Program-made: the position numbers and the translations under genes
Part shown: positions 1 through 64,000 of the stretch, one piece after another
Layout: the number at the start of each line of letters is the position of its first letter
Position numbering within the stretch: position 1 is the first letter of the stretch
Notes under the pieces: model-generated
Seen by the model: the letters and a program-made list of their open reading frames with translations, nothing else
Database searches by the model: none
Told to the model about the DNA's origin: nothing
Assembly: GCA_041651195.1 (NCBI GenBank)
Contig: JBAZJR010000002.1
Span: 117,857 to 181,856, forward strand
DNA from: Patescibacteria group bacterium
GTDB taxonomy: Bacteria > Patescibacteriota > Patescibacteriia > Patescibacteriales > UBA12465
Direction: 5' to 3'
Length of the DNA: 64,000 nt

Positions 1-54
1 CGCTTTCAGCGTCGTCACGGTGCTAAGGTCGTTGTCGACGATTAAAATTTTCAT
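1..54 (-). CDS. response-regulator receiver domain, N-terminal fragment (gene runs off the window start)
   Basis: Reverse complement of 1..54 reads ATG AAA ATT TTA ATC GTC GAC AAC GAC ... = MKILIVDNDLSTVTTLKA. This closely matches the N-terminus of the receiver at 3160..3546. It starts 19 nt after the kinase stop codon on the same strand. Confidence 0.5.
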   Translation of the reverse strand, partial: MKILIVDNDLSTVTTLKA

Positions 55-73
55 ATTTTTATCATTAAATATC

Positions 74-2050
74 TCATTTGGCGGCAGCGATTTTCCCGGG
101 CTTGCCTTTAGCGCCCGCAGTCTTATCTTTAGCCGGCGCGCCTAAGAGCGGCAAAGTAAAATAGAAAGTCGCGCCCTGATTAGGCTGGCTAAAAACGCCG
201 ATCTGTCCGTTTAGATGTTCAATATTCTGCTTACAGATAAAAAGTCCTAGGCCCATGCCATCTTGGGAACGGGAAAGCGAAGGCTCTAACTGAGAAAACT
301 TCATGAATAATTTCTTCTGGTCATCCTCGGAAATCCCCGCGCCGGCGCCGGTCACGGAAACTTTGACGGTATCGGGAGCAGATTGGGCCAGGGCGATAGA
401 GATAGTCTGCTGGCGCGGCCCATATTTGACGGCGTTATCCACGAAATTATAGATCACTTGGGAAATCTTAGCCTTATCGCTCTCCAGTATCGCCTCCTTG
501 ACCTGGATGTCGAAAGCGATCTTAGAGTCCGTCCGCTTCACTAAAACCTGCAAGGAAGTTTCCAGCGACAAGATCAATTCGGCTAGATTGAATTTTTCCT
601 TAACCAGGGCGATCCGACCGAGCTCATTGCGGCTGGCGGATAACATGGACTTGATCAGATTAGTCAGCTTAACCCCCTCTTGATGGATGATCGAAATATA
701 ATTGCGGTAATCCGACGATAGGCTCTCCGGCTTCTTTTCCATCACTTCCGATAAGCCGACGATGGAAATCAAGGGCGTTTTCAATTCATGCGTCGCGATG
801 TTCATCACTTCATTCTTCAAGCGGTCAACTTCCCGGAGTTGCTCGATCGTCACTTGGGCCATAGTCAGCTCAGTAACATCGACGCCGGTAGCGAGGATCG
901 CTTCCGGCACGCCGTTTTCATTCTTCAAAACGCTGAAATGCCAGACGATATTCTTCTCCTTATTATCTTTGGTCACTAGGACATTTTCCAAAGTATCATC
1001 GCGCGCTGGCGCGCCGGAAATAAGGAGGTTCAAGAAGCTCTTGGTCTTCAGCCGGCTATTCCGGGAGACAAAGAGGCTCACCCAGTCTTTACCCATGATT
1101 TCCTCCGGCTGGATCCCTAATATTTCTCGCCCCTTCTTATTGATCAAGAAGACATTATGGTTATGAGGAGAGAATATCAGCACGATGATGCCGGCGATAT
1201 CCAGGTACTGCTGCAACTTATTCTTTTCCGCCTTCAGCCGATTGCGGGAATCCTTGACTTCGATATTATATTCCTGCAGCTTCTTGATGCTTTGCCGCAA
1301 AGAAAATATCATCATATTGAAAGAATTGGCAAGGCTGGTCACTTCGTCGTCTCCCGTCAGGACTTCCTTCTCGACCATCGCTTTCAGGTCGCCGCCTTCG
1401 ATCGCTTTGGCCAGACGGGTCAGGCTGATCAAAGGTGTCACCAGCTTCTTGGAAAATAGAACGGCATACCAAATCGAACCGGCGGCCACGAATAGAAAAA
1501 TCAATAAAGCGATAATCTCGCTCCAGATCTGGATCTGCCCGATTTCCGTTTCCAAAGATTTAGCATAAGCTAATTGACGCAAGAGCAGGTTGGTCGTATT
1601 ATCTTGGACGAATTTATTCAGCCGATTGGCGTTATCATAATGGGTAGTCGTTTCCGAATAATCGCCCCTCAAGACTTCGTCCGCGCCGTCATCGATCTCA
1701 GCGATCACTTGATTGACGGTATTCCGCAAGCCGTTGAAAGCCACCCGGCTGTCCGAATCGACGATCGCCCCGTCGATCTTGATCAATAAAGCTCTCAGTC
1801 CGGCGCGCGTATCGAAAACTTTGGCCTTCTGCCAGCTATCATTAGGATACTTCACGAAATCTTTGAAAGATTCGATCAGGCTCGAAGTTTCGCCGATAAT
1901 GCGGTATTCAGACACCATCGTATCAGATAAATCTTTATAACGATTGATGATATTGAAATTAACCACGATAAAAAAACCTTCCGCGATCGTAAATACGGCG
2001 ATAATCGTCAAAAAAGCGGTCAATAATTTTACGCGGATGCTCTTATGCAT
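74..2050 (-). CDS. membrane sensor histidine kinase (HAMP/PAS-like, HisKA, HATPase_c)
   Basis: 658-aa ORF with two hydrophobic helices flanking a ~150-aa extracytoplasmic segment. H-box 'ATHELKTPL'; ATPase G-boxes 'DGMGLGLFICK' and 'GATFYFTLP'. Confidence 0.9.
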   Translation of the reverse strand: MHKSIRVKLLTAFLTIIAVFTIAEGFFIVVNFNIINRYKDLSDTMVSEYRIIGETSSLIESFKDFVKYPNDSWQKAKVFDTRAGLRALLIKIDGAIVDSDSRVAFNGLRNTVNQVIAEIDDGADEVLRGDYSETTTHYDNANRLNKFVQDNTTNLLLRQLAYAKSLETEIGQIQIWSEIIALLIFLFVAAGSIWYAVLFSKKLVTPLISLTRLAKAIEGGDLKAMVEKEVLTGDDEVTSLANSFNMMIFSLRQSIKKLQEYNIEVKDSRNRLKAEKNKLQQYLDIAGIIVLIFSPHNHNVFLINKKGREILGIQPEEIMGKDWVSLFVSRNSRLKTKSFLNLLISGAPARDDTLENVLVTKDNKEKNIVWHFSVLKNENGVPEAILATGVDVTELTMAQVTIEQLREVDRLKNEVMNIATHELKTPLISIVGLSEVMEKKPESLSSDYRNYISIIHQEGVKLTNLIKSMLSASRNELGRIALVKEKFNLAELILSLETSLQVLVKRTDSKIAFDIQVKEAILESDKAKISQVIYNFVDNAVKYGPRQQTISIALAQSAPDTVKVSVTGAGAGISEDDQKKLFMKFSQLEPSLSRSQDGMGLGLFICKQNIEHLNGQIGVFSQPNQGATFYFTLPLLGAPAKDKTAGAKGKPGKIAAAK

Positions 2051-2059
2051 AAATCCGGC

Positions 2060-3118
2060 CTATTCAGCGTATTCGATAGGAGGCTGGCTCCGATAAACTT
2101 CTTCGTAAGTATGGAAACCGTCCTTGATGATCGTGCTCAGCATATTTTCTTTTGTCACTAAAATCGGTTCCAAAAAGTAAGATAAAACCTGGACCTTGCC
2201 GTTATCGATCGTGCTATTAACTTCCGGCTCTTGGCCACTTGCCATCGCCACCGCGATTTCAGCGGCGCGATAGGCCAGGAGCTTGATCGGCTTATAAACT
2301 GTAGAGGCCTGCGTCCCGTCGACGATCCGCTGGCAGGCGGACAGCTCCGCGTCCTGGCCGGAAACCGGAACGATGCCGGCCAGCCCCTTCTCTTTCAATG
2401 CCTGGATAGCGCCGAAAGCTGTGCCGTCGTTAGCGGCGATAACCGCGTCCAAGGTCTGCCCGGTCGCCAGATAATTCTTGATCGTCTTATAAGCTTCATC
2501 CGGCTTCCAGCCCTCCATCAATTGGTTGACTACGAGATTTATCTCGCCGCTCCTGATCTTCGGGTCTAGAACCGACATCGAGCCGGTCCGTAACAAAAAA
2601 GCATTATTGTCAGTCGGCGCGCCGCCGATATAGGCGAAGTCTCCTTCGCTCTTAAGATCCAGGATGCTCTGGGCTTCGAGCTGGCCGACCTTGACGTTAT
2701 CGAAAGACAGATAAAGATCGACGTTAGCGTCTTTTATCAGGCGGTCATAGGCGATAATCCGGACGCCGGCCTGATGCGCTTCTTCGATGATCGGTGCGAT
2801 CTTTTCCGAGTCCGAAGGGATGACGACGATTACTTTGACTCCCTGGCTGATCAGATTTTGGATCTGGGAAATCTGCAATGGCACATTATAATCGGATAAA
2901 GCAACGCTCACCGCCGCGCCTAATTCTTCAGCTCTCTTAATGAAGAGATCACGATCAGAGAACCAACGCTCTTCTCGGGTCGTGCCTAAGGAAAAGCCGA
3001 TTACCAAAGGCTCTTTTTCCATGATTTCTGGCGCTTTCGGCGCCAACATGGCATTCAGCCACCAGGCTAGGACGATAACCGCGACCAGGAGGGCGAAAAC
3101 AATGATAATCTTTTTCAT
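2060..3118 (-). CDS. periplasmic sugar-binding protein, type I PBP fold (XylF/RbsB-like)
   Basis: 352-aa ORF with an N-terminal signal/anchor helix. Pattern typical of sugar-binding PBPs ('VIVVIPSDSEK', 'IIAYDRLI', 'VIAANDGTAFGAIQAL'). 9-nt gap to the kinase gene. Confidence 0.75.
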   Translation of the reverse strand: MKKIIIVFALLVAVIVLAWWLNAMLAPKAPEIMEKEPLVIGFSLGTTREERWFSDRDLFIKRAEELGAAVSVALSDYNVPLQISQIQNLISQGVKVIVVIPSDSEKIAPIIEEAHQAGVRIIAYDRLIKDANVDLYLSFDNVKVGQLEAQSILDLKSEGDFAYIGGAPTDNNAFLLRTGSMSVLDPKIRSGEINLVVNQLMEGWKPDEAYKTIKNYLATGQTLDAVIAANDGTAFGAIQALKEKGLAGIVPVSGQDAELSACQRIVDGTQASTVYKPIKLLAYRAAEIAVAMASGQEPEVNSTIDNGKVQVLSYFLEPILVTKENMLSTIIKDGFHTYEEVYRSQPPIEYAE

Positions 3119-3159
3119 ATGATAATTATAATGGATAAGACGTCTTAACCGGACGGCCG

Positions 3160-3546
3160 CTAAGCGACCGCTTCCTTGATCGCCGCCAAGAGATCTTCCA
3201 AAACGAAAGGTTTTTCCAGAACCCCCTTGATCGGATTAAGCGCCTGGAATTCGCTGAGCAAGCCCTGTAGTTCCTTCGAGTTGATCGGCAAAGCGGAATT
3301 CAGGATGATCGGGATACCCTTCAGCTTCTCGTCAGCATGCATCGCCTTGCAGACATCCAAGCCGCTGAAATCCGGCATCATCACGTCCAAAATCAAGACA
3401 TCATAGGGCGGATTGGCGGCCGACATCTTAGCCAGCCCTTCTTTGCCATTATAGGCGATATCGATCTCCAGCTGATCCTGGCTCATCAGGAGCGCCTTGA
3501 GCGTAGTGGCCGCGCTGATTTCATCATCGATGATTAATATTTTCAT
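3160..3546 (-). CDS. single-domain response regulator (CheY-like receiver)
   Basis: The track ORF is 3160..3600. I prefer the internal ATG at 3546 (MKILIIDDE...), the canonical receiver N-terminus. Phospho-acceptor context 'VLILDVMMPD' and conserved 'LEKPF'. No output domain. Confidence 0.85.
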   Translation of the reverse strand: MKILIIDDEISAATTLKALLMSQDQLEIDIAYNGKEGLAKMSAANPPYDVLILDVMMPDFSGLDVCKAMHADEKLKGIPIILNSALPINSKELQGLLSEFQALNPIKGVLEKPFVLEDLLAAIKEAVA

Positions 3547-3806
3547 AATTTTTTTGATCCGCCGGCCGCGAAGGACCGAGGGGCCTTTATTTATAGACAA
3601 AAATTGATTGGATGGAGCGAGAAGGCTAAAGCGCCGAATAACGATTTTAATATTTTAATTATAGCACATAAGTTAGACAAAAATGAAGCAAACCAGCGGA
3701 TTAACGGCTGATAACTTGTATTTTCCTCTATTTATGCTAAAGTCATTGGGAAATAATCGAACACTGCCGTTCATTCACAAACAATCCCAAAATCGGAGGA
3801 CTAACT

Positions 3807-4802
3807 ATGAACCAAGAACCTCTTAATTTCTCTTACACGGACGCCCTGCAACTACACCACATTATCCAGACCCAGCAATTCGATCTGGATACGATCTTCC
3901 ATTACATATTCCCCCTCGCTGACCATATGAAAATGATAGTAGAGACCGGCGGCGCCAACTATCTAGCCGGCAAGAACGCAATCGTTTGGTTCGAACAGCC
4001 GAGCACTCGGACCCATGTCTCTTTCATCGCCGCCTTTAAATTCATGGGCGGGAAAATCATGTTCTCTACGGAAAATGCCGCGCAATTTTCATCAAAATTC
4101 AAAGGTGAATCAACGGCTGACACCTTTAAGATCCTCAGCGGCTACAATCCGGATATAATCATCAGCCGCTTCATCAAAGCTGGCGACGCTCTGACGGTCG
4201 CCCTGTCATCCGCGGTACCGATCATCAATGCCGGCGATGGCGATAACCAGCATCCCACCCAGGCGCTCTTAGACCTCTACACCATCTATAAAAAATTCGG
4301 ACGGGTCAACCATACTAATATCGCCCTGGTCGGCGACTTGCTGCATGGCCGGACGATCCGTTCGCTGGCTTATCTGTTCGGCAAATTCAGCGACATCAGG
4401 CTATCCTTAGTATCGACTCCGGCTCTCAGGATAAACAAGGATATCAAGGATTACCTGACCAAGCATAGCATTGACTGGTCCGAACATACCGATCTGCTGA
4501 GAATCGCCAGCCAAATGGATGTGCTCTACATGACGCGCATCCAGGCGGAACAAGGCAGCTCGATTGAAGAGAAAGACAAGGAACCAGGCCGTTTCAGCAT
4601 CGATGCCGAAGTTCTCAGGCTATTGCCTCAACAATCGATCATCATGCACCCCCTGCCCCGCCTTTGGGAAATCCCGGAATATGTTGATAACGACCCGCGC
4701 GCCCATTACTTTATCCAGGCGCAGAACGGCTTGTATATCCGGATGGCGCTCCTGCTGATGGTCTTAAGGCCAGATCTAGTGCCTCAGATCATCAAGAATT
4801 AA
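3807..4802 (+). CDS. pyrB: aspartate carbamoyltransferase catalytic chain-like
   Basis: 331 aa. Carbamoyltransferase motifs 'STRTH' (STRTR-like), 'HPTQALLD' and the ATCase-type 'HPLPR'. GGAGG Shine-Dalgarno 8 nt upstream. Confidence 0.75.
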   Translation: MNQEPLNFSYTDALQLHHIIQTQQFDLDTIFHYIFPLADHMKMIVETGGANYLAGKNAIVWFEQPSTRTHVSFIAAFKFMGGKIMFSTENAAQFSSKFKGESTADTFKILSGYNPDIIISRFIKAGDALTVALSSAVPIINAGDGDNQHPTQALLDLYTIYKKFGRVNHTNIALVGDLLHGRTIRSLAYLFGKFSDIRLSLVSTPALRINKDIKDYLTKHSIDWSEHTDLLRIASQMDVLYMTRIQAEQGSSIEEKDKEPGRFSIDAEVLRLLPQQSIIMHPLPRLWEIPEYVDNDPRAHYFIQAQNGLYIRMALLLMVLRPDLVPQIIKN

Positions 4803-4945
4803 CCAATCCAAAAACGATTACGCTACCCTATTTCTCGGGTAGCTTTTTATTTAAAAAAACGGCCTTAAAAAGACCGCTTTTTTATAAAATAAATCTAGCG
4901 CAGATCATCCTGACGCCGACTGACGCCGACTGTCAGCGCCCAAAA

Positions 4946-5152
4946 CTATTTCCGAGCTAAGCGACCAGAAACGCCGATCAAATATAGCGCGGCCAAGCCG
5001 ACCAGGGTATAAACGATACGCGCCAGGACGGACATAGCGCCGAAAAGAGCCGCCACCAAATCCCAACTAAAAAGGCCCACTAAGGCCCAGTTCAAACCGC
5101 CGACGACGACCAAGATGATGGCAATCCAATCCAGCGTAGTTAAGTTTTTCAT
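4946..5152 (-). CDS. DUF378-family small membrane protein
   Basis: 68 aa with two TM helices. 'LDWIAIILVVVGGLNWALVGLF' matches my recollection of the DUF378 signature. Confidence 0.7.
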   Translation of the reverse strand: MKNLTTLDWIAIILVVVGGLNWALVGLFSWDLVAALFGAMSVLARIVYTLVGLAALYLIGVSGRLARK

Positions 5153-5334
5153 ATTAGCAAGAAGAGAAATTTTAAATATTCTATAAACAAACTCGACCTT
5201 TAGCGTTTGTTTAAATTAAATTCCCAGGCTGTCCAAGCTAAATTATCTAAATTACGGGGGCGAGATGGTAGGCCCCTCTGAATCAATTATACCTTATTAT
5301 GAGAAATAAATAAAGCCGCACAAGACCGCTGCCT

Positions 5335-6003
5335 CTAATTAGAGAAAGGATTAAAATCTGTCTGCTCGTCGTAAAAATCTTCCCGCTCCCGCTGCTTCAA
5401 GAAAGCAATGGCTCGATAAGTGAGCGGAGTGAACAAGATCTCTACGAGCGTCTTAAAGACATAGTTAGAAATTATCAAAGTGACCAATAAAGAGGGCGGC
5501 AAGATCCCGACAAAGGCGATCAATACGAATAATAGACTGTCGACCAGTTCGCCGCCGACCGTAGAGCCGATCGTCCTGAGCCAGAGATAGCGGCCGCGCG
5601 TCCAGACCTTGAGTTTCGCCAAGACAAAAGAATTCAAGAAGGCGCCGCAAAAATAAGCCACTAGGCTAGCCGCGACGATCCGCGGGGTCAAGCCGAGAAT
5701 CGCTTCATAAGCTGCCTGATTGGGCCAATCCGCGGCGGGCGGCAATTTCCCGACGATGATGAAAGCTAAAGACATTAGTAAGGCCGAGAAAAAACCGAGC
5801 CAGATGACCTGGCGCGAGCGATGGTAGCCGTAGACCTCGGTCAAGATGTCGCCGAAGATATAGCTGAGCGGGAAAAGCAAAGTGCCGGCGTCAAAGACGA
5901 AATAGCGCAAATCAACGATCTTGGCGGACACGATATTGGAAATCAGGAAAATAACCACGAAAAAAATGCTGATGATACTCAAATAACGATAAGATTTTTC
6001 CAT
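5335..6003 (-). CDS. yhhQ: queuosine-precursor transporter, YhhQ/VUT (DUF165) family
   Basis: 222-aa polytopic membrane ORF. Family-typical 'LLFPLSYIFGDILTEVYGY'. Confidence 0.8.
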   Translation of the reverse strand: MEKSYRYLSIISIFFVVIFLISNIVSAKIVDLRYFVFDAGTLLFPLSYIFGDILTEVYGYHRSRQVIWLGFFSALLMSLAFIIVGKLPPAADWPNQAAYEAILGLTPRIVAASLVAYFCGAFLNSFVLAKLKVWTRGRYLWLRTIGSTVGGELVDSLLFVLIAFVGILPPSLLVTLIISNYVFKTLVEILFTPLTYRAIAFLKQREREDFYDEQTDFNPFSN

Positions 6004-6031
6004 AATATTTTGGCGGCTGGCTATTTACTAT

Positions 6032-6056
6032 AAAACCAGACAGGCCGTCTGGTTTT
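6032..6056 (-). terminator. intrinsic-terminator-like hairpin downstream of tRNA-Trp
   Basis: 10-bp perfect stem aaaaccagac / gtctggtttt with a 5-nt loop. The A/T runs are built into the stem, so it could act in both directions. Confidence 0.6.
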
Positions 6057-6063
6057 ATCATCT

Positions 6064-6137
6064 TGGCACGGGATGTAGGTGCTGCCCCTACGCTACTGGT
6101 TTTGGAGACCAGTGTACTACTGTTATACTAATCCCGC
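6064..6137 (-). tRNA. tRNA-Trp(CCA) with non-canonical D- and T-loops and an encoded CCA
   Basis: Minus strand reads GCGGGAT TA GTAT AACAGTA GTAC A CTGGT CTCCAAA ACCAG TAGC GTAGG GGCAGCA CCTAC ATCCCGT G CCA. 7-bp acceptor stem (G1-U72 wobble), 5-bp anticodon stem, U33, anticodon CCA, A37, 5-bp T-stem with G53-C61, discriminator G73. Confidence 0.75.
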
Positions 6138-6165
6138 GGAAGCCCCTTGCGGAGCAAAATATTTT

Positions 6166-6696
6166 TTAATACGCTTCCACCCAGATTTCGAAATAGCCTT
6201 GCGGGTGCGAGCAGGACGGACAGACTTTAGGCGGCTCTGTGCCTTCATAGATATAGCCGCAATTCAAACATTTCCATTTCTTGACTTCCGGGCGCTTGAA
6301 GACTTCGCCTTTCTCCAGATTAGCTAATAATTTCTGATACCGCTCTTCATGCGCTTTCTCTACTTCCCCGACTTCTTTAAATAACCGAGCGATATCCGGA
6401 TGCCCTTCCTCTAAAGCGTCTTTCTCCATATCTGGATACATCTGTGTCGTCTCATAATGTTCGCCCTCGATGGCTGCCTTCAGATTCGTGGCGAGATCGG
6501 GGCTGATTAAGCCTAATTGCTTAGCCCAGATCTTAGCATGCTCCTTCTCATTCAAGGCTGTTTCCGTAAATAGGTTCGCGATCTGTTCATAGCCGGCTTT
6601 GCGGAAAACAGAAGCGAAATAGTCATACCGATTGCGCGCCAAAGATTCTCCGGCCAGAGCATTCTCCAAGTTTTTTTTAGTTTTTGGTCCTAACAT
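6166..6696 (-). CDS. rbr: rubrerythrin
   Basis: 176 aa. Ferritin-like diiron helices ('NEKEHAKIW', 'EGEHYE', 'EKAHEERY') plus a C-terminal rubredoxin-like 'CLNCG...CPSCSHP'. Confidence 0.9.
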   Translation of the reverse strand: MLGPKTKKNLENALAGESLARNRYDYFASVFRKAGYEQIANLFTETALNEKEHAKIWAKQLGLISPDLATNLKAAIEGEHYETTQMYPDMEKDALEEGHPDIARLFKEVGEVEKAHEERYQKLLANLEKGEVFKRPEVKKWKCLNCGYIYEGTEPPKVCPSCSHPQGYFEIWVEAY

Positions 6697-6746
6697 ATTT
6701 TAATGCTTGCCGCGCGCTCCTAGGCGCGCGGGATTTAATCTAAAGC

Positions 6747-7817
6747 TTATTCCTGTTTCTGCTCCCCTTCTTCCGCGCAGAACTCGAGCTCATAGATATG
6801 GAAGATCGTAACGGCCAGAGCGATGATGAGCGGGCCCAAGACCACGCCCCAGAAACCAAAGAGGAGGACGCCGCCCAAGATCGAGAACAAAACGAAGATC
6901 GGGTTGATTTCCGCATCGCCCTTGACCATATAGGTCCTGATGACATTATCGATCGTCCCAGTCACGAAAGCCCCCCAGAGAAGGATGAATACCCCTTGCC
7001 AGACATCACCGGCTAAAAGATAGTAGAGGCCGGCCGGCACGAAAAAGATGGCTGAACCGATATAAGGCAGGAGTGAAAGAAGCGCGGTCAGGACGCCGGC
7101 TAAGAAAGCCGGAAAGCCGATGATGGCGAAACCGATGGCGCCGACCACGCCCTGGGCGATGGCGACGACAAAAGTAGAGATAAAAGTCGTGTAACTGACG
7201 CGCTGGAATTTCCGGAAAAGGACCAGGTCATACTTATCCGGCAGCGGCGACAGGCGCATCAAGGTTTCTAGCATCTTCTTGCCGTCGATGAAGAAAAAGA
7301 ACATCGTGACGATGATCAGGATCAGGGAGATGACAAAATTAGTGGTCTCCCGCAAAGCCAAAGTCGCGCCGGACAGCAGCCAATTGCTGGACTGTTTTAA
7401 GATTTCCAACAGGGTATTCTGGAAAGTCTCATTATAAAAATTATACTGGCCCAAATTCAGATAGCTCAAGGCGCCGCGCTGGAAGAAATCCGTCTTAAAG
7501 AGGTCGTTGACCGTATGATTGCTAAAGAAAGCGACCGTCGCGTCATAGGCGATAACGGATTTCTGGCCAGCGTAAGTTATCAGCTTGAAGGATGGCAGAA
7601 TGATGATGACGAGCAAGAGCAGGCACATCAATAAAGCCGCGGTTTTTTCCCGACCGCGCAAAAATTTAGCCAGATAAGCGAAAGGCTTATAGAAGACAGA
7701 AGCCAAGATCGCGGCGACTAAGATCTCCGTCAAGAAAGGCCGGAAAACTAAATAACAGGCTACCAGTACCAAAAATACCAGAATTAGTAAAAACGGCTTG
7801 GTTAATTTTTTAGGCAT
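6747..7817 (-). CDS. AI-2E family transporter (PerM/UPF0118)
   Basis: 356-aa polytopic membrane ORF with the family-typical layout and C-terminal region ('LLPYIGSAIFFVPAGLYYL', 'INPIFVLFSILGG'). Confidence 0.8.
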   Translation of the reverse strand: MPKKLTKPFLLILVFLVLVACYLVFRPFLTEILVAAILASVFYKPFAYLAKFLRGREKTAALLMCLLLLVIIILPSFKLITYAGQKSVIAYDATVAFFSNHTVNDLFKTDFFQRGALSYLNLGQYNFYNETFQNTLLEILKQSSNWLLSGATLALRETTNFVISLILIIVTMFFFFIDGKKMLETLMRLSPLPDKYDLVLFRKFQRVSYTTFISTFVVAIAQGVVGAIGFAIIGFPAFLAGVLTALLSLLPYIGSAIFFVPAGLYYLLAGDVWQGVFILLWGAFVTGTIDNVIRTYMVKGDAEINPIFVLFSILGGVLLFGFWGVVLGPLIIALAVTIFHIYELEFCAEEGEQKQE

Positions 7818-7860
7818 ATGGATAAGCCGGCGCGCCGGACTTAAACTTTATTAAAGTTGG

Positions 7861-8016
7861 CTATTTAGTTTCTTTGTGGAGGGTGTTTTTCTTGCAACGA
7901 TTGCAATATTTAGACAGCTCCAATCTCTCTTTCAGGGTCTTCTTGTTCTTGTGGGAATGATGGGTCGTCGTCTTGCAAACCGTGCATTCCAGCTTGATCA
8001 TGTTGTCTTGGGACAT
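7861..8016 (-). CDS. rpmG: 50S ribosomal protein L33
   Basis: Absent from the ORF track because it is under 60 aa. Minus strand encodes [51 protein letters not shown]. The two CxxC pairs and 'KNKK...LELKKYC' pattern are typical of L33. Confidence 0.9.
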
Positions 8017-8108
8017 ATTTGTTTATATTTTTAATAAGGCTAATTAAACGATATAAAAAAACCGGATAAAAGTCAATTGCCGACCGGCTATTTCTGGCTA
8101 AATTTGGC

Positions 8109-8999
8109 TTATTTTTGACAATGGGGGCAATAATGCGTCCCGCGTCCGGCGAGCTTCATCCGGACAATCGGCTGTCCGCAAGCCAGGCAGGCTTCGCCCC
8201 GCCGGCCGTAAACCTTTAGCAGCCGGGAAAAATTACCCTGGCGGCCGCGCGCGTCCACATAATCGCTGAAGGTCGTGCCGCGATGCTTGATCGCTAACTT
8301 TATAATCTGATTAATAGACAGGTAAAGCCGTTCGACCTCCCTGGCCCGGAGCGAGCCTGCCGCGCGAGACGGCCGGATCCGCGCTGCCCAGAGAGCCTCA
8401 TCTACATAAATGTTGCCCAAGCCGGCGACCTTTTTCTGATCCAAAAGAAGCGCCTTGATCTTAGTCTGCCGGCCGCGCAGGAGACTTTCCAAAAAAGCGG
8501 CGGAGAAAGTCGCGGTCAAAGGTTCCGGACCATAATTGGCGGCTAAAATTTTTTCCAATTCTTCAGCTGTGGCTAATTTCCAATAACCAAATTTCCGCAA
8601 ATCATTAAAAAACAGACGGCCGCTGCCCGCAAATTCCAGGCTAGCTCGAGTATACTTATTAGGCAATTCCCCGCCGACCGCCGACGCGAAAGAACGGCCG
8701 CCCAGGCTATGCCCGCCGGCGACCCGGCTCTGTTTATCCTGATAGATGAGCTGGCCGGTCATCTTTAAATGGATCAATAGGTAGGCAATCCCTGTCCGGG
8801 CGGGAGACAGGCTCAAGATCAGCAATTTGCCGCGCCGCGCCAACCCGGTCAAGCGCCGGCCGACCAGAGATTTTTTAAAAAAAGCCGCGGGATGCGAGGC
8901 GATTTTTGGCGACAAAATATTGACCGCGCTGATCCGCCGGCCTAAAGCGCACGCGGCCAGATCGCGCCGGATAGTTTCTACTTCCGGTAACTCGGGCAT
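8109..8999 (-). CDS. mutM: formamidopyrimidine-DNA glycosylase
   Basis: The track ORF extends to 9074, but the catalytic N-terminus 'MPELPEVE' begins at the ATG at 8999. C-terminal zinc finger 'CLACGQPI...HYCPHCQ'. Confidence 0.9.
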   Translation of the reverse strand: MPELPEVETIRRDLAACALGRRISAVNILSPKIASHPAAFFKKSLVGRRLTGLARRGKLLILSLSPARTGIAYLLIHLKMTGQLIYQDKQSRVAGGHSLGGRSFASAVGGELPNKYTRASLEFAGSGRLFFNDLRKFGYWKLATAEELEKILAANYGPEPLTATFSAAFLESLLRGRQTKIKALLLDQKKVAGLGNIYVDEALWAARIRPSRAAGSLRAREVERLYLSINQIIKLAIKHRGTTFSDYVDARGRQGNFSRLLKVYGRRGEACLACGQPIVRMKLAGRGTHYCPHCQK

Positions 9000-9000
9000 A

Positions 9001-9105
9001 TCAAAAGACGAGCAAGGCGATGACGACGATGGCCAGCACGATGAGCTCGATGACGAAGATCCGGAGCAAACCAAGGCCGATCTTATCCGGATTGATTAGA
9101 GGCAT
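9001..9105 (-). CDS. possible 34-aa hydrophobic micro-protein
   Basis: ATG at 9105; MPLINPDKIGLGLLRIFVIELIVLAIVVIALLVF*. Its TGA (9001..9003) lies 1 nt from the mutM ATG. No clear Shine-Dalgarno, so the call is speculative. Confidence 0.25.
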   Translation of the reverse strand: MPLINPDKIGLGLLRIFVIELIVLAIVVIALLVF

Positions 9106-9123
9106 AAAGTTAGCATATTAAGG

Positions 9124-9207
9124 TGGGCCGAGTTGGATTCGAACCAACGAAGGCACAAGGCCAGCAGATTTACAGTCTGCCCCAGTTGACCGCTTTGGTA
9201 TCGACCC
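9124..9207 (-). tRNA. tRNA-Tyr(GTA), long variable arm
   Basis: Minus strand reads GGGTCGA...GCAGA CTGTAAA TCTGC + long variable arm + GTTGG TTCGAAT CCAAC TCGGCCC A. CCA is not encoded. Confidence 0.9.
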
Positions 9208-9271
9208 TTAATAAACCCTCAGAGATAAGGGGTGGCTAAAAACAAATTGCACGACAAGCAGTATTTACTAT

Positions 9272-9306
9272 AAAAAAAATATCGGCGCTTGTCAACGCCG
9301 ATATTC
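9272..9306 (-). terminator. intrinsic terminator
   Basis: Stem aatatcggcg / cgccgatatt (9279..9288 / 9297..9306), followed on the minus strand by a T-run (A-run 9272..9278 on +). Confidence 0.7.
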
Positions 9307-9317
9307 TAATTCGTATC

Positions 9318-9716
9318 TTATTGAACGATCGTGGTGATGACAAAGCGGGTCAGAGCGTAAGACATAAAGACCACGACGAGGCCGATAGCCGACCAGATGA
9401 TGATCTCCCGGCCCTTCTTCACTTTCTCGTCGTTGCCGGAAGAAGTCATCCAGGTTAGCCCGCCATAGACGAACATAACCAGGGCGATGGAGCCGACCAG
9501 GCCCATGATCGAATTGATCACCCGGCCGATCAAAGCTTGCGGTGAACTGATGCCGAGAGGGTTAGTCAGGCTCAGGCTGGATGAGTCGGAGTCAGTATTA
9601 TCATGGGTAGTCTGCTGCCCTCCGGTATTGTCTTGGACGGTGCTCTGGGCTAAAGCGGCTGTCAAGTTAAAAATAAATACAAAGATAACTAATAAGCCAA
9701 TTAAAATTTTCCTCAT
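9318..9716 (-). CDS. small secreted/membrane protein, TrbC/VirB2-like 'T4SS pilin' family common in CPR genomes (tentative)
   Basis: 132 aa. Signal peptide ending 'ALAQS', a low-complexity S/T/D linker, then two TM helices around 'MFVYGGLTWMTSSGNDEKVKKGREIIIWSAIGLVVVF'. Confidence 0.55.
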   Translation of the reverse strand: MRKILIGLLVIFVFIFNLTAALAQSTVQDNTGGQQTTHDNTDSDSSSLSLTNPLGISSPQALIGRVINSIMGLVGSIALVMFVYGGLTWMTSSGNDEKVKKGREIIIWSAIGLVVVFMSYALTRFVITTIVQ

Positions 9717-9765
9717 CTTTTTAGAAATTATTAATTTAAGCTAATAAAATTATAACATTTTCTTA

Positions 9766-9799
9766 AAAAATAAAAAAGGGGATGATAAATTCCATCCCC
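9766..9799 (-). terminator. intrinsic terminator
   Basis: Stem ggggatg / catcccc (9778..9784 / 9793..9799), followed on the minus strand by a T-run. Confidence 0.65.
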
Positions 9800-9821
9800 T
9801 AGCTTTGCTTGCACCGAAATT

Positions 9822-11285
9822 TTATAGACCGGCGGTTTGATTAGCTGCCGGCTGACGATATTTTACATCCATCGTCACGCGTTGGTCGGACTTAGAAAAT
9901 ATACTGACACGGCAATGCTTCTTAACCGGCACTTTATCGAAATATCCGTATGATGTGCCATCGTCATAATTTAAGATATGATCATTATTCGTGGAAAAAT
10001 AATTTACGTCAGCAATTTTTTTGTCTTCAAAACCAATAAACCCGGTAGATTCACCAGCCTTGAGGTCGAAAGTGTAGACCCCTGATTCCCTGATAATCCG
10101 AGGAGCTTGCGAACCGATTTGGGGGCTGCTGCTCTCTGGATTTGCCGCAGGACTGCTTGTCGCAGAAGCGGTTTGATCATCTTTTTTTGTTTTCTTGTCA
10201 TCAACTAGTAGGTCTGCTGGGGAAATTATGGATAGCTTAATAGCTTCTATCCAAAGATCTCTACTATTCACAAATGAACCGTTGGCTCGCGGCAACACGA
10301 TCCTAATAAAACTCTGGCCTCCAAACATTGCCGGCTTTTTTTTATGATCGTAGACTAAGAACTTAGTCCCTTCTTTATAGCTCACAACAACATCATCTAA
10401 AGCCTCGATCGATCCGTCGACACTGTTGAATTTAGCTGAGTACAACATACCAATATCTTGCAATAACACGCCGTAACTTTCGCTCGCCTGAACTTTATTT
10501 TCAATATTCTGCCTTTGTATATCGGCACCCAGACTCTCCGATGATATGTCAACCCAGTCTTTAATGACTATATAGGTATTGGGGGAGGCGTATTCCCAAA
10601 CTGCTAAAACGCACATGACTAAGGTCATGGTGGTTATTGACCCACGAAGAGCGCTGGAATGGGTAGCCGTTGCAAATAATATTATACCGATAAATACCAC
10701 TACCAACCCCAACTTCACTGTCATAACTCCTGGATATAGCAGTCCGAAAAACGAGATAAAAGCTAAGAAAGCGATTGCCATTCTTAACCAAGTCGGAATG
10801 ACCGCTCTGTTTATCCGAAATAAGCGCAGAAACAACCCAACTGGTAACCATAATAATAAAGTTAATATGATAACCAATAAAAAACAAATTCCAGCGATTA
10901 CTTCACGACCTAATACGGCGCCGGTAACAATCAGCGCGATTGCGATCAGGATCCCAATAATGGCTATTAACATAGTTTGCCGGATTCCGTGGTCGTTTAA
11001 CCAAGTAATTATTTCCTCGCGGAAATGTACAGCCAAGTATGTGCCGCCAACCATCAATAAAAAAAGAAACGAACCCAAAAGTGACACGCTGGCTATCATG
11101 CCATTCAACAACAAGACGATAATAGTTGCCGCGATAATCGCTACTACTATGACGCCGGCGCGAAATCCTTGCCACAGTTTTCCTAGAATAGCACCAACTA
11201 ATCTAGGGAAGTTAGGTATAATCCAGGATATAACAACAAAAATAGCAAGCAAAACGCCGATTGATAATAAGATACTTATATTCAT
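9822..11285 (-). CDS. hypothetical polytopic membrane protein with a C-terminal soluble domain
   Basis: 487-aa ORF. The first ~230 aa are almost entirely TM helices and the rest is hydrophilic. Visibly lower GC than neighbours. ATGA start/stop overlap with the upstream ORF. Confidence 0.7.
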   Translation of the reverse strand: MNISILLSIGVLLAIFVVISWIIPNFPRLVGAILGKLWQGFRAGVIVVAIIAATIIVLLLNGMIASVSLLGSFLFLLMVGGTYLAVHFREEIITWLNDHGIRQTMLIAIIGILIAIALIVTGAVLGREVIAGICFLLVIILTLLLWLPVGLFLRLFRINRAVIPTWLRMAIAFLAFISFFGLLYPGVMTVKLGLVVVFIGIILFATATHSSALRGSITTMTLVMCVLAVWEYASPNTYIVIKDWVDISSESLGADIQRQNIENKVQASESYGVLLQDIGMLYSAKFNSVDGSIEALDDVVVSYKEGTKFLVYDHKKKPAMFGGQSFIRIVLPRANGSFVNSRDLWIEAIKLSIISPADLLVDDKKTKKDDQTASATSSPAANPESSSPQIGSQAPRIIRESGVYTFDLKAGESTGFIGFEDKKIADVNYFSTNNDHILNYDDGTSYGYFDKVPVKKHCRVSIFSKSDQRVTMDVKYRQPAANQTAGL

Positions 11286-11890
11286 GATCTTCCTCCTGAT
11301 TGTTCTAATTTGTCAGCCAAATCAGCAAATGTGCTGTTTAGGCTATTTAACCAACCCTTGGTCTGCGCTGTCTTCTCCTTGATCAAAGGGTTATTAATCA
11401 CTTTTTCAGCGCCTGCACTAAATGCCTTTCTCAGATTATCTGGCAAGTTTCTATCAGCGCCCGATCTCTTCAGCGCAGCGATAAAATCTTCCCGTGTTTT
11501 CAGCTGAGCAAAATACTTGATAATAGCCGCTCCATCGGGATTAACCAGAACCTGTTCTTCGTTGCCGCTAGCCCCCTTGGCCTTAATGAATTCACAACGC
11601 CTGGCAACCAACAAACGAAATTCTGTAAGTTGCGCTGGAGTCAGTTCTTTCAAATAAGCCGTAAGATTCTCAATATCTGAATCGGTTACATTCAAATATT
11701 GACGAGCATATATCTCGGCATGGATATAATTTTCCTCATCATTAAATCCTACGCCGAAAGGCAATGATTTCAGATACTGCACTCCTTTGTCAGCAACCTC
11801 TTTGCCGATATTGGTGAAGATGCTAAATAATAAATCTTGAGCTTTATCAAAAACGACATGCTCTACGAAATCCTTAGCAATTTTTGCCAT
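11282..11890 (-). CDS. hypothetical soluble protein
   Basis: 202-aa ORF with a strong Shine-Dalgarno (AAGGAGGG) 7 nt upstream. I recognise no motif. Low GC. Confidence 0.7.
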   Translation of the reverse strand: MAKIAKDFVEHVVFDKAQDLLFSIFTNIGKEVADKGVQYLKSLPFGVGFNDEENYIHAEIYARQYLNVTDSDIENLTAYLKELTPAQLTEFRLLVARRCEFIKAKGASGNEEQVLVNPDGAAIIKYFAQLKTREDFIAALKRSGADRNLPDNLRKAFSAGAEKVINNPLIKEKTAQTKGWLNSLNSTFADLADKLEQSGGRS

Positions 11891-11999
11891 AATTTCAGCC
11901 CTCCTTAGGCTGTATTTTGTTTTTTATTTTTATTTTCGATTTTCAATTGTTAAATAACTCCTTTTGCCAGGGCAACCGAAGCTCATTATGTAATAGACA

Positions 12000-12028
12000 A
12001 TTATACATCATTTATCAAATTTTGTCAA
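12000..12028 (-). promoter_or_regulatory. consensus sigma70-type promoter
   Basis: Minus strand reads TTGACA (12028..12023), a 17-nt spacer, then TATAAT (12005..12000), about 110 nt upstream of the 11890 start codon. Confidence 0.65.
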
Positions 12029-12116
12029 TATTTTAACGATATAAATATCTTCTATAATTAAATAAATAATCTAATAATAAACAAAAAACCACCTCTACGG
12101 TGATTTTTCAAAACTG

Positions 12117-12189
12117 AGCCGTTGACCGGGATTGAACCGGTGACCTTCTCCTTACCATGGAGATGCTCTACCAGCTGAGCTACAACGGC
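12117..12189 (-). tRNA. tRNA-Thr(GGT)
   Basis: Minus strand reads GCCGTTG TA GCTC AGCTGGTA GAGC A TCTCC ATGGTAA GGAGA AGGTC ACCGG TTCAATC CCGGT CAACGGC T. CCA is not encoded. Confidence 0.9.
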
Positions 12190-12193
12190 AACT

Positions 12194-12295
12194 GGCAGGA
12201 GCACATTTTATCGCTTCGGTAATTTCTGGGGCAAAAATCAATTACATTGATTTTTGCTCTACGAAATTACAGGCGCTCTTAAATATGCTCCTGCC
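12194..12295 (-). other. 102-nt three-tier imperfect hairpin between a CDS stop and tRNA-Thr
   Basis: Outer stem 12194..12208 / 12281..12295 (14 of 15 bp). Middle stem gtaatttc / gaaattac (12219..12226 / 12263..12270). Inner stem gcaaaaatcaat / attgatttttgc (12231..12242 / 12246..12257) with a 3-nt loop. Confidence 0.6.
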
Positions 12296-12300
12296 TCACA

Positions 12301-13104
12301 TTATAAATTTTGGATCTTTTCCGCCCACTCGCCCAGCTTCTGATTCTCCGGGTTGACGGCGGCCAATTTATCTAGATACTCCTGCGCCAATGTTTTGTCT
12401 TTCCTCATTATACTTAAATCTAAAATTAAATCAAGATAGCGCGGATTATTCGGTTCCCGTTCCAAAGCTTCGCGGATGTTTTCCAGGGCCGCGTCCTGGT
12501 CATCGGCCTCTTTAGCCGCGCTGGCTAAGGAAAAATATATCTCCTGCGCCGGAATTACGGCCGGCTGATCGGCTGAGCCCGCTTGTCCGGCTAATTTCAA
12601 GGCATATTCATAGGTCTCGCGCGCTTCCGGCCACTTCTTCTGCCGTCCGTAAAGATTGCCGAGAGCGAAGAAGGCTTCCAAGTTCTTCTGGTCTAAACTG
12701 ACGATAGCCAGCAGCTTCTCTTCCGAGCCAGCCTCGTCTTCTTTCTTCAAGTCTTCCTCGGCGGCAGCTGCCAATTCCTTAATCTTCTTCTGTTTGTCGT
12801 GCCAGGATATCTTCAGGTTAGCTAAATTAGTCGTCTGTAATTTTTTAAGCTGTGTCTGCCGTTCTTTTAAGATTGCGGAAATCTTCTTGATAATCGCCAG
12901 CCAGATGCGGCCGAAAAAGCCGCCTACTGAGGCGAGATCGCGGCTGACCCGCGTCTTGATTATTTCCTCCTTGAATTTCGCCTCCTTCTCGCCTGGCAGA
13001 TCGGACACGTTCAAGATAGCGAGCGCCGGAAATTTCTTGACGACGATAAACAGTATGACGATGAGGGCGATGATTATGAGGATCCAGGAGAGCGTTATGA
13101 ACAT
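12301..13104 (-). CDS. membrane-anchored TPR-repeat protein
   Basis: 267 aa. N-terminal TM helix, a charged coiled segment, then TPR-like repeats ('AFFALGNLYGRQKKWPEARETYEYALKL', 'ALENIREALEREPNNPRYLDL'). Confidence 0.75.
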   Translation of the reverse strand: MFITLSWILIIIALIVILFIVVKKFPALAILNVSDLPGEKEAKFKEEIIKTRVSRDLASVGGFFGRIWLAIIKKISAILKERQTQLKKLQTTNLANLKISWHDKQKKIKELAAAAEEDLKKEDEAGSEEKLLAIVSLDQKNLEAFFALGNLYGRQKKWPEARETYEYALKLAGQAGSADQPAVIPAQEIYFSLASAAKEADDQDAALENIREALEREPNNPRYLDLILDLSIMRKDKTLAQEYLDKLAAVNPENQKLGEWAEKIQNL

Positions 13105-13835
13105 ATAGAAATAAAATCTTTTAATTTTAACGAAGCGCCTCCGACCAAGAGGCCGTTGATATCCTTGCCCGCCAAAAATGCCGCGGCATTCTCGGCATTG
13201 ACGCTGCCGCCATATAAGACGCGGACTTGCTTCTTCAAGATAGCCGCCGCCCGGACTTTCAGAAAAGAATGGACCGCGGATGCTTCCGGAACGGACAGCG
13301 GTCGGGCATTCTTATTAGTACTGATCGCCCAGACGGGTTCATAGGCGATGATCAGGCTATTGATGTCTTTGATCTTAATATCTTTTAAAGCCCGGCGTAA
13401 TTCGGAAGCTAGGTATTGTTTTGTTCTTCCCGCCTGCCTCTCGGCCAATTTCTCGCCGACGCATAAGACCGGGATCAGGCCCTGCGCCAAGGCGGCCTTA
13501 AGCTTAGTATTGATCAAGGAGGCGTTCTCATGCAGATGCGCCCGCCGTTCACTATGTCCCAAGATCACGTATTTTACGCCGCAAGCCTTGAGGTTCAAAG
13601 GAGAAACTTCGCCGGTATACGCGCCCGCGGCGCTGCCAGCGCTATCTTGGGCGCCCAATGCCAGTCCGGACTTCCTGACGACCTGCGCGACAGCCGGCAA
13701 AACCAGATGATCCGGCGCGACAACGACCGTATTGTCTGTCTTAATCCGGCGAACATAAGCTCGGGCCAAAGCCAGGCTCGCCTGATAACTCAACTGCATC
13801 TTCCAATTAGCGATAATTAATTTCTTCATATTCAT
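13095..13835 (-). CDS. tpiA: triosephosphate isomerase
   Basis: 246 aa with 'IANWKM', 'LGHSERR' and 'AYEPVWAI' motifs. Confidence 0.92.
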   Translation of the reverse strand: MNMKKLIIANWKMQLSYQASLALARAYVRRIKTDNTVVVAPDHLVLPAVAQVVRKSGLALGAQDSAGSAAGAYTGEVSPLNLKACGVKYVILGHSERRAHLHENASLINTKLKAALAQGLIPVLCVGEKLAERQAGRTKQYLASELRRALKDIKIKDINSLIIAYEPVWAISTNKNARPLSVPEASAVHSFLKVRAAAILKKQVRVLYGGSVNAENAAAFLAGKDINGLLVGGASLKLKDFISICS

Positions 13836-14755
13836 AGCTTAGACTTAGCCCAAGCGATCGTCCGCTTGACGCCTTCTTCCAACCCGATTTGCGGCTCCCA
13901 ATTCAGGACGCTCTTGGCCCGCTGGCAATTCAGGCAGCTCCGCCGCTGTTCGCCGGGCTTGGCCGGCGCTTCTTTTACTTCGATAGCTTGCCCTAAAGCA
14001 GCTTCGATAGATTTCCGGATATCCAAAAGATTGGTTTCGCGGCCGAAGCCGATATTGATCTCGCCGTGGCAAGTTATATCCTTAGCCGAGACCAGGGCGC
14101 GGACGACATCGTCCACATAGACGAAATCGCGCGTCTGCCGGCCGTCGCCGTATTGCGTGCTCGCTTGGCCTTTGACGGCGTTATCGATGAATATCGCGAT
14201 CACGCCGGCCTCGCCGCCTTTGAACTGGCGCGGGCCATAGACGTTCGCGAAACGCAAAGTCGTATAGTCTAAGCCGTAAACCTGATAATAGCAATTCAGA
14301 TATTTTTCAAAAGTCAGCTTATGGATACCATAAAAAGAAACCGGATAAGGCGGGAAGCTTTCGGTCGTGGGGATCTCCTCGGCATCGCCATAGATCGCGC
14401 CGCCGGTCGAAGAAAAGATTATTTTCTTGACGCCATGCTGGCGGCAGTTCTCTAAGATATTCAGGCCGCCTAAGGCATTGATCCGATTATCGCGGACCGG
14501 GTCGGCCATAGATTTCGACACTTCGATCTGCGCGGCCAGATGGTAGACGACCTCCGGTTTTTCGGTTTGGAAGATCGCGGCGATATCTGGCGAGCCGATA
14601 TCGAGCTTATAAAATTTAGCCGCCGGATTAAGATAATCCTCCCGCCCGGACGAAAGGTCGTCGATGACGACAACCTGATGTCTCGCGGCAATGAGCGCGT
14701 CTACGAGGTTAGAACCGATAAAACCGGCACCGCCGGTCACGAGTATTTTAGACAT
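13832..14755 (-). CDS. NAD-dependent epimerase/dehydratase (GalE/UDP-sugar epimerase-like SDR)
   Basis: 307 aa. Rossmann 'VTGGAGFIGSNL' and a catalytic 'YGIHK' (YxxxK). Confidence 0.85.
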   Translation of the reverse strand: MSKILVTGGAGFIGSNLVDALIAARHQVVVIDDLSSGREDYLNPAAKFYKLDIGSPDIAAIFQTEKPEVVYHLAAQIEVSKSMADPVRDNRINALGGLNILENCRQHGVKKIIFSSTGGAIYGDAEEIPTTESFPPYPVSFYGIHKLTFEKYLNCYYQVYGLDYTTLRFANVYGPRQFKGGEAGVIAIFIDNAVKGQASTQYGDGRQTRDFVYVDDVVRALVSAKDITCHGEINIGFGRETNLLDIRKSIEAALGQAIEVKEAPAKPGEQRRSCLNCQRAKSVLNWEPQIGLEEGVKRTIAWAKSKL

Positions 14756-14923
14756 ATACCATTATAATAACACGATTTTTTAGGAAAAAAAAGTGTTCGG
14801 CCGAAAGCTTCCGAAATAGTTGCCAAAACTTATTTTTTTTGCTAAGATAATACTAGATAATAAGATTAAAAACTAAGCAAAAATACCCCAATTTCCGGGA
14901 GTTTTTTGTTGTAAAGAGTCTAA

Positions 14924-16984
14924 ATGCATATGGCAAAAGATGTAAAAAAAACTAGCAACTACGGCGCGGAGCAGATCACGGTTTTAGAGGGTCTCGACCC
15001 GGTCCGGAAGCGCCCCGGCATGTATATCGGTTCGACTTCGGCCGCTGGCCTCCATCATCTGATCTGGGAAGTGGTCGATAATTGTATCGACGAAGCTATG
15101 GCTGGCTACGCCAACGAAATTTCGGTTTCCCTGCTCCCGCAAGGCCTGGTGGAAGTTATTGATAACGGCCGCGGCATACCGGTAGAAAAACATAAAGTAA
15201 CCGGCGTTTCCGCGCTCGAAACCGTCTTGACTAAGCTACATGCCGGCGGCAAATTCGGCGGCGAAGGCTATAAAGTTTCCGGCGGTTTGCACGGCGTCGG
15301 CGTTTCCGTGGTCAATGCTCTTAGCGAATACCTGAAAGCCGAGGTGCGCCGCGATGGCAAGACCTGGATGCAGGAATATAATATCGGCAAACCCTTGAAG
15401 CCGGCTAAACCGGTCGGACCGGCCAAAGGAACCGGCACGACAATCACTTTCAAAGCAGATAAGACGATCTTTACCGAACTAGAATATAATTGGGGGAAAG
15501 TCTTAGACCGTCTGCGGCAGCAGGCCTACCTGACCAAGGGGATCACGATCAATGTCTCCGATCAGCGCGAAGGACACCGGCCCAAAAAATATAAATTCCA
15601 TTTTGAAGGCGGCATTAAATCATATATCAAATCCCTACACCGCAATAAGGCCGTCAAGAACGATACGGTTTTTTATATTGATAAGGATATCAATAATTGC
15701 AAAGTTGAGGTCGCCTTACAATACAACGACGAATACAACGAAACCGTGCTCACTTTCGCGAATAATATCCATAACCCCGAAGGCGGGACGCATCTCGTCG
15801 GCTTCCGTACCGCTCTGACCCGGGTTTTAAATAACTACGCCCGCAATAAGAACATCCTGAAAGAAAAGCAGGAGAACCTGACCGGCGACGACGTTCGCGA
15901 AGGACTGACCGCCATCATCAGCGTTAAATTGCCGGATCCGCAATTCGAAGGCCAGACTAAGGGTAAGCTGGGGAACGCGGAAATGAAAGGATATGTAGAA
16001 GCCGCCTTCGGCGAAAGCTTTAATACTTTTCTGGAAGAACATCCGAAAGAAGCAGAGGCCATCATCGGCAAATGTCTCCTTTCCGCCCAGGCGCGCTTAG
16101 CCGCTCGGACAGCGCGCGCGAGCATCCTGCGCAAAGGAGCGCTCGAAGGCATGACTTTGCCCGGTAAATTGGCTGATTGTTCCAGTCGCCATCCGGAAGA
16201 ATGCGAATTATATATCGTCGAGGGCGATTCGGCCGGCGGTTCGGCGAAGCAAGGCCGCAACCGAAAATTCCAGGCGATCCTGCCTTTGCGCGGCAAGATC
16301 CTGAACGTCGAACGCGCCCGGCTCGATAAGATGCTCGCTAATAATGAAATCAAGAACTTAGTCATCGCCCTAGGCACCAACATCGACGAGCAGATCGACC
16401 TGGAAAAACTGCGTTATCACCGCATCATCATCATGACCGATGCCGACGTCGACGGCGCCCATATCCGCACCCTGCTCCTGACCCTGTTCTTCCGCCATTT
16501 CACGCCGCTCATCATGGGGGGGCATATCTATATCGCCCAACCGCCCTTATACCAGCTGAAGAAAGGAACGACCGTGCGCTATGCTTATAGCGATGAGGAG
16601 AAAGAAAAAATAATCACTGAACTGGGCGGCAGCCTGCAAGAAGCCGAAGAAGTCGGCCTCGAAACCGACGACGGCGAAGAACTGAGCGTTGAACCGCTGG
16701 CCGAAGCGGCCGAAGATAAGAAGGGAAAAAAAGGCGCGGAAACCGAAGATAAGAAAAAAGCGGCTAAGATAAGCATCCAGCGCTACAAAGGTTTGGGCGA
16801 AATGAATCCGGAACAGCTCTGGGAAACGACAATGGATCCGGAGCGCCGCATCGTCAAGCAAGTAACGATCGATGACGCGGCCAAGGCCGACCAGATCTTC
16901 GATATGCTGATGGGCGACAATGTCGCGCCGCGCAAGAATTTCATCCAGACCCACGCCAAAAAAGTAGAAAATTTAGATATTTAA
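14924..16984 (+). CDS. gyrB: DNA gyrase subunit B
   Basis: 686 aa with 'YGAEQITVLEGLDPVRKRPGMYIG', 'LHGVG', 'EGDSAGG' and 'QRYKGLGEM'. The start could be 14924 or 14930. There is an acidic/lysine-rich insertion just before the QRYKGLGEM box. Confidence 0.95.
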   Translation: MHMAKDVKKTSNYGAEQITVLEGLDPVRKRPGMYIGSTSAAGLHHLIWEVVDNCIDEAMAGYANEISVSLLPQGLVEVIDNGRGIPVEKHKVTGVSALETVLTKLHAGGKFGGEGYKVSGGLHGVGVSVVNALSEYLKAEVRRDGKTWMQEYNIGKPLKPAKPVGPAKGTGTTITFKADKTIFTELEYNWGKVLDRLRQQAYLTKGITINVSDQREGHRPKKYKFHFEGGIKSYIKSLHRNKAVKNDTVFYIDKDINNCKVEVALQYNDEYNETVLTFANNIHNPEGGTHLVGFRTALTRVLNNYARNKNILKEKQENLTGDDVREGLTAIISVKLPDPQFEGQTKGKLGNAEMKGYVEAAFGESFNTFLEEHPKEAEAIIGKCLLSAQARLAARTARASILRKGALEGMTLPGKLADCSSRHPEECELYIVEGDSAGGSAKQGRNRKFQAILPLRGKILNVERARLDKMLANNEIKNLVIALGTNIDEQIDLEKLRYHRIIIMTDADVDGAHIRTLLLTLFFRHFTPLIMGGHIYIAQPPLYQLKKGTTVRYAYSDEEKEKIITELGGSLQEAEEVGLETDDGEELSVEPLAEAAEDKKGKKGAETEDKKKAAKISIQRYKGLGEMNPEQLWETTMDPERRIVKQVTIDDAAKADQIFDMLMGDNVAPRKNFIQTHAKKVENLDI

Positions 16985-17015
16985 ACCTGCGCGCTCCGCG
17001 CCGGAAAATCGCTAT

Positions 17016-17447
17016 ATGTATATTTATCTTCTCTGCCCGATTATCGCCTTCATCCTGGCTCAGGGCGCCAAAGTCTTCATCAATTCCCTAACCCATCGGA
17101 TCACCTGGCATGACGTTTTCGCCTATTCAGATATGCCTTCCGGACATACTGCCGTGGTCACGGCGCTCGTGGCGATCATCGGGCTCAAGCTCGGCCTGAG
17201 TTCGCCGATCTTCGCGACCGCTTTCGTCTTCGCGACCATCGTGATCGTCGACGCCATCGGCTTGCGCAATTACCTAGGCCAACACGGCAAAACTTTGAAT
17301 ATCCTAGTCAAAGACCTGAAGGAAGACGAATTCCTGGATCGCAGCTATCCGAAACTGCTAGAGCGCATCGGGCACACCCCGCTCCAGGTCATGATTGGCG
17401 CCCTGGTCGGGATAATCACGAGCGCGCTCGGATTCTGGTTATTCTAA
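17016..17447 (+). CDS. divergent PAP2 family membrane protein (DUF212)
   Basis: 143 aa with 'MPSGHTA' and 'GHTPLQV' motifs in a 4-TM frame. Confidence 0.75.
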   Translation: MYIYLLCPIIAFILAQGAKVFINSLTHRITWHDVFAYSDMPSGHTAVVTALVAIIGLKLGLSSPIFATAFVFATIVIVDAIGLRNYLGQHGKTLNILVKDLKEDEFLDRSYPKLLERIGHTPLQVMIGALVGIITSALGFWLF

Positions 17448-17483
17448 AACGAACAGGGAGGAAAAGATAACCTAGATAAATTT

Positions 17484-17514
17484 AAAAGCCGTTATTTATG
17501 ATAACGGCTTTTTT
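17484..17514. terminator. bidirectional intrinsic terminator between convergent genes
   Basis: 12-bp stem aaaagccgttat / ataacggctttt with a 5-nt loop, flanked by A and T runs. Confidence 0.75.
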
Positions 17515-17518
17515 GATT

Positions 17519-18400
17519 CTAAAGATCTTCAACTTTTATAAATTTTTGGGCAATGATATTATACGTGGCCAAAAATTCCTCTTGGCTCAGGTTATCGATC
17601 ACCACTTCCAAGCTTGCGCCTCGCAACACGTATTTTGATATGTGCGGCCAAGGCAGGTTGTTTTCTGAGAGCTTGCGTTTTACCAATGAAGATTCGCTAT
17701 CTGAAATAACCATAATCTTCTTTCCGATTTCTAGCGACATCTTTTCTATAGCTTCTCTGACACGATTATTTAACTGCCAATCATGATTAAAAAGCGTATC
17801 CAAGGCGTCAACGAAGATACCGTCCAAAAATTTACCAGCGAATTCACCGCTCGTTTCCGGATGCCAATTCTGTACATAATCGATGATTTCCGCATCAGTA
17901 CCGACTAAGCCGACGGCGCGGCATTTCTCAAGCCATTTGCCTAGACGCAAATCGTCTTCACTAGCGTGGCTATAGTTATGCCTTAAGATGGCGATATTAT
18001 GCTCTAATTCCTGGAAGGCATATATTGCCACTCCTGTATTATCTTGCACCTTGCAGCCTTCTTTTAATTCTCGATATTTCGAGAATATACCATGAATAGC
18101 TAAAATAGAAACGAACCCAACGTTGGGCAGAGACATAAGCCCGGCAAAATGACGATTATTCTTCATCAATGACGATTCTTTCTCGACGCTTAGAAGAATG
18201 ACGATATTATTAGAATCGTTAACATATTCCTTGGCAAGAGATAAGCTCGATCTTTCTTGTCGACTATGCCCTTCGCTTAAAACCGAGTTGACATCGATAA
18301 TTATCAGATTCTCCGCTTCCGTATCGTAAAAAAGGGCATCCAAAAAACGATTAAGCGCGTTGACAAATGGCTTGCTATCGGAAAGTATTGTGGCTTTCAT
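17519..18400 (-). CDS. hypothetical protein (low-GC orphan)
   Basis: 293-aa ORF with no motif I can name confidently. The N-terminal third alternates strand and helix like a flavodoxin/receiver-type fold; this is guesswork. Confidence 0.65.
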   Translation of the reverse strand: MKATILSDSKPFVNALNRFLDALFYDTEAENLIIIDVNSVLSEGHSRQERSSLSLAKEYVNDSNNIVILLSVEKESSLMKNNRHFAGLMSLPNVGFVSILAIHGIFSKYRELKEGCKVQDNTGVAIYAFQELEHNIAILRHNYSHASEDDLRLGKWLEKCRAVGLVGTDAEIIDYVQNWHPETSGEFAGKFLDGIFVDALDTLFNHDWQLNNRVREAIEKMSLEIGKKIMVISDSESSLVKRKLSENNLPWPHISKYVLRGASLEVVIDNLSQEEFLATYNIIAQKFIKVEDL

Positions 18401-18508
18401 CTTATTTCCCCTATTTATTTTTATTTAGTGAGTTGCGCCAACTTTCTAAACTATAGAAAGATCGAGCAACCCACCAAATTAGCTTATTGTTAAATAACAA
18501 GACAAAAA

Positions 18509-18537
18509 AATATATCATATTAATATATTTTTGTCAA
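18509..18537 (-). promoter_or_regulatory. near-consensus sigma70-type promoter
   Basis: Minus strand reads TTGACA (18537..18532), a 17-nt spacer, then TATATT (18514..18509), upstream of the 18400 start. Confidence 0.6.
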
Positions 18538-18558
18538 ATCTAATATAAAATAGCTCAT

Positions 18559-19197
18559 TCAAACCAATCTTATCTCCGGCCCACCGATCAACTCTTCCCG
18601 GCCGTCTTTTACCAGCAAAGCCTGTTTATCTGATAAGATCCTGACCGGATAAGCGGCGCGCGGTATTTCTTTTTGCAATAACTCACGATACTCTGGAAGA
18701 TAATGGACCGTCATTAAAAACGGCACCAGATTCATGCCCGTCAAATCAGTCAGGCTGCAATGGTCGTAGCGATCCTGATGCCGCCATAGAGCCATCTCGA
18801 TGGTCGGACAAGCGACATAAGTGCCGGCGCTGCCGCCCATATAGATAAAGCCTTGCGTCAATAATTCTTTGATAACGCTTTCAAAGCCGCTCTGCCGGAT
18901 CGACTTTAGAAGATAGAAAGTGCTGCCGCCGTTAACGAAGACCGCGTTAAAATCTGGGAACGTCGCCCGTAAACTGGCCGGCGTCTGGCCGTCCAGATCA
19001 AAATCTTCAAAATAAGCGCCGCCCTGCCGGAATATTTCCCTAGTCCGTTCTAGATATGATAAATCATCGACGCCCGGCCCTTTAGCCGCGGTAATGATAT
19101 GGGCGATCCGCAGCGTCGGCCAGGGCCGGCCGATGATCGCCGCAAGATCGTGATCTTTCAAAAATCTGGTACTCGATAATAAAAATAAAGTACTCAT
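18559..19197 (-). CDS. peptidase S51 (dipeptidase E-like)
   Basis: 212 aa with 'VFVNGGSTFYLLKSI' and 'YMGGSAGTYV' (nucleophile Ser context). Confidence 0.75.
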   Translation of the reverse strand: MSTLFLLSSTRFLKDHDLAAIIGRPWPTLRIAHIITAAKGPGVDDLSYLERTREIFRQGGAYFEDFDLDGQTPASLRATFPDFNAVFVNGGSTFYLLKSIRQSGFESVIKELLTQGFIYMGGSAGTYVACPTIEMALWRHQDRYDHCSLTDLTGMNLVPFLMTVHYLPEYRELLQKEIPRAAYPVRILSDKQALLVKDGREELIGGPEIRLV

Positions 19198-19201
19198 AGC
19201 T

Positions 19202-20056
19202 CTAGCTCAATAAACTCACTCCCGCCATCTCAGCCGGCTTAGCTAAACCCATGATGTCCAGGATCGTCGGCGCTAAATCGGCTAAGGTGCCGGCTGGCTC
19301 CAGTAAGCTGAGATCGCTATTCAGCGGTTCGGCCAAGCCGATAGTCCGGCCCTTGAAACTAGGGCCGGCAATGATCAGCGGCACTGGATTGTCTGTCATC
19401 TGCGCGTCAACTGATTCCAGGGCTAAGTTTCTAATCCGCTCGACGTTGCCGCTGGCAGCAGAAATAACTAAAACGCGATCCTGCGCCTCGCTGGCTACCC
19501 AGATCTGGCGTAAATATTTATCTAGATTCTCAATCGCCTTCTTGACTAGCGCTAGATCCCCGGTCTGCGCGACCAGATCCAGATAGGGCATAGCCGCGAC
19601 GATCAGATCGGGCGCCGCATCGGACGCGAGCTCCGCCAAGACCTCTTTGACAGTCCGCTTCAGGGCTAAAAGCGGCTTGACCGGCTGATCGCCCGCGGCG
19701 GAAGAAATTATCTTCCAATTTTCGCCGGACATCCTGTCTTCCGCATGGCCATTGAAAAAATAGGTCAAAGCGGCGAAACGTTCCGTTTCTGAAATCTTGC
19801 TCTGGGTCAGCCCAGCGGCTGCCAAGACGGCGGCCAAAGAAACCTTGACAGGAGCATCTTCGTCGCTTAATTCCCGGCCGGCGCCTAGGGACAGATAGCG
19901 CGCGTTCCGGCTCTGGCGGCCAGGCGATAGAAGCGCGACCGGATATTCTTTGACCAGATCAAAAAAAGTCGGAGTCTTGGCCGCGGTAAAAGCGTTGGCC
20001 TCGCTAAGCGGCGCGACCCCCCAACCATCTAATAATAACAAGAGGACTTGGGACAT
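19202..20056 (-). CDS. shortened cofactor-independent phosphoglycerate mutase-like protein
   Basis: 284 aa. The N-terminus 'LLLLLDGWG...AKTPTFFDL' and C-terminus 'GTLADLAPTILDIMGLAKPAEMAGVSLL' resemble the two halves of the iPGM phosphatase domain. The central region is missing. Lies directly after eno. Confidence 0.6.
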   Translation of the reverse strand: MSQVLLLLLDGWGVAPLSEANAFTAAKTPTFFDLVKEYPVALLSPGRQSRNARYLSLGAGRELSDEDAPVKVSLAAVLAAAGLTQSKISETERFAALTYFFNGHAEDRMSGENWKIISSAAGDQPVKPLLALKRTVKEVLAELASDAAPDLIVAAMPYLDLVAQTGDLALVKKAIENLDKYLRQIWVASEAQDRVLVISAASGNVERIRNLALESVDAQMTDNPVPLIIAGPSFKGRTIGLAEPLNSDLSLLEPAGTLADLAPTILDIMGLAKPAEMAGVSLLS

Positions 20057-20059
20057 AAA

Positions 20060-21310
20060 TTAATCTAAGAGATCGGCGATCGCCAGCAAACGGTTATATT
20101 TAGAAACGCGTTCACCGCGCGACAGAGAGCCGGCCTTCAGATAATCAGCGCCGGCCGCCACGGCCAGATCGACGATAAAATCATCATTCGTTTCACCGCT
20201 CCGATGGGAAACGATGACTTTATAACGATGCTTCTGCGCCAGCTTCAAGCACTCTATGGTCTCGGTCAAGGTGCCGACCTGATTCGGCTTGATGATAATG
20301 GCGTTCGCCGCCTTTTCCTGCAGGCCGCGGCGTAATCGGTCAGAGTGGCTGACGAAAAGATCGTCGCCGACAATCAGCGTTTCGTGCCCTAATTCGGCAG
20401 TCAACTCCCGCCAATCTTCCCAAGCGTCTTCGGCTAACCCGTCTTCCAAATAGGCTATCGGATATTTCTTCAACCATTCATTATATAAGCCGATCAAATT
20501 AGCGGAACTAAAGTTAACCCGATCTAACGGAAAGATATATTTTTTTGATTCCTGCTCATAAAGGAGCGAGGAGCCGACATCGATACCGAGCTGCAGATCC
20601 TGGCCCGGATGATAGCCGGCGCGCAAAGCCGCCGCCAAAATCAATTCTAAAGCCTCGATACTGGAATCAAGATCCGGAGCGTAGCCGCCTTCCAGGCCGG
20701 TATCCGTATCATAGCCAGCCGCCCGCAACACTTCGCCTAATTCATAGAAGATCTCTCCGCCGAGGCGGACCATTTCCGCGGCCGAAGCTGGTTTAGGGAT
20801 GATCAGAAATTCTTGAAAATCAAGATTAGTATCGGCATGCCGCCCGCCGTTAAAAATATTGAACAAAGGGACCGGAATTCGCGCTGGCCCGAAGTCAAAA
20901 GCTCTTTGCAAATAAACGAATAATTCTTGTCCCGCGCTTAAAGCGGCCGCGCGCGCGCTAGCTAAAGAAACAGCTAAGATCGCGTTAGCGCCCAAGCGGC
21001 TCTTATCAGCGCTCCCATCCAGAGCGATCAATTTCTTATCTAAGCCGGTCTGATCCTCCGGATTCTGCCCTTTTAAGGCGGGGGCGATAATATCTTTGAT
21101 CTTATCTAACGCTTTCAGGACGCCTTGCCCATGATAACGCTTCTGATCGCCGTCTCTTAATTCGCGCGCTTCATGCTGGCCCAGCGAGGTGCCGCTCGGC
21201 ACGCTGGCCGCGGCACTCAAACCGTTATCCAGAAAGATGCGGGCCTCGATTGTCGGCCGGCCGCGCGAATCCAGGATTTCCCGGGCCGTGATATTTTTTA
21301 TTTTGGCCAT
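20060..21310 (-). CDS. eno: enolase
   Basis: 416 aa with 'AREILDSRGRPT', 'IKPNQVGT' and 'SHRSGET'. Confidence 0.95.
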   Translation of the reverse strand: MAKIKNITAREILDSRGRPTIEARIFLDNGLSAAASVPSGTSLGQHEARELRDGDQKRYHGQGVLKALDKIKDIIAPALKGQNPEDQTGLDKKLIALDGSADKSRLGANAILAVSLASARAAALSAGQELFVYLQRAFDFGPARIPVPLFNIFNGGRHADTNLDFQEFLIIPKPASAAEMVRLGGEIFYELGEVLRAAGYDTDTGLEGGYAPDLDSSIEALELILAAALRAGYHPGQDLQLGIDVGSSLLYEQESKKYIFPLDRVNFSSANLIGLYNEWLKKYPIAYLEDGLAEDAWEDWRELTAELGHETLIVGDDLFVSHSDRLRRGLQEKAANAIIIKPNQVGTLTETIECLKLAQKHRYKVIVSHRSGETNDDFIVDLAVAAGADYLKAGSLSRGERVSKYNRLLAIADLLD

Positions 21311-21325
21311 AAGATTAATTATTAA

Positions 21326-22498
21326 CTATTTGACTATCTGGCTTAAGCCGGGCATCGGTTCGCCGCCCAAATAGGCGAGCATCGCGCCGCCCGCCGTCGA
21401 AATCCAATCGATGTATTCGGACATCTTGGTCAACTTCAAGGCGGCGACTGTTTCGCCGCCGCCGACCACGCCATAGGCGCGTCCGGAGGAACGAGCGGCG
21501 ATAAGCGCCGCAATCGCCAGCGTGCCATGCTTGAAACTGGCTTCTTCAAACTTACCCAGGGGACCGTTCCAGATAATGGTCTGCGCTTGCTTGATAAAAG
21601 CGGCATAAGCCGCGATCGTTGACGGCCCGATATCTAAGATCTGTTCGCTTTTCTTGACGGCCGCCGGCGAAACGACGCGGACGCGGCCATTTTTCCCGGC
21701 AACGACGACATCGAGCGGCAGGATTATCTTCCGATCCAGCTGTCTGCCCTTAAAAAATTTCTTGACGACGGCTGCGCTGCCATCATCGACCAAAGAGCCG
21801 CCGACTTCCCAGCCTTGGAACTTAAAAAAATTATTAGCCAGGCCGCCGCCAACCAGTATCCGCGAAGCGGCGGGGCGCAATTTCGCAAGGAGAGGCGCCT
21901 TCGTCTTGATTTTCGCGCCGCCCATGATCACTACCAGCGGCTTCTTCGGACGCAATATCCGGCCGAGCGCGCGGAGCTCTTTCTCTAAAGATAAGCCGGC
22001 ATAAGACGGCAAATATTTTTTGATAGCCGCGACGGAAGCCTGACAACGGTGAGAGACGGCGAAAGCGTCATTAACATAAAGATCCATACCGGCGGCCAAG
22101 CTCTTGGCAAAAGACAAATCATTGGCGTATTCCCCTTCTTGGAAACGCAGATTTTCCAAAACGACCAGCCCGCCCGGCTTGAGCTTCTTGATAGCCGCTT
22201 GGACGAGTGGTCCGGCCGCCACCGGTAAAAACGGGGCAGGACATTTCAAAAGGGATCTTAAACGACGGGCGATCGGCCGCACGGAATAGGCGGCATCCGG
22301 GCCTTGCGGTTCGCCAAGATGGGTCGCGATAACCAGACGAGCCCCGCGTGACCGTAAAAAATTAATCGTATCTAAAGCGGCAATGATCTTAAAATCATCC
22401 CTGATCTTTCCAGCGGCAAAAGGCACATTCAGATCCAAGCGCAAGAAAACAACTTTTCCGCGGCAGTTCTGTAAAGCGCTTAAAGATTTTATACGCAT
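21326..22498 (-). CDS. pgk: phosphoglycerate kinase
   Basis: 390 aa with 'RLDLNVP', 'LENLRF' and 'STAGGAML'. Confidence 0.95.
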   Translation of the reverse strand: MRIKSLSALQNCRGKVVFLRLDLNVPFAAGKIRDDFKIIAALDTINFLRSRGARLVIATHLGEPQGPDAAYSVRPIARRLRSLLKCPAPFLPVAAGPLVQAAIKKLKPGGLVVLENLRFQEGEYANDLSFAKSLAAGMDLYVNDAFAVSHRCQASVAAIKKYLPSYAGLSLEKELRALGRILRPKKPLVVIMGGAKIKTKAPLLAKLRPAASRILVGGGLANNFFKFQGWEVGGSLVDDGSAAVVKKFFKGRQLDRKIILPLDVVVAGKNGRVRVVSPAAVKKSEQILDIGPSTIAAYAAFIKQAQTIIWNGPLGKFEEASFKHGTLAIAALIAARSSGRAYGVVGGGETVAALKLTKMSEYIDWISTAGGAMLAYLGGEPMPGLSQIVK

Positions 22499-22508
22499 AG
22501 GACAATAA

Positions 22509-23657
22509 CTATTTTAACTCTCCTAATTTTATTTCCGCTGATTTTTCTACGCCTTCCCGCCGATAAGTCAAGGTGATGACGCTGCCCGGTTTATAGGTAG
22601 CAAGCAAATCAGCCAAATCGCTAGCCGCACCGATTTCCTGGTTATTGACCCAGGTGATCACGTCGCCGGCCTGCAGCCCGGCGGCTTCAGCCGGACTGCC
22701 TTTAATAACCGCCGCGCTCGTCGCTGTCGGGTAAAGCCAGGCGCCCTTATCCAAATTAATAGTCTGATGTTTAGTCGTGCTGAGATCTAAATAATTTACT
22801 CCGAGATAAATCGGACGCGAATCGCCCCCAGCGGCTAACACCGACCAGGCGGCGCTATAAGAAAAAGCCGGGATAACTTCATCGTCAGCCATCACCGCGG
22901 CCAGGTTCCCTGCCAGGTCAAAGACAAAAGAATTATTGAAATCATCGCCGGCGTCAGCCAAGCTCAAACGAGCGTTCAAACGGTCGCTGCTGAGGATGCG
23001 CGGCGTCTTGGTCAGCGCCGTCAAAGTGGTCGGCCGGATCGTCTGGCCGTCTTTGACGATCAACAGGCTGCCGCCTAAAACTAAGTCGGCGCGCGGCACG
23101 ATCTTCTTCACCGGCAAATTATTGGCATCAGCTAGATGGAAAATCAGGGGCGCTCCCGCCTGGTCTTTCGGGTCGGCCAGCTTATCGATGTGATAGACCT
23201 TACGGTCGCTGCTGATCGCGACATAGTCCTGCGCTCGGAAATCTTCTTTCAGGTCAGCCGGAACAAGCGCCATCACCCAGCCGTCGGCGGTGATGATCAA
23301 ACCGACGAATAGCGGTTCGTCCAATTTATAATAATCCGTCTTCTGGCCGATAGCCAGTGGGCTGGTGGTCGCTAATTCTTTGAAAATACCGACCAAAACC
23401 GGCCGTATATTATTGATTGTCTCGGTGATCTTCACGTCTTGATTGACGACTACCGTTTTGGGGTCGCGGATCACCAGGCCGGAATTATTGGCATTCAGGT
23501 TCGACAGATTGACTTCGCTGGAAAAAGGCGAAGAAAAATCCGGCCAAAGATAAACCCGACTGACAAGCGCGCCGCAAATGCCGGCTACCGCGCTGCATAA
23601 TAAAGCGATGCTAATGACCGGCCAAAGGTTTCCTTTCTGTTTCGATGGATCAGGCAT
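22509..23657 (-). CDS. membrane-anchored HtrA-like protein with a PDZ domain and no recognisable catalytic Ser box
   Basis: 382 aa. N-terminal TM helix, a trypsin-fold-like middle ('GLIITADGWVMALV'), and a C-terminal PDZ ('GSPAEAAGLQAGDVITWVNNQEI'). No GNSGG or GDSGG motif anywhere. Confidence 0.65.
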   Translation of the reverse strand: MPDPSKQKGNLWPVISIALLCSAVAGICGALVSRVYLWPDFSSPFSSEVNLSNLNANNSGLVIRDPKTVVVNQDVKITETINNIRPVLVGIFKELATTSPLAIGQKTDYYKLDEPLFVGLIITADGWVMALVPADLKEDFRAQDYVAISSDRKVYHIDKLADPKDQAGAPLIFHLADANNLPVKKIVPRADLVLGGSLLIVKDGQTIRPTTLTALTKTPRILSSDRLNARLSLADAGDDFNNSFVFDLAGNLAAVMADDEVIPAFSYSAAWSVLAAGGDSRPIYLGVNYLDLSTTKHQTINLDKGAWLYPTATSAAVIKGSPAEAAGLQAGDVITWVNNQEIGAASDLADLLATYKPGSVITLTYRREGVEKSAEIKLGELK

Positions 23658-23667
23658 AGTTTTTTGA

Positions 23668-24432
23668 TTATAACCAACGTGAAGTTAAAAGCAGGAGTAA
23701 AATTACGATCGCGCTTAAGATCAGCGGCAACTTTATCGTCCGCCGCCTTAGATTAGACCCTTCCGACAAACGGATCAAAATTAGGCCTAAATAGTAAGCA
23801 ATGGCGAAAAATAAAGCAAGAATATTAAAATTAAGCGGTAAGAGCGCGAAAGCGGCCGCTAATTCAGTCAGGGCTAAAACGCTCAAAAGCGGCAGCCAAA
23901 TCGATCGCGGCACATTATCCGGATGCGGCACAAGACGGAATTGCCAAAATAACAAGCCGCTTAAAACCGCTAATGACGGCAAGAGAAAATAGATCGGCCA
24001 ATTGGTGAAAGTCGAAAGATTGAACAAGAAAGCGGCAGCCGTAAAGGCAGATAAGAAGCCGCTAGACATAAGCAGATTATCCAATCTGAGAGACCATTCC
24101 GGCTGCTCGGCGCCGCTCGCAAAATAATAATATAAATTACGAAAATACAAAAATAAAAGATAAACTAGCAATACGCCGATCGATTGTATCCAGAAATTTC
24201 CGACGATGATCGCGATATAGGAAATGAAAGACAGGAATAACAAGGCTGGCGGGAGGATGAAGGGGAGCCAAAAAATCTTATTTTTAAGCGCCAGATACCG
24301 GACGCTCAGAGCGATCACCAAGACGCCTAAGGCTAAGCTAGAATAAAAAAAGCGCGGCTCCCATAAAAGCGCTTGGCTGAGCAGCCAAACCAAAAGAGGA
24401 GCGATAACCGGTATTAAGCGTTGATATCTCAT
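23668..24432 (-). CDS. hypothetical polytopic membrane protein
   Basis: 254-aa ORF with about 8 hydrophobic helices and no recognised motif. Confidence 0.65.
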   Translation of the reverse strand: MRYQRLIPVIAPLLVWLLSQALLWEPRFFYSSLALGVLVIALSVRYLALKNKIFWLPFILPPALLFLSFISYIAIIVGNFWIQSIGVLLVYLLFLYFRNLYYYFASGAEQPEWSLRLDNLLMSSGFLSAFTAAAFLFNLSTFTNWPIYFLLPSLAVLSGLLFWQFRLVPHPDNVPRSIWLPLLSVLALTELAAAFALLPLNFNILALFFAIAYYLGLILIRLSEGSNLRRRTIKLPLILSAIVILLLLLTSRWL

Positions 24433-24438
24433 AAGATG

Positions 24439-26808
24439 CTAGGGTTGCGTCGAGCTGGCCGCGGGCGCGGAGGCGTCGGTCGGACCTTGATTCTCTGGCG
24501 TTACGGATGGCGGCAAAAGACTAGGGGCGTCCGGCGGCGTAGCGGCCCCGCTCGTTGGCGGCGTAGTGCTGGCGACGGGCGGGACTACTACTGGCTTCGT
24601 AATGATATAGTCATCGCCGCCGCTCGTCAATTCCAAACTTTTCACTTCGCTCAGATCCGACAAGCTATTGATCTTTAGGAATTTATTGGAAAAAGTAAAC
24701 AGGTTATCGCCGATATACAGGCTGCGCTTCACCGTATTGTCATAATAATCAAAACCGCCCCAATAATCAGCTCGGGTGAAATTACCGCCGTCGGAATGGT
24801 CGATCCGGCCTTGCAGGCGCAAACGATTATCAGCCAGAGAAAAAATCAAGGCGCCGCCGAAGTTCAACCGTCCGTTCTCGCGCAATACCGCCGGAATAGA
24901 GAGCAGATCCTTCTCGGCCGAATAAAGGAAAGCCTTATGGTCAGCCAGCGCGATAGAGTCGCTAGTCGAATCGCCGATCAGATAGCTATCCAGTTCCTTA
25001 GGCTTAGTCACATCGGAAAAATCAAACAGGGTCAGTTTCAAGCCTTTGACTCTGACGCCGCCGTTCGCTGTTTCTTCGGTGTCGCGCCCTAAGCCGATGA
25101 TCTGCGAACCGTCGGCCTTGATCGGATGGAGATAATTAGAGAAACCGGGCAGCTTTAAGGCGCCTAAGACTGCTGGCTTAGTCGGATCGCTCAAACTGAT
25201 GACAAAGAGCGGATCGGTTTGCTTGAAAGTGACGAGATAAACGCGGTCGCCCAGAAAGCGGGCGGCATAGATCCGTTCCGTTGTCGCCAGATTCTCCAGG
25301 CTGCCGACTATTTTCAGGCTCGCGTTCAAGACATAAATATTGCTATGGGACTCTGTCGAAAAATCGGAAAAACGCGAAGATTGCTGCGCCCGCGTCGTCG
25401 CGACCCGGAAATAATCGCCGCTTTCATCTAAAGAAAATTGATTGAGGATATGGCCGTTCACTTCGCCCATCGCGCGATATTCCAGCTTATCGCCGTTAAC
25501 TGCGATCTTATGGATGACGGTCTTCTCTAATTCTTTGGCTTTCTGGACGAGTTTCTGCTTTAAGAGGCTGTCGATTTCCGCCTGTTGCGCTGTCCGCTCA
25601 GCGGCGGCTAAAGAATCTAGATAGCGGTTGATGATGGCCGACACCTTGCTCTTCTTCTCATGGTTGTTCAGGACGAAAACGGGCGCCGCTTCTATCTGCG
25701 CGATCTTATCCTGATCGCCGGCGGCCAGCTTCGGATAAAGAAGCTCGCGCTTTACCTCTTGCTCTAATTCATACTCGCTGAGATATTGGGTATAGGTGAT
25801 ATAGATATTCTTCTGAGAAACATACAGGGTCTGCCCGGCGCCGAGCAAATAGACCTGCCCGGACAGAGGCTGGCTATTGTCCTTGATATTGATAGCGGCG
25901 ATATTCGTAAAAGTATAGGAATCATAAGGGATATCGAAATAATAGATTTCCGGCATGAAACATTTCTGCGCGCCATCGCACTTGGTCGCTAAAACCTGGC
26001 CATTATCCAAGATACGCGGGAGTAAAGGTTCATTAGCTACATAATTGCCGTAGGTATTCGTCAGGAAATAAACATGATCCCCGATTAGCCGCGCCTCATA
26101 ATAGCTGCCTTCGAAATCCAGATCGCGGACCTGCTTGGGATTAAAGGGGTCGCTGAGGTCGAAGACCTTAAAGAAAGTATATGGATTCTGCCGGCGGAAA
26201 GTATCATAGACCGGCTGGCTGTAGATCTGGTTATCTGATCCGAAAACCGCCAGATAGCGGCCATGGATAAAAATATCTTGCGGTCGTGATTTGAAAGTGA
26301 TCTTGCTGACGACCGAGGCTTCGCCGGCCGGCGCCGCTTTGATGATAGACAGTTCATTCCTGACTAAAGCATAGATATAAGCGCCATCCGTCTTGATGAT
26401 ATCCGCTTCATCTACGCCGGCGACCTGATTATTAGTGCCCGAATATCCCAAAGAATTAACCGCGCTCTGACTAGCCCCCGCATCCCCGGCAGCCGCGCTC
26501 TCCAGCGCGACATTAGCCGTCGGCAAAGCGGTTTTAACCTGGCTGACAAAAGCCAGATCGCGCGTCACGTCGATATCCGGATTATTATTGGCGGCCAAGA
26601 ATTCCGCCAACTGCTCGTAATTGTCAAATTTTTTCAATTTACTGGTGTTCGTGAGAGTCAATGGAGTCGCCGTGGAAACAGCGGCGGGATCAATCTGCCC
26701 CGGGGTTGGCGCCGGAGACGCTTTCTTCTGCCAAGGGAAAGTGCAACCGCCAGCTAGAAGGATGACAAGAGTTAAGATAATCGATAATCTTAAGGATTTT
26801 TTTGACAT
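24439..26808 (-). CDS. secreted lipoprotein, beta-propeller domain family (PF09826-like)
   Basis: 789 aa. Lipobox 'LLAGGC'; 'GTNNQVAGVDEADIIKTDGAYIY', typical of that family as I recall it; Pro/Thr-rich C-terminal tail. Confidence 0.7.
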   Translation of the reverse strand: MSKKSLRLSIILTLVILLAGGCTFPWQKKASPAPTPGQIDPAAVSTATPLTLTNTSKLKKFDNYEQLAEFLAANNNPDIDVTRDLAFVSQVKTALPTANVALESAAAGDAGASQSAVNSLGYSGTNNQVAGVDEADIIKTDGAYIYALVRNELSIIKAAPAGEASVVSKITFKSRPQDIFIHGRYLAVFGSDNQIYSQPVYDTFRRQNPYTFFKVFDLSDPFNPKQVRDLDFEGSYYEARLIGDHVYFLTNTYGNYVANEPLLPRILDNGQVLATKCDGAQKCFMPEIYYFDIPYDSYTFTNIAAINIKDNSQPLSGQVYLLGAGQTLYVSQKNIYITYTQYLSEYELEQEVKRELLYPKLAAGDQDKIAQIEAAPVFVLNNHEKKSKVSAIINRYLDSLAAAERTAQQAEIDSLLKQKLVQKAKELEKTVIHKIAVNGDKLEYRAMGEVNGHILNQFSLDESGDYFRVATTRAQQSSRFSDFSTESHSNIYVLNASLKIVGSLENLATTERIYAARFLGDRVYLVTFKQTDPLFVISLSDPTKPAVLGALKLPGFSNYLHPIKADGSQIIGLGRDTEETANGGVRVKGLKLTLFDFSDVTKPKELDSYLIGDSTSDSIALADHKAFLYSAEKDLLSIPAVLRENGRLNFGGALIFSLADNRLRLQGRIDHSDGGNFTRADYWGGFDYYDNTVKRSLYIGDNLFTFSNKFLKINSLSDLSEVKSLELTSGGDDYIITKPVVVPPVASTTPPTSGAATPPDAPSLLPPSVTPENQGPTDASAPAASSTQP

Positions 26809-26860
26809 AAATAAAAAATTTAACGCTAATTCAGCTGCCGTAATTATATCATAAATTTGA

Positions 26861-27622
26861 TTATTTTATAATGACGGCCTGGCCGACTTCCACCCGCTCG
26901 TAAAGATACTCCGCCGCTCCGACGCCGAGACGGATACAGCCGTGCGACACGGCTTTCCCTAGATGATCTTCGCCTTCGCGATAGCCATTCGGCCAAACCG
27001 GCAATTCATGGATGCCGAATTCGCCGCGATTCAGGCCCAACCAATAAGGCATCCATAGTCCATAGGCTTTTGACCAGGCTTTCGCAACCTTATTGATAAT
27101 CTTAAAAGTTCCCGCCGGCGTCGGCATACTGGCCTTGCCAGTAGAAACCGGAAATTTTTTCCAGGGCTGGTCAGCGACGAAATAAGTTAATTTCTGTTTT
27201 TTTAAATCGATTTCGACGCGCCGCGGCAATCTGGCCGTCGAACCAGAGATCGGGTCATAAGCCGCGTCGATTTCCACTCCATCCAAATAACCGTCTTTAT
27301 CCGTGTCTGGATCAAAAGGATCGGTCTTAAATTTCAGCTCCCAATAATCACTAAGTCCATCCTGATCCACATCGCTGTCAGCGATCTTTATTTCCTTTGG
27401 ATTGAAAGGCGAATAGCCATGCTCTATTTCCTGATCATCCGGATAGCCATCGTTATCGGTATCAACCGTTTCAGCGGCGCTGGCCGCGGCACAAGACGCT
27501 AAAAATAACGTTAAGACCAGGCACGCGCTGACGCTATACGCTAAGCCCGCGCGGATTAAGCGCGAATCGAAACAGCGGCATAAACGCCGGATAAAAAATT
27601 TTATCATCTTAAAATAAGGCAT
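26861..27622 (-). CDS. L,D-transpeptidase (YkuD) with thrombospondin-type-3-like Ca-binding repeats
   Basis: 253 aa. Catalytic 'SHGCIRL'. Repeats 'DTDNDGYPDDQE', 'DVDQDGLSDYWE', 'DPDTDKDGYLDGVE'. An alternative start at 27607 would give an ATGA overlap with queH. Confidence 0.85.
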   Translation of the reverse strand: MPYFKMIKFFIRRLCRCFDSRLIRAGLAYSVSACLVLTLFLASCAAASAAETVDTDNDGYPDDQEIEHGYSPFNPKEIKIADSDVDQDGLSDYWELKFKTDPFDPDTDKDGYLDGVEIDAAYDPISGSTARLPRRVEIDLKKQKLTYFVADQPWKKFPVSTGKASMPTPAGTFKIINKVAKAWSKAYGLWMPYWLGLNRGEFGIHELPVWPNGYREGEDHLGKAVSHGCIRLGVGAAEYLYERVEVGQAVIIK

Positions 27623-28161
27623 GCTTGAGGCGTTAAAGAATATTCACAACCGCAAAATTTCTGACGATACAAGCCTAATTCTCTAGCCAAGGCCTGGCTT
27701 TTGCGATAAGCCTCATCGGCCTGTAAGTCTTCCGACAGGAAATCAAGATCGCTCAAGGCGGCCAATTCCTGACCGAGACGGCGGATCGCGGCCGTATCCT
27801 TATACGGACTCACGGCCAAAGTCGTGCCGAAGAGGTCGAAGCCTCGCGCCGCCGCCAGCTGCGCCGTCCGCGCCAAACGGTCGCGATAACAAAGCCGGCA
27901 ACGCTCGCTCCGCTCCGGATCAGCGGCGCGACCCGCGGTTAATTCCCGCCAAGGCTGATGATCATAGGGCTCGATAATGAGCGGCCAGCCAAATCGATCG
28001 GCCATCGATTGGACCGCTTCGAGGCGACGGTCATATTCCGCCTGAGACAGCAGGTTGGGATTATAAAAATACCAGGTCAATTCATAAAACGGCGCTAATC
28101 TTTCGCGGCTGACATAAGTGCCGCAAGGCGCGCAACAGATTTGTAAAAGCAATTTTTTCAT
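27604..28161 (-). CDS. queH: epoxyqueuosine reductase QueH (DUF208)
   Basis: 185 aa with 'LLLQICCAPC', 'CRLCY' and 'FCGCEYS' cysteine motifs. Confidence 0.85.
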   Translation of the reverse strand: MKKLLLQICCAPCGTYVSRERLAPFYELTWYFYNPNLLSQAEYDRRLEAVQSMADRFGWPLIIEPYDHQPWRELTAGRAADPERSERCRLCYRDRLARTAQLAAARGFDLFGTTLAVSPYKDTAAIRRLGQELAALSDLDFLSEDLQADEAYRKSQALARELGLYRQKFCGCEYSLTPQACLILR

Positions 28162-28210
28162 ATTTATAAAAACTTCCCGTCGCCGCTCCGGCAGGCTTCC
28201 CGTCGCCGGC

Positions 28211-29260
28211 TCAAGCGCCGGACCGCCGCTTATTATCCAAGCGCCAAAAACCGATGACGACCAGGAGCATGACGGAGGCTAGGGCAATTAACGCCCATAA
28301 TTTTCCGCGGCTCTGGAGAAAAAGGCCGCTCAAACCGAAAATCAAGGAAAGACTATAAAAAATCAGGACGGTCGCCCGCTGTCCCAGACCCAGAGCCAGG
28401 AGACGGTGATGCAGATGCCGCCGATCAGCGAATCTGAAAGGGTTCTGCCCGCTGACCAGGCGCCGCGCGATTGTCCAGACGACATCCATGATCGGAATGC
28501 CCATGATCAAAAGAGCGATCGCGATCTTCCCGCCGGAGATGATAGCCAGCACGCCCAAGATGTAGCCGAGCAGGAGCGAACCGCCTTCGCCTAAAAAAAT
28601 CTTGGCGGGATGCCAATTGAAGATCAGGAAGCCGGCCACCGCGCCGGTCAGCAAGATCGCGGCGAAAGCAATATCCGGCTGATAATAGCGCGTCGTCAAA
28701 GTGAATAAAAAAATAACGAAACTGCCGATCAGGCTGATGCCGGAAACTAGGCCGTCAACGCCATCTAAGAGCTTAGTCGTATACATCATGCCCAGAAGCC
28801 AGCCAGCGATCAGAAGCGGAGAGATAAAGGCTAGCGCATCTAGATTGATAAAGCCACCGAAAGGATTAGTAATCTTGGCAATCTCGACGCCGCCGATAAT
28901 AACACTAACGATAGCGAGCACGGGAAAGATAAATTGTTGCGCCGGACGCAGATCATACTTATCATCTAAAGCGCCGCCGACGACAATGATGAGGGCGCCG
29001 ATAAAAAATCCTAAAAGATGCGACCAATGCAGGTTGCCGGACAAAAAGCGCTCAGAGAATAAAAAAAGCAGGCTGAAATAAGCGCCAAAAATAGCGACGC
29101 CGCCCAAAAGCGGCGTAGCCTGGGAATGGATCTTACGCCCGCCTGATCCTGACGGATCAGGCTCATCGATAATCTTCAAATAAACAGCGAGGTTCTTCGT
29201 CAAGACGGTCAGAACGGCCGCCAGGGCTAACGCCGCCAAAAAAATCAATAGATAAAACAT
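28211..29260 (-). CDS. MraY/WecA-family polyprenyl-phosphate sugar-phosphate transferase (GT4)
   Basis: 349-aa polytopic ORF with 'LDDKYDL' and 'KLLDGVDGLVSG'. Confidence 0.85.
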   Translation of the reverse strand: MFYLLIFLAALALAAVLTVLTKNLAVYLKIIDEPDPSGSGGRKIHSQATPLLGGVAIFGAYFSLLFLFSERFLSGNLHWSHLLGFFIGALIIVVGGALDDKYDLRPAQQFIFPVLAIVSVIIGGVEIAKITNPFGGFINLDALAFISPLLIAGWLLGMMYTTKLLDGVDGLVSGISLIGSFVIFLFTLTTRYYQPDIAFAAILLTGAVAGFLIFNWHPAKIFLGEGGSLLLGYILGVLAIISGGKIAIALLIMGIPIMDVVWTIARRLVSGQNPFRFADRRHLHHRLLALGLGQRATVLIFYSLSLIFGLSGLFLQSRGKLWALIALASVMLLVVIGFWRLDNKRRSGA

Positions 29261-29280
29261 AAATTATAATCCGGCCATAT

Positions 29281-31962
29281 TTATAATTCAGCCGCCTTTT
29301 CAATCTCTATTTCCGCCCGCATATTGATGACGACGACATCGCGCCGCTTTAAATCGCCGCTCAAGATCTTATTCGCGACTTCGTTCTCGACCCTCTCTTG
29401 GAGCAGACGGCGCAAAGGGCGGGCGCCAAACTTCGGGTCATATCCGTCGCGCGCCAGAATCGCGACGCCATCCTTATCCGCCTTGAGCCCGATACCCTTT
29501 TCCGCCAGTTTTTTCTTGATCTTCTTCAACATCAAAGTAGCGATGGCGTAAGTATCCTCGACGCTCAGCGGCTTGAAGACGATGATCCCGTCGAAGCGGT
29601 TGATGAGTTCCGGCCGCATATGCTTATTCAGCTGATTATCGATCAATTCCTGCCGGATCAAATGCAGAGGGGTCTGCGCACGGATCTGCTCCTGGATATA
29701 GACGGCGCCGATATTAGAAGTCGCGATGATGATCGATTCGGAAAAACTGATGGTTCGGCCCTGGCCGTCGGTCAGCCGCCCGTCGTCCAGGAGCTGCAGG
29801 AAAAGATTCAAAATATCCGGATGCGCTTTTTCGATCTCATCCAGCAAGACCAGGGCGAAAGGCTTCTTGCGGACCGCTTCAGTCAGATAGCCGAGCGCGC
29901 CGTCCGTATCGCCGATCATCTTCTTGACGCTGTCCGGCGATTGATATTCGCTCATATCCAGGCGGATCAGATAATCTTCATCCCCGAAATAGATTTCACT
30001 GACCGATTTAGCCAGCTCGGTCTTACCGACGCCGGTCGGACCGAGGAACAAGAAGCTGGCGATCGGCCGCTTACTGTCTTTGAGTTCGGCGCGCGCGCGC
30101 CGCAGACTGGCGGCCACGGCGCTCACCGCTTCCGTTTGATCGATCAGGCGCCGATGGATTTCCGCTTCTAGATTCAGGAGCTTTTCCCTTTCCGAAACCG
30201 TAATCTTGCTGACCGGGATGCCGGTCAAATCGCTGATCGCCGCGGCGACCGCGGCCTGATCGCAGAAACATTGTTCCGGATTATTCTTAGCCTGCTTGGC
30301 CGTGATGATGGCGGCTTTTTCCAAGAGATTGATCGCTTTAAGCGGCAGAGCCTTCTCGTGCAGATAGCGGGAAGACATTAAGACGGCTTGTTCTAAAGCG
30401 CTATAAACAAAATAAATATCATACTTAGCCTCCAGAACGCCAACCTTGCTCTCTAAAACCTGGATGGCCTGGTTCAGCTCCGGCTCTTCGATGCCGATGG
30501 TCGTAAAAACATTGCCGATCGACTTATTCTCCACATAGCGGGCATAATTTTCCGTGGTCACCGCGCCAAGACAGAAAATATGCCGCCGACCGACCGCCTC
30601 CGCTAAGACCTCTGACAAATCCAGGCTTTCCTGATTGCCGGAGCTGATCCCGATAATATTCTCAATATTGTCCAGATATAGAATGATGTTGCCGGAACGG
30701 CTGGCTTCGCTAATCGCGCTCAAGAGGCGCCCCTCAGCCTGGCTGGCATCGGCACCGGCGACCAACCGGGGAATATCCAATTCAACCAAACGCTTATCTT
30801 TTAAAAATTCCGGCACATTTTCTTCCACCATCAATTGTGCCAAACCGCCGACAATAGCGCTCTTGCCGACACCGACTGGCCCGACCAATAAGACGCCATT
30901 ATGGCCGCCGCTCAGCGCTTCAAAGATGGCAGAGATCTCCTTATCCCGTCCGACACAAATATCTAAAGAACCGTATTTGGCGCTAACCGTCAGATCATGG
31001 GAAAAATGGTCCAAAGTCGGCGTGGCAATAGCCGTATAAGCGCGATTCATATTATTGCCGGGCTTAAGGATCGCTAAACGGCGATAATTATGATAACGAT
31101 CGACCAAACGGCGATTGACGCGGAACCAGACGACCGAATTCCTAATCTTATCCTGATCGATCTCCAACTCATATAGAACTTCCGCCAAGACCGGATCTTT
31201 TTCATAGCAGAATAAGACCATATTCAAGACATCGACGCTCGCCTGCTTGAGATTGAAGGCGTCGATAAAAGCGAGCGTCAGGGCTTCTTGAAGCGGCGGC
31301 GCCAGATCGACACGGCCGCGGTGCGGCGCATCTTGCGGCTTGACCAGATGCCGATCAATCATCTCGACCAGCCTCTTGGCGTCGACATTCAAACGGATGA
31401 AAAGATTCTGGATTTCTTTGCTCTTCAATAGGACCCGGAAAAGATGGATGACCCGCACTTCTGATTGATTTAATTTGCGGGCCAAGAGATAGGCGTCTTC
31501 GATCGCCCGGAAAGCAGCCGTGCTATAAGCGGCCGCCACATTATAGCGCTTCGTCCGTCGCGCCGGGCGCTTCTCGTCCGTCCGGAACAAGCGATAGTTT
31601 ATCTTCTTGGCGGACGCCCGGCCTTCACTCCGGCGATAGATCATAAAAAGATCAAGCCAGAGAGAGAGTAAGAAAATCAAGACCAAAGGATCGAACTTTT
31701 TCCAAAAGAATAAAAGGCTGAGCGGATTGGCGGCCAGAGAAGATTGGTTGGCAAATAGCCAGGCGCCGAAAGCCAGCCAGCCGGCAAAAATAAGCAGCCA
31801 GGCGAAAACCGCGGCCGCCCGGTTGATCTTTCCCCGCAGCCGTTCTAAGGCGATGATCGACCGCCGGATATCGGCTCGCCAAAATAAAAACCGTCCAGAA
31901 AACCAGGCGCCCCGTCCGCCTTCATCCTGCTCTTCGGTAAAAATTATTTTTTCTTCGATCAT
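29281..31962 (-). CDS. membrane-anchored Clp/Hsp100-family double-AAA+ ATPase
   Basis: 893 aa. Two N-terminal TM helices ('VFAWLLIFAGWLAFGAWLF', 'LVLIFLLSLWLDLFMIY') and Clp_N-like repeats. D1 Walker A is 'GPVGVGKSAIV' with Walker B 'ILYLDNIE'. D2 is '[12 protein letters not shown]' / 'LVLLDEIEKAH'. No long middle coiled coil and no IGF/LGF loop seen. Confidence 0.8.
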   Translation of the reverse strand: MIEEKIIFTEEQDEGGRGAWFSGRFLFWRADIRRSIIALERLRGKINRAAAVFAWLLIFAGWLAFGAWLFANQSSLAANPLSLLFFWKKFDPLVLIFLLSLWLDLFMIYRRSEGRASAKKINYRLFRTDEKRPARRTKRYNVAAAYSTAAFRAIEDAYLLARKLNQSEVRVIHLFRVLLKSKEIQNLFIRLNVDAKRLVEMIDRHLVKPQDAPHRGRVDLAPPLQEALTLAFIDAFNLKQASVDVLNMVLFCYEKDPVLAEVLYELEIDQDKIRNSVVWFRVNRRLVDRYHNYRRLAILKPGNNMNRAYTAIATPTLDHFSHDLTVSAKYGSLDICVGRDKEISAIFEALSGGHNGVLLVGPVGVGKSAIVGGLAQLMVEENVPEFLKDKRLVELDIPRLVAGADASQAEGRLLSAISEASRSGNIILYLDNIENIIGISSGNQESLDLSEVLAEAVGRRHIFCLGAVTTENYARYVENKSIGNVFTTIGIEEPELNQAIQVLESKVGVLEAKYDIYFVYSALEQAVLMSSRYLHEKALPLKAINLLEKAAIITAKQAKNNPEQCFCDQAAVAAAISDLTGIPVSKITVSEREKLLNLEAEIHRRLIDQTEAVSAVAASLRRARAELKDSKRPIASFLFLGPTGVGKTELAKSVSEIYFGDEDYLIRLDMSEYQSPDSVKKMIGDTDGALGYLTEAVRKKPFALVLLDEIEKAHPDILNLFLQLLDDGRLTDGQGRTISFSESIIIATSNIGAVYIQEQIRAQTPLHLIRQELIDNQLNKHMRPELINRFDGIIVFKPLSVEDTYAIATLMLKKIKKKLAEKGIGLKADKDGVAILARDGYDPKFGARPLRRLLQERVENEVANKILSGDLKRRDVVVINMRAEIEIEKAAEL

Positions 31963-31974
31963 ATCGCTAAGCCT

Positions 31975-32349
31975 TTATTGGAGCTGCCAGGCCGTAGTAA
32001 AAAATAAAGCCAACGGGAGCGCCAGCCACAGGAGCAAGGCGGCCAGCGCGACTAGAAACCAGACGAGCAGGACGGCGCCACGAAAGATTATCTGCACTAA
32101 ACGTATTACAAAACTAATAAGGCGGCCGGCGGCATCGCGCTGGCCATACATCGGCACGAAAATATTCTTCAACCAGACGCCAAATCCTAAGATCTGCTCT
32201 TGATTCAATAAAAAAAGCCAGGCGTTCTTGGCTAGGCGACCGAAACCGACCGTATACCACCAAACGGGAAAATATAATATTTCTCCTAATATTTGAAGGA
32301 TAATCTTACCGGAATAAGTCAAAAAATTATGCTTGAGCATGCTCTTCAC
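31975..32349 (-). CDS. small membrane protein, probably co-transcribed with the Clp paralog
   Basis: 124-aa ORF with 3-4 hydrophobic helices. It ends 12 nt before the 31962 start codon. Confidence 0.6.
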   Translation of the reverse strand: MKSMLKHNFLTYSGKIILQILGEILYFPVWWYTVGFGRLAKNAWLFLLNQEQILGFGVWLKNIFVPMYGQRDAAGRLISFVIRLVQIIFRGAVLLVWFLVALAALLLWLALPLALFFTTAWQLQ

Positions 32350-32493
32350 TTAAAAAATAAAAAGATATTTTTACTTTAATATAATAGCATAATCAGCTTC
32401 CGATTGACAACCAATCAGCCTTATATTATCATATAAATTAGCACTCTAATAATAAGAGTGCTAACAAAATATCTTCTTTAATCTATAAACCAT

Positions 32494-35133
32494 ATGTTCA
32501 ATAAATTTACCGATAAATCACAGGAGGCGATCATCAATTCGCAGATCCTCGCTTCTTCCTACGGCCAAGCTAATATCGAAGCGCTTCATATCCTCCTGGC
32601 GCTCCTAGAACAGAACGAAAGCCTGATCAAGCCGATCATGGAAAAGATGAAGATCGATCCGGAAATAATGGAGGAATATACCGTCAAGGAAATCAAGAAA
32701 TTGCCGCGCGTAAAAGTCAATCGGGAGGCCGGGCCGGTCCAAGCGGTTTCCGGCACTGCGGAAACGGCGCTCATCTTAGAGCGCGCCCAGAAAGAAGCGG
32801 ATGGCATGAACGACGAATTTATTTCGACCGAACATATCCTCTTAGCGCTCATCGGCGTGCCTTCGCCGGCACAGAGCATCCTTTTGAATTTCCGGGTCGA
32901 ATACCAGGCGGTCAAGAATATCCTGAAAGAACTGCGCGGGTCAGCGACGATTAACGATCCTTTCCCGGAAAATAAATATAAGGTGCTGGAAAAATATACG
33001 ACCAACCTGACAGAGCTCGCCCGCCAGGAAAAACTGGACCCGGTAGTCGGACGCGACCAGGAGATCCGCCGCATCATGCAGGTGCTCCTGCGCCGGACCA
33101 AGAATAACCCGGTCCTGATCGGCGAGGCCGGTACCGGCAAGACGGCGATCGTGGAAGGCTTAGCCCAGCGGATCATCGCTGGCGATGTCCCAGAAAATTT
33201 AAAAAATAAAGAAATCGTGACCTTGGATCTCGGCGCGCTCGTCGCTGGCGCGAAATTCCGCGGCGAATTCGAAGATCGCCTGAAAGCGGTCTTGAAAGAA
33301 GTAAAATCACAGAACGGCCGGATCATCCTCTTCATCGATGAGCTGCATACCTTGATCGGCGCCGGCGCCTCTGAGGGCTCGATGGATGCTTCTAATATGC
33401 TCAAGCCCGCCCTCGCCCGCGGCGAGCTCCGCACCATCGGGGCGACCACGACCAAGGAATACCAGAAATATATCGAGAAAGACGCCGCCCTGGAGCGCCG
33501 TTTCCAGCCGATCATGGTGAGTGAACCGAGCGTAGACGATACGATCAGCATGCTCCGCGGCCTGAAAGAAAAATATGAAGTCCACCACGGCGTCCGGATC
33601 ACGGATAACGCCGTGATCGCCGCCGCCAGATTATCCAATCGCTATATCAGCGATCGCTATCTGCCAGATAAGGCCGTCGACTTGATCGACGAGGCGACCT
33701 CTTCGCTCCGCATGGAAATCGATTCTATGCCCGACGAACTCGACCAATTGAAACGCCAGATCAACCAATTAGAACTAAACAAGGCTGGGCTCATGACTGC
33801 TGACAAAAAATCTCCGAAACTGCGCGCTGTTAATGCCGAGCTGGCGAAATTGAAAGAAAAGGCTGACCAGCTGGAACTACATTGGAATAATGAAAAGAAT
33901 ATCATCTCCCAGATCCGCGACTCCAAGAAAGAAACAGAGGATTTAAAGATCAAGGCGGAGATCGCCCAGCGCCAGGGCGCCGATCTGACCGAAGTAGCAA
34001 AAATCAAATACGGACTGATCCCCGAATTGGATAATAAGATCAAGCGCCTCCAGGAAGAGCTGATCAAGATCCAAAAGAAAGGGCAGCGGATCCTGAAAGA
34101 AGAGGTCGACGAAGAAGATATCGCCAAGGTCGTCGCGCGCTGGACCGGCATCCCGGTCAATCGGATGCTCCAGGACGAGATCCAAAAACTGAGCGACGCG
34201 GAAAATAAATTAAATAAAGAGGTTGTCGGCCAAGACGAAGCGATCAAGGCGGTCGCTAATGCCCTGCGCCGCAGCCGCGCCGGTATCAATGAGGAGAAAA
34301 AACCGATCGGCTCCTTCCTATTCGTCGGCCCGACCGGCGTGGGCAAGACGGAGCTCGCCAAAGCTTTGGCTAATTTCATCTTTGACGACGAAAAAGCACT
34401 GGTCCGCCTGGATATGAGCGAATATATGGAAAAGCATAGCGTAGCGAAGCTCATCGGCTCGCCGCCCGGCTATATCGGGCACGATGAAGGCGGCCAACTG
34501 ACCGACAAGGTCCGCCGCCGCCCCTATAGCGTCGTCTTATTCGACGAGATCGAGAAAGCCCATCCTGATATGTTCAATATGCTGCTCCAGATCTTAGATG
34601 ACGGCCGCCTCACCGACTCCAAGGGCCGAGTCGTCAATTTCAAGAATACTATCGTCATCATGACTTCCAACCTGGGCAATGAGATCATCAAGCAATATTC
34701 CATCGGCTTCAACGACGCGAGCGACCAGGCGCAAGAGATCAGATTCCGGACCGCCGAAATGAAGGAGAAGATCGATAAGATCTTAAAGAGCCATTTCAAA
34801 CTGGAATTCCTGAATCGCATCGACGAAACCGTGCTCTTCCAGAGCCTGACGCCAGCCGCCTTAGAAAAGATCGTCGATCTGGAACTGATTAAGGTGGAAA
34901 AGAGATTGGGCAATAAGAATATCCTGATCAAGGTGAGCCCGAAGATCAAGAAGATGCTGGCGGAAAAAGGCTATGACATCACCTACGGCGCCCGCCCCTT
35001 GAAGCGGATCATCCAAACCATGATCCTAGACGAGCTGGCTCTTGAAATCATCACGGGCAAGATCAAAGAAGGTGATAAAGTCCGGATAGACCTCAGCGAG
35101 AAAGAGGCTGTGACTTTAAAAGTGAATGGTTGA
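32494..35133 (+). CDS. clpB: chaperone ClpB
   Basis: 879 aa. Walker A/B in both AAA modules ('[15 protein letters not shown]' / 'ILFIDELHT'; '[12 protein letters not shown]' / '[11 protein letters not shown]'), plus a long coiled-coil M-domain between them. Confidence 0.95.
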
Positions 35134-35310
35134 TAGCTAAGCAAGCGAATAAAAAAGCCTAGGCTCTGAGAGCTTAAGTTTTTTTAGAGTCTGCCATAAT
35201 ACTTACTAAACCTGCTCCGTTTACCATTGACATTTTATAACTTATATGATAGGTTCAACCTATAAAAATTGAACGTTAATAAATCAATCACTTTCGCCCA
35301 GGAGGCTAAA

Positions 35311-36132
35311 ATGAAAATATTCCCAATCTACCGCGTTATCAAATCCTACCGCGCCCAAGGTCATAAGATTATTTATATCAACCTGTTCTGGATCTGGGGC
35401 ATACTAAGCTGTATCACCGGCGGCTATTTTTCCGCTCACTACATTTTTACTCAAGCCGACGAATATCAGCAAATGAAAAAAAATTATGCCGATTACGTAA
35501 AGCACCCAGTCGAGTTACCAGTGCTGCCAATAATGGCGAATCTCTTAAAAACCGCTCAAGAGAGTAAATCTGCCATCGATTTTTCTTCTTATCGAGAGAT
35601 TAAAATCGACAAAGATTGGAAAAAGGGCAGCGACGCCTTTGAGTTAAAAATCTTAGCTAAAAGTCAAGATTCCGATCAATGGTTCCTGCAGATACAGACA
35701 TCTGAATATGCGAACCCTATCCTCTATAACCCTGACTGGTTGATTTATTATCCAATACCAGCCAATACTATATTGGCGGCAAAAATCAGTAATTATACTT
35801 TATATTTTGAGACTGAAAGACAATTCAAGGGCCAAAAGATCTGTCAGCTCCTGACCTGGTCGCCAAGCTACGCCAAATTATATGCGCTAAACAGTCTCGC
35901 CGTAATCAGCGTTATATTCGTCTGTTGCCTAATCTCCATAACAGCTGTCGCCCTATTACGATGGCTGATCGTGTCTTGGTATAAGATAAGTGTCTATAAC
36001 GGCGATAGATATAGTAAAAATTATTTCCTTGACAACCAGGAAAGCATAGGGGATAACTTAGATAAGATCGAACGATATCTATTTCTAGGCTACCCCAGAC
36101 AAATCAGAATTACTTGGATCAGACGGATGTAA
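35311..36132 (+). CDS. hypothetical membrane protein (low-GC orphan)
   Basis: The track ORF starts at 35269. I prefer the ATG at 35311, preceded by AGGAGG. TM helices lie near both ends. No recognised motif. Confidence 0.6.
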   Translation: MKIFPIYRVIKSYRAQGHKIIYINLFWIWGILSCITGGYFSAHYIFTQADEYQQMKKNYADYVKHPVELPVLPIMANLLKTAQESKSAIDFSSYREIKIDKDWKKGSDAFELKILAKSQDSDQWFLQIQTSEYANPILYNPDWLIYYPIPANTILAAKISNYTLYFETERQFKGQKICQLLTWSPSYAKLYALNSLAVISVIFVCCLISITAVALLRWLIVSWYKISVYNGDRYSKNYFLDNQESIGDNLDKIERYLFLGYPRQIRITWIRRM

Positions 36133-36241
36133 AAATTTTACAAAATTGACCAATAAGCGATAAATAGCTGCCCAAAAGACGACAGCTATTTTTTATTAGC
36201 GCTCATTTGCGGCGATCACGAAATTATATTATAATGAAGTA

Positions 36242-37729
36242 ATGAAAATCACTAAAAAAACTATCATCATCTTGACAATGGGCTTAATTATGCCCTTTTT
36301 GTTCACGCCGGCCGCTGTCCGGGCGCAATTGACCATCGACCCGAACTTTAACCCCAACCGGATAATCGAAGACAGCGAACTGATGGCTTATGACGCGATG
36401 AATCTGGCCGATATCCAGAATTTCTTGCAGGCTAAGGGCAGCTTCTTAAGCAATTACACGGCGATCAATACGCACGGCGACCTGAAATCAGCTGCCGAGA
36501 TAATTTATGACGCTACCCATAATAATTACGACTGCGATGGCGTGACCCTGAGCGATAAACCGACGGAGGCGGAGAAAAAACTGAAATGCCGATCGATCAC
36601 GACGGTCAACCCCAAATTCCTGCTCGTCCTCCTGCAAAAAGAGGCAAGCTTAGTAGAAGATAGCAGCCCGGCTACTTCCCGCCTAGACTGGGCGACCGGA
36701 TATGGCTGCCCGGACGGCTGGGTCTGCAATCCTTACTATAAAGGCTTCGGCAAACAAGTGAATAGCGCCGCTCTGCAATTCCGCGCTTATATGCTGGAAC
36801 CGCAGAACTATCGATATAAGGTCGGACAGACTTATGAGATCACCAATACTGTCGGCGCCTACGTCACCGAGGCGGATAAGATATCGATCGTCACGCCGCA
36901 AAATCAAGCGACGGCCGCCCTATACAACTACACGCCGCATGTTTTTAATGGTAATTATAACGTCCATAAGCTCTGGGACCGCTATTTCCCCAAGGTTTCC
37001 CGCCTTTACCCTGACAGCTCCATCATCAAGGCTGAGGGCGATCCGAAGGTCTGGCTGATCGAGGGCGGCAAAAAACGGCCTTTCGCGAACTGGTCGTCCT
37101 TTATTTCCCGCTTCCGGCCGGAACAGATCGTCACGGTCACATCCAGCGACCTAGCTAATTATCCTCTCGGCGAAGAGATTAAATTTGCCAACTACTCTCT
37201 GGTCCAGACCCCGGATAAGGAGATCTACCTGCTGGTCGATAAGGAAAAGCGTCCGTTTGCCAGCGCCACCGTCTTCAAGAAAATCGGATTCAATCCGGAA
37301 GAACTTGACCAGGTGGCTGCGGCCGATCTAGCGGGCTATCAGACCGGCCAGACCATTACGGCTACCTCTACCTATGTCACTGGCGCCTTGCTCCAAGATA
37401 GTAAGACTGGCGAAATATACTATGTAGAAAACGGCTTGAAAGCTCCGGTCGACAAAGCTCTTTTGGATATCCGGTTCCCTGGACAAAAAACCATTAAAAA
37501 AACTACCAAGGATCTAAAAACTTACGCTACGACCACGCCGTTGCTCTTAAACGAAGGGACCCTGGTCAGGACCGCTAATTACCCGACTGTCTATCTGATC
37601 TCCGGCGGCCTGAAACGCCCCTTCGCTGATGAAACGGTCTTCGCTAAGCTCAACTATAATCCGGCGAACGTCTTCACGGTCTCCTCGCAATTCCTATATA
37701 ACTACGAAATGGGGGCGACCATCCAATAA
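36242..37729 (+). CDS. secreted protein with four ~55-aa C-terminal repeats
   Basis: 495 aa with a signal peptide. Repeats include 'KVWLIEGGKKRPFANWSSF', 'EIYLLVDKEKRPFASATVF', 'EIYYVENGLKAPVD' and 'TVYLISGGLKRPFADETVF'. Confidence 0.7.
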   Translation: MKITKKTIIILTMGLIMPFLFTPAAVRAQLTIDPNFNPNRIIEDSELMAYDAMNLADIQNFLQAKGSFLSNYTAINTHGDLKSAAEIIYDATHNNYDCDGVTLSDKPTEAEKKLKCRSITTVNPKFLLVLLQKEASLVEDSSPATSRLDWATGYGCPDGWVCNPYYKGFGKQVNSAALQFRAYMLEPQNYRYKVGQTYEITNTVGAYVTEADKISIVTPQNQATAALYNYTPHVFNGNYNVHKLWDRYFPKVSRLYPDSSIIKAEGDPKVWLIEGGKKRPFANWSSFISRFRPEQIVTVTSSDLANYPLGEEIKFANYSLVQTPDKEIYLLVDKEKRPFASATVFKKIGFNPEELDQVAAADLAGYQTGQTITATSTYVTGALLQDSKTGEIYYVENGLKAPVDKALLDIRFPGQKTIKKTTKDLKTYATTTPLLLNEGTLVRTANYPTVYLISGGLKRPFADETVFAKLNYNPANVFTVSSQFLYNYEMGATIQ

Positions 37730-37735
37730 AATAAT

Positions 37736-38533
37736 ATGCCTTTGATTTCTGCCGCCCTATTGCCTCATTCGCCCCTCCTGATACCGGAAATCGGCCGGGC
37801 TAATTATGAATTTTTAACCAAGACCACGGCTGCCTACGAACGGATCAAGGCTGATCTGAAGGCAAAAAAGGTTTCCACGATCATCTTGATCAGCCCGCAC
37901 GGATCCGCCCAAGCGGATTCTTTCGTCTTGAATGTCGCTCCGGAAATGTTGATTGATTTGAAAGACTATGGCTTTATCCCGACTAAGACTGCCTTAGCTG
38001 GCGATGCCCTATTAGCCGATCAAATCGCTTCGGCGCTGCGGCCAGATTTTCCTTTGCAGCTGATTTCGGAAACAACTTTAGACACCGGCAGCGCTGTCCC
38101 CTTATACTTGTTGCAAAGCGGCTTGTCCAACCTGAAGATCGTCGTCATCTCGCCGGCGGAAGGCCTAGACTTATCCCGCCAAGCCGATTTCGGACAAAAA
38201 TTACAGACGATCATCGCGGCCAGCCCTAAGAATATCGCGGTCATCGCTTCAGGCGACTTATCGCACCGCCTCAAGAAGAAATCGCCCGGCGGCTATTCGC
38301 CCAAAGGCGCTAAATTTGACAATAAATTGATCGAATACCTGAGCGAACCGCAAACGGCGCGAGAAAATATCTTAAAGATGGATCGACGGCTGATCAAAGA
38401 AGCGGTCGAATGCGGCCTCAAGCCGATCCTGGTATTACTAGGCATCCTTGATAAAAGCGCGTGGCAGCCGGAAATATTAGCCTATCAGACCGATTTCGGC
38501 GTCGGCTACTTGAGCCTCGATTTTCAACTTTAA
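37736..38533 (+). CDS. LigB-superfamily protein (class III extradiol dioxygenase subunit B / Memo-like)
   Basis: 265 aa with 'LLPHSPLL', 'ISPHG' and 'ASGDLSHRL'. Confidence 0.65.
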   Translation: MPLISAALLPHSPLLIPEIGRANYEFLTKTTAAYERIKADLKAKKVSTIILISPHGSAQADSFVLNVAPEMLIDLKDYGFIPTKTALAGDALLADQIASALRPDFPLQLISETTLDTGSAVPLYLLQSGLSNLKIVVISPAEGLDLSRQADFGQKLQTIIAASPKNIAVIASGDLSHRLKKKSPGGYSPKGAKFDNKLIEYLSEPQTARENILKMDRRLIKEAVECGLKPILVLLGILDKSAWQPEILAYQTDFGVGYLSLDFQL

Positions 38534-38535
38534 AT

Positions 38536-38793
38536 ATGTCCGATAACTTCGTCTCTTTCTCGGAGATCATCAAGAATAAAAAAACCGTCAAAGCGCCGAG
38601 CTATCCTTGGCAGGACCTGGCTCTGCGCATCATCAAAGAGCTAAACATACCTAACTTTAAACGGTCGGCAATCTTCAAGATCTGCAAAGAAAAACCAGCG
38701 TCAAGCATCGCCATCGCCCTGAATGACACCAAGGAGCTTTGCCGCGACGGCGCAAAATGGAAATATTTCTTCAAGATTATCGACCAAAAATAA
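38536..38793 (+). CDS. hypothetical small protein
   Basis: Internal ATG at 38536, 3 nt after the upstream stop; 85 aa (MSDNFVSFSEII...). No recognised motif. Confidence 0.5.
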   Translation: MSDNFVSFSEIIKNKKTVKAPSYPWQDLALRIIKELNIPNFKRSAIFKICKEKPASSIAIALNDTKELCRDGAKWKYFFKIIDQK

Positions 38794-38797
38794 AAAT

Positions 38798-39301
38798 ATG
38801 CCCAAAGAATTAAAGATATTGATCCATCCGGATCCCGCTCTCCGGCTAAAGTCGCGAGAACTGGCGCCGGCCGAGATCCAAAGCCGGGAAATCCAAAACT
38901 TCCTAGCTAATCTGAAAGAAACCATGATAAAAAAAGACGGCGCCGGCTTAGCCGCGCCGCAAGTCGATCAGCGGCTCCGAATAATCGTTGTCCATGATGA
39001 AGACCAGACCATGTTCTTGATCAACCCGCAGATCACCAAGCGCTCCTGGGCGCGAGAGATAGAAGAGGAGGGCTGCCTGTCCGTTCTGAACGACCAAGGC
39101 GAAATAATCTACGCGCCGGTGGAACGCCATAAGAAAATCAGCTGCATCTACCTTGATGAAAAGGGGCGGAAACAAAAAATCAGCGCGGCTAAGATGCTGG
39201 CGCGAATCATCCAGCACGAAATCGACCATCTGGACGGGATATTGTTTATTGATAAGATAGCGAAGATAAAAAAGCGAGCAAAGCCAGAAAAGACAGAATA
39301 A
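38798..39301 (+). CDS. def: peptide deformylase
   Basis: Start at the ATG at 38798 (MPKELKILIHPDP). Motifs 'GAGLAAPQV', 'EGCLSV' and 'QHEIDHLDG'. Confidence 0.92.
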   Translation: MPKELKILIHPDPALRLKSRELAPAEIQSREIQNFLANLKETMIKKDGAGLAAPQVDQRLRIIVVHDEDQTMFLINPQITKRSWAREIEEEGCLSVLNDQGEIIYAPVERHKKISCIYLDEKGRKQKISAAKMLARIIQHEIDHLDGILFIDKIAKIKKRAKPEKTE

Positions 39302-39388
39302 ATATCTTCTCCGTTTCGGTCGTTTCTGTGGAAAAAATTAGCTAAAGCTCATTTTTTCTATACGAAATGACAGGCGATACGAAGGCAT

Positions 39389-40024
39389 TTATTCTTCCCT
39401 TTTTTCTCCTTTCCCGTTGCCGAAGCTCTTAATCATCTTCCAGCCGATCCAGGCAGCGCCAAGCAATAATAAGCTCCAAGATATCTCCCGATAATACTTA
39501 GATAGTAGTTCCTGGTTACCGCCGACAAAATAGCCGAGCGCGGCCAGGATGCTGACCCAGATTGCCGAACCCAAAACGGTATAGAGGAGGAACGATCCGA
39601 AGGGCATGCGAGAAAATCCGGCAGGGATAGAAATCAATTGGCGGATAGCCGGAATCAGGCGGCCGAAAAAAGTCGCTGAGCGGGCATTAGATAAAAAATA
39701 TGTTTCCGCCCGCGCGATCTTCTCCGGCGTGATAAATAATAAACGCGCTAATCTGGTGCCGGCTAATTTATAGACTACCAGTCGCCCCAGATACAGAGAT
39801 AAAAAATAATTAAAAATCGCGCCGATCACGCTGCCCAGGATTCCGGCTAGGATGATCAAAAAAATATCCATCTTCCCCTGCGCCGCTAGATAAGCGGCCG
39901 GCGGGATCACGATTTCTGAGGGAAGCGGGATAAAGGAGCTTTCGATCGCCATTAATATAATCAGCCCGGAATAGCCCAAGCTCTGCGTCACTCCTAGCGC
40001 CCAATTAAGCAACTCTATCCACAT
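39389..40024 (-). CDS. DedA-family membrane protein
   Basis: 211 aa with the DedA-typical 'ESSFIPLPSEIV' and 'GRLIPAIRQLISIPAG'. Confidence 0.85.
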   Translation of the reverse strand: MWIELLNWALGVTQSLGYSGLIILMAIESSFIPLPSEIVIPPAAYLAAQGKMDIFLIILAGILGSVIGAIFNYFLSLYLGRLVVYKLAGTRLARLLFITPEKIARAETYFLSNARSATFFGRLIPAIRQLISIPAGFSRMPFGSFLLYTVLGSAIWVSILAALGYFVGGNQELLSKYYREISWSLLLLGAAWIGWKMIKSFGNGKGEKREE

Positions 40025-40103
40025 AAGAAATAGTTAAACCAAATAAACCAAGCATTATCCTTATTATCATAGCATCCCTCCCTTTCCCCTGTCTACCAAA
40101 AAT

Positions 40104-41066
40104 ATGACTCAAACCGATCAACCGAATAAAAAAATCCGCACGATCTTCATGGGCACGCCGGAATTTTCCCTGCCGGGACTCAAATCCCTTCTCGCCGCGC
40201 CGGACATCGAGATTGTCGGCGTCTTCACCCAGCCGGACAAGCCGGTCGGCCGCCGACAGATATTGACGCCGCCGCCGGTAAAAGAATTAGCCGCGCAAAA
40301 TAAAAAACCGGTCTTCCAGCCCGCTAAGATCAAGACTGAAGCGACGACTATCAGGGGCTTAAATCCGGATCTAATCGTCGTCATCGCTTACGGCAAGATC
40401 ATCCCCGCGGAAATATTAGACATCCCGACCTACGGCTGCCTCAATGTCCATGCTTCCCTCTTGCCGAAATACCGCGGCGCCGCTTGCCTCAACGCGCCGA
40501 TCCTTAATGGCGATAGCGAAACCGGGGTGACGATCATGCAGATGGACGCCGGTCTTGACACCGGGCCAATTTTACGGCAAGCTAAAATAAAATTAAATGG
40601 CCGAGAAAATCTGGCTGATGTCCACGATGCTTTAGCCGCCTTAGGCGCAGAAAATCTTGTCCCGACCATAAGAGATTTTATCCAAGGCCGGATTGAACCG
40701 CAGATCCAGGCCGAAAGCGCTGCTAGCTATGTGAAAACTTTGAACAAAGAAGATGGTAAGATCGATTGGACAAAAACGGCTAAAGAGATCGAGCGGATCG
40801 TCCGCGCCTATAATCCCTGGCCCGGAGCTTACACCCAGATCGCAGCAGACGCTAAAACCATCAAGATACTGGCTGTCGAGCACGAAACCATCCCGAGCCA
40901 TAGCCTGAAAACCGGAGAAATATCTATCTCAGACCAAAAATTAATCATCCAGTGTGGACAGGATGCTTTAAGTATATTAAGATTACAGCTGTCCGGCGGC
41001 CGGCCGTTGACCGCGGCCGATTTCCTACGCGGCCATAAGGATCTGGCCGGACAGATATTAAAATAA
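40104..41066 (+). CDS. fmt: methionyl-tRNA formyltransferase
   Basis: 320 aa with 'IFMGTPEFS', 'NVHASLLPKYRGAA' and 'QMDAGLDTGP'. Confidence 0.93.
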   Translation: MTQTDQPNKKIRTIFMGTPEFSLPGLKSLLAAPDIEIVGVFTQPDKPVGRRQILTPPPVKELAAQNKKPVFQPAKIKTEATTIRGLNPDLIVVIAYGKIIPAEILDIPTYGCLNVHASLLPKYRGAACLNAPILNGDSETGVTIMQMDAGLDTGPILRQAKIKLNGRENLADVHDALAALGAENLVPTIRDFIQGRIEPQIQAESAASYVKTLNKEDGKIDWTKTAKEIERIVRAYNPWPGAYTQIAADAKTIKILAVEHETIPSHSLKTGEISISDQKLIIQCGQDALSILRLQLSGGRPLTAADFLRGHKDLAGQILK

Positions 41067-41086
41067 CTGAAGTACTAAATTATTGA

Positions 41087-41158
41087 GGTCCCTTCGTCTA
41101 TCGGTTAGGACGCCAGGTTCTCATCCTGGTAAGAGGGGTTCGATTCCCCTAGGGACTA
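41087..41158 (+). tRNA. tRNA-Glu(CTC)
   Basis: GGTCCCT TC GTCT ATCGGTTA GGAC G CCAGG TTCTCAT CCTGG TAAG AGGGG TTCGATT CCCCT AGGGACT A. CCA is not encoded. Confidence 0.9.
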
Positions 41159-41164
41159 CGAAGC

Positions 41165-41197
41165 AAAAAGGATTCTGCGAATGCAGAGTCCTTTTTG
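41165..41197 (+). terminator. intrinsic terminator after tRNA-Glu
   Basis: Stem aggattctgc / gcagagtcct (one G-U pair), loop gaat, followed by TTTTT. Confidence 0.7.
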
Positions 41198-41211
41198 ATT
41201 TATATTCGCAA

Positions 41212-41226
41212 CTAGGGGAATCGAAC
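41212..41226 (-). repeat. inverted 15-nt copy of the tRNA-Glu T-arm
   Basis: ctaggggaatcgaac is the reverse complement of gttcgattcccctag (41138..41152). Confidence 0.8.
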
Positions 41227-41353
41227 AGGTCAGAAACGAGCTTAGCCGAAGGCCAGCAGGCCGAGGCGTAGTGAGCGTCAGACGAAGCTCCGGGGGAGCT
41301 TCGGGCGCTGACCGCAACAACGAACGAGCGGACTGGTCAGCGAGTGAGGCGAA

Positions 41354-41370
41354 ATTCCCCTAGGGACTAC
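41354..41370 (+). repeat. direct 17-nt copy of the tRNA-Glu 3' end (att-like)
   Basis: attcccctagggactac is identical to 41143..41159. The similarity continues loosely into a degenerate copy of the terminator (aaaaagg...tctttttgat). Confidence 0.85.
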
Positions 41371-41584
41371 AAATAAAAAAGGCCCGGCATTGCGTCTTTT
41401 TGATGTTAAAAAAGAGAGAATACCAATTTATTCCCTCTATTAAGAAGCGCTTAGTTGTTTGATTAAGGCTGGCTATGAAATCATTAATCATATTTATAAC
41501 TTGAAATAATTAATATTTCCTATATTGAAATTATAGCCCTTTTTACCTCTTTTTAAAAAGGGGTCAAACGGATTTCTCGACCAA

Positions 41585-41625
41585 TCTTAATTTTTCTGAA
41601 ATCCTCTCTTAATTTTTCCGAAATC
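41585..41625 (+). repeat. two 19-nt direct repeats with 22-nt period
   Basis: tcttaatttttctgaaatc (41585..41603) and tcttaatttttccgaaatc (41607..41625), 18 of 19 identical, upstream of the 41761 operon. Confidence 0.7.
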
Positions 41626-41760
41626 TGCGCCTTCCCTAATTCCCGATATTAAGCCCAAATATGCTTCAGGGGGGCGCCGGTCTTGACATAAATATTAGAA
41701 TAATATAACATTATGTTAGATATAATTAATATAAAAATCATTTAATCAACTAACTGTTCT

Positions 41761-42333
41761 ATGACTCTAAAAAAATTCACTTCTTACCGGATGCTAGCGG
41801 TCATCCTCTTGAGCGCCGCGGTGTCCGCCGCTATCGTCCAGCAAAACTACCTGCTGGCTCTCGTGGCTATGGCCGTCGCGATGATCGCACTCTATCTGCT
41901 CAGACAGCGCGTTACCGACGTCATCGCTGATGAGCGCGACTACGCCATCGCCGGGCAAGCATCGCGCTACACGATTACCGTGTTCAGCCTGGCCTCGGTA
42001 GCGGTCATGTTCGTGATACTCTCGGCTCAAAGCGATAACCAAACCGCGGAAACGATCGCTTACCTGCTCGCCTATCTGGTGTGCGCCCTGATGCTATTAA
42101 ACTCTTTCATCTTCCGCTTCCTCAGCCTCCGCGCCAAGATCGGCCGAATCAGCCTTAAAGAAAAAATTAAAGCCTATCTGCCCTATTTTCTAATCGCCCT
42201 GATCTTGTCCGCCATTATCATTATTGGCGGATTAAGATTTTTCAGCGGCGAAGACGCCTGGATTTGCGCTGACGGCGCCTGGGTCAGGCACGGCCAGCCA
42301 AGTGCGCCGCAACCGAGCGCCCCTTGCCAATAA
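41761..42333 (+). CDS. membrane protein (DUF2178-like, tentative)
   Basis: 190 aa with 4-5 TM helices, followed 4 nt later by a small XRE regulator. I recall this pairing for DUF2178 proteins. Confidence 0.6.
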
Positions 42334-42337
42334 AACT

Positions 42338-42526
42338 ATGACCAATAAAATAAAAGAACTGCGCGCCCGCTACGGCTTTACCCAAGAAGAATTGGCCAAA
42401 AAAGTCGGGGTGCGGCGGGAAACCATCTTATTCTTAGAAGCCGGGAAATATAATCCTTCTTTGAAGCTGGCGCACGATATCGCCATCGCCCTGGAAACGA
42501 CTGTCGATGAACTCTTCCAATTCTAA
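42338..42526 (+). CDS. XRE-family helix-turn-helix transcriptional regulator (short, YozG-like)
   Basis: Internal ATG at 42338; 62 aa: [52 protein letters not shown].... Confidence 0.85.
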
Positions 42527-42533
42527 AAATCAA

Positions 42534-42562
42534 AAACCCGCTTGCTTAGACAAAGCGGGTTT
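42534..42562. terminator. bidirectional intrinsic terminator
   Basis: 10-bp stem aaacccgctt / aagcgggttt with a 9-nt loop, between convergent genes. Confidence 0.7.
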
Positions 42563-42586
42563 CAGGCACTAATTTTCATTGCAACC

Positions 42587-42877
42587 TCAATAGATTAGTT
42601 TAACTTCTGTTAATTTGAAGCAGACAAAATCAGCGGTATTTCGACAAAAATATTTCCTCCAATATTTAACCGCACATTTCTTGCCGGCTTTTTGCAAAGA
42701 TCTGATGAGATCAGGGAGAGTAACGACAAAATCGTTATTTTCGATTAGATCTGATCGGCCAAATCTCTTGACAACTTCATTATCTGCCACCGGAATGACG
42801 CAATCCACTAGGCTCTCTAGGATCTCCGGCGGATGTTTTTGATCGACTGGAGCGACCAAAACCTTGATTTCCAACAT
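42587..42877 (-). CDS. hypothetical protein
   Basis: 96-aa ORF with a GGAGGTG Shine-Dalgarno upstream. Low GC. No recognised motif. Confidence 0.55.
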   Translation of the reverse strand: MLEIKVLVAPVDQKHPPEILESLVDCVIPVADNEVVKRFGRSDLIENNDFVVTLPDLIRSLQKAGKKCAVKYWRKYFCRNTADFVCFKLTEVKLIY

Positions 42878-43010
42878 GATACACCTCCGATCTTATTGTT
42901 TAAAGAACTAGTTGATTAAATAAGCATAAAGGACTATTGATTATAAATTAGCAAATTCACGACTAATTATCAATATACAAAATAATTGGCTTTTCCTGCT
43001 ATTTTTAGGC

Positions 43011-43039
43011 TTGTCAAACCCAAAATCTTTTGGTATCAT
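43011..43039 (+). promoter_or_regulatory. sigma70-type promoter for tRNA-Lys
   Basis: TTGTCA, a 17-nt spacer, then TATCAT, ending 14 nt before the tRNA 5' end. Confidence 0.5.
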
Positions 43040-43052
43040 CAATTTTGTAATT

Positions 43053-43125
43053 GCGCCTATAGCTCAGTTGGTAGAGCAACAGCCTTTTAAGCTGATGGTC
43101 GCTGGTTCGAATCCAGCTGGGCGCA
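43053..43125 (+). tRNA. tRNA-Lys(TTT)
   Basis: GCGCCTA TA GCTC AGTTGGTA GAGC A ACAGC CTTTTAA GCTGA TGGTC GCTGG TTCGAAT CCAGC TGGGCGC A. Confidence 0.9.
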
Positions 43126-43172
43126 CCGATAAAATTTACTAGGTCATATATCGATTTATAGAACGAATCTGG

Positions 43173-43208
43173 CCAAGGAAGCAGTTTCTTAGACTTCCTT
43201 GGTTTTTT
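43173..43208 (+). terminator. intrinsic terminator after tRNA-Lys
   Basis: Stem ccaaggaag / cttccttgg followed by TTTTTT. Confidence 0.7.
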
Positions 43209-43311
43209 GTAATCCTTGACTTATTTATAATTATATGATAAAGTCTAAAATCAAATTATGTTCTTTACATTATCGACTATAGATAATAAATAAAATAATC
43301 GGGAGAAACCC

Positions 43312-43683
43312 ATGAAAGTAAGGAAAGTTATACCAGTCTTAACAGTCATCTCTGTAATCTTACTCGCGGGGTGCGAAAAGATAGAAAGCCCCGCAGCGCC
43401 CACCCAACCGCCCGGACGGCCAGCCTACATCATAATGGAATATGACTCGCTTAGCGGTCCGAATGTCAATGACGTGATCGCTGACTCCGCTCACTTGGGC
43501 GAAGGCAAGATCATGTGGGTTGTCAGGCCCAAAGGAGATTATTTCTTCTGCTATAGCGAACATTTAGCAACCGCTAACCACTTAGGCCTATTTGTCACTA
43601 ATGACAAGTGGCGCTCCTATACGGCGATAAAGATGGGAGAAAAAGATCCAAAACTCTTCTGGGTCGTTTTTCAGAAACAATAG
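43312..43683 (+). CDS. small lipoprotein, hypothetical
   Basis: 123 aa with a signal peptide and lipobox 'LLAGC'. GGGAG Shine-Dalgarno upstream. Confidence 0.65.
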   Translation: MKVRKVIPVLTVISVILLAGCEKIESPAAPTQPPGRPAYIIMEYDSLSGPNVNDVIADSAHLGEGKIMWVVRPKGDYFFCYSEHLATANHLGLFVTNDKWRSYTAIKMGEKDPKLFWVVFQKQ

Positions 43684-43807
43684 CCCAGCCTCGGATAATT
43701 AGGACTTCACCAGCCAGTGAAGCCCTTTTTTATTTAACCGCCTCCGGATAAACGCAGCGATTTGTCATAACCGCAAAAGTATATTAAAGTAATAAGGTCA
43801 AAATATC

Positions 43808-43880
43808 GCCGACTTAGCTCAGCTGGTAGAGCAGCTGTCTTGTAAACAGCAGGTCGTCGGTTCAAACCCGACAGTCGGCT
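43808..43880 (+). tRNA. tRNA-Thr(TGT)
   Basis: GCCGACT TA GCTC AGCTGGTA GAGC A GCTGT CTTGTAA ACAGC AGGTC GTCGG TTCAAAC CCGAC AGTCGGC T. Confidence 0.9.
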
Positions 43881-43893
43881 CCCGCACATACTT

Positions 43894-43920
43894 AAAAATC
43901 GCCTGATGGCGATTTTTTTT
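43894..43920 (+). terminator. intrinsic terminator after tRNA-Thr
   Basis: Stem aaaaatcgcc / ggcgattttt, loop tgat, with a trailing T-run. Confidence 0.7.
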
Positions 43921-44047
43921 ACTATAACACCCGGTGGACAAACTGCGCAAATCCTGTGCCTAGATGCGCCAAAAACGCCCTTGAAAAAAGACCGGGCATA
44001 AGATAAGATAATAAAACAATAAAACCTTCTTAAAAATCCGATAAAAT

Positions 44048-45448
44048 ATGGCAACGAACGACCAAAATATCATGGCCAAAGTCCCGCCGCATAGCCTAGA
44101 AGCCGAAGAGTCCCTCCTCGGCTCTCTTCTGATAGATAAAGACGCGATCATCCGGGTGGCGGACACGATCATGCCGCAAGATTTCTATAAGGACAGCCAT
44201 AAGCTGATCTATGAAACGATGAAAGAGCTCTATGGCAACCAGGAACCGATCGATATCATTACCTTAGCCAACCGCCTGGAAGACAAGAAACAGCTCGCCG
44301 CTATCGGCGGGCGCTCATATCTCGCCCAGCTTTCTAATGCCGTCGCGACGTCCGGCAATATCACCAACTACGCCAATATTATCCAGCGCAAAGCCACGCT
44401 CCGCCGCCTGCAGCAAGCGGCCGCGGAAATTTCCAGCCTCAGCTTTGACGAAGAGCAGGAAATTGACGAAATTCTTGACCAGACGGAAAAAAAAGTCTTC
44501 GGCGTCTCCCGTAAATATTTAAAAAATGCTTTCTTGCCGATCGACAACCTGCTCACGGCCGCCTTTGAACGCATCGACGAACTGCATCGCCACAGCGGCA
44601 AGCTGCGCGGCCTTTCCACCGGTTTCCCGGACTTAGACAACCTCTTAGCCGGACTGCAAAAATCCGACCTCGTGATCCTGGCCGCCCGTCCATCCGTCGG
44701 CAAGACTTCCCTGGCTCTCGATATCGCTCGCCAAGCCTCGATCAAGAGTAAAGAAGGTGTCGGCATCTTCTCTTTAGAAATGAGCAAAGAGCAGCTAGTC
44801 GACCGCATGCTCTGTGCCCAGGCCGGTGTCAGTCTCTGGAAAATGCGGACCGGCAACCTCTCGGACAAAGAGGAAGATAATGATTTTGCGCGCATCGGCG
44901 AAGCAATGGGCAAACTGGCCGACGCGCCTATTTATATCGATGATTCGGGAACCCTCTCGATCATGGAAATCCGCGCTAAAGCCCGGCGCCTGCAGATGGA
45001 AAAAGGCCTGGGACTAATCGTCATCGACTACTTGCAGCTGATGGAAGGCCGGGGTAAATACGGCGACAACCGCGTCCAGGAAATCGCGGAGATCAGCCGC
45101 GGCTTGAAATCGATCGCCCGCGAACTGAATATCCCGATCCTCGCCCTGGCCCAGCTTTCCCGCGCCGTAGAACTTACTCATCCGGCTATTCCGAAACTAT
45201 CGCATCTGCGCGATTCCGGTTCGATCGAGCAGGATGCCGACGTGGTCATGTTCATTTACCGTAAAGCCGCCGACCGCGGCTATAATCCGAACGACCTGCC
45301 ATTAGAAGACCGCCACAAGGCGGAAATCTATATCGCCAAGCACCGCAACGGCCCGACCGGCCGGGTAGATCTCTTCTTCGACGAGAACACGGTCAGCTTC
45401 AAGACGATGGCCAAGAAACTGAGCGAGCCGGAGCCGGTAGAATTCTAA
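44048..45448 (+). CDS. dnaB: replicative DNA helicase
   Basis: 466 aa with 'PPHSLEAEESLLGSLL', Walker A 'ARPSVGKTS', 'VIDYLQLM' and 'LSQLSRAVE'. Confidence 0.95.
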   Translation: MATNDQNIMAKVPPHSLEAEESLLGSLLIDKDAIIRVADTIMPQDFYKDSHKLIYETMKELYGNQEPIDIITLANRLEDKKQLAAIGGRSYLAQLSNAVATSGNITNYANIIQRKATLRRLQQAAAEISSLSFDEEQEIDEILDQTEKKVFGVSRKYLKNAFLPIDNLLTAAFERIDELHRHSGKLRGLSTGFPDLDNLLAGLQKSDLVILAARPSVGKTSLALDIARQASIKSKEGVGIFSLEMSKEQLVDRMLCAQAGVSLWKMRTGNLSDKEEDNDFARIGEAMGKLADAPIYIDDSGTLSIMEIRAKARRLQMEKGLGLIVIDYLQLMEGRGKYGDNRVQEIAEISRGLKSIARELNIPILALAQLSRAVELTHPAIPKLSHLRDSGSIEQDADVVMFIYRKAADRGYNPNDLPLEDRHKAEIYIAKHRNGPTGRVDLFFDENTVSFKTMAKKLSEPEPVEF

Positions 45449-45477
45449 ATATTTTAACTATCTAAAATATAAAAATT

Positions 45478-45753
45478 ATGTTCAATAAACTAAAACAGAT
45501 CCGGGATCTGCGCAGCCAGGCCAAGACCATGCAAAACGTCTTAGCCCAAGAAACGATCACCGAAGAAAAAAACGGCGTGAAAGTCGTTTTGAACGGCAAT
45601 ATGGAAGTGCTGGAACTGAAATTGGGCGATGGCTTAACAAAGGAAGAACAAGAGAAAAACTTAAAGAATTGCTTCAACGACGCTTTGAAGCGCGCCCAGC
45701 GGATCATGGCCAAAAAACTGCAGGATATGGGCGGCATCCCGGGTATGAACTAA
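45478..45753 (+). CDS. ybaB: YbaB/EbfC nucleoid-associated protein
   Basis: 91 aa in the conserved position directly upstream of recR. 'NMEVLELKL' and the 'AFNDALKRAQ'-like region fit the family. Confidence 0.8.
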   Translation: MFNKLKQIRDLRSQAKTMQNVLAQETITEEKNGVKVVLNGNMEVLELKLGDGLTKEEQEKNLKNCFNDALKRAQRIMAKKLQDMGGIPGMN

Positions 45754-45776
45754 GCTCTAGGCTAATCGAAATAACC

Positions 45777-46373
45777 ATGAAATATCCGGCCGCCATCCAA
45801 AATCTGATTGAAAAATTATCCGCCTTACCGAGCGTCGGGCCCAAGACGGCCGAACGCTATGTTTTTTATCTACTCAAACAAAGCGCAGAAAAAATAAAAA
45901 GCTTGGCAACGGCCATCAGCGAATTAAAAGATAAGACGACCGTCTGCCATATCTGCGGTGCCATCGCCGAAAATGACCCCTGCGCGATCTGTAACGATCC
46001 AAGCCGCCAGAACGAGACGCTCTGCATCGTAGAAAACACCCAGGATCTAGCGGCCCTGGAAGCGACAAAACAATATAACGGCAAATACTTCGTCCTCGGC
46101 GGTCTGATCAACACGATCACGGAAATCAAGCCAAGCGACCTTAATATCCAAAAATTAGCCAGACAGATCAAGACAGGCGGCATCAAAGAAGTGATCCTGG
46201 CTCTAAATTTTACCTTAGAAGGAGAAACCACGGCTTTATACCTGACTAAGATGTTGAAAGATCATCTAAAAATAAGCCGCTTGGCCAAAGGCCTGCCAGC
46301 CGGCTCTAATCTGGAATACGCCGATGAGCTCACGCTCGGGAGCGCTTTAAGAAATAGACAGGAGGCTAAATAA
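45777..46373 (+). CDS. recR: recombination protein RecR
   Basis: Start at the ATG at 45777 (MKYPAAIQNLIEKLSALPSVGPKTAERY). Zinc finger 'CHICG...CAIC' and a Toprim region. Confidence 0.92.
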   Translation: MKYPAAIQNLIEKLSALPSVGPKTAERYVFYLLKQSAEKIKSLATAISELKDKTTVCHICGAIAENDPCAICNDPSRQNETLCIVENTQDLAALEATKQYNGKYFVLGGLINTITEIKPSDLNIQKLARQIKTGGIKEVILALNFTLEGETTALYLTKMLKDHLKISRLAKGLPAGSNLEYADELTLGSALRNRQEAK

Positions 46374-46398
46374 TTTATCAAAACACTCTGTTTATATA

Positions 46399-46428
46399 TA
46401 AACCACCACAGATAGGTCGGTGGTTTTT
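46399..46428. terminator. bidirectional terminator between recR and the DGR RT
   Basis: Stem aaaccacc / ggtggttt with an 11-nt loop and a trailing T-run. Confidence 0.6.
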
Positions 46429-46485
46429 TGATTTATATATTTAGCAAATATTGTTTAATATGTCAAAAGATGTTATAATAACTCA

Positions 46486-47469
46486 TTACCTTAATCCGAC
46501 CCGTTGGCGCAGTTTATAGGCATTGCCGTGCTCGAGCAAAGCGGAATAGGCGGCGCGAGTGGCTAGAGGAGGATCAGTTTCAATTCTCTTCAGCATCCGC
46601 CTCTTGGTGGTCGGCCGCAGGACTCGGTGATCGCCGAATTGCACCCAGCCCAGGAAATCGACGCCGCTCGCCAATGTTTTTAGATATACTTTCTTGGGAT
46701 GAAGGGATAACTTCAAGCGCCGCACCAGAAATTCCTCCAGCTTAGACTGTAGATCCAGAAGATAGCTGCGGTCGGGGCTCAGGAGCACAAAATCATCGGC
46801 ATAGCGGATATAATATTTCACTTTCAGGGAGCACTTCACGAACTGATCGAATTCGTCCATATAGACGTTGACCAAGAGTTGCGAAGTTAGGTTACCCAAG
46901 GGCAAACCGATGCCAGGACGGCCTAAAGTTTCAAAGCTGTCGATGACCTGGCCGAAAAGCCAGAGGAGTTCGGGGCCGGCGATATATTCGTTCAAAATAT
47001 CTTTTAGGATCTGATGGTCTATGCTGGCGAAGAATTTGCGGATATCGCCATTTAAAACCCAAACAGTGCGGTGACCGTTCCGCGAAACCTTATCGGCGAA
47101 CTCGGCGAAGCGACGGACGGCGCGGTGCGCCCCCTTATCTAAACGACAGGAATAGGAGTCGTGGATGAATTGCCGGTCGAAATAACGATAGGTTTCTTGA
47201 TACAAGAGATGATGGAGCAGGCGATCGCGGACCGCGGCCTTATGGATGCTACGCGGCTTGGGGTCGGAAATGTTGAAAGCCTGGTAAGGGCCGTGCTGAT
47301 AGGTTTTACTCTTTAGCTCCCGGTCGAGCCGGAACAGATTATCCGACAGTTTGGTTTGAAAGACAGCTACGTCCGTCCGCTGTCTTTTTCCAGATAAAAA
47401 ATCTTCCCAGGCCAAGAGCAGGTTGCCGGACGTGATTATCTCCTCGTATTTTTTACTAAATTTTTTCAT
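46486..47469 (-). CDS. DGR-type reverse transcriptase
   Basis: 327 aa. RT motifs include 'SIHKAAVRDRLLHHLL', 'LPLGNLTSQLLVNVYM' (the SQ signature I associate with DGR RTs) and catalytic 'IRYADDFVLL'. Confidence 0.9.
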   Translation of the reverse strand: MKKFSKKYEEIITSGNLLLAWEDFLSGKRQRTDVAVFQTKLSDNLFRLDRELKSKTYQHGPYQAFNISDPKPRSIHKAAVRDRLLHHLLYQETYRYFDRQFIHDSYSCRLDKGAHRAVRRFAEFADKVSRNGHRTVWVLNGDIRKFFASIDHQILKDILNEYIAGPELLWLFGQVIDSFETLGRPGIGLPLGNLTSQLLVNVYMDEFDQFVKCSLKVKYYIRYADDFVLLSPDRSYLLDLQSKLEEFLVRRLKLSLHPKKVYLKTLASGVDFLGWVQFGDHRVLRPTTKRRMLKRIETDPPLATRAAYSALLEHGNAYKLRQRVGLR

Positions 47470-47478
47470 TGTAAACTT

Positions 47479-47868
47479 ATGAGCGCCACTCTCCGCCCGC
47501 CCGTCGTCCTCATCAAGGCCAAGGAAGCTTACGCCCTCTGGTTTAAAATCCTCTCGGATTTCCCCAAAGTATACCGCTACAACCTGGGCGGAAAAATCGA
47601 AAATCTCTTTCTGTCATTTTTGGAAAATACCGTGGCCGCCATTTACGCCGCGGGCGAAAAGAAGGCGGCGCAGCTATCACTGGCCGTAATCAGGCTGGAC
47701 AGCCTGAAATTCTTTCTGCAGCTCGCCTGGGAAAACAAATGTCTCTCCAATGACAAATATCTGGAACTGGCTGCTCACCTGGAAGAAATAGGACGGATGA
47801 TCGGGGGCTGGATACGGGGCCTAAAGATGAAAACTCCCCCAAATAATGGAGGAGAAATAATGAAGTAG
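47479..47868 (+). CDS. avd: Avd-like accessory variability determinant (four-helix-bundle / 23S rRNA-IVS protein family)
   Basis: 129 aa, helical throughout. 'FPKVYRYNLGGKIE', 'LDSLKFFLQLAWENKCLS' and 'IGRMIGGWIRGL' fit the family pattern. It lies on the opposite strand to the RT, TR and target. Confidence 0.8.
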   Translation: MSATLRPPVVLIKAKEAYALWFKILSDFPKVYRYNLGGKIENLFLSFLENTVAAIYAAGEKKAAQLSLAVIRLDSLKFFLQLAWENKCLSNDKYLELAAHLEEIGRMIGGWIRGLKMKTPPNNGGEIMK

Positions 47869-47973
47869 CGGAACGAACAAGCGATGACGATTCTCGCCAT
47901 TCCAGACGTTGTCGTTCAGGAAGCCGTTCACGTTGGCCTTCAAGCCGTCCGAATTCACGTTCACGTTGGCCAC
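47868..47973 (-). repeat. DGR template repeat (TR)
   Basis: 106 bp matching 48313..48418 except at 11 positions, all T on the + strand (A on the - strand). The minus-strand reading is AAC/AAT-rich. Confidence 0.9.
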
Positions 47974-48199
47974 GAAATGTATAAGCTTCCTTCCCTTACA
48001 CCGCCGGCCTGAAAGAAGGCGCGGCTGAATCTTACTCGGAGCCTAGAAGCTCACCAGCAGCTTATACCAACTTGATTATTTTTTTATTGCTAACGCCGCC
48101 GCCCTCGCGCCAACCTTGACCGGCGCGACTCCGGACGACATTCTCAAACGGCCTTGGCCCGCCAGCCGTAACCGACGGACAATACAAAACCATATTTTA

Positions 48200-48228
48200 A
48201 TTATATAGAAAAATCCCTCGGAATCCAA
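48200..48228 (-). promoter_or_regulatory. candidate promoter for the TR transcript
   Basis: Minus strand reads TTGGAT (48228..48223), a 17-nt spacer, then TATAAT (48205..48200). It overlaps the 3' arm of the terminator hairpin. Confidence 0.4.
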
Positions 48229-48270
48229 GAGCACTTTTGCTGAAAACAAAGTGCAAATGATCCGAGGGAT
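48208..48270 (-). terminator. nested hairpin / intrinsic terminator after the DGR target gene
   Basis: Outer stem atccctcgga / tccgagggat (48213..48222 / 48261..48270). Inner stem gcacttt / aaagtgc (48231..48237 / 48248..48254). TTTTT follows on the minus strand. It begins 22 nt after the target stop codon. Confidence 0.65.
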
Positions 48271-48292
48271 ACAAAGGGCAAACCCAAAATTA

Positions 48293-49006
48293 CTAAGCTG
48301 CCAAAAACAGTTGCGGAACGAACAAGCGATGACGATGCTCGCCATACCAGACGCCGTCGTTCAGGAAGCCGTGCACGCAGGCCACCAAGCCGTCCGAATT
48401 CACGTACACGCGGGCCACAAACAGGTTATCGTCGGTTGCCGGCAAATTTTCGTCCTTTTTGACCAGGAAAAAGTTCGCGTAACCTTCCAACCGGAGATTC
48501 TTCTGGTTGGAGCAGATGGATATCATCTGATCCTGAGTCAACCATAATCTTTCGAGGTCGACGCCGAACGAGGTGAACATCTGCTTGAAGGTGGCGCCTG
48601 AAGTTAGCTCATATGCCGAGCTCTTTGCCCGCTTGGTCGCTGTTCCCGGTCGATCCAAACCGTATTTTTTGAAATTCGTATCAATATAACCGCGAAAGGT
48701 CCCGCTGGCTTCGGAAATGATTCTCTTTCCATCCGCAGCTGGTATGGAAATAGCAGACAATCCCGGAATCAGCTGCAGGCAGCTGGTGTTTTGGACTAAT
48801 TGCGGTTTGGCAACGATGATCTTGTTGTCGCTTTCCCATCGCTGGTTATTAAACTTGTTATTTACGATGTCCTGTAGCGCGACCGCTACGGACTCGGGAT
48901 CAAGCGGACTCCCGTACTTTTGGTCCAATTGGCGAAAAATGTCCCGCACTTTACGATGAATAGTGCGGTATTGATCGCCGGTGACAGCAAATTTTTGCTT
49001 GGCCAT
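48293..49006 (-). CDS. DGR variable (target) protein
   Basis: 237-aa ORF whose last ~40 codons are the VR (...VARVYVNSDGLVACVHGFLNDGVWYGEHRHRLFVPQLFLAA*). AGGAGA Shine-Dalgarno upstream. No signal peptide or TM helix evident. Confidence 0.85.
   Translation of the reverse strand: MAKQKFAVTGDQYRTIHRKVRDIFRQLDQKYGSPLDPESVAVALQDIVNNKFNNQRWESDNKIIVAKPQLVQNTSCLQLIPGLSAISIPAADGKRIISEASGTFRGYIDTNFKKYGLDRPGTATKRAKSSAYELTSGATFKQMFTSFGVDLERLWLTQDQMISICSNQKNLRLEGYANFFLVKKDENLPATDDNLFVARVYVNSDGLVACVHGFLNDGVWYGEHRHRLFVPQLFLAA
48313..48418 (-). repeat. DGR variable repeat (VR)
   Basis: Counterpart of TR, at the 3' end of the target ORF. It ends 20 nt before the stop codon. Confidence 0.9.
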
Positions 49007-49115
49007 GACAATCTCCTATGGATTGATAAATTTAATAGAACTTTCACCTATTATTACTTTGACCCGGTGAATTTTGGGCAAACGCTCAATTTATTCTGAG
49101 CAATTGTATAAAGCT

Positions 49116-49144
49116 ATATTAACATAAATTATATTTTATGTCAA
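49116..49144 (-). promoter_or_regulatory. near-consensus promoter of the DGR target gene
   Basis: Minus strand reads TTGACA (49144..49139), a 17-nt spacer, then TAATAT (49121..49116). Confidence 0.6.
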
Positions 49145-49162
49145 CTAACAACAATTATAATT

Positions 49163-49198
49163 AAAAAAATCCTCACTTGAACTTGAAGAGGATTTTTT
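49163..49198. terminator. bidirectional intrinsic terminator after rplU
   Basis: Stem aaaaaatcctc / gaggatttttt with a 13-nt loop. Confidence 0.7.
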
Positions 49199-49213
49199 AA
49201 ATATTTAGCAGTT

Positions 49214-49522
49214 TTAAGCAATCTTGGTCACCTTCAAAGCCGTAAACTGTTGGCGATGACCAACGGTTTTCTTATAACGGGTCTTATTCTTATATTTGAC
49301 AACTGTCACTTTCGGGCCCTTGGCCGTCGTTATGACTTCCGCCTCAACCTTCTCTCCCAAAGACGGCCGGCCTAATTCTAATTTCGCGCCATCCGCCACC
49401 AAGAGTGTTTCTAATTTAACTTTTTGGCCATTTTCCACGGCCAGCTTCTCCACTTTTACCGTATCACCTTCCTTGACCTTATATTGTTTCCCACCGGTTT
49501 TAACAACAGCGATTTTTGACAT
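49214..49522 (-). CDS. rplU: 50S ribosomal protein L21
   Basis: 102 aa: 'AVVKTGGKQYKVKEGD...', 'KVTVVKYKNKTRYKKTVGHRQ'. Confidence 0.93.
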   Translation of the reverse strand: MSKIAVVKTGGKQYKVKEGDTVKVEKLAVENGQKVKLETLLVADGAKLELGRPSLGEKVEAEVITTAKGPKVTVVKYKNKTRYKKTVGHRQQFTALKVTKIA

Positions 49523-49650
49523 ATTGAGTAATTCTTATATAAAAAATCAGAGCTAAGTCTGAACGGGATTAATAATAGCAAATATTTGAAAAATGTCAAT
49601 AAATAAGTTATAGTGATGTCAGTTAACGACATTATCTACTATTTACTAAT

Positions 49651-50910
49651 ATGACAAAATTCATCATTACTGGCGGCCAAGAATTAAAAGGAGAAATAAT
49701 CACCGGCGGCGCTAAAAATAACGCCCAGATCATGATTCCGGTATCTCTATTATCCGCGGCGACCATCACTTTAAGCAATGTCCCCCGGATAGATGGGGTA
49801 GAAAAATCACTGGAATTGCTCAGCGACTTAGGGGCGGAAATCCAAGACCGCGGCGATAAAATACAGATCAATACCGCTAAGGTCACCAAGGCGGAACTAG
49901 ATAAAAAAATCGCTGATAAATTCCGGACCTCCATAATGTTCGTCGGGCCACTTTTAGCGCGTTTCGGGCGCGTCCGCTTCCCGCATCCGGGCGGCTGCGT
50001 CATCGGCGCGGCCGGGCGGCCGATCGACCTCTTCTTAGAGGGCTTCACGGCTTTAGGGGCGACGATCGAAATCAAAGATAACTATTACGAGATCAGCGCC
50101 AAAAAATTAACAGGCACTAATTTCTTCTTTACGACCGCGACCGTCACCGGCACGCAGAGCCTGATTATGACCGCTTGTCTCGCGAGCGGACGGACGATTT
50201 TAAAAAATTGCGCCATGGAGCCAGAAGTCGAAGCTCTGGCCGATTACCTAAATAGACAAGGCGCGAAAATCACCGGCGCTGGCACGCCGACGATCACGAT
50301 CGACGGCGTCAAAGAACTAGGAGCCGGCGACTGCGAAATAATCCCCGACCGGATCGAGGCCGGATCATTCGCCATCATGGCCGCCGCCACCGATTCCGCG
50401 ATCAAGATCAGCCATTGCAATCCCGAACATCTGCTAAATCTGCTCGCGATCTTCGACAAGATCGGCGTCAAATACGACCGCGGCGCTGATTGGATAAGCA
50501 TAAAGAAATCCCGCCCGCTCAAAGCTTATGATTTGAAAACGCATGAATATCCCGGCTTCTCTACTGACCTGCAGTCGCCCTATGTCGTCCTGATGACGCA
50601 GGCGCAAGGGACAGCCCTAATCCAGGAGACGATTTATGACCGCCGCTTGATCTGGGCCGATATGCTCTCCCAGATGGGCGCGAACATCATCATGTGCGAT
50701 CCGCACCGGGTCGCGGTCAGCGGTCCGACCAAGCTTTACGGCAAAAAATTGATCAGCCCGGATATCCGCGCTGGCATCGCTCTCGTCATCGCGGCGCTCA
50801 TTGCCGAAGGGCGCACAGAAATAGATAATATCTACCAGATCGACCGCGGCTATGAAAAATTAGACGCCCGCCTAAGAGCTCTCGGCGCCATCATCGAACG
50901 ATCCGAATAA
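49651..50910 (+). CDS. murA: UDP-N-acetylglucosamine 1-carboxyvinyltransferase
   Basis: 419 aa with 'GGAKNNA', 'HPGGCVIGAAGRPIDL' (catalytic Cys context) and 'IYQIDRGYEKLD'. Confidence 0.93.
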   Translation: MTKFIITGGQELKGEIITGGAKNNAQIMIPVSLLSAATITLSNVPRIDGVEKSLELLSDLGAEIQDRGDKIQINTAKVTKAELDKKIADKFRTSIMFVGPLLARFGRVRFPHPGGCVIGAAGRPIDLFLEGFTALGATIEIKDNYYEISAKKLTGTNFFFTTATVTGTQSLIMTACLASGRTILKNCAMEPEVEALADYLNRQGAKITGAGTPTITIDGVKELGAGDCEIIPDRIEAGSFAIMAAATDSAIKISHCNPEHLLNLLAIFDKIGVKYDRGADWISIKKSRPLKAYDLKTHEYPGFSTDLQSPYVVLMTQAQGTALIQETIYDRRLIWADMLSQMGANIIMCDPHRVAVSGPTKLYGKKLISPDIRAGIALVIAALIAEGRTEIDNIYQIDRGYEKLDARLRALGAIIERSE

Positions 50911-50912
50911 AT

Positions 50913-52241
50913 ATGCCTAAAAAGATCCGGGACTACCTATTTGGAATTTTTATCATCCTCTTCATCGTCGGGACGGCGCTGATTTCTCTTTACGCTTCCG
51001 GCTATAAATTCAACCTATCTTGGCCGGCGCGCTTCAATCGGATACTGATTAAAACCGGTATGATCGCTGTCGACAGCGCGCCGCGCGGCGCGACGATCTA
51101 TCTAAACGGCCAGGTAGTGAAAAATTTTTCACTTAATCCATGGAGCAAGGAATACATAACGACCGCGGCTAAAATCAAGAATGTCCTGCCGGGCGAATAT
51201 GAGCTGCGCCTGGAAAGAGAGGGTTATCTGCCGCTCAGCAAAAAGATCAGCGTCTATTCCGGGCAAACGACTTTCGCCGAAGAAATCAATCTTTTCCGAC
51301 AAGATCTGCCATATTTCATCGCCAGCACGGCCGCGGGCGAATTAAGCTTAAGCCCGGATCGCAAATACCTTTACGCGGATACGGATAATCAAATCATCTC
51401 CCTTAAAAACGAGGAAGCCAGAATCTTGCCGCTAGCGGCAACGGACGGTCTCTGGCTGAAAGACCAGGATCGGATTTTCCTCGCCGGGCGGCTATTCGGG
51501 CCGAAAGCCGCGGATGACCGGGATTACGGCCAATTGATCGGCCCAGGAGCGTCCGACTGGCATTATGACGAAAACCAAAATCGCATCTACTACCGTAACG
51601 CCAGCTCTCTCGCTTACTTGGACATCAACGATAAAACCAGCCGCCTAGTCCTAAGCGATATAGAATTATTAACTTATGAGCCGCGCGGCGAAAGCTTATT
51701 CTTGGTGACAGCCGCTGGCGGCCAGACGCTTTTACAGAAATACTCTTTGAAAAATCAAAAAATTATGGAGCAGATCGCTCTGCCTAATGTCGGCCATTAC
51801 CGCTTTATGGCCAATGACCGCCCGACTGTCAGCCTCTATGACGACCGGAATAAGACCTTATACTTGATCGATCCAGATAACCTCGCTAGCGCCGGACGCA
51901 CTATTGATAATATCGTCAGCTGGCAATGGCTTAATGATGATACTCTAATCTATAATAATAACTGGGAAATATACCGATTTGACTTACCGCGGAACAGCTC
52001 TTCTCTCCTGACCCGGGTCGGCGAAGAGATCCGAGAAATCATCTGGAACGGACGGAATAATTATTTGATCTTCTCAACGGCCGACAGCCTGAACGCCTAC
52101 GACTTAGGCATCGGCTTGGCTAGCCGGATCTTCCAGGGAGAAAAGATCGCCGCACCAATCTTAGACGAAAAAAACGATACCTTATACTTCTGGGCCCAAG
52201 TCGGGCAGCAGGCTGGGATTTATAGTTTGCGGCTACAATAG
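50913..52241 (+). CDS. membrane-anchored PEGA-domain protein with a beta-propeller-like C-terminal region
   Basis: 442 aa. N-terminal TM helix; PEGA-like 'VDSAPRGATIYLNGQ...LPGEYELRLEREGYLP'. Confidence 0.65.
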   Translation: MPKKIRDYLFGIFIILFIVGTALISLYASGYKFNLSWPARFNRILIKTGMIAVDSAPRGATIYLNGQVVKNFSLNPWSKEYITTAAKIKNVLPGEYELRLEREGYLPLSKKISVYSGQTTFAEEINLFRQDLPYFIASTAAGELSLSPDRKYLYADTDNQIISLKNEEARILPLAATDGLWLKDQDRIFLAGRLFGPKAADDRDYGQLIGPGASDWHYDENQNRIYYRNASSLAYLDINDKTSRLVLSDIELLTYEPRGESLFLVTAAGGQTLLQKYSLKNQKIMEQIALPNVGHYRFMANDRPTVSLYDDRNKTLYLIDPDNLASAGRTIDNIVSWQWLNDDTLIYNNNWEIYRFDLPRNSSSLLTRVGEEIREIIWNGRNNYLIFSTADSLNAYDLGIGLASRIFQGEKIAAPILDEKNDTLYFWAQVGQQAGIYSLRLQ

Positions 52242-52254
52242 ATTCGCCGACATT

Positions 52255-52288
52255 AAAAAACCGCGCCTTAATGATCGCGGTTTTTTTT
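52255..52288. terminator. bidirectional intrinsic terminator
   Basis: Stem aaaaaaccgcg / cgcggtttttt with a 10-nt loop, between convergent genes. Confidence 0.75.
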
Positions 52289-52296
52289 AATCTCAA

Positions 52297-53169
52297 TTAT
52301 TTCTTCCGGCTCAAGCTATCAATCAGCACCTGCAGATCCCGGCCGATCTCCTCGTCTTTTAAGCCGACCTTCAAGGTCGCCTTGATAAAATTCAATTTAT
52401 TCCCGGTGTCGAGCCACTCGCCGCTCAGCTTCCGTCCATAGATAGGCTGGCCGCTATCTAGGACCTTTTCAAAGGCATCGGCCAATCTGATTTCACCGGA
52501 TTTTCCAGAATCCATCTGTCCTAAAGCGGCAAAGACGTCGGGAGTGATCACATAGATCCCGACCGCCACCAGATTAGAGGGTGCCTGATCGACAGGCGGC
52601 TTTTCAATGATCCGTTTGATTTCATAGACGCCATCGCCTAAATCAACGCCGTCAATGACTCCGAATTTGCTGACTTCCGCGGGATCGACTTCGGCTAAGC
52701 CGATAATCGGGCGCCCATACTGCTCAAAGGTGGCAATGACTTGCCGGGAGATGTCAGAATCATACAGGGTGTCGCCGAAAACTACTAAGACCGGTTCGTC
52801 GTCATCGACGAGGTGGCTGGCGCAATTGACCGCATGGCCGTCGCCCAGAGGAATCGGCTGCCGGACATAAGAAAAGCTGGCTAATTCTTCGACTTCTTTG
52901 ACTTTCTTGACTAAATCGAGCTTGTTCTTCTCGACCAGCGTCTTTTCCAATTCAAAAGAATAGTCGAAATGGTCTTCGATCGCGCGTTTGCCGCGGCCCG
53001 TCACGAAGATTACTTCCCTGATTCCGGCCCTGGCCACTTCTTCGACCAGATACTGGATGACCGGCTTATCGACGATCATCAGCATCTCCTTGGGCTGCGC
53101 CTTAGTCGCGGGCAAGAAACGCGTCCCGAAACCGGCTACCGGAAAAATCGCTTTTTTAATCTGCTGCAT
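52297..53169 (-). CDS. galU: UTP--glucose-1-phosphate uridylyltransferase
   Basis: 290 aa with 'KAIFPVAGFGTRFLPATKAQPKEML' and 'VRQPIPLGDGHA'. Confidence 0.92.
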   Translation of the reverse strand: MQQIKKAIFPVAGFGTRFLPATKAQPKEMLMIVDKPVIQYLVEEVARAGIREVIFVTGRGKRAIEDHFDYSFELEKTLVEKNKLDLVKKVKEVEELASFSYVRQPIPLGDGHAVNCASHLVDDDEPVLVVFGDTLYDSDISRQVIATFEQYGRPIIGLAEVDPAEVSKFGVIDGVDLGDGVYEIKRIIEKPPVDQAPSNLVAVGIYVITPDVFAALGQMDSGKSGEIRLADAFEKVLDSGQPIYGRKLSGEWLDTGNKLNFIKATLKVGLKDEEIGRDLQVLIDSLSRKK

Positions 53170-53980
53170 ATTTTTGTTTATTCTTAAAACCCCATTTAAT
53201 AAAATACTTCAGCCAGGAGCCGATGTGCACCCAGGTCAGGCGATCGACGAATAAGGCGATATACCAGGGATGCTTGGCGCTCAGGCGCCCGTGGTCATGG
53301 ACGACGACGGCTTCGGGATTATAAACCACTTGCCGACCGTTTGTCCAGATTTGCCGGGCCAGATCCGTATCTTCAAAATACATGAAATAACGCTCGTCAA
53401 AACGCGGCGCGAAAATACGGCCGCCCGATAGCGCGATTTCCCTCTTAAACATTAGGCAAGAGCCCATCAGCCAATCAACAGGCCGGATAGAAAGATGATC
53501 ATAATCGTCCATCGTAAACTTATCGCGGATACTCTTGAAATAATCGCCCAGGAAAGTCCGGCGCAAGATCGGGATAAAAAAACTCGGGAAGCGGGCGCAA
53601 GAAGCCTGTAGCGCGCCGTCCGGATAGAAAATCTTCGGACCGACCAGGCCGACGCCCGGATTAGCTCTCAAGTATGCGGCCATAGTCGCGATCGTCCGTT
53701 CCTGGACCACCGTATCCGGATTAAGGATCAAGATTAATTCCCCGGTCGCATAGCGCAGCCCCAAATTATTGCCAGCGCCCATGCCTAAATTTTTCGGGCT
53801 GATGATTATCTTGGCGGCCGGATAATCCCGGCTAAGGTCGGCCAGATCGTCCCCGGAATGATTATCGACGATGATGAGTTCATAGGTCAAAACGCCTAAA
53901 TCTGATCGCCGGATTGAGGCGAGGCAATTGAGCAGCTTATCTTTGCTCTTGTAATTGACGATGATGACCGATAGATCCAT
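53156..53980 (-). CDS. family 2 glycosyltransferase
   Basis: 274 aa with 'MDLSVIIVNYKS', 'VDNHSGD' and 'LNPDTV'. Confidence 0.85.
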   Translation of the reverse strand: MDLSVIIVNYKSKDKLLNCLASIRRSDLGVLTYELIIVDNHSGDDLADLSRDYPAAKIIISPKNLGMGAGNNLGLRYATGELILILNPDTVVQERTIATMAAYLRANPGVGLVGPKIFYPDGALQASCARFPSFFIPILRRTFLGDYFKSIRDKFTMDDYDHLSIRPVDWLMGSCLMFKREIALSGGRIFAPRFDERYFMYFEDTDLARQIWTNGRQVVYNPEAVVVHDHGRLSAKHPWYIALFVDRLTWVHIGSWLKYFIKWGFKNKQKYAAD

Positions 53981-53981
53981 A

Positions 53982-55049
53982 TTAAATAATCTTTTTAATA
54001 ATCTGCCAATATAGGTTGAATGCCGGGTTGACTAAATATTTCAATAACGGGTTAGCGATTTCCTGGAACTCGATCCGGCCGGCGAAATCTCTAGCTAGGG
54101 TGGCAAATGGGATGACGCTTAAATTTCTAATTTTCCGGCGCGCCGCAATAATCCGGGCATAAGTTGAAAAGCGAAAAAAATAGCCATAAATCTTCAGTTC
54201 CGCTTTGAACCAATGGTTCACTAACGAATACGCCGCCATCCCCAAATCCATCAGCAGCCACGGCAGTCCAATGAAAAATAACAGATAGGGCGGATAAAAA
54301 GACAGGATGGCCAGATAACGGTTACGCTCCATATAGTATACCATGCCGACGCTCCGGGAAAATTCATATTTATGGAAAACTACGGACTGCGGCGCCAAAA
54401 TGATCTTATAGCCGGCCAGCTTCACTTTCAAGCTCAGCTCCAAGTCATCATGATACATGTAATATTCTTCGTCATAAGCGCCGACTTTCTGGAAGGCGGC
54501 GGCGCGGATAATGAATGAGCAGCCGCTGGCATAGCCCTTAATCTCCGGATAACCGGAGATTTCTCGGTCTAGCTCGCCGTAGCCGTCCGTAAAGCCGAAA
54601 CCTAAAAAATGGATGATATTGCCCAAGCTATTGATCCGCAGGGGCTCGTTACCTGCGGGATCTTTTGGATAAAGCAATATCTTAGATTGAGCGATCGCCG
54701 CCGTCGGGTTCTCCTCCAGAGCCCGGGCTAATCCACTCAGCCAATCAGGACACATTTCCGTATCCATATTGACCGTTACCAGATATTCGCAGCCGTCTAA
54801 AATAGCCTGATGAAAACCGAGATTATTGGCCGCGGCATAATTGCCGTCTGATCGCGGCAGAATCAACGCTTCCGGATAATTATTTTTCAAATAAGCGCCG
54901 GACTCAGGCGTAGCCGCATTATCGACTAGATAGATGTGGATAAGATCAGCCGGGTAATCTTGCGCGCGCAAAGAATCACGGCAGGCCGCTAAGAATCTCG
55001 CCGCGTAATCTTTATAATTTACTAAAATTATCCCGACTTTCTTTGGCAT
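53982..55049 (-). CDS. family 2 glycosyltransferase with a C-terminal membrane region
   Basis: 355 aa with 'VGIILVNYKD', 'VDNAATPES' and 'VNMDTEM', plus hydrophobic helices near residues 240-290. Confidence 0.8.
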   Translation of the reverse strand: MPKKVGIILVNYKDYAARFLAACRDSLRAQDYPADLIHIYLVDNAATPESGAYLKNNYPEALILPRSDGNYAAANNLGFHQAILDGCEYLVTVNMDTEMCPDWLSGLARALEENPTAAIAQSKILLYPKDPAGNEPLRINSLGNIIHFLGFGFTDGYGELDREISGYPEIKGYASGCSFIIRAAAFQKVGAYDEEYYMYHDDLELSLKVKLAGYKIILAPQSVVFHKYEFSRSVGMVYYMERNRYLAILSFYPPYLLFFIGLPWLLMDLGMAAYSLVNHWFKAELKIYGYFFRFSTYARIIAARRKIRNLSVIPFATLARDFAGRIEFQEIANPLLKYLVNPAFNLYWQIIKKII

Positions 55050-55053
55050 GTAA

Positions 55054-55890
55054 TCATTTTATAAATAGCCCGATAAGGCTCCAAGCGATCCGAAGAGCCC
55101 GATATTGCCAGCGCGGCTCCCATTTTTCGAAATACTTCAACATCGAATCGCGGAAATACTGCTGGCCCTGCGCTCTCTTAATCTGTTTAAAACTTTGGCC
55201 GACATAATCTAGACAGGCCGCTGCCGGCGTATACCAGATCTCGCCGCCCGCTGCCTTGACCTGACGACAAAAATCAACTTCTTCAAACCAAATAAAATAG
55301 CGTTCATCCAAGAGCGGCGGCTGCCCGCCGCTGATCCGCTGGTAAGCTTCACGATTAATGAGAAAAAGTGCGCCACGGATAGAATCGACTGCGGCGGCCG
55401 TCTCATAATCAAAACCAGAACATAAATAGCCATTAACTACCGCTGGAAACAAATGCGGAATCTTTAAAGTAACCATCAGTTGGTCGAAAAAGCGCGGGAA
55501 ACGGCGAACCTGACGAATTATTTTTCCTTCACTATCGATCAATTTACAACCGATGACAGTCGCTTGCGGATTATTCCTAGCCCAAGCTAAAATTTTTTCC
55601 AGGGTATCTGCCTCCACTCGCATATCCGGATTGAGCAATAAGGTGAACCGCCCGGACGCTGAACGCAGAGCTTGATTATTCGCCGCCGCGAAACCGCGGT
55701 TTTCCTGATTCGCAATCAATTTGACGCCAGGAAATTCTGTCCGGACCATTTCAGCGCTGCCGTCAGCCGAACCATTGTCGACCACGTAGATTTCTAATCG
55801 AAGGCTGCCCGCCGAGGCTAGCAAAGCTGACAGATTAGCTCTTAATTTTTCCCGGACCTGCCAGGAAACGATGATCACCGATAAATCCAT
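55054..55890 (-). CDS. family 2 glycosyltransferase
   Basis: 278 aa with 'MDLSVIIVSWQ', 'VDNGSADGS' and 'LNPDMRV'. Confidence 0.85.
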   Translation of the reverse strand: MDLSVIIVSWQVREKLRANLSALLASAGSLRLEIYVVDNGSADGSAEMVRTEFPGVKLIANQENRGFAAANNQALRSASGRFTLLLNPDMRVEADTLEKILAWARNNPQATVIGCKLIDSEGKIIRQVRRFPRFFDQLMVTLKIPHLFPAVVNGYLCSGFDYETAAAVDSIRGALFLINREAYQRISGGQPPLLDERYFIWFEEVDFCRQVKAAGGEIWYTPAAACLDYVGQSFKQIKRAQGQQYFRDSMLKYFEKWEPRWQYRALRIAWSLIGLFIK

Positions 55891-55909
55891 AAAATATTAG
55901 CGGCTGACC

Positions 55910-56176
55910 TTAGCGGCTGACCTTGATTAATTTTAACCTTTCGCCGATGCCGCTGATAATTTTAACCTGATATTTACGCACGCCGAGCTGGGCGGCTAAA
56001 AATTTGATCAGCTCCTGATTGGCGCGGCCTTTCTCCGGCGCGGCAGCGACGGCTATCTTGATCGTCCCGTCCGCCATCTTATCTAAAAAACCGGTCGCGC
56101 CGGCCCCGGGGACAACCTTAATTCTAAAGTAAATTTCTTTATTATTAGCTAAATTATCAATATATTCTTCTAACAT
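55910..56176 (-). CDS. DUF167 (YggU) family protein
   Basis: 88 aa with 'VVPGAGATGF', 'IKIAVAAAPEKGRANQELIKFLA' and 'VKIISG'. Confidence 0.8.
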   Translation of the reverse strand: MLEEYIDNLANNKEIYFRIKVVPGAGATGFLDKMADGTIKIAVAAAPEKGRANQELIKFLAAQLGVRKYQVKIISGIGERLKLIKVSR

Positions 56177-56358
56177 AACAAGAGATGTTTGGCCAGCGGT
56201 TAATCGAGCTAAATCCTACCTTTATTCTAACCCCTTTCCCTGCTTTTTAAAAGGCCGGTTGGAACATAAAACATTATCTGTCAAGATTTATTTTATTTAA
56301 ATAATAGGTTAAAATATATTTACTTTAAAGCTTTAAAAAACCTTTTTATACAAACTAT

Positions 56359-56883
56359 ATGAACGCCGAAAATGCAGTCAAAGACGAGGGCAAGAAAGAG
56401 CCTTATCAGCGGCCGTCTTGGGATGAATATTTTTTGAAAATAGTAGAAATGGTGGGCAGCCGCGGCACTTGCGACCGTTTCCGCGGCGGTTGCGTCATCA
56501 CTCGCGACCGGCGGATCATCGCCACCGGCTATAACGGCTCGCCGGTCGGCCTGCCGCACTGCGATGAAGTCGGGCATGAAATGCATACGGTCACGAACGA
56601 AGATGGCACAACCAGCCGCCACTGCATCCGGACGACGCACGCTGAACAGAACGCTATCTGCGAAGCGGCGCGCATGGGGATAGCTCTCGACGGCGGCACA
56701 CTCTACTGCCAGATGACGCCTTGCTACGTCTGCGCCAAGATGATCATCAATGCCGGCATCAAACGCGTCGTCGTTTCCCAGGATTACCACGCCGGCAACC
56801 GGAGCAAAGAGATATTCAAGGAAGCCGGCGTAGAATTCATCCAGCTCTCGGAAACAATGACGACTTACGCGGATATGAAATAA
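56359..56883 (+). CDS. deoxycytidylate (dCMP) deaminase
   Basis: 174 aa. Zinc motifs 'HAEQNAI' and 'PCYVCAKMIINAG'; N-terminal 'PSWDEYFL' is typical of dCMP deaminases. Confidence 0.88.
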   Translation: MNAENAVKDEGKKEPYQRPSWDEYFLKIVEMVGSRGTCDRFRGGCVITRDRRIIATGYNGSPVGLPHCDEVGHEMHTVTNEDGTTSRHCIRTTHAEQNAICEAARMGIALDGGTLYCQMTPCYVCAKMIINAGIKRVVVSQDYHAGNRSKEIFKEAGVEFIQLSETMTTYADMK

Positions 56884-56893
56884 CTATAAATTT

Positions 56894-58183
56894 ATGTCTA
56901 ACATATTCATCTACGACGAATTCAATCCGGAAGATACCGCGATGATGCAGGCCTTATATTCCCGTAGCCCCAAAAGCGTGACAGAACACGTCGAAAAGGT
57001 GAAAAAAAGCGGCTCCGGTAAATTCATGGAGACTTTTTATGTCGGCTACGGACATGCAAGCATCGCCGACTGCGGCAGCACGACGATATTCATAGAAGAT
57101 ATCAGCATTCTAGGCGACAAGGCGATCCAAGACTGGCCGCTTTATAGCGGACAAGAAACTAGCACGCGCTATATCGATATGGGCCAACGAGCCATCATCG
57201 ATCCGCTCAGGACGCCGGAATCTAAAAATATCCTGGATAGCTGGATGAAGTTCTATATCGCTAACCAGGAAAAGATCCAGGCTTATCTTAAGACCAAATA
57301 CCCCCGGCAAGCCGATGAAGACGAAAATGTCTATAATAAGGCGATCAAGGCGCGCGGCTTTGATACGCTGCGCGGTTTTTTGCCGGCGGGGATAACGACC
57401 CAATTAAGCTGGCATACTAATCTGCGCCAAGCTTGGGATCATGTCGCCCTATTGCGCCACCACCCGCTCGCGGAGGTCCGCCAGGCAGCGGAGCTGATCT
57501 TGGAAAAATTGAAAGAAAAATATCCGCACAGCTTCACCTTTGTCCCTAACGCCGCCCAAGAGGAATATCGCGAACGAATCGTCAATGAATATAGCTATTT
57601 TACCACGAATAAATCGGAAAATTTCTCTATGGCCACGACCATCAAAAACGAAGAATTAAAAAAATATCAAAAAATCATCGATGAGCGGCCGCTCAAAACC
57701 GGGCTGCCGATCTTCTTAGGCGATTTAGGCACCATTACTTTTAATTTCCGACTAGATTTTGGATCTTTCCGCGACATTCAGCGCCATCGGAACGGAATCT
57801 GCCGCATGCCCCTCCTAACGACCGGCTTAGGGTTCAACGCTTGGTATCTTGAGCAATTGCCGGAAGAGATGCGCGCCGAAGCCTTGGAACTGATCGCCGC
57901 TCAAAAACAAGCGATTGATCGCCTCTCCGCGACGCCGGAAATCAAACAGTATTACATTGCGATCGGATTCGATGTCGCCTGCCAATTTACTTTCGCTTTG
58001 CCTGCCGCCGTCTACGTGACCGAACTACGCTCTAACCGGACTGTCCATCCCTCGTTGCGCTCTATCGCCCATAGGATGCACGGCGCTTTGCAAATGAACT
58101 TCCCTAATTTAAAATTATATACCGATCTCGACCTCGACGACTGGGACGTCAGGCGCGGATTAGCGGATATCATTAAAAAATAA
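56894..58183 (+). CDS. thyX: long-form flavin-dependent thymidylate synthase ThyX-like
   Basis: 429 aa. The N-half has 'GYGHASIADCG' and 'LYSGQETSTRY' (S..S.RY part of the ThyX signature). The C-half has 'FRDIQRHRNG' (RHR) and 'ELRSNRTVHPSLR'. Confidence 0.75.
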   Translation: MSNIFIYDEFNPEDTAMMQALYSRSPKSVTEHVEKVKKSGSGKFMETFYVGYGHASIADCGSTTIFIEDISILGDKAIQDWPLYSGQETSTRYIDMGQRAIIDPLRTPESKNILDSWMKFYIANQEKIQAYLKTKYPRQADEDENVYNKAIKARGFDTLRGFLPAGITTQLSWHTNLRQAWDHVALLRHHPLAEVRQAAELILEKLKEKYPHSFTFVPNAAQEEYRERIVNEYSYFTTNKSENFSMATTIKNEELKKYQKIIDERPLKTGLPIFLGDLGTITFNFRLDFGSFRDIQRHRNGICRMPLLTTGLGFNAWYLEQLPEEMRAEALELIAAQKQAIDRLSATPEIKQYYIAIGFDVACQFTFALPAAVYVTELRSNRTVHPSLRSIAHRMHGALQMNFPNLKLYTDLDLDDWDVRRGLADIIKK

Positions 58184-58185
58184 TT

Positions 58186-58743
58186 ATGCCTAAAATCATC
58201 CTCGGTTTTGTCGGTCAGATCGCCAGCGGCAAAGACGTCAGTAAAAAATATCTGGAAGAGAAATATAGCGCTTCCAGCTATCGTTACTCTACTGTCTTGC
58301 GCGATATCCTCAAGCGCCTCTACCTGCCGGTAGACCGCAATAATATGCAAAATCTGTCTCTGGATCTGCGGACGCGCTTCGGCGGAGACCTCTTAGCCCG
58401 GGTCATTATTGAAGACGTAGCGGGAGACCAGAACGAAATAGTCATCGTCGACGGCGTTAGGCGCCTGGAGGATGTCACTAGTCTGACAAAAAAATTTCCT
58501 GATCTCTATATTATCAGTATTGACGCGAGCCCGGAAATCCGCTATAACAGAGTGATTAAACGCAACGAAAATATCGGGGACCGAGACAAGACTTTTGAGC
58601 AATTTATCCAAGACGGCCAGGCCGAAGCGGAAAGAGAGATAACGACGGTCATGGCTGCCGCCCAATACCGACTGGATAATAATGGGACATTAGAAGAATT
58701 ATATCGACAATTAGACCAGATCATTACGGCCATCAAAAAATAA
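58186..58743 (+). CDS. P-loop nucleotide/nucleoside-monophosphate kinase-like protein
   Basis: 185 aa with Walker A 'GQIASGKD' and 'VIVDGVRR'. It starts 2 nt after the thyX-like stop. Confidence 0.6.
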   Translation: MPKIILGFVGQIASGKDVSKKYLEEKYSASSYRYSTVLRDILKRLYLPVDRNNMQNLSLDLRTRFGGDLLARVIIEDVAGDQNEIVIVDGVRRLEDVTSLTKKFPDLYIISIDASPEIRYNRVIKRNENIGDRDKTFEQFIQDGQAEAEREITTVMAAAQYRLDNNGTLEELYRQLDQIITAIKK

Positions 58744-58753
58744 AGACGAAAAT

Positions 58754-59992
58754 ATGAACTTGACGCCGGGAAAATTCATCGTCATCGACGGCACAGATGG
58801 GAGCGGCAAGACCACTCAGCTGAAACTTCTGAAAAGCCGCCTGGAAGAGGCTGGTTTAGTCGTGGCTATGGCTGATTTCCCACAATATAATACGAAATCG
58901 GCCGGCCTGGTGGAAGAGTATTTATCCGGCAAATACGGCAAAGCGGAAGAAATTGACGCTTATAAGGCGTCGATCTTCTACGCTGTCGACCGTTATGACG
59001 CCAGCTTCCAGATTAGGCGTTGGCTAGCCGAAGGCAAAATCGTCCTCTCTAACCGCTATACCAGCGCCAATATGGGGCACCAGGGCGCTAAGATCGCCAA
59101 TCCGCTGGAACGAAAAGTATTTTTCAATTGGCTTTATGATTTAGAATATAAGATCTTCGAGATTCCCCGTCCGGATCTGTCGATCATCCTTCATGTGGAG
59201 GCGGATCTCGCCCAGAGGCTGGCGCAAGAGCGCGGCCGCACCGATTGGAACGGCAAAACTACGGATATCCATGAAGAAAACCTCGACCATCTACAGAAAG
59301 CGGAGCAGATTTATCTGGAAATCGCGGCCAGCTTTACGGATTTCAAGCTGATCAACTGCACTAAGAACGGCCGTATCTTGGATCGCGAAGAAGTCAGCCT
59401 CCTGATCTGGCCAGCGGTCAACCGTATCTTGGACGGCCAAACCAATAATCAAGATTTCCAATCGATCGGCAATATTATCGGCGGTAACCGGCAAATCGTG
59501 AATAATCGGGAAGCTGTCTTTGAACGGCCGCCAGTAGCCGAAAAGCCATCAGCCGCCCCGGCGGTGCCGGGCATCCTCAAAGTAGAGAGGCTTAACGCCC
59601 AAGCGAAACTCCCGCAGAAAGCGCATCCGGGCGATGCGGCCTATGACTTATACGCCAACGATTACTACTCGATCGCTCCTTACGCCCAGGCCTTAGTCTC
59701 GACCGGCCTGAAGCTGGCTATTCCGGACGGACAAGTCGGCCTGATCTGGGATAAAAGCGGACTGGCAGCCACTGGCATCACAATGCTCGGCGGCGTAATC
59801 GACTCTAATTACCGCGGCGAGATCAAGATCGTCGTCAAAAACCTCAGCGAAGAAATCTTTAATATCACGGCCGGACAAAAAATCGCCCAAATCCTGATTC
59901 AGACAGTCAGCGATTTAGAAGTACGGGAAGAAAAAATCGAAGATGAAACAGCCCGAGCCAGCAAAGGTTTCGGCAGTTCTGGTAAATTCTAA
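58754..59992 (+). CDS. tmk: thymidylate kinase - dUTPase fusion protein
   Basis: 412 aa. The N-half has 'IVIDGTDGSGKTTQ' and 'AVDRYDAS' (Tmk). The C-half has 'AAYDLYA', 'GVIDSNYRGEIKIV' and 'RASKGFGSSG' (dUTPase motifs). Confidence 0.85.
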   Translation: MNLTPGKFIVIDGTDGSGKTTQLKLLKSRLEEAGLVVAMADFPQYNTKSAGLVEEYLSGKYGKAEEIDAYKASIFYAVDRYDASFQIRRWLAEGKIVLSNRYTSANMGHQGAKIANPLERKVFFNWLYDLEYKIFEIPRPDLSIILHVEADLAQRLAQERGRTDWNGKTTDIHEENLDHLQKAEQIYLEIAASFTDFKLINCTKNGRILDREEVSLLIWPAVNRILDGQTNNQDFQSIGNIIGGNRQIVNNREAVFERPPVAEKPSAAPAVPGILKVERLNAQAKLPQKAHPGDAAYDLYANDYYSIAPYAQALVSTGLKLAIPDGQVGLIWDKSGLAATGITMLGGVIDSNYRGEIKIVVKNLSEEIFNITAGQKIAQILIQTVSDLEVREEKIEDETARASKGFGSSGKF

Positions 59993-60011
59993 GATTTGCT
60001 ATAATATAACC

Positions 60012-61520
60012 ATGAAATATGACGTCATCATCGGCCTGGAAATCCATGCCGAGCTGAAAACCAAGAGCAAGATGTTCTGCGCTTGCGATAATGAATCAGA
60101 GGGTAAGGCGCCGAATACGACCGTCTGCCCGATTTGCCTCGGCCACCCCGGCACTCTCCCCGTCCCGAACAAGCAAGCGATCGATTGGACGATCCTGACC
60201 GGCCTGGCTTTGCATTGCAAGATCAACCGGATTTCTAAATTCGACCGAAAAAATTATTTTTACCCGGATCTGCCCAAAGGCTACCAGATATCGCAATATG
60301 ACCAGCCGCTCGCTTATGACGGCTATCTCGAAGTAGACGACGACAAAGTCCTGATTACCCGTATCCACCTGGAGGAAGATACCGGAAAATCGATCCACTA
60401 TAAGAACCAAAATTACACCCTCTTAGATTTCAACCGGGCCGGCACGCCGCTGATGGAATTAGTCACCGAACCGGTCATCAAGGACGCTGAACAGGCCAAA
60501 AAATTCTGTCAGAGCTATCAACAGATACTGCGCTATCTGCGGATCGCTTCGGCTGATATGGAAAAGGGGGAAATGCGCTGCGAAGCGAATATCAGCCTCC
60601 AGGAAAAAGGCGCTTGGGAATACCAGGACGGCCAGATCCTGCCTAAAAAGAAGGGGTGCCGCTTAAACGCTAAGGTAGAAGTTAAGAACATTAATTCCTT
60701 CCGCGCCGTAGAAAAAGCGATCAATTTTGAAATCAAGCGCCAGACAGAATTATTGGATCAAGGAAAAAAAATTGCCGGCGAAACCCGAGGCTGGGATGAA
60801 AACCGCGGCGAAACATTCAGCCAGCGCGTCAAAGAGACTTCCGCCGATTACCGCTACTTCCCAGAACCAGATATTCCGCCCTTGAAGATAGACGATAATC
60901 TCTTGGCTGACTTGGAATCTAGATTGCCGGAATTACCGCACATCAAGAAACGCCGGTTTATCAGAGAATATAATTTTACGCCAGAAGTGGCGGAAACCTT
61001 AGCGAGCGACCGGGATCTAGCTGCCTGGACCGAAGCTGTCATTTCTGAGTTAGATGCCTGGATCGAAGCTAACGGCGATGAAGAAGAGCGTCAGGAAAGG
61101 AAGCTAGCCAAACACGCGGCCAACTGGATAACCAGCGAATTATTGAAACATCTGAACGCGGACAATAAGAAAATTACGGAATTAAGATTAACCGCCGAAA
61201 ACTTTGCTGAACTGATCTGTCTGATCTATCAGGATAAGATCAATTCTTCCGCCGGCCAAAGGATCCTGGAAAAAATGTATTGGGAGGGCGGCGACCCAAC
61301 CGATATCATGCGCGATCTGGGCTTGGAGCAAATGGATAATACGGCTGAATTAGAAACTGCGGTCCAGAAGATACTCGAGGCTAACCCGGCCCAACTGGAG
61401 CAATACCGCCAAGGAAAGACTAATGTCTTCCAATTCTTGGTCGGCCAGGTCATGGCAGCGACCAAAGGGAAAGCGAACCCAAAAATCGTGAAAGAGATCT
61501 TGGAAAGATTATTAAAATAA
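60012..61520 (+). CDS. gatB: Asp-tRNA(Asn)/Glu-tRNA(Gln) amidotransferase subunit B
   Basis: Start at the ATG at 60012 (MKYDVIIGLEIHAEL). 'VCPICLGHPGTLP', 'RKNYFYPDLPKGYQISQ', 'HLEEDTGK'. Confidence 0.93.
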   Translation: MKYDVIIGLEIHAELKTKSKMFCACDNESEGKAPNTTVCPICLGHPGTLPVPNKQAIDWTILTGLALHCKINRISKFDRKNYFYPDLPKGYQISQYDQPLAYDGYLEVDDDKVLITRIHLEEDTGKSIHYKNQNYTLLDFNRAGTPLMELVTEPVIKDAEQAKKFCQSYQQILRYLRIASADMEKGEMRCEANISLQEKGAWEYQDGQILPKKKGCRLNAKVEVKNINSFRAVEKAINFEIKRQTELLDQGKKIAGETRGWDENRGETFSQRVKETSADYRYFPEPDIPPLKIDDNLLADLESRLPELPHIKKRRFIREYNFTPEVAETLASDRDLAAWTEAVISELDAWIEANGDEEERQERKLAKHAANWITSELLKHLNADNKKITELRLTAENFAELICLIYQDKINSSAGQRILEKMYWEGGDPTDIMRDLGLEQMDNTAELETAVQKILEANPAQLEQYRQGKTNVFQFLVGQVMAATKGKANPKIVKEILERLLK

Positions 61521-61580
61521 TAAAATAAACCACTTAACACGCTGTACTTTTAAATCAACTACTTAGGAGGAACCAGGGCC

Positions 61581-61814
61581 ATGGCTAAAAAACACCAAAC
61601 AGCAGGCAACAAGAAACGTTGTCGACGAAATGTAAAAAAAGATCAAGACGCTGACGACAGACCTTTAAGCCAGGAAGATTTTGAAAATATCAGCGGTCCA
61701 GAGCTCAACGAAATTCTCGAAAATTTTGCGGAAGAACATAATCTTATATCGGATGACGAGCTCCTGAACGGTGAAATATTATCCGAGCAAGAAGATGGAG
61801 ACGAGTTTGACTAA
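61581..61814 (+). CDS. small acidic hypothetical protein
   Basis: 77 aa with an AGGAGG Shine-Dalgarno 10 nt upstream. Basic N-terminus, strongly acidic remainder. Confidence 0.55.
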   Translation: MAKKHQTAGNKKRCRRNVKKDQDADDRPLSQEDFENISGPELNEILENFAEEHNLISDDELLNGEILSEQEDGDEFD

Positions 61815-61842
61815 ATAACGAATCACAATCAACGAGGGAAAA

Positions 61843-62094
61843 ATGAACAACGCCACAGCAGACTCTGATGTATTGGTATAAACCATCGAAGAAGAAGACT
61901 CAGAAGAAGGCTCTACCAACGCAGATTTTAAAAAGACACAAAGCCAACGCCCCGCCCACAGAAGCTTGAGGCTCACCGCCGTCGACAGAGAACTTGGCGG
62001 CCAACCGGATTATCATATCCTACACCGGATATTGCATCCGGAAGAATACAATAACTTTGGTTACGCCGATCGAACCTGCCTAAGATTTGATTAA
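61843..62094 (+). pseudogene. 83-codon reading frame interrupted by one in-frame TAA
   Basis: GAGGG Shine-Dalgarno, then ATG at 61843 and MNNATADSDVLV, then TAA (61879..61881). A further 70 sense codons follow (TIEEEDSEEGST...YADRTCLRFD) to TAA at 62092..62094, with a terminator after that. Confidence 0.3.
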
Positions 62095-62109
62095 AATCCC
62101 ACCGTCACA

Positions 62110-62140
62110 AATCCCGCACCAGTCGGGATTTTTTATTTTT
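62110..62140. terminator. intrinsic terminator
   Basis: Stem aatcccg / cgggatt with a 7-nt loop, followed by TTTTATTTTT. Confidence 0.7.
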
Positions 62141-62172
62141 ATCATCGCCTGATCTGCTAAATCCATCATTTA

Positions 62173-63168
62173 TCACGGCTTGCGCGCCAGCCACCGTTTA
62201 ATTTTTTCCGTCGCTCCCGGGCGATCTTTAATCCACTCGATCCGCGCGCCCTGCGATTGCCAGCGCTTAAACCAGGTTTTCTGCCGCTTGGCGAAACGAT
62301 AAGACGCGAAGCTTAACTTAGCTATCATTTCCTGATAACTGAGCTCGCCTAAAAGATGCTGGCTGATGAACTTATATTCTAAGCCGAATGATTTCAGGCG
62401 CTGCCAAGATAAGCCAGCTTCATGCAAACGCTGGACTTCAGCGACCATCCCTTCTTTTTCTAGGCGCTCCAAGATACGAAATTCAATCCGTTCTCGTAAA
62501 GCCTGGTCTGGCCAGGTCAGGCCGAGCAGCAAGAAATCATAGAGAGGCTCCCTCTTCTTATCCCGGCTCCCTCCGGCTTCAGCTATTTCCAGATAGCGCA
62601 CTAAGCGGCGTGGATTATTCTTATCGCTGTTATTCAGGCGGGCCGCAAAATCAGGCTTCAACTTGCTCAATTCTTCGAAGAGCTCGGCCGCGAATTTCTT
62701 TTCTCTTTCTTTTCTCTTCTGAACGTCCGGACGGATAGCGCTTAATTGATAATTATCGACTAATGCCTGCAGATATAAGCCGCTCCCGCCGACGATGATC
62801 GGCAACTTCCCTTTGCATAAGATTTTCTCTATGGCGGCAAAGGCTGCTTTTTGGTATTTAGCCAGGTCAAATTTCGTTTTCGGGCTGGCAACATCGATCA
62901 GATGATAAGGGGTATTCTTTCCCTTAACCTTATACTCCGCCAAGTCCTTCCCGGTTCCGACGTCCAAACCTTTATAAACCTGGCGGCTGTCGGCGCTGAT
63001 GATTTCTCCCTTAAATTCTAAAGCCAAGCTAACCCCAAGTTTAGTCTTGCCGCTCGCGGTCGTGCCTAAAATGACCAGAACCTTAGATTTGGTGTTTTTG
63101 GCTAACTGTCGCTTGTGGATAACTTTATTTACCATATATACCTGCTGTGCTAAAATTAAACTAACCAA
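62173..63168 (-). CDS. miaA: tRNA dimethylallyltransferase
   Basis: 331-aa ORF; the start may be the internal ATG at 63135. P-loop 'GTTASGKTKLG', 'ISADSRQVYKGLDVGT', 'IVGGSGLY'. Confidence 0.9.
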   Translation of the reverse strand: MVSLILAQQVYMVNKVIHKRQLAKNTKSKVLVILGTTASGKTKLGVSLALEFKGEIISADSRQVYKGLDVGTGKDLAEYKVKGKNTPYHLIDVASPKTKFDLAKYQKAAFAAIEKILCKGKLPIIVGGSGLYLQALVDNYQLSAIRPDVQKRKEREKKFAAELFEELSKLKPDFAARLNNSDKNNPRRLVRYLEIAEAGGSRDKKREPLYDFLLLGLTWPDQALRERIEFRILERLEKEGMVAEVQRLHEAGLSWQRLKSFGLEYKFISQHLLGELSYQEMIAKLSFASYRFAKRQKTWFKRWQSQGARIEWIKDRPGATEKIKRWLARKP

Positions 63169-63261
63169 CAGTCCGTTCTTTCTAAAATCTAAAGGCTATA
63201 TTATAGATCTTAGTCATTGAATGGGGCTAAAACCAATCATAATCTTAATGAGGAGATTATC

Positions 63262-63414
63262 ATGAGAGCAAATTGTTTTAACCCGGCAAACCAATTCATA
63301 AGAGCAAACAATGCGATGAATAATGGTGGCGGATCTGTAAATTTGATGGCAAATTTAGCTAAAGAAAAATTGTTGAATACCGGCGATGTTAATGGTACTT
63401 TTAACAGCAGGTAA
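63262..63414 (+). CDS. small Asn/Gly-rich hypothetical peptide
   Basis: GAGGAG Shine-Dalgarno 6 nt upstream of the ATG at 63262; 50 aa: MRANCFNPANQFIRANNAMNNGGGSVNLMANLAKEKLLNTGDVNGTFNSR. Confidence 0.4.
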   Translation: MRANCFNPANQFIRANNAMNNGGGSVNLMANLAKEKLLNTGDVNGTFNSR

Positions 63415-63428
63415 CTACAGTCCTTTAT

Positions 63429-64000
63429 TTACAAGATCGGATAATTATTAATCCGGTCTTTTTTCTTTTCTAAAACGCCTTCCAGACCGAAAGGGAGAGC
63501 CTGATCAATCTTGACTTTAACAAACTGTCCGATCAATCCATCCTTAATCTTAAACGCCGCTGGCACATTGATCAAGACCGTATTATAAGCGCCGGTCTTG
63601 CCGTAATACTTGCCGCGCTTATTCTGCCCTTCCACCAAGACCTCGACACTCTTGCCTAAATATTTCTGATTATTCTGCCCGGCGGTCTGTTTTAAAATTT
63701 CATTTACGGCATTAGCTCGCCGCTTCTTTTCCGCCGGGCTGACATTATCTTTCATCTTGGCCGAAGCTGTGCCGGGCCGCGGACTGTACTGGGCGATATA
63801 AGCCAAGTCAAAATTAACCTCTTTAAATAATTTAACAGTATTCAAGAATTGCGCCTTGGTCTCGCCCGGGAAACCGACGATGACGTCGGTCGTGATCGCG
63901 ATGCCGGGCCGCGCGGCTCGGACTTTCTTGATCAATTTCTTATAACTCGCCGCGGTATACTTACGATTCATCGCCGCTAGGATCTTATCATCGCCGGATT
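63429..64000 (-). CDS. miaB: tRNA-i6A37 methylthiotransferase MiaB, C-terminal part (gene runs off the window end)
   Basis: The frame stays open to position 64000 (...SGDDKILAAMNRKYT...). 'TTDVIVGFPGET', 'YSPRPGT', and a C-terminal TRAM-like domain. Confidence 0.85.
   Translation of the reverse strand, partial: SGDDKILAAMNRKYTAASYKKLIKKVRAARPGIAITTDVIVGFPGETKAQFLNTVKLFKEVNFDLAYIAQYSPRPGTASAKMKDNVSPAEKKRRANAVNEILKQTAGQNNQKYLGKSVEVLVEGQNKRGKYYGKTGAYNTVLINVPAAFKIKDGLIGQFVKVKIDQALPFGLEGVLEKKKDRINNYPIL

Follow-up and report, generated by a model that had tools for sequence, protein, structure and literature searches.

The window, by which we denote the whole 64,000-nucleotide stretch of DNA analyzed, harbors a tRNA-Trp gene of unusual sequence within a minus-strand series of genes, which begins with tRNA-Thr(GGU), reaches tRNA-Tyr further along and then continues through fpg, rpmG, AI-2E, rubrerythrin, tRNA-Trp, a hairpin and yhhQ (Table 1). 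The window represents an ordinary chromosome segment of an uncultivated bacterium of the Patescibacteria, or candidate phyla radiation (CPR), encoding glycolysis enzymes, GyrB, DnaB, ClpB, GatB, MiaA and QueH; a type IV secretion system (T4SS)-type pilin and a diversity-generating retroelement are also encoded. The YhhQ/Vut_1 protein of the window is identical to NCBI entry MFA5184196.1, which derives from a metagenome-assembled genome (MAG) labeled "Patescibacteria group bacterium," and its nearest homologs are found in Paceibacterota/Minisyncoccia MAGs. The proteins of the window with a relation to tRNA are MiaA, QueH, YhhQ, Fmt, GatB and one TRAM-domain protein only, while TrpRS, the CCA-adding enzyme, TruB, TrmA, the RNase P protein and ribosomal proteins L1/L5 are not encoded within it.

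Table 1. Features of the tRNA-Trp locus of the window, with two canonical tRNA-Trp genes from related loci
Feature	Position	Strand	Details
YhhQ/Vut_1 queuosine-precursor transporter gene	5335..6003	-	Pfam PF02592; downstream neighbor of the tRNA
12-bp hairpin and U-rich stretch	6030..6058	-	Begins 6 nt past the CCA
Variant tRNA-Trp(CCA) gene	6064..6137	-	G1 at 6137, discriminator G73 at 6067, encoded CCA at 6066-6064
T-loop GGCAGCA	6080..6086	-	G54 G55 C56 A57 G58 C59 A60; replaces UUCGAUU
Anticodon CCA	6103..6105	-	Inside loop CUCCAAA (6101-6107); U33 and A36-A37-A38 present
D-loop AACAGUA	6118..6124	-	A14 A15 C16 A18 G19 U20 A21; A replaces G18, G19 kept
Rubrerythrin gene	6166..6696	-	Pfam PF02915/PF21349; immediate upstream neighbor of the variant tRNA in 23 loci
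AI-2E family transporter gene	6747..7817	-	Pfam PF01594; found in 28 loci
rpmG (ribosomal protein L33)	7861..8016	-	Called gene with PF00471 in L001; ancestral upstream neighbor of tRNA-Trp
Canonical tRNA-Trp gene of L003	L003:3613-3683		
Canonical tRNA-Trp gene of L009	L009:4631-4701		

Read along the minus strand from 6137 to 6064, the gene is composed of GCGGGAU, UA, GUAU, the D-loop AACAGUA, GUAC, A, CUGGU, the anticodon loop CUCCAAA, ACCAG, UAGC, GUAGG, the T-loop GGCAGCA, CCUAC, AUCCCGU, G and CCA. These segments form a cloverleaf of 74 nt in total with a 7-bp acceptor stem (in which G1-U72 is a wobble pair), a 4-bp D-stem, a 5-bp anticodon stem and a 5-bp T-stem, together with a 7-nt D-loop and a 4-nt variable loop, and precisely this cloverleaf is the minimum free energy fold returned by ViennaRNA (-23.8 kcal/mol, z = -2.3). 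The Rfam tRNA model RF00005 matches the gene from end to end with a score of 49.1 bits against a gathering score of 29 (E = 1.7e-7 over the whole window), and the gene thus displays the 7/4/5/5-bp cloverleaf of that family above its curated threshold. The first-pass annotation, which had described a 74-nt tRNA-Trp(CCA) with discriminator G73 and noncanonical D- and T-loops, is borne out by the sequence, the fold and this score. ARAGORN, while detecting the other five tRNAs of the window, did not call the gene.

Recognition by bacterial TrpRS depends on a CCA anticodon in a 7-nt loop with U33 and A37, and on discriminator G73. The CUCCAAA loop and G73 proved invariant in all 27 sequences that were aligned (23 variant and 4 canonical sequences, detailed below), as did the three loop-proximal pairs of the anticodon stem. 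The elbow, where the D- and T-loops meet, presents a different picture. G18, T54, Psi55 and A58 rank with the best-conserved nucleotides of all living things, and the elbow that they build serves as a recognition site for the ribosome, RNase P, RNase Z, the CCA-adding enzyme and T-boxes. In the tRNA-Trp of the window, the consensus elbow nucleotides G19, C56 and R57 and the G53-C61 pair are present, whereas G18 is replaced by A and each of U54, U55 and A58 is replaced by G. The first-pass annotation had concluded that the usual contacts joining D-loop and T-loop could not form; this holds for G18/U55 and U54/A58, both of which are replaced, but the one G remaining in the D-loop is G19, C56 is retained, and the outer elbow pair G19-C56 can still form. 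A departure from the consensus elbow nucleotides is, moreover, no criterion that excludes tRNA function. As the other five tRNAs of the window carry ordinary GG D-loops and GGUUCRA T-loops, and as the variant type of T-arm occurs only inside tRNA-Trp within approximately 430 kb (the window and related loci together), the change is specific to tRNA-Trp.

The descent of this gene can be traced by comparison with four other Patescibacteria loci, designated L003, L005, L007 and L009, whose YhhQ proteins are 71 to 75% identical to that of the window. Each of them harbors a canonical tRNA-Trp(CCA), which scores 66.7 to 71.5 bits against RF00005 (49.1 bits for the gene of the window) and is called by ARAGORN. 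In all four, the canonical gene is located directly downstream of rpmG, and it lies 1 to 2.4 kb upstream of yhhQ in L003, L007 and L009 and approximately 4.6 kb upstream in L005. The variant gene, which was recovered from further genomes as described below, is likewise located directly downstream of rpmG in L013, L019, L039 and L045, while in the other variant loci an inserted AI-2E gene, with or without rubrerythrin, separates rpmG from the tRNA; an AI-2E gene occupies this position in most of the variant clade. Canonical and variant genes share not only the rpmG slot but also their length, the 7-nt D-loop and the 4-nt variable loop, and the window tRNA can be aligned to its canonical orthologs without a gap. 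Also common to both are G5-U11, the core of the anticodon arm (GGUCUCCAAAACC), G73-C74, G19, C56 and G53-C61. The differences comprise the D-loop (AGUGGUA in the canonical genes versus AACAGUA in the window), the T-loop (UUCGAUU versus GGCAGCA), pair 1-72 (G-C versus G-U), pairs 2-71, 4-69 and 12-23, which are flipped in the variant of the window, and the T-stem, in which the changes are compensated. In both position and sequence, therefore, the gene is an ortholog of the accepted tRNA-Trp of related genomes, and its occupation of the same rpmG-adjacent slot, coupled with the gap-free alignment, indicates that it is an in-place descendant of a normal tRNA-Trp rather than an import.

Such orthology bears directly on the suggestion, made in the first-pass annotation on the basis of an encoded 3' CCA, that the gene might have a different origin or a different maturation route. 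Comparison of the 3' ends confirmed that the tRNA-Trp gene is the only one of the six tRNA genes of the window to encode the full CCA, the other five continuing ACCT, TCAG, ACGA, ACCG and TCCC as had been listed. Were the gene to have been introduced by a phage or other mobile element, the CCA could be viewed as a signature of that event, and its frequency in the family might be quoted in support, since CCA follows G73 in 7 of 31 distinct variant loci, against approximately 2 expected from their A-rich trailers (binomial P = 0.004), and in none of the 4 canonical orthologs. Foreign origin is, however, contradicted by the synteny with rpmG, fpg and the tRNA-Thr/Tyr cluster, which is conserved across the variant clade, and by the base-for-base alignment with the canonical genes; even the GATGATA motif downstream of the window tRNA is also present in L005 and L007. 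Furthermore, the variant D-arm and anticodon pattern had no match in 2.9 million viral contigs, and the GC content near the locus is unremarkable. Nor is the CCA itself so distinctive, as C74 is encoded by all six tRNAs of the window and C74-C75 by three besides tRNA-Trp. Acquisition from a mobile element is consequently regarded as very improbable.

The distribution of the CCA within the family is equally informative with regard to maturation. While C74 is encoded in 31 of 31 distinct variant loci, the full CCA differs even among loci whose tRNA sequences are identical: it is encoded in L043 and lacking in L020, L021, L026 and L032, encoded in L030 and lacking in L047, and encoded in L044 and lacking in L036. 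Conservation of the CCA among orthologs, as would be expected of CCA-encoding tRNA genes that are independent of CCA addition, is thus not what this family displays, and a separate maturation route is not a family property. The encoded CCA is a sporadic local feature, neither defining for the gene nor a sign of a separate origin or of an obligatory separate maturation route. Because it is commoner than the composition of the trailers predicts, there may be weak selection in its favor.

The extent of the variant family was assessed by two complementary scans. The first covered 185,579 species-representative genomes, leaving the D-arm free and requiring, in the T-loop, only a nucleotide other than T at position 54; in all 9 of the genomes that it recovered, the D-loop was AACAGUA. 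Conversely, metagenomes were scanned with the T-arm left free and with the sole requirement, in the D-loop, of a nucleotide other than G at position 18, and all 29 of the loci thus recovered contained a variant T-loop. Both scans demanded exact matches to GATTAGT and GGTCTCCAAAACC, such that intermediates and more diverged members would escape them and part of the apparent invariance of the family is a matter of ascertainment. The resulting 38 further loci, taken together with the window, provide 23 distinct variant sequences and 31 distinct loci, and the MAGs concerned are labeled Falkowbacteria, Buchananbacteria or "Patescibacteria group." As in the window, ARAGORN missed the tRNA-Trp gene in 26 of the 38 related loci.

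An alignment of the 23 variant and 4 canonical sequences was employed to evaluate covariation. Every stem position pairs in every sequence (567 of 567 cells), and double-sided changes are apparent in 9 of the 21 stem pairs, these counts taking no account of phylogeny; the stems are thus maintained by covariation among relatives. For four of five measures, the observed values were reached in 0 of 500 shuffles, the exception being the number of further pair types (46 of 500), and when the registers were slid, pairing fell to 34 to 48%. One of the stem differences that separates the two forms is pair 51-63, which is A-U in 22 of the 23 variants and G-C in the canonical orthologs. The variant tRNAs have a median identity of 90%, as opposed to 32 to 40% for their 40-nt flanks, while the AI-2E proteins linked to them are 48 to 100% identical (median, 62%).

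These data leave little room for the view that the gene is a decaying pseudogene whose loops have merely been mutated, and the word "degenerate," which the first-pass annotation had applied to the elbow, is not appropriate. The failure of ARAGORN to detect the gene of the window and an Rfam score approximately 20 bits below those of the canonical orthologs are what such decay might be expected to produce; nevertheless, 23 distinct sequences, drawn from deeply diverged genomes with linked proteins down to 48% identity, have fixed the same "mutations," every stem change is compensated, and the unusual loops, with their paired changes, belong to the best-conserved regions of the gene. A conserved, fully paired tRNA amid unconserved flanks is indicative of strong purifying selection on a structured RNA. 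The pseudogene explanation, the least probable of those considered, is in our view refuted by conservation and covariation.

Variation within the elbow is confined to a small number of states. Among the 23 variant sequences, G19, C56, R57, A60 and G53-C61 are invariant, and A15, A18 and G55 are fixed. The T-loop is GGCAGCA in 4, GGCGGCA in 11, CGCGACA in 6 and CGCGAUA in 2, and the D-loop is AACAGUA in 21 and AAUAGUA in 2. Viewed by position, the only combinations observed are G/G (15 sequences) and C/A (8 sequences) at nucleotides 54 and 58, and C/C (21 sequences) and U/U (2 sequences) at nucleotides 16 and 59. When the linked AI-2E protein was used to build a rough neighbor-joining tree, G/G and C/A sequences were found mixed across the branches and the two with U/U failed to group as sisters, which suggests, as far as a tree of a single protein can, that paired switches have taken place repeatedly both at 54/58 and at 16/59.

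In tRNA elbows, the G18-U55 and G19-C56 pairs enclose purine 57 between them, and the L1 stalk, RNase P and T-boxes stack on the flat outer face formed by G19-C56 (PMC7912444; PMC4810234). The simplest reading of the variant sequences is that the two inner layers have been rebuilt, with the fold of the T-loop and this outer face left intact. The outer G19-C56 pair, the intercalating purine 57 and the closing pair G53-C61 are retained; the first inner layer changes from G18/Psi55 to A18/G55, and the second from T54/A58, which pair in trans Watson-Crick/Hoogsteen fashion, to G54/G58 (as in the window) or C54/A58, while G15/C48 becomes A15/C48. We infer the geometry of the A18/G55, G54/G58 and C54/A58 combinations from these substitutions; the purine-purine 54/58 pair of eukaryotic initiator tRNA is known to be compatible with function (PMC7912444). 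An alternative fold, in which the T-stem is extended by a G55-C59 (or G55-U59) pair and closes upon a 3-nt loop, would account for the variation between C59 and U59 but leaves the strict pairing of states at 54/58 and 16/59 unexplained, and it is considered less likely than the rebuilt T-loop.

A tRNA capable of decoding Trp is evidently required by the organism. The window follows the standard genetic code, with 151 UGG codons among its 44 open reading frames (ORFs; 0.98%) and TGA as a stop codon, and Trp is present in 40 of the 44 ORFs; with UGG codons in use and TGA terminating translation, a Trp-decoding tRNA is needed. No second or canonical tRNA-Trp was found in the 64-kb window by ARAGORN or by Rfam at the gathering threshold, and none was found in the interval 4800-9400, including the slot proximal to rpmG, by Rfam at E <= 5; similarly, ARAGORN detected no canonical tRNA-Trp in the 38 related loci (approximately 370 kb). 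In small CPR genomes, tRNA genes are usually single-copy. The variant is presumed to be the sole tRNA-Trp of its genomes.

A different possibility is that the gene is a specialized paralog with a nontranslational or regulatory role, kept off the ribosome or steered to another partner by its altered elbow, while a canonical tRNA-Trp located elsewhere in the genome performs decoding. The strong conservation of the family, which implies some function, would be in keeping with such a role, and the search for a second tRNA-Trp covered only the 64-kb window and approximately 370 kb of related loci. There is also precedent: G55 in place of U55 is common to the variant and to nonproteogenic (NP) tRNA-Gly, the only well-studied bacterial tRNAs with G55 being staphylococcal tRNA-Gly species that are kept out of translation (PMC7826273), and tRNA-Other of Bacillus cereus likewise combines a Trp anticodon with the loss of conserved features (PMC3399842). 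Against a paralogous role, the variant fills the exact slot of the canonical tRNA-Trp, and no locus harbors both forms; it is flanked by conserved core genes and not by a genomic island; and the features required for decoding and charging, namely U33, the CCA anticodon, A37-A38, G73, G53-C61 and G19-C56, are all retained and invariant. Furthermore, no linked partner enzyme was apparent, the genes downstream of the variant tRNA differing by locus (an ECF-sigma-like and membrane protein pair, a large S8-like surface protein, YhhQ and others) without any consistent functional partner among them. The usual single-copy status of tRNA genes in such genomes points in the same direction, and we consider a specialized paralog to be unlikely.

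On balance, it is proposed, with a probability of approximately 0.75, that the gene is a working tRNA-Trp of a Patescibacteria/CPR clade, bearing a remodeled elbow whose changes are compensated and having descended in place beside rpmG. The structure, orthology, conservation and covariation of the variant tRNA-Trp are matters of direct observation, and from them we infer its expression, its charging and its use on the ribosome. The gene would probably be transcribed together with the rubrerythrin gene directly upstream, this being likely because G1 of the tRNA follows the rubrerythrin stop codon after only 28 nt, and perhaps with the whole rpmG-AI-2E-rubrerythrin unit. Transcription would probably stop at the hairpin just past the tRNA gene (-15.8 kcal/mol, z = -3.9, with 0 of 200 shuffles as good), which is probably the intrinsic terminator of the transcription unit ending with the tRNA. 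An Rfam match to "AgrB" over positions 6028-6131 was dismissed, as its score of 23.7 bits falls short of the gathering score of 40 and it merely encompasses this downstream hairpin and part of the tRNA. Following processing, the transcript is predicted to be charged by TrpRS by means of the unchanged C34, C35, A36 and G73, and A37 would probably be isopentenylated, as indicated by the A36-A37-A38 motif and the presence of a MiaA gene in the window. The mature tRNA would then read UGG codons, which account for approximately 1% of the codons of the genome.

With regard to the history of this remodeled tRNA-Trp, the most likely course is that a damaging change in the single-copy tRNA gene of a small-genome symbiont was followed by compensating changes, and that strong purifying selection has maintained the new elbow ever since. 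That the rebuilt elbow is adaptive, going beyond mere compensation in a clade which decodes UGG without G18, T54, Psi55 and A58, seems doubtful. If it were adaptive, the new inner elbow might represent a discriminator that is read by a Trp-specific partner, or it might no longer be legible to an enzyme or toxin that recognizes the elbow; in that case, corresponding changes should be seen in that partner or in the machinery of processing and translation.

While the gene itself belongs to a known class, tRNA-Trp, the clade-wide elbow variant is new: in the literature, we found no description of this variant, of tRNA-Trp anomalies in Patescibacteria, of oddities in CPR T-loops or D-loops, or of an A18/G55 swap. 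It does not constitute a new system but a rare case in which near-universal nucleotides of a bacterial elongator tRNA have been replaced in nature. As such, it provides a natural experiment in which four elbow nucleotides have been replaced and the replacements kept over deep divergence, with paired changes at 54/58 and 16/59, and it distinguishes the parts of the elbow that are essential (G19-C56, R57 and G53-C61, all of which are kept) from those which can be rebuilt. There is also a practical implication, since ARAGORN overlooks the gene in the window and in most of the related loci, and annotation pipelines based on it would report these CPR genomes as being without tRNA-Trp and understate their completeness.

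Among known tRNAs, parallels to the variant elbow include species that are withheld from translation. The staphylococcal tRNA-Gly species NP1 to NP3 are, like the variant, bacterial and conserved within their lineage, and they carry G55 (UGC or UGU for UUC) and hence have no pseudouridine-55, with a nucleotide other than G at D-loop position 19 (PMC7826273). These species retain U54, exist as extra paralogs beside a normal tRNA-Gly, show poor binding to EF-Tu and the ribosome and supply Fem transferases (PMC7826273), whereas the CPR variant replaces the ortholog in its own slot, is changed at both 54 and 58 and keeps G19. In the NP tRNA-Gly type, the T-stem pairs 49-65, 50-64 and 51-63 weaken EF-Tu binding relative to the need of the amino acid. 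No paralog or aminoacyl-transferase partner of the NP tRNA-Gly type was seen in the window or in the related loci.

B. cereus tRNA-Other resembles the variant in being a tRNA-like gene with a Trp (CCA) anticodon in which conserved features are missing (PMC3399842). Confined to some Bacilli, it lies next to a pathogenicity island as a relic of integration, is found alongside a normal tRNA-Trp, is poorly aminoacylated and is absent from polysomes (PMC3399842). The CPR variant, in contrast, is located among conserved core genes, its flanks across the clade being fpg, rpmG, AI-2E and rubrerythrin rather than an island, and is subject to strong structural selection over a broad clade.

Two further systems illustrate how an altered elbow may be accommodated in a functional tRNA. 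The eukaryotic initiator tRNA-Met is active with an A54/A58 purine-purine pair of trans Watson-Crick/Hoogsteen geometry, which serves as a precedent for G54/G58, although it is an initiator and not an elongator and keeps G18, G19 and a pyrimidine at position 55 (PMC7912444). Animal mitochondrial tRNAs, for their part, are encoded by single-copy genes in reduced genomes and have lost conserved elbow nucleotides with partial compensation, as in the situation described here. These tRNAs usually lose the elbow interaction, however, and their partner RNAs lose the docking motifs, whereas the CPR variant retains a 7-nt T-loop together with the G19-C56 face and, of the six tRNAs in the window, is the only one affected.

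ARAGORN did not call the variant tRNA-Trp gene, which is distinguished by its non-canonical D- and T-loops, either in the window (6064-6137) or in 26 of the 38 related loci (L011-L048), and those genes that it does call are mostly of the CGCGAYA T-loop type; an annotation dependent on this program would list tRNA-Trp as missing. Two of the related loci carry other taxonomic labels, L015 (JBLNBA010000004.1) being assigned to 'Bacillota bacterium' MAG163 and L016 (CAYIZF010000001.1) to an 'uncultured Gammaproteobacteria bacterium'. Both contigs harbor a CPR-type variant tRNA-Trp and show CPR synteny (AI-2E, rubrerythrin, tRNA); they probably represent mislabelled or misbinned Patescibacteria sequence.

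Each of the window's six tRNA genes encodes C74, and those for Tyr, Lys, and Thr(UGU) continue to C75 but not to A76; this genome thus seems, as a rule, to encode the CCA end only in part. The window also encodes MiaA, QueH, and the queuosine-precursor transporter YhhQ, and the A36-A37-A38 sequence of the variant tRNA-Trp is expected to match the substrate motif of MiaA. The coordinates of these and other features are listed below.

Coordinates of additional features within the window
Feature	Position	Strand	Remark
YhhQ	5335-6003	-	tRNA modification/salvage
T4SS-type pilin	9318-9716	-	PF18895
Other five tRNA genes	9122-9207, 12116-12189, 41087-41159, 43053-43127, 43808-43882		
QueH	27604-28161	-	tRNA modification/salvage
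ClpB/ClpA-like, double AAA+	29281-31962	-	divergent arrangement
ClpB/ClpA-like, double AAA+	32494-35133	+	divergent arrangement
Reverse transcriptase (RT)	46486-47469	-	Pfam RVT_1
DGR repeat, two copies	47864-47976, 48309-48421		
DGR target ORF	48293-49006	-	no Pfam match
Nucleotide-metabolism ORFs	56894-58183, 58754-59992	+	
MiaA	62173-63168	-	tRNA modification/salvage

In the window, as well as in seven related loci with the variant tRNA, the pilin gene is situated upstream of fpg-rpmG. The minus-strand ClpB/ClpA-like gene lacks a Clp_N match, and its AAA_lid_9 match is far weaker than that of its plus-strand neighbor. The two nucleotide-metabolism ORFs adjoin each other: that at 58754-59992 combines thymidylate kinase and dUTPase domains in one product, and that at 56894-58183, 429 aa in length, contains a ThyX (Thy1) domain. 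Both form part of a small nucleotide-metabolism cluster which also includes a dCMP deaminase.

The region from 46486 to 49006 is a diversity-generating retroelement (DGR): the RVT_1 reverse transcriptase gene is adjoined by a 113-nt template repeat, a second copy of which (88% identical) is located within the 3′ end of the target ORF, and all mismatches in the repeat core occur at adenines of the RT-proximal copy. Confinement of mismatches to template adenines is the hallmark of DGR mutagenesis.

Follow-up and report, generated by a model that had tools for sequence, protein, structure and literature searches.

A tRNA-Glu gene of a Patescibacteria genome is followed by a second copy of its own 3' end, by an inverted copy of its T-arm and, between the two direct copies, by 194 bp of GC-rich DNA. 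The question raised by this locus is what such an arrangement represents. An earlier note on the sequence had offered two answers, i.e., a collapsed remnant of an integrative element or a small structured RNA with tRNA-like ends. In the following, "the window" denotes the whole stretch of DNA that was analyzed, which has a length of 64 kb.

The Repeats behind the tRNA-Glu Gene

The tRNA-Glu(CTC/CUC) gene was detected at 41087-41159 with ARAGORN and at 41087-41158 with Rfam (56.4 bits), and it has no encoded CCA. The fmt gene (40104-41066) is located immediately upstream, and the order of fmt and tRNA-Glu is kept in the relatives L001, L002, L083, L088, L092, L094, and L107. The closest Fmt proteins are 62-72% identical and stem from Patescibacteria MAGs and metagenomes, some of which are named Falkowbacteria. 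The Fmt protein of the window is on record as a version of 305 aa, and the full-length protein was absent from an exact lookup, because the start codon had been called differently. The window sequence is base-for-base identical in a separate ENA assembly (L081).

The direct repeat was found exactly as it had been described in the earlier note: the 17-nt sequence ATTCCCCTAGGGACTAC is present exactly twice in the 64 kb, at the two positions listed in Table 1. When up to three mismatches were allowed, there were still two matches, compared to 0.09 expected from shuffled sequences, and the repeat of the tRNA end can be extended to 29 nt with an identity of 90%. The inverted copy of the T-arm, CTAGGGGAATCGAAC (41212-41226, 15 nt), is 100% complementary to 41138-41152, and with its first 10 nt it also complements 41354-41363. 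Further features that had been noted before were verified as well, namely the high G+C content of the insert (58-67% in 100-nt windows versus 25-30% in the neighboring non-coding spacers), the perfect hairpin at 41284-41302, and the GGTCAG/CTGACC pairing, which is equivalent to helix P2 described below.

In one case the earlier description was upheld only in part. A degenerate copy of the terminator of the tRNA had been proposed to follow the distal repeat, and terminator B indeed has the flanking A-tract and T-tract in common with terminator A (AAAAAGG...TCTTTTTGAT). However, its stem is degenerate, and the terminator scan called solely terminator A, a strong terminator with a stem of 15 pairs followed by a T-run. 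Terminator B was also considered as the native terminator, but this was rejected, as the similarity to L088 is non-discriminating (36/56 for B versus 34/56 for A).

The unit of 211 bp contains no ORF, and the six-frame translation revealed nothing coding. No further copies of the unit were found in the 64-kb window, and thus the window copy is solitary. Its parts are summarized in Table 1.

Table 1. Positions of the tRNA-Glu gene and of the parts of the adjacent unit in the window.
Feature	Position	Strand	Remarks
tRNA-Glu(CUC) gene	41087-41159	+	ARAGORN; Rfam, 56.4 bits; anchors the locus
Proximal 17-nt repeat copy	41143-41159	+	tRNA nt 58 through the discriminator plus one base
Left module: terminator A (41164-41197) and spacer ...TTATATTCGCAA	41160-41211	+	
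Inverted T-arm copy	41212-41226	+	Complement of tRNA nt 52-66
Helix P2 (41228-41232 paired with 41309-41313)	41228-41313	+	Encloses P3 and P4
Helix P3	41236-41276	+	Basal tandem G.A/A.G pairs (ACGAG / TGAGC)
Helix P4	41279-41307	+	Contains the perfect hairpin GAAGCTCC-GGG-GGAGCTTC (41284-41302)
Junction (GCAACAACGAA), helix P5, junction TGAGGCGAA	41314-41353	+	
Distal 17-nt repeat copy	41354-41370	+	41354-41361(63) is the 3' strand of P1
Degenerate terminator B (AAATAAAAAAGGCCCGGCATTGCGTCTTTTTGATG)	41371-41405	+	Not called by the terminator scan

The 5' strand of P1 is formed by 41214-41221 and can be extended to 41212, and the part of the distal repeat copy that is not involved in P1 represents the acceptor 3' strand and is unpaired. 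P3 ends in an apical hairpin, GGCC-AGCA-GGCC, at 41251-41262. P5 comprises 41328-41341 and is flanked by CGA/GAG tandem G.A pairs.

A Family of Gene-Less Units behind tRNA Genes

Metagenome sequences were scanned with the pattern GGGGAATCGAAC-N(110-140)-ATTCCCCTAG, which yielded 25 metagenome loci, one of them a chance match. A covariance model, named R1, was built from 20 units, and a match was regarded as strong when the E-value was at most 1e-15. With this model 30 matches with 78-153 bits were found at 19 loci from about 15 metagenomes, all of them from Patescibacteria, and the window copy scored 122 bits. The number of units per locus ranged from a single one, as in the window, up to three. 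Most of the loci came from a pattern that fixes both arms of P1, and thus the conservation of the arms is partly ascertained; the matches found with the model but not via the pattern do show arm variants.

The order of the parts is the same in the units, i.e., a copy of the tRNA end, a terminator and a short spacer, the inverted T-arm, a core of five helices, again a copy of the tRNA end, and a terminator. The direct copy that belongs to the unit runs from about nt 58 to the 3' end of the tRNA. The units have a length of about 210-240 bp and are gene-less, and their lengths differ by non-multiples of three. A second subfamily resides behind tRNA-Glu(UUC), which has a different acceptor stem; in this case the topology is the same, but the sequence is largely different. 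The region 41160-41370 of the window is one copy of this previously undescribed family of non-coding units behind tRNA-Glu and tRNA-Cys genes of Patescibacteria.

Conserved Structure and Strand

The consensus fold is P1[P2[P3,P4]P5]. In P1, GGGGAAU(CG) is paired with (CG)A..AUUCCCC, and the length of this helix is 7-11 bp across the units. P3 and P5 are variable hairpins with tandem G.A/A.G pairs at their base, and the stems of P5 are wholly different between the subfamilies, yet still paired. About 40 nt in the junctions are conserved (CGAAC, AAGCGAG, CGAGCG, CUGGACAAsKGAG, CGAGGCGAA or GAGCGCGAUA).

The helices P1, P2, the base of P3, and P4 were scored across the 30 units, and the same helices with partners slid by 1-3 columns served as control. 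In the scored helices 96.9% of the cells were paired, versus 27-42% in the slid controls, and the covariation score was 0.565, versus 0.05-0.08 in the controls; 15 pairs had changed on both sides. All five pairs of P2 covaried, with changes on both sides in 10-14 of the 30 sequences per pair and with 99.3% of the cells paired, and in P4 seven of the nine pairs covaried. The conservation of the structure among the units reflects helices that are kept by compensatory substitutions, and this covariation contradicts the view that the insert is a scar without function.

Several features differ between the two strands. The fold of the plus strand was more stable in 27 of 28 units, by 8.3 kcal/mol on average. 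The tandem G.A pairs at the bases of P3 and P5 would become C.U on the opposite strand. U.G pairs are present at the base of P5, and G.U pairs occur in P1 of eight units and in the terminators between units. In addition, about one-third of the P3 helices carry C-GNRA-G loops. These strand-specific features favor an RNA that would be made in the direction of the tRNA, and the five-helix domain is probably a small RNA, though a putative one that is deduced from the sequences. In P2-P4 G.U pairs are rare (about 5 of about 450 cells, about equal to A.C mismatches), and therefore a structure that is read in DNA is also compatible with the data. No convincing promoter was found between terminator A and P1, where only a -10-like TATATT is present at 41201-41206. 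Of the structured RNA with tRNA-like ends suggested earlier, the RNA part is in agreement with the conserved structure and the strand asymmetry, but the ends consist of a T-arm copy and its complement and not of a tRNA-like fold.

The Arms Follow the tRNA

The units behind tRNA-Cys(GCA) keep the core, and they begin with GGGAGTCGAAC and finish with ACTCCCACTCGAGCCTC. These two sequences are the complement and the copy, respectively, of the T-arm and 3' end of tRNA-Cys, and in P1 they result in a double change from A-U to G-C. When the core of the tRNA-Cys unit of L111 was compared to the tRNA-Glu units from its own lineage, the identity was 79-80%, but to the other tRNA-Cys unit it was only 60%; thus, the ends are tied to the site, and the cores can be exchanged.

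In every unit type the direct copy begins within the T-loop, at nt 55-58, and in the closing helix P1 tRNA nt ~56/58-64/67 are present as a copy that is paired to its complement. The acceptor tail past P1 is unpaired and decays in distal units, showing that it is outside of whatever is selected. In L101 the upstream copy (…CCCCGTGGCGGTAC) differs from the unit's own copy (…CCCCTAGGGACTAC), and therefore the position of the crossover is ambiguous.

Cassettes and a Serine-Recombinase Element at the Same Site

In L092 an element of 8 kb is located between tRNA-Glu and two units. It encodes a large serine recombinase of 507 aa, which adjoins the tRNA on the reverse strand, and in addition a rolling-circle Rep, a protease, and toxin-antitoxin genes. 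At its far end there are two further copies of the tRNA 3' end along with an inverted copy of the T-arm. The units of L092 are about 65-70% identical to the window insert, with compensatory changes in the hairpins, and their spacing is 217 bp, compared to 211 bp in the window. The Fic and HTH_17 genes past these units are the genes that directly follow tRNA-Glu in L088. In L083/L084 a left end of a mobile element of about 110 nt is present as a remnant behind tRNA-Glu.

Cassettes with single genes are found between units and encode an NYN nuclease, a PMT_2 glycosyltransferase, an acyltransferase_3, Fic plus CYTH, or GNAT; in L104 a radical-SAM/SPASM gene is located right behind the last unit seen. 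The left end of the cassettes is conserved, starts right after a tRNA-end copy, and encodes, in antisense direction, the last 49 residues of the serine recombinase. The right end of about 75 nt is also conserved, finishes with ...TTTAAGACTAC, and is followed by the terminator of a unit. In L099 and L107 cassettes of the recombinase type are inserted at the equivalent of the distal tRNA-end copy. The conserved left ends of the cassettes thus abut tRNA-end copies, and therefore the recombinase-type cassettes attach at the tRNA end or at the spare end of a unit. The serine-recombinase cassettes have only about 8 nt (GACTACTA) in common with the site, and they appear to use their own conserved ends. 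The site behind tRNA-Glu is a true hotspot of integration.

No homologue of the L092 recombinase or Rep was detected in the window by tblastn, and no recombinase able to move the unit itself was identified. The unit was also considered as a part or derivative of the serine-recombinase element, but this was rejected because it has no sequence in common with the ends of the element. The only similarity between the unit and the L092 element was a marginal 17-nt match 220 nt downstream, and units of different subfamilies lack a conserved 3' end, whereas a recombinase half-site would be conserved.

Gain, Loss and Mosaic Units

The comparison of the locus with related genomes, which had been proposed earlier as a way to find the empty site, revealed both states. 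The unit is absent behind tRNA-Glu in L088, L002, and L083/L084. The site is empty in L088 and L002, where only a terminator follows the tRNA, it contains the left-end remnant in L083/L084, and it is occupied in L092.

L099 and L111 have the same NYN cassette and the same following unit (95.5% core identity), but L099 has two units more, which are placed between the tRNA and the cassette. The three units of the L099 array represent three subfamilies, and each is 85-95% identical to units of other loci. The core of the window copy is nearest to those of L109 and L112 (88-91%), but the left module of L112 is only 60% identical to that of the window; the left module of L109 lies beyond the contig end. 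Conversely, the left module of the window is 90.6% identical to that of L102, which is located behind tRNA-Glu, while the identity of the cores is 67%. The left modules of L094, L096, L105, and L114 are 77-79% identical to that of the window, and the cores of these four units and of L102 are 62-69% identical to the window core. The high identity to L102 also shows that terminator A and the spacer belong to the unit family. Both the mix of subfamilies in L099 and the mismatch between left modules and cores indicate that units would have been acquired and recombined, rather than originating from local duplication or strict vertical descent.

For the interpretation as a collapsed integrative remnant this means that the hotspot and the presence or absence of the unit among relatives are in accordance with it, but the window copy is a full-length member of a covarying family and not a leftover. 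The earlier note had taken conservation of the insert across distant relatives, with no occupied/empty polymorphism, as evidence against its proposal. The insert is indeed conserved across distant relatives, yet the polymorphism also exists, and thus this comparison did not settle between a remnant and an RNA.

Known Families and Comparable Systems

Searches for a known RNA family, which had likewise been proposed, had a negative outcome. The unit had no match at gathering thresholds in Rfam 15, which comprises tRNA, tmRNA, known ribozymes, and IscB/TnpB-associated RNAs, and permissive Rfam searches with the window region and three other loci revealed solely chance-level, microRNA-like matches, which are due to the long hairpin at 41138-41226. 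Nothing similar to the unit was found in phage and plasmid records, the matches to viral contigs were zero or at chance level, and no description of the unit was found in the literature on Patescibacteria integrons, serine recombinases, structured RNA, and bridge RNA/tRNA genes.

Various known types of sequences were considered, and several of them were rejected. A tRNA or tRNA-like pseudogene does not fit, because ARAGORN and Rfam were negative on both strands and the acceptor 3' strand is without pairing partner. A tRNA-like gene on the minus strand was suggested by 41265-41287, which matches the 5' part of the tRNA at 17 of 23 nt, but no T-stem or acceptor stem is possible. The empty six-frame translation and the unit lengths, which do not differ by multiples of three, speak against a coding remnant. 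The arms of P1 form a 10-bp inverted repeat as in a MITE, but the flanks (…GCAA / GGAC…) are without target-site duplication and only one copy is present in 64 kb. An IS110 bridge RNA or a TnpB omega RNA would be encoded in the non-coding end of an element beside the gene for its DEDD recombinase or TnpB; neither protein was named among the precomputed Pfam labels next to the units, which covered L081 and L092.

Integron attC sites are single imperfect hairpins of 57-141 nt with RYYYAAC/GTTRRRY boxes, which are recombined by IntI. In attC sites and CALINs structure prevails over sequence, they separate single-gene cassettes, the integrase may be distant, and ORF-less cassettes exist. The unit arrays, which start at fmt-tRNA-Glu, are similar in that they are defined by structure, are located between single-gene cassettes, have no nearby integrase, and contain gene-less units. 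In contrast, the hairpin form, the boxes, and IntI of attC were not found for the units, and an integron attC or CALIN was rejected because the fold is a five-helix multi-junction and RYYYAAC...GTTRRRY boxes were not seen. According to precomputed Pfam annotation of neighboring genes no integrase is present beside the arrays, and the sole recombinase is the serine recombinase of L092.

Of the properties of an integrated element, direct repeats of the tRNA 3' end and an occupied/empty polymorphism were both found; an own integrase or an autonomous relative with the same ends was not. The genomic logic is closest to that of the Dehalococcoides ssrA islands (McMurdie et al. 2011), of CIMEs and accretion, and of tycheposon islands. 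The Dehalococcoides islands are arranged in tandem behind one small-RNA gene with a 20-bp repeat that starts in the T-loop, and many of them are without integration module and have been interpreted as cis-mobilizable (PMC3146451). As in L092, a large serine recombinase is encoded next to attL on the reverse strand; however, the target is the tmRNA instead of tRNA-Glu and tRNA-Cys, and only a 15-bp motif is reported upstream of each repeat, but no conserved structured non-coding unit between the repeats (PMC3146451). Here, the 17-nt repeat belongs to the non-coding unit, and the recombinase cassettes have only about 8 nt in common with the site.

CIMEs resemble the unit in having attL-/attR-like flanking repeats without an integrase and in their tandem arrangement with integrase-bearing relatives at the 3' end of the target gene (PMC5704250). 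By analogy, it is a possibility that the unit moved by joint excision of neighboring cassettes, as it could travel when neighboring elements excise together (accretion; PMC5704250). In contrast, CIMEs have decayed from ICEs or IMEs and comprise several kilobases (PMC5704250), while the unit has about 210 bp and is not derived from its neighbors, and, unlike CIMEs, it is under selection for structure. Also in the tycheposon islands of Prochlorococcus tRNA genes seed variable islands, in which integrations are separated only by partial tRNA copies and in which cargo-only elements and remnants occur (bioRxiv 10.1101/2020.12.28.424599). The recombinases and the hosts are different, however, and the partial tRNAs are bare attachment sites and do not close a conserved structured domain as a helix (bioRxiv 10.1101/2020.12.28.424599). 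What is new is a conserved, gene-less, structured unit with a closing helix that is built from the attachment sequence and is re-matched to different tRNAs.

Favored Reading and Alternatives

The best reading overall is a variant of tRNA-anchored accretion around a novel structured unit, which is an RNA candidate. It builds on the family with its conserved architecture and structure, the tRNA-matched arms, the presence or absence of units, their mosaicism, and the cassettes at repeat ends, all of which were directly observed. We regard it as probable, although by no means certain, that gene-less structured units populate an integration hotspot at the 3' ends of tRNA-Glu and tRNA-Cys, that they enter by recombination and form a platform for cassettes, and that they contain an RNA domain. 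In this case terminator A would end the tRNA transcript, and the five-helix domain on the tRNA strand would act as a small RNA. Recombination at the tRNA 3' end or adjacent to it would have brought the unit in and would explain the direct repeat. Its spare tRNA end would recreate the attachment site, with each unit adding one more, and further units and serine-recombinase cassettes would stack behind the tRNA, so that the platform would grow by accretion.

Alternatively, the unit could be a recombination site that is read as folded single-stranded DNA, similar to attC, and have no RNA function. To a recombinase supplied in trans, P1 would then resemble the duplex T-arm; the tRNA would be the equivalent of attI, and the units would delimit cassettes. 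The arrays of the type tRNA, unit, unit, cassette, unit with their diverse single accessory genes are in agreement with this, as are the arms that match the target tRNA, the almost purely Watson-Crick helices with structure kept more than sequence, and the similarity of gene-less units to ORF-less cassettes. It is nevertheless unlikely, because the fold of the unit, a five-helix multi-junction in which about 40 junction nucleotides are conserved and loops of the GNRA type occur, differs from a single imperfect hairpin with R/L boxes, because P1 with its 7-11 bp is too short for a two-arm recombinase site, because no integron-type tyrosine recombinase adjoins any array, and because the gene cassettes are inserted next to the units rather than through them and possess conserved ends of their own. 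As a further alternative, the RNA could be a targeting cofactor that directs a recombinase or nuclease, whose gene would lie elsewhere, to the tRNA gene; conceptual parallels are the bridge RNAs of IS110 and the homing guides, matched to tRNAs, of type V-K CRISPR-associated transposons. The 5' arm would complement one DNA strand of the T-arm and the 3' arm the other. One scaffold has arms matched to two tRNAs in a single lineage, a 3' segment identical to the target comes after the structured scaffold, and the 5' arm exceeds the need of P1, with CGAAC complementing tRNA nt 53-57. But GTTCG is universal in the T-loops of tRNAs, and therefore the conservation of CGAAC is uninformative. Furthermore, the two arms pair with one another, unlike known guide segments, which are located in loops. 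The acceptor tail is decayed in distal units, and no candidate effector gene is linked to the units: the recombinase and Rep of L092 are absent from the window (tblastn), and the flanking genes vary by locus. Such a cofactor is thus highly improbable. The units might also be the programmable core of an integron-like cassette platform, in which the two arms, as RNA or as folded strand, copy the two strands of a tRNA T-arm and would specify the capture site. With arms matched anew, one scaffold could be directed to tRNA-Cys instead of tRNA-Glu, and the recombinase would act in trans; this is a speculation with a low probability.

Another explanation does without integration. The unit would be a structured sRNA that serves the host and arose from a partial duplication of tRNA-Glu, and the repeat would reflect this origin. 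Purifying selection on the structure, the fixed position and orientation behind the tRNA, the own terminator, and the resemblance to a decayed T-arm that is seen in the P1 3' strand together with the directly preceding sequence (GAGGCGAAATTCCCC) would be accounted for. However, the unit is missing from close relatives, varies from 0 to at least three copies per locus with divergent subfamilies within arrays, is mosaic, has its arms swapped between tRNA-Glu and tRNA-Cys sites within one lineage, and is decaying in the window copy and in distal copies, and we thus consider this explanation quite doubtful. Least credible, and extremely unlikely, is that the insert is a scar without function. In this case it would be a pseudo-tRNA in decay or consist of the joined ends of a larger integrated element whose genes were lost. 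It would fit that the direct repeats of the tRNA 3' end flank just 194 bp without a gene, that in the window copy pairs are broken by substitutions and a terminator has decayed, and that there is a weak antisense likeness to the 5' part of the tRNA (23 nt at 74% identity). Yet 30 homologues retain the five helices via compensatory changes, and neutral DNA would be unalignable at the Fmt protein identities of 52-70% that separate these genomes. In addition, there is no sequence in common with the ends of the recombinase element, and no tRNA is recognized on either strand by ARAGORN or Rfam.

Significance for Patescibacteria

Patescibacteria have tiny genomes, and little is known about their gene exchange; this locus reveals a tRNA-anchored platform. 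Nucleases, Fic, acetyltransferases, glycosyltransferases, and a serine-recombinase element are stacked there between copies of the unit. The unit itself is a candidate for a structured RNA that is absent from Rfam, and its closing helix consists of the attachment sequence and its complement and changes with the tRNA. Should the structure be involved in recombination, integration sites would be specified in a way that is new; should it be an independent RNA, it would be an abundant orphan RNA of a major uncultured lineage. For the annotation of these genomes it follows that partial tRNA repeats should not be taken for simple prophage scars.

State of the Window Copy

The window copy carries window-specific substitutions relative to its nearest relatives, and three of them break conserved pairs. 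The outermost pair of P3 became A.C by a G>A change at 41236, one pair of P4 also became A.C by a G>A change at 41280, and one pair of P5 is broken by a C>A change at 41339. Based on these three substitutions and the decayed second terminator, the window copy may be ageing or under relaxed selection. A further window-specific substitution, at 41272, turns one pair into G.U.

Recombinase Reading Frame and Cassette Ends

The large serine recombinase is encoded by an 8-kb element in the comparison locus L092, and its open reading frame runs across the left end of the element and the terminator of the element, and then into the tRNA-Glu gene in antisense orientation. This observation also covers the comparison loci L083, L084, L096, L099, L107 and L111. 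Because the reading frame extends into the tRNA-Glu gene, the last ~15 codons of the recombinase depend on the integration state. In cassettes from which the recombinase has been lost, its last 49 codons are retained as a conserved remnant.

Downstream of the structured unit in the window, the AT-rich spacer 5' of the DUF2178/HTH genes contains two 19-nt direct repeats, TCTTAATTTTTCTGAAATC and TCTTAATTTTTCCGAAATC, positioned 22 nt apart. A segment of this repeat pair shared 16 of 17 nt with the right end that is conserved among the recombinase-type cassettes, a marginal match (E-value 0.05). As judged from this sequence similarity, the repeats may be a remnant of a recombinase-type cassette.

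Coordinates of the features in the window and in the comparison loci (contigs from Patescibacteria MAGs and metagenomes)
Sequence	Position	Feature
Window	6067-6137 (-)	Candidate tRNA (Rfam)
Window	41585-41625	Direct repeat pair
Window	41586-41602	Match to cassette right end
L001	4880-4975	Palindrome
L001	5095-5196	tRNA-Glu-like stretch
L001	5744-5880	Duplicated tRNA-Lys 5' end
L085	3466-3589	Interrupted tRNA-Glu
L086	1620-1741	Interrupted tRNA-Glu
L092	11012-11160	Terminal part of recombinase ORF
L103	684-840	Final array unit
L106	2959-3117	Final array unit
L113	~690-760	Half tRNA-Glu(UUC)

Array Ends and Incomplete tRNA Genes

In L103 and L106, the final unit of the array terminates in ATTCCCCTGCCTCAAA, a 3' tail different from the tRNA-Glu acceptor tail. 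Several independent assemblies (L082, L087, L089 and L091) stop within or just past the tRNA-Glu gene. Such breaks are expected for near-identical tRNAs with variable downstream arrays within one community, and they restrict what short-read contigs reveal of array length.

In two samples (L085 and L086) the tRNA-Glu gene is broken after the D-loop by a 29-nt GC-rich hairpin, ctcgcctcgcttcgctccggcgaagcggg, which is followed by unrelated AT-rich DNA. ARAGORN predicted no tRNA at these interrupted genes, and both contigs stop at the identical base. In L113 only the 3' half of tRNA-Glu(UUC) is present, from the anticodon loop onward, with unrelated DNA upstream; this arrangement resembles the attR of another element, one with its integration site in the anticodon loop.

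The candidate tRNA in the window scored 49.1 bits with Rfam, i.e., above the gathering score, and was not called by ARAGORN.

The MAG locus L001 carries three further features. The spacer that separates fmt from tRNA-Glu is AT-rich except for an inserted long GC-rich palindrome (tacctcacccc...ggggtgaggta), which resembles a further small insertion element of palindromic type. The tRNA-Glu-like stretch is decayed and carries two small GC-rich insertions. Lastly, the 19-nt sequence AAGTAGGGCGCCGTTAGCT, which covers the tRNA-Lys leader together with the 12 nt at the start of the tRNA, is present twice, the second copy ~115 nt upstream, and the insert between the copies is rich in hairpins. This duplication is the 5'-end counterpart of the duplicated 3' end of tRNA-Glu.

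Follow-up and report, generated by a model that had tools for sequence, protein, structure and literature searches.

Conserved RNA structures on both sides of the template repeat in a CPR-type DGR with an inverted avd gene

On both sides, the template repeat (TR) of the DGR that we have analysed is flanked by RNA structures of the TR strand that are conserved and covarying: a domain of two hairpins and a three-helix junction is located upstream of TR, and a stem-loop that is followed by a U-run is located directly downstream. The locus is part of a stretch of 64,000 nucleotides from a Patescibacteria group bacterium, which we refer to as “the window”, and it has been compared with relatives that were collected by a search with the RT protein, keeping one genome per species (80 loci, mostly from CPR/Patescibacteria MAGs). 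The same comparison has shown that the inverted avd gene, the tight divergent junction between RT and avd, and the 3' end of TR abutting the avd stop codon are conserved traits of this family. The locus has the published architecture B3, and we consider it probable that it has a stand-alone TR RNA, a scaffold that is located mainly 5' of TR, an Avd-type stem-loop 3' of TR, and separate mRNAs for avd and RT.

Taken alone, the inverted layout is of no consequence, and it has been catalogued since 2017. The comparison across the family leads to a testable answer to the question of how DGRs that lack a TR-RT spacer supply an RNA scaffold of the BPP-1 type, the candidate answer being a discrete RNA with defined helices and a predicted start and end. 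If the scaffold is indeed placed 5' of TR, surveys that consider only the sequence downstream of TR would overlook the RNA that functions in the largest environmental DGR clade.

Gene layout of the locus and its conservation among relatives

The components of the locus occur in the order target/VR, spacer, TR, (avd) and RT, and their sequences read as those of an ordinary, apparently active CPR-type DGR:

46486..47469, minus strand: DGR reverse transcriptase (RT) gene, 327 aa, with the motifs LGNLTSQ and YADD
47470..47478, no strand: spacer of 9 bp between the start codons of RT and avd, with no Shine-Dalgarno on either side
47479..47868, plus strand: avd, 129 aa, on the opposite strand to TR and RT, Pfam bAvd
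47868..47973, minus strand: template repeat TR, with BLAST-level homology over 47864..47976
48293..49006, minus strand: target gene, 237 aa, with VR at its 3' end
about 48309..48421 (core 48313..48418), minus strand: VR, from the TR/VR alignment

The RT ORF matches Pfam RVT_1 (E 5e-16). The motif-4 signature [ILV]GxxxSQ is diagnostic for RTs of the DGR type, and the catalytic motif is YxDD; both are present in the translation, as LGNLTSQ and YADD, respectively. The Avd ORF matches Pfam bAvd (PF22296, E 2.9e-14), exceeding the curated cut-off, and the target protein matched no Pfam family. VR is located at the 3' end of ORF 48293..49006, as the definition of a DGR requires. The TR/VR pair extends over 113 bp with 14 differences, 12 of which occur at TR adenines; in the core (47868..47973 against 48313..48418) there are 12 differences, every one of them at a TR adenine, and this static pattern is the sole sign of mutagenic retrohoming here.

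The original prediction for this locus had placed avd inverted between TR and RT, with the target, VR, TR and RT all on the minus strand, and these coordinates are confirmed by the sequence, the ORF list and Pfam. The details of the junctions are also borne out: the ATG codons of RT and avd diverge from positions 9 bp apart (in our reading of the sequence over 46000..49500, the junction is cat tgtaaactt atg), and the avd stop codon TAG (47866..47868) shares its last base with the 3' end of TR, the G at 47868 being the final base of perfect TR/VR identity, past which BLAST-level homology continues for 4 nt with one mismatch. As had been stated, neither start codon has an obvious Shine-Dalgarno, a GGAGG-like element being absent within 20 nt upstream of both the RT ATG and the avd ATG; on the RT strand, the closest GGAG is 21 nt away from the start codon of RT. 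The search for an overlooked minus-strand ORF that would explain 47479..47868 better than avd returned only a 50-aa ORF with a TTG start and the frame of TR.

The layout had been described as unusual, which it is only when it is set against BPP-1. Avd is the sole accessory gene of the locus and lies, on the opposite strand, in the interval that separates TR from RT; this arrangement is architecture B3, TR-(avd)-RT, which was defined by Wu et al. 2018 (NAR 46:11, PMC5758913) and accounts for 90% of their CPR DGR set. The synteny of related DGRs, whose comparison had been suggested as a check, agrees with this assignment: by tblastn, an avd homologue is located on the opposite strand, directly upstream of RT, in 76 of the 80 RT-related loci, i.e. 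in all 76 informative relatives, the upstream flank of the remaining four being too short for the orientation of avd to be judged. The start-to-start gap between RT and avd, projected onto the residue numbering of the window, has a median of 9 bp (range -23 to +120); among the seven closest relatives, it lies between 8 and 10 bp. A TR/VR pair whose differences are specific to adenines is found in 63 related loci besides the window, and in these loci and the window the end of TR falls between -48 and +37 nt from the avd stop codon.

RNA structures on the two sides of the template repeat

The following structural elements have been identified on the strand of TR; the last of them is located 3' of TR and the others form the 5' domain:

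48148..48193, minus strand: hairpin A, with a covarying lower stem, a conserved apical GGUUACGGCU and a UACG-type loop
48087..48147, minus strand: hairpin B, with the same apical motif as hairpin A (GGUCAAGGUU in the window)
47979..48067, minus strand: three-helix junction P1-P2-P3, directly upstream of TR
48067..48056 pairing with 47990..47979, minus strand: P1, a long-range closing helix of 12 bp that ends 5 nt before TR
48052..48049 pairing with 48042..48039, minus strand: P2, a short hairpin
within 47979..48067, minus strand: conserved single strand between P2 and P3, GAGUAAGAUUCAG
48025..48021 pairing with 48007..48003, minus strand: P3, a hairpin with an invariant GUG after it
47825..47854, minus strand: 3' stem-loop and U-run, an 8-bp stem (47854..47834) and then UUUUCAUCU, antisense to the C-terminal tail of avd

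The 5' domain occupies about 220 nt upstream of TR. Its junction has been derived from a MAFFT alignment of the 140 nt upstream of TR in 64 loci, which was not fitted to any structure, followed by RNAalifold. The alignment is 93.6% paired, compared with 69.2% when it is shuffled and at most 51% in the slid controls; the cells with a double change number 387 against 106 in the shuffles, and compensatory changes occur in 19 of the 21 pairs. In the extension to 300 nt, hairpins A and B have 84-98% canonical pairs of many pair types (RNAalifold and pair counts). The 5' structure is specific to the strand of TR because of its conserved G-U pairs, e.g. in 58/63 cases in hairpin A and 57/63 in P1. 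After P2, the A-rich single strand has the family consensus GAAUAAnAUWCAG. The covariance model R2 has a strong match immediately upstream of TR in 72 of the 80 loci, nine of them outside its seed; in the window, its single match is located at 47958..48114 (89 bits, E 3e-14), and elsewhere the sole extra match is a weak second copy in one related locus (L011). The 222 nt of the window also fold into the same hairpins when considered alone (single-sequence fold, z = -3.5).

On the other side of TR, the terminator scan has located the 3' stem-loop at 47854..47834 as CTCCTCCA-TTATT-TGGGGGAG, followed by TTTTCATCTT, on the strand of TR; it begins 14 nt past the end of TR. The GC-rich stem with its U-run has the form of an intrinsic (Rho-independent) terminator in the pattern scan, and nearly all relatives have a similar hairpin and T-run at the same place, with differing stem sequences and with a nearly invariant UUUU after the stem (70 loci). 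The covariance model R1 finds one match per locus in 70 of the 80 loci and a single match in the window, at 47807..47879 (51 bits, E 3e-8), with no further match reaching E 0.01 within the 743 kb that were searched. In its alignment, 88.4% of the cells are paired, against 67.9% in the shuffled alignments and at most 66% in the slid ones, and the double-change cells number 122 against 33 in the shuffles. Relative to the avd ORF, the stem-loop is internal in 32 loci, straddles the end of the ORF in 34 and is external in 4, and its U-run occupies differing codon phases among loci; its conservation in all three positions and phases shows that it is not a mere by-product of the coding of Avd, although the U-run is also read as lysine codons of Avd when the opposite strand is translated, and coding could explain part of its conservation.

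In BPP-1, the Avd-binding stem-loop is formed by the first 33 nt after TR, and stem-loops have been predicted in 207 of 278 Avd-containing DGRs, including those of CPR (Handa et al., bioRxiv 10.1101/2023.10.23.563531). By its position, the 3' stem-loop of the window appears to be the counterpart of the BPP-1 element, with Avd binding as its putative function; by its sequence, it also looks like a terminator, and termination is predicted. The full form of an intrinsic terminator, which the element of the window has, is not described for the BPP-1 stem-loop.

The end of TR and the base after UUUU are associated across the family: of the 33 loci with GAA at the end of TR, 23 have C at this base, and of the 27 with GCA, 14 have G. 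This association is suggestive of pairing, is confounded by the relatedness of the loci, and is kept as a hypothesis.

In the RNA 3' of TR, whose folding had been suggested as a check, a covarying stem-loop is located right after TR, and the body of avd is without conserved structure. A codon-guided alignment of 65 avd genes yielded no supported pairs with RNAalifold, in sense or in antisense, in a family-wide test that lineage-specific structure could escape. A scaffold similar to the BPP-1 Sp, hidden in antisense avd, had been considered as a candidate and was dropped, the avd-body alignment having no conserved structure.

A search of 46300..49200 against Rfam at E <= 1 gave no match, and the motifs RT-1 to RT-19, including RT-10 of BPP-1, were absent. 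In the literature that we searched, with Paul et al. 2017 (the main paper on CPR DGRs) outside its scope, we found no earlier description of the flanking RNA, the scaffold being described only as trailing TR. The flanking structures appear to be undescribed, as does the repeat tract of the relatives that is presented below; the layout itself is known.

Predicted transcription of the template RNA, avd and RT

Two further elements are located between the target gene and the 5' domain:

48215..48231, minus strand: terminator-like hairpin and T-run after the target gene, from the terminator scan, with the T-run conserved in the family alignment
48200..48205, minus strand: predicted -10 element TATAAT of the TR RNA, family consensus TTTTTTGnTATAnT, with the start predicted at about 48192

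At the aligned -10 position, TAnnnT occurs in 52 of 64 loci, 29 of which have the extended TG, and the consensus form of the element is (TGn)TATAnT, ahead of the 5' domain. The sequence TTTTTTGnTATAnT reads as the T-run of the target terminator and then an extended -10, i.e. a putative promoter. This positional enrichment across loci told more than a scan of the window with the sigma-70 consensus, whose matches were no commoner than in shuffles, with none usable for RT, avd or TR.

Our proposal is that TR has a transcript of its own, a stand-alone RNA that spans about 48192 to about 47825 (about 365 nt); it would start at the conserved (TGn)TATAnT just past the target-gene terminator and would end mostly at the 3' stem-loop and its U-run. 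The scaffold that would hold RT-Avd on the template is assigned, in this proposal, chiefly to the VR-TR spacer on the 5' side of TR; such a placement would free the DNA downstream of TR for the inverted avd, which may be able to abut TR for this very reason, and only about 35-45 nt of functional or conserved RNA would be antisense to avd. The start and the 3' end of the TR RNA and the efficiency of the terminator are model predictions, and we infer the mode of priming that is discussed in the next section.

One of the two possibilities that the original prediction had raised is a TR-RT co-transcript that crosses avd in antisense over about 390 nt, an overlap that might link the expression of avd to that of RT. 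Such a transcript would begin upstream of TR, and the stem-loop downstream of TR would be only an Avd-binding element or an attenuator. We hold such a co-transcript to be unlikely, although several observations are compatible with it: TR shares its orientation with RT, the window yielded no convincing promoter for RT, the RT start lacks a Shine-Dalgarno and has just 9 bp of non-coding DNA upstream, and intrinsic terminators frequently leak. The functional, essential RNA of BPP-1 reaches 140 nt past TR (Handa et al., bioRxiv 10.1101/2023.10.23.563531), and if this requirement is valid for the window, the RNA must extend into avd in antisense. Against the co-transcript stand the canonical terminator form of the stem and UUUU, nearly invariant across 70 loci, the body of antisense avd without conserved structure, and the position of the conserved scaffold 5' of TR. 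In addition, Wu et al. 2018 (PMC5758913) state that the co-transcription of TR and RT is not obligatory and that at least two transcription units are required where the components of a cassette are split between strands. The antisense co-transcript has found no support in our analysis, TR having a predicted -10 element of its own about 220 nt upstream and a terminator-like stem-loop after it.

It is very improbable that the structures that flank TR work on the DNA or on the target mRNA, as hairpins for the recognition of the target site (cf. the GC-rich cruciform that follows VR in BPP-1) or as a stability element of the target 3' UTR, rather than as a scaffold for RT-Avd. The elements do sit between VR and TR, and BPP-1 retrohoming does require a DNA hairpin downstream of the IMH; however, read from the opposite strand the conserved G-U pairs would become C-A mismatches, which points to RNA in the sense of TR, the domain is set apart from the target gene by a terminator and a -10 element, and P1 ends close to TR, not beside VR. 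Lastly, that the inversion is an assembly artefact, or that the plus-strand Avd ORF is spurious, is practically out of the question, given the bAvd match, the lack of a competing minus-strand ORF, and the same orientation in 76 independent assemblies from many studies.

Separate mRNAs would be made for avd and RT, each lacking a Shine-Dalgarno and having a leader that is short or absent, from promoters that would be placed inside the neighbouring coding sequence. This placement had been the other possibility raised for the locus, and it is favoured for avd at the level of the family: across loci, -10-like hexamers are strongly enriched among the RT codons that lie 31-50 nt ahead of the avd start (78 matches in two bins, against about 5 per bin elsewhere). 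The window itself did not yield the same signal, no hexamer upstream of avd or RT being over the threshold and the GATTAT on the avd side being weak.

The RT/avd junction of the relatives has a further feature. A run of G7-12 is located there in 52 of 61 related loci, which is poly-C on the avd strand and encodes PPP, and the ATG is in frame with the body of avd in only about 14 of 55 loci, most others being one base off. Two metagenome contigs are 99.1% identical over 2,066 nt, with the tract as their sole indel (G9, which is in frame, against G10), and in one locus (L078) the position of the tract is taken by a dinucleotide repeat, CA. The tract is absent from the window and from seven related loci (L001-L007); the junction of the window reads CGCCCGCCCG, the ATG there is in frame, and there is no tract that sets the frame. 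Judged from its sequence, the tract looks like a simple-repeat switch of Avd, with assembly error and transcriptional slippage as alternatives, and it would constitute, in the relatives, a simple genetic on/off switch for targeted hypermutation. The literature that we searched contained no link between DGRs or their accessory genes and such repeat tracts.

Comparison with known systems

The closest known system is the B3 architecture of Wu et al. 2018, in which TR, avd and RT are ordered and oriented exactly as in the window and which shares with it the host group (CPR/Patescibacteria) and the target with VR upstream on the TR strand; the RNA structures, the promoter and terminator of TR, and the simple repeat at the avd start are not described in that paper.

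The DGR of BPP-1 has architecture B1, with avd co-oriented, whereas avd is inverted in the window. The two have in common the adenine-specific transfer from TR to VR, the pair of Avd and RT, the stem-loop immediately 3' of TR, and a duplex of about 12 bp that terminates just 5' of TR. In BPP-1, the scaffold is carried by the 140-nt non-coding spacer between TR and brt, and the partner strand of the duplex comes from downstream of TR; in the window, there is no TR-RT spacer of this structured type, with avd occupying the interval and no match to RT-10, and the scaffold and both strands of the duplex are located 5' of TR. Duplexes between the upstream and the downstream sequence, termed “cPRT Stop”, have been predicted in many DGRs, including those of CPR (Handa et al., bioRxiv 10.1101/2023.10.23.563531); in our RNAduplex comparison of the 80 nt upstream of TR with the 140 nt downstream of the stem-loop, a crude one that allows long interior loops, the pairing was no better than in shuffles (median z -0.2).

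The order of the elements is the same. Positions 59-139 of the BPP-1 Sp contain the cPRT Stop strand, a short stem-loop, unpaired adenosines and the thumb ring, and the bRT-binding stem-loop (Handa et al., bioRxiv 10.1101/2023.10.23.563531), and the 5' domain of the window contains the 5' strand of P1, a short stem-loop, an A-rich strand, a longer stem-loop and the 3' strand of P1 before TR. The succession of short stem-loop, A-rich single strand and longer stem-loop after a duplex strand appears to mirror Sp 59-139, together with a counterpart of the duplex partner just upstream of TR.

We put forward, tentatively and as a possibility that we doubt as a whole, that CPR B3 DGRs combine a permuted stand-alone template RNA (a model built by analogy with this order), priming from the 3' end and, in the relatives, a poly-C switch of Avd. 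The 3' module of BPP-1 may be placed 5' of TR, closing on itself as P1, while the Avd-binding stem-loop and a U-rich primer strand alone may stay 3' of TR. With the chain ending at the terminator, the cDNA could be primed from the true 3' end of the RNA, paired to (C/A)AA at the 3' end of TR. The tract of the relatives may switch Avd, and hence hypermutation, on and off, in which case the subgroup of the window may be locked on.

The tract also resembles that of the phase-variable genes of Neisseria, Campylobacter and Bordetella: as in these genes, the length of C7-12 at the 5' end of avd sets the frame and differs between near-identical sequences. The window differs from phase-variable homopolymer genes in having no tract.

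Retrons, lastly, resemble the window in having a stand-alone structured ncRNA (msr-msd) beside the RT gene, a single RNA that carries both the template and the parts by which the RT is positioned. They differ from it in that priming occurs from the 2'-OH of a branching G within inverted repeats and msDNA is produced, and in that a VR/TR pair, adenine mutagenesis and Avd are all absent.

Simple repeats and start codons at the RT/avd junction

The junction between the divergent RT and avd genes carries a run of 7 to 12 G residues (poly-C on the avd strand, read as PPP) in 52 of the 61 related DGR loci, examples of which are listed below by locus number and, for the first two, by position.

L008, 1500-1530: poly-G/C tract
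L009, 4975-5000: poly-G/C tract
L014, L016, L020 and L055: poly-G/C tract

An ATG in the avd frame occurs in only about one quarter of the relatives, while the remainder are mostly one base off. The metagenome contigs L087 and L096 are 99.1% identical across 2,066 nt, and their single indel is the junction tract itself, which is G9, in frame, in L087 and G10 in L096. In the window (at the equivalent positions, 47470..47510) and in loci L001-L007, the tract is interrupted (CGCCCGCCCG) and the avd ATG is in frame. A second type of simple repeat, the dinucleotide CA in about 11 units, replaces the poly-C tract at this site in L078 (~4960-5000).

The start codons of the two genes also meet in different ways: in L018, L038 and L048, the avd ATG overlaps the RT ATG through a shared CATG, while in other loci, L014 and L016 among them, the avd ATG is antisense to the His6 codon of the RT, so that the divergent genes share 18 nt (six codons).

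A candidate avd promoter within the RT gene

Hexamers resembling a -10 element (GATAAT, AATAAT, TATTAT) are strongly enriched in the relatives 31-50 nt upstream of the avd starts. These hexamers are the antisense of the conserved Y(D/E)NII motif at the N-terminus of the RT, and we therefore regard the region as a candidate dual-coded avd promoter. Its equivalent in the window, together with a hairpin inside avd that is probably due to chance, is as follows.

47420..47450, + strand: region upstream of avd, equivalent to the 31-50 nt zone of the relatives
47690..47707, + strand (that of avd): terminator-like hairpin and T-run within the avd coding sequence

Ends and copies of the repeats

Directly beyond the last base shared by TR and VR, the window has CCGCTACT in TR (47867) and CCGCAACT in VR (48312), the latter being the family consensus of this end motif; the difference, located in the IMH-like end, is not at an adenine, and might distinguish donor from recipient. 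In the family alignment that holds the TR end and the U-run after the 3' stem-loop, UUUUC occurs in 23 of the 33 loci whose TR ends in CGAAAC, and UUUUG in 14 of the 27 that end in CGCAAC, both counts being confounded by relatedness. The U-run might accordingly base-pair with the TR 3' end, in the manner of a template:primer duplex.

Several relatives have one TR and two targets or VRs, some of them inverted or downstream of the RT.

L003, L004, L006 and L007: a further match to the target/VR
L027 and L065: VR encoded on the other strand

In L011 (3960-4114), the covariance model of the structured RNA upstream of TR has a second, weak match (37 bits); the main copy follows about 300 nt further downstream.

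Genomic setting of the DGR

Housekeeping genes, judged by eye from their translations, are located on both sides of the DGR (44048..46373 and 49214..50910).

One flank: dnaB-like, small YbaB-like ORF, recR-like
Other flank: rplU-like, murA-like

These flanking genes suggest that the DGR is a chromosomal element, rather than phage-borne. Ribosomal protein genes have been described near some CPR DGRs (Wu et al., PMC5758913).
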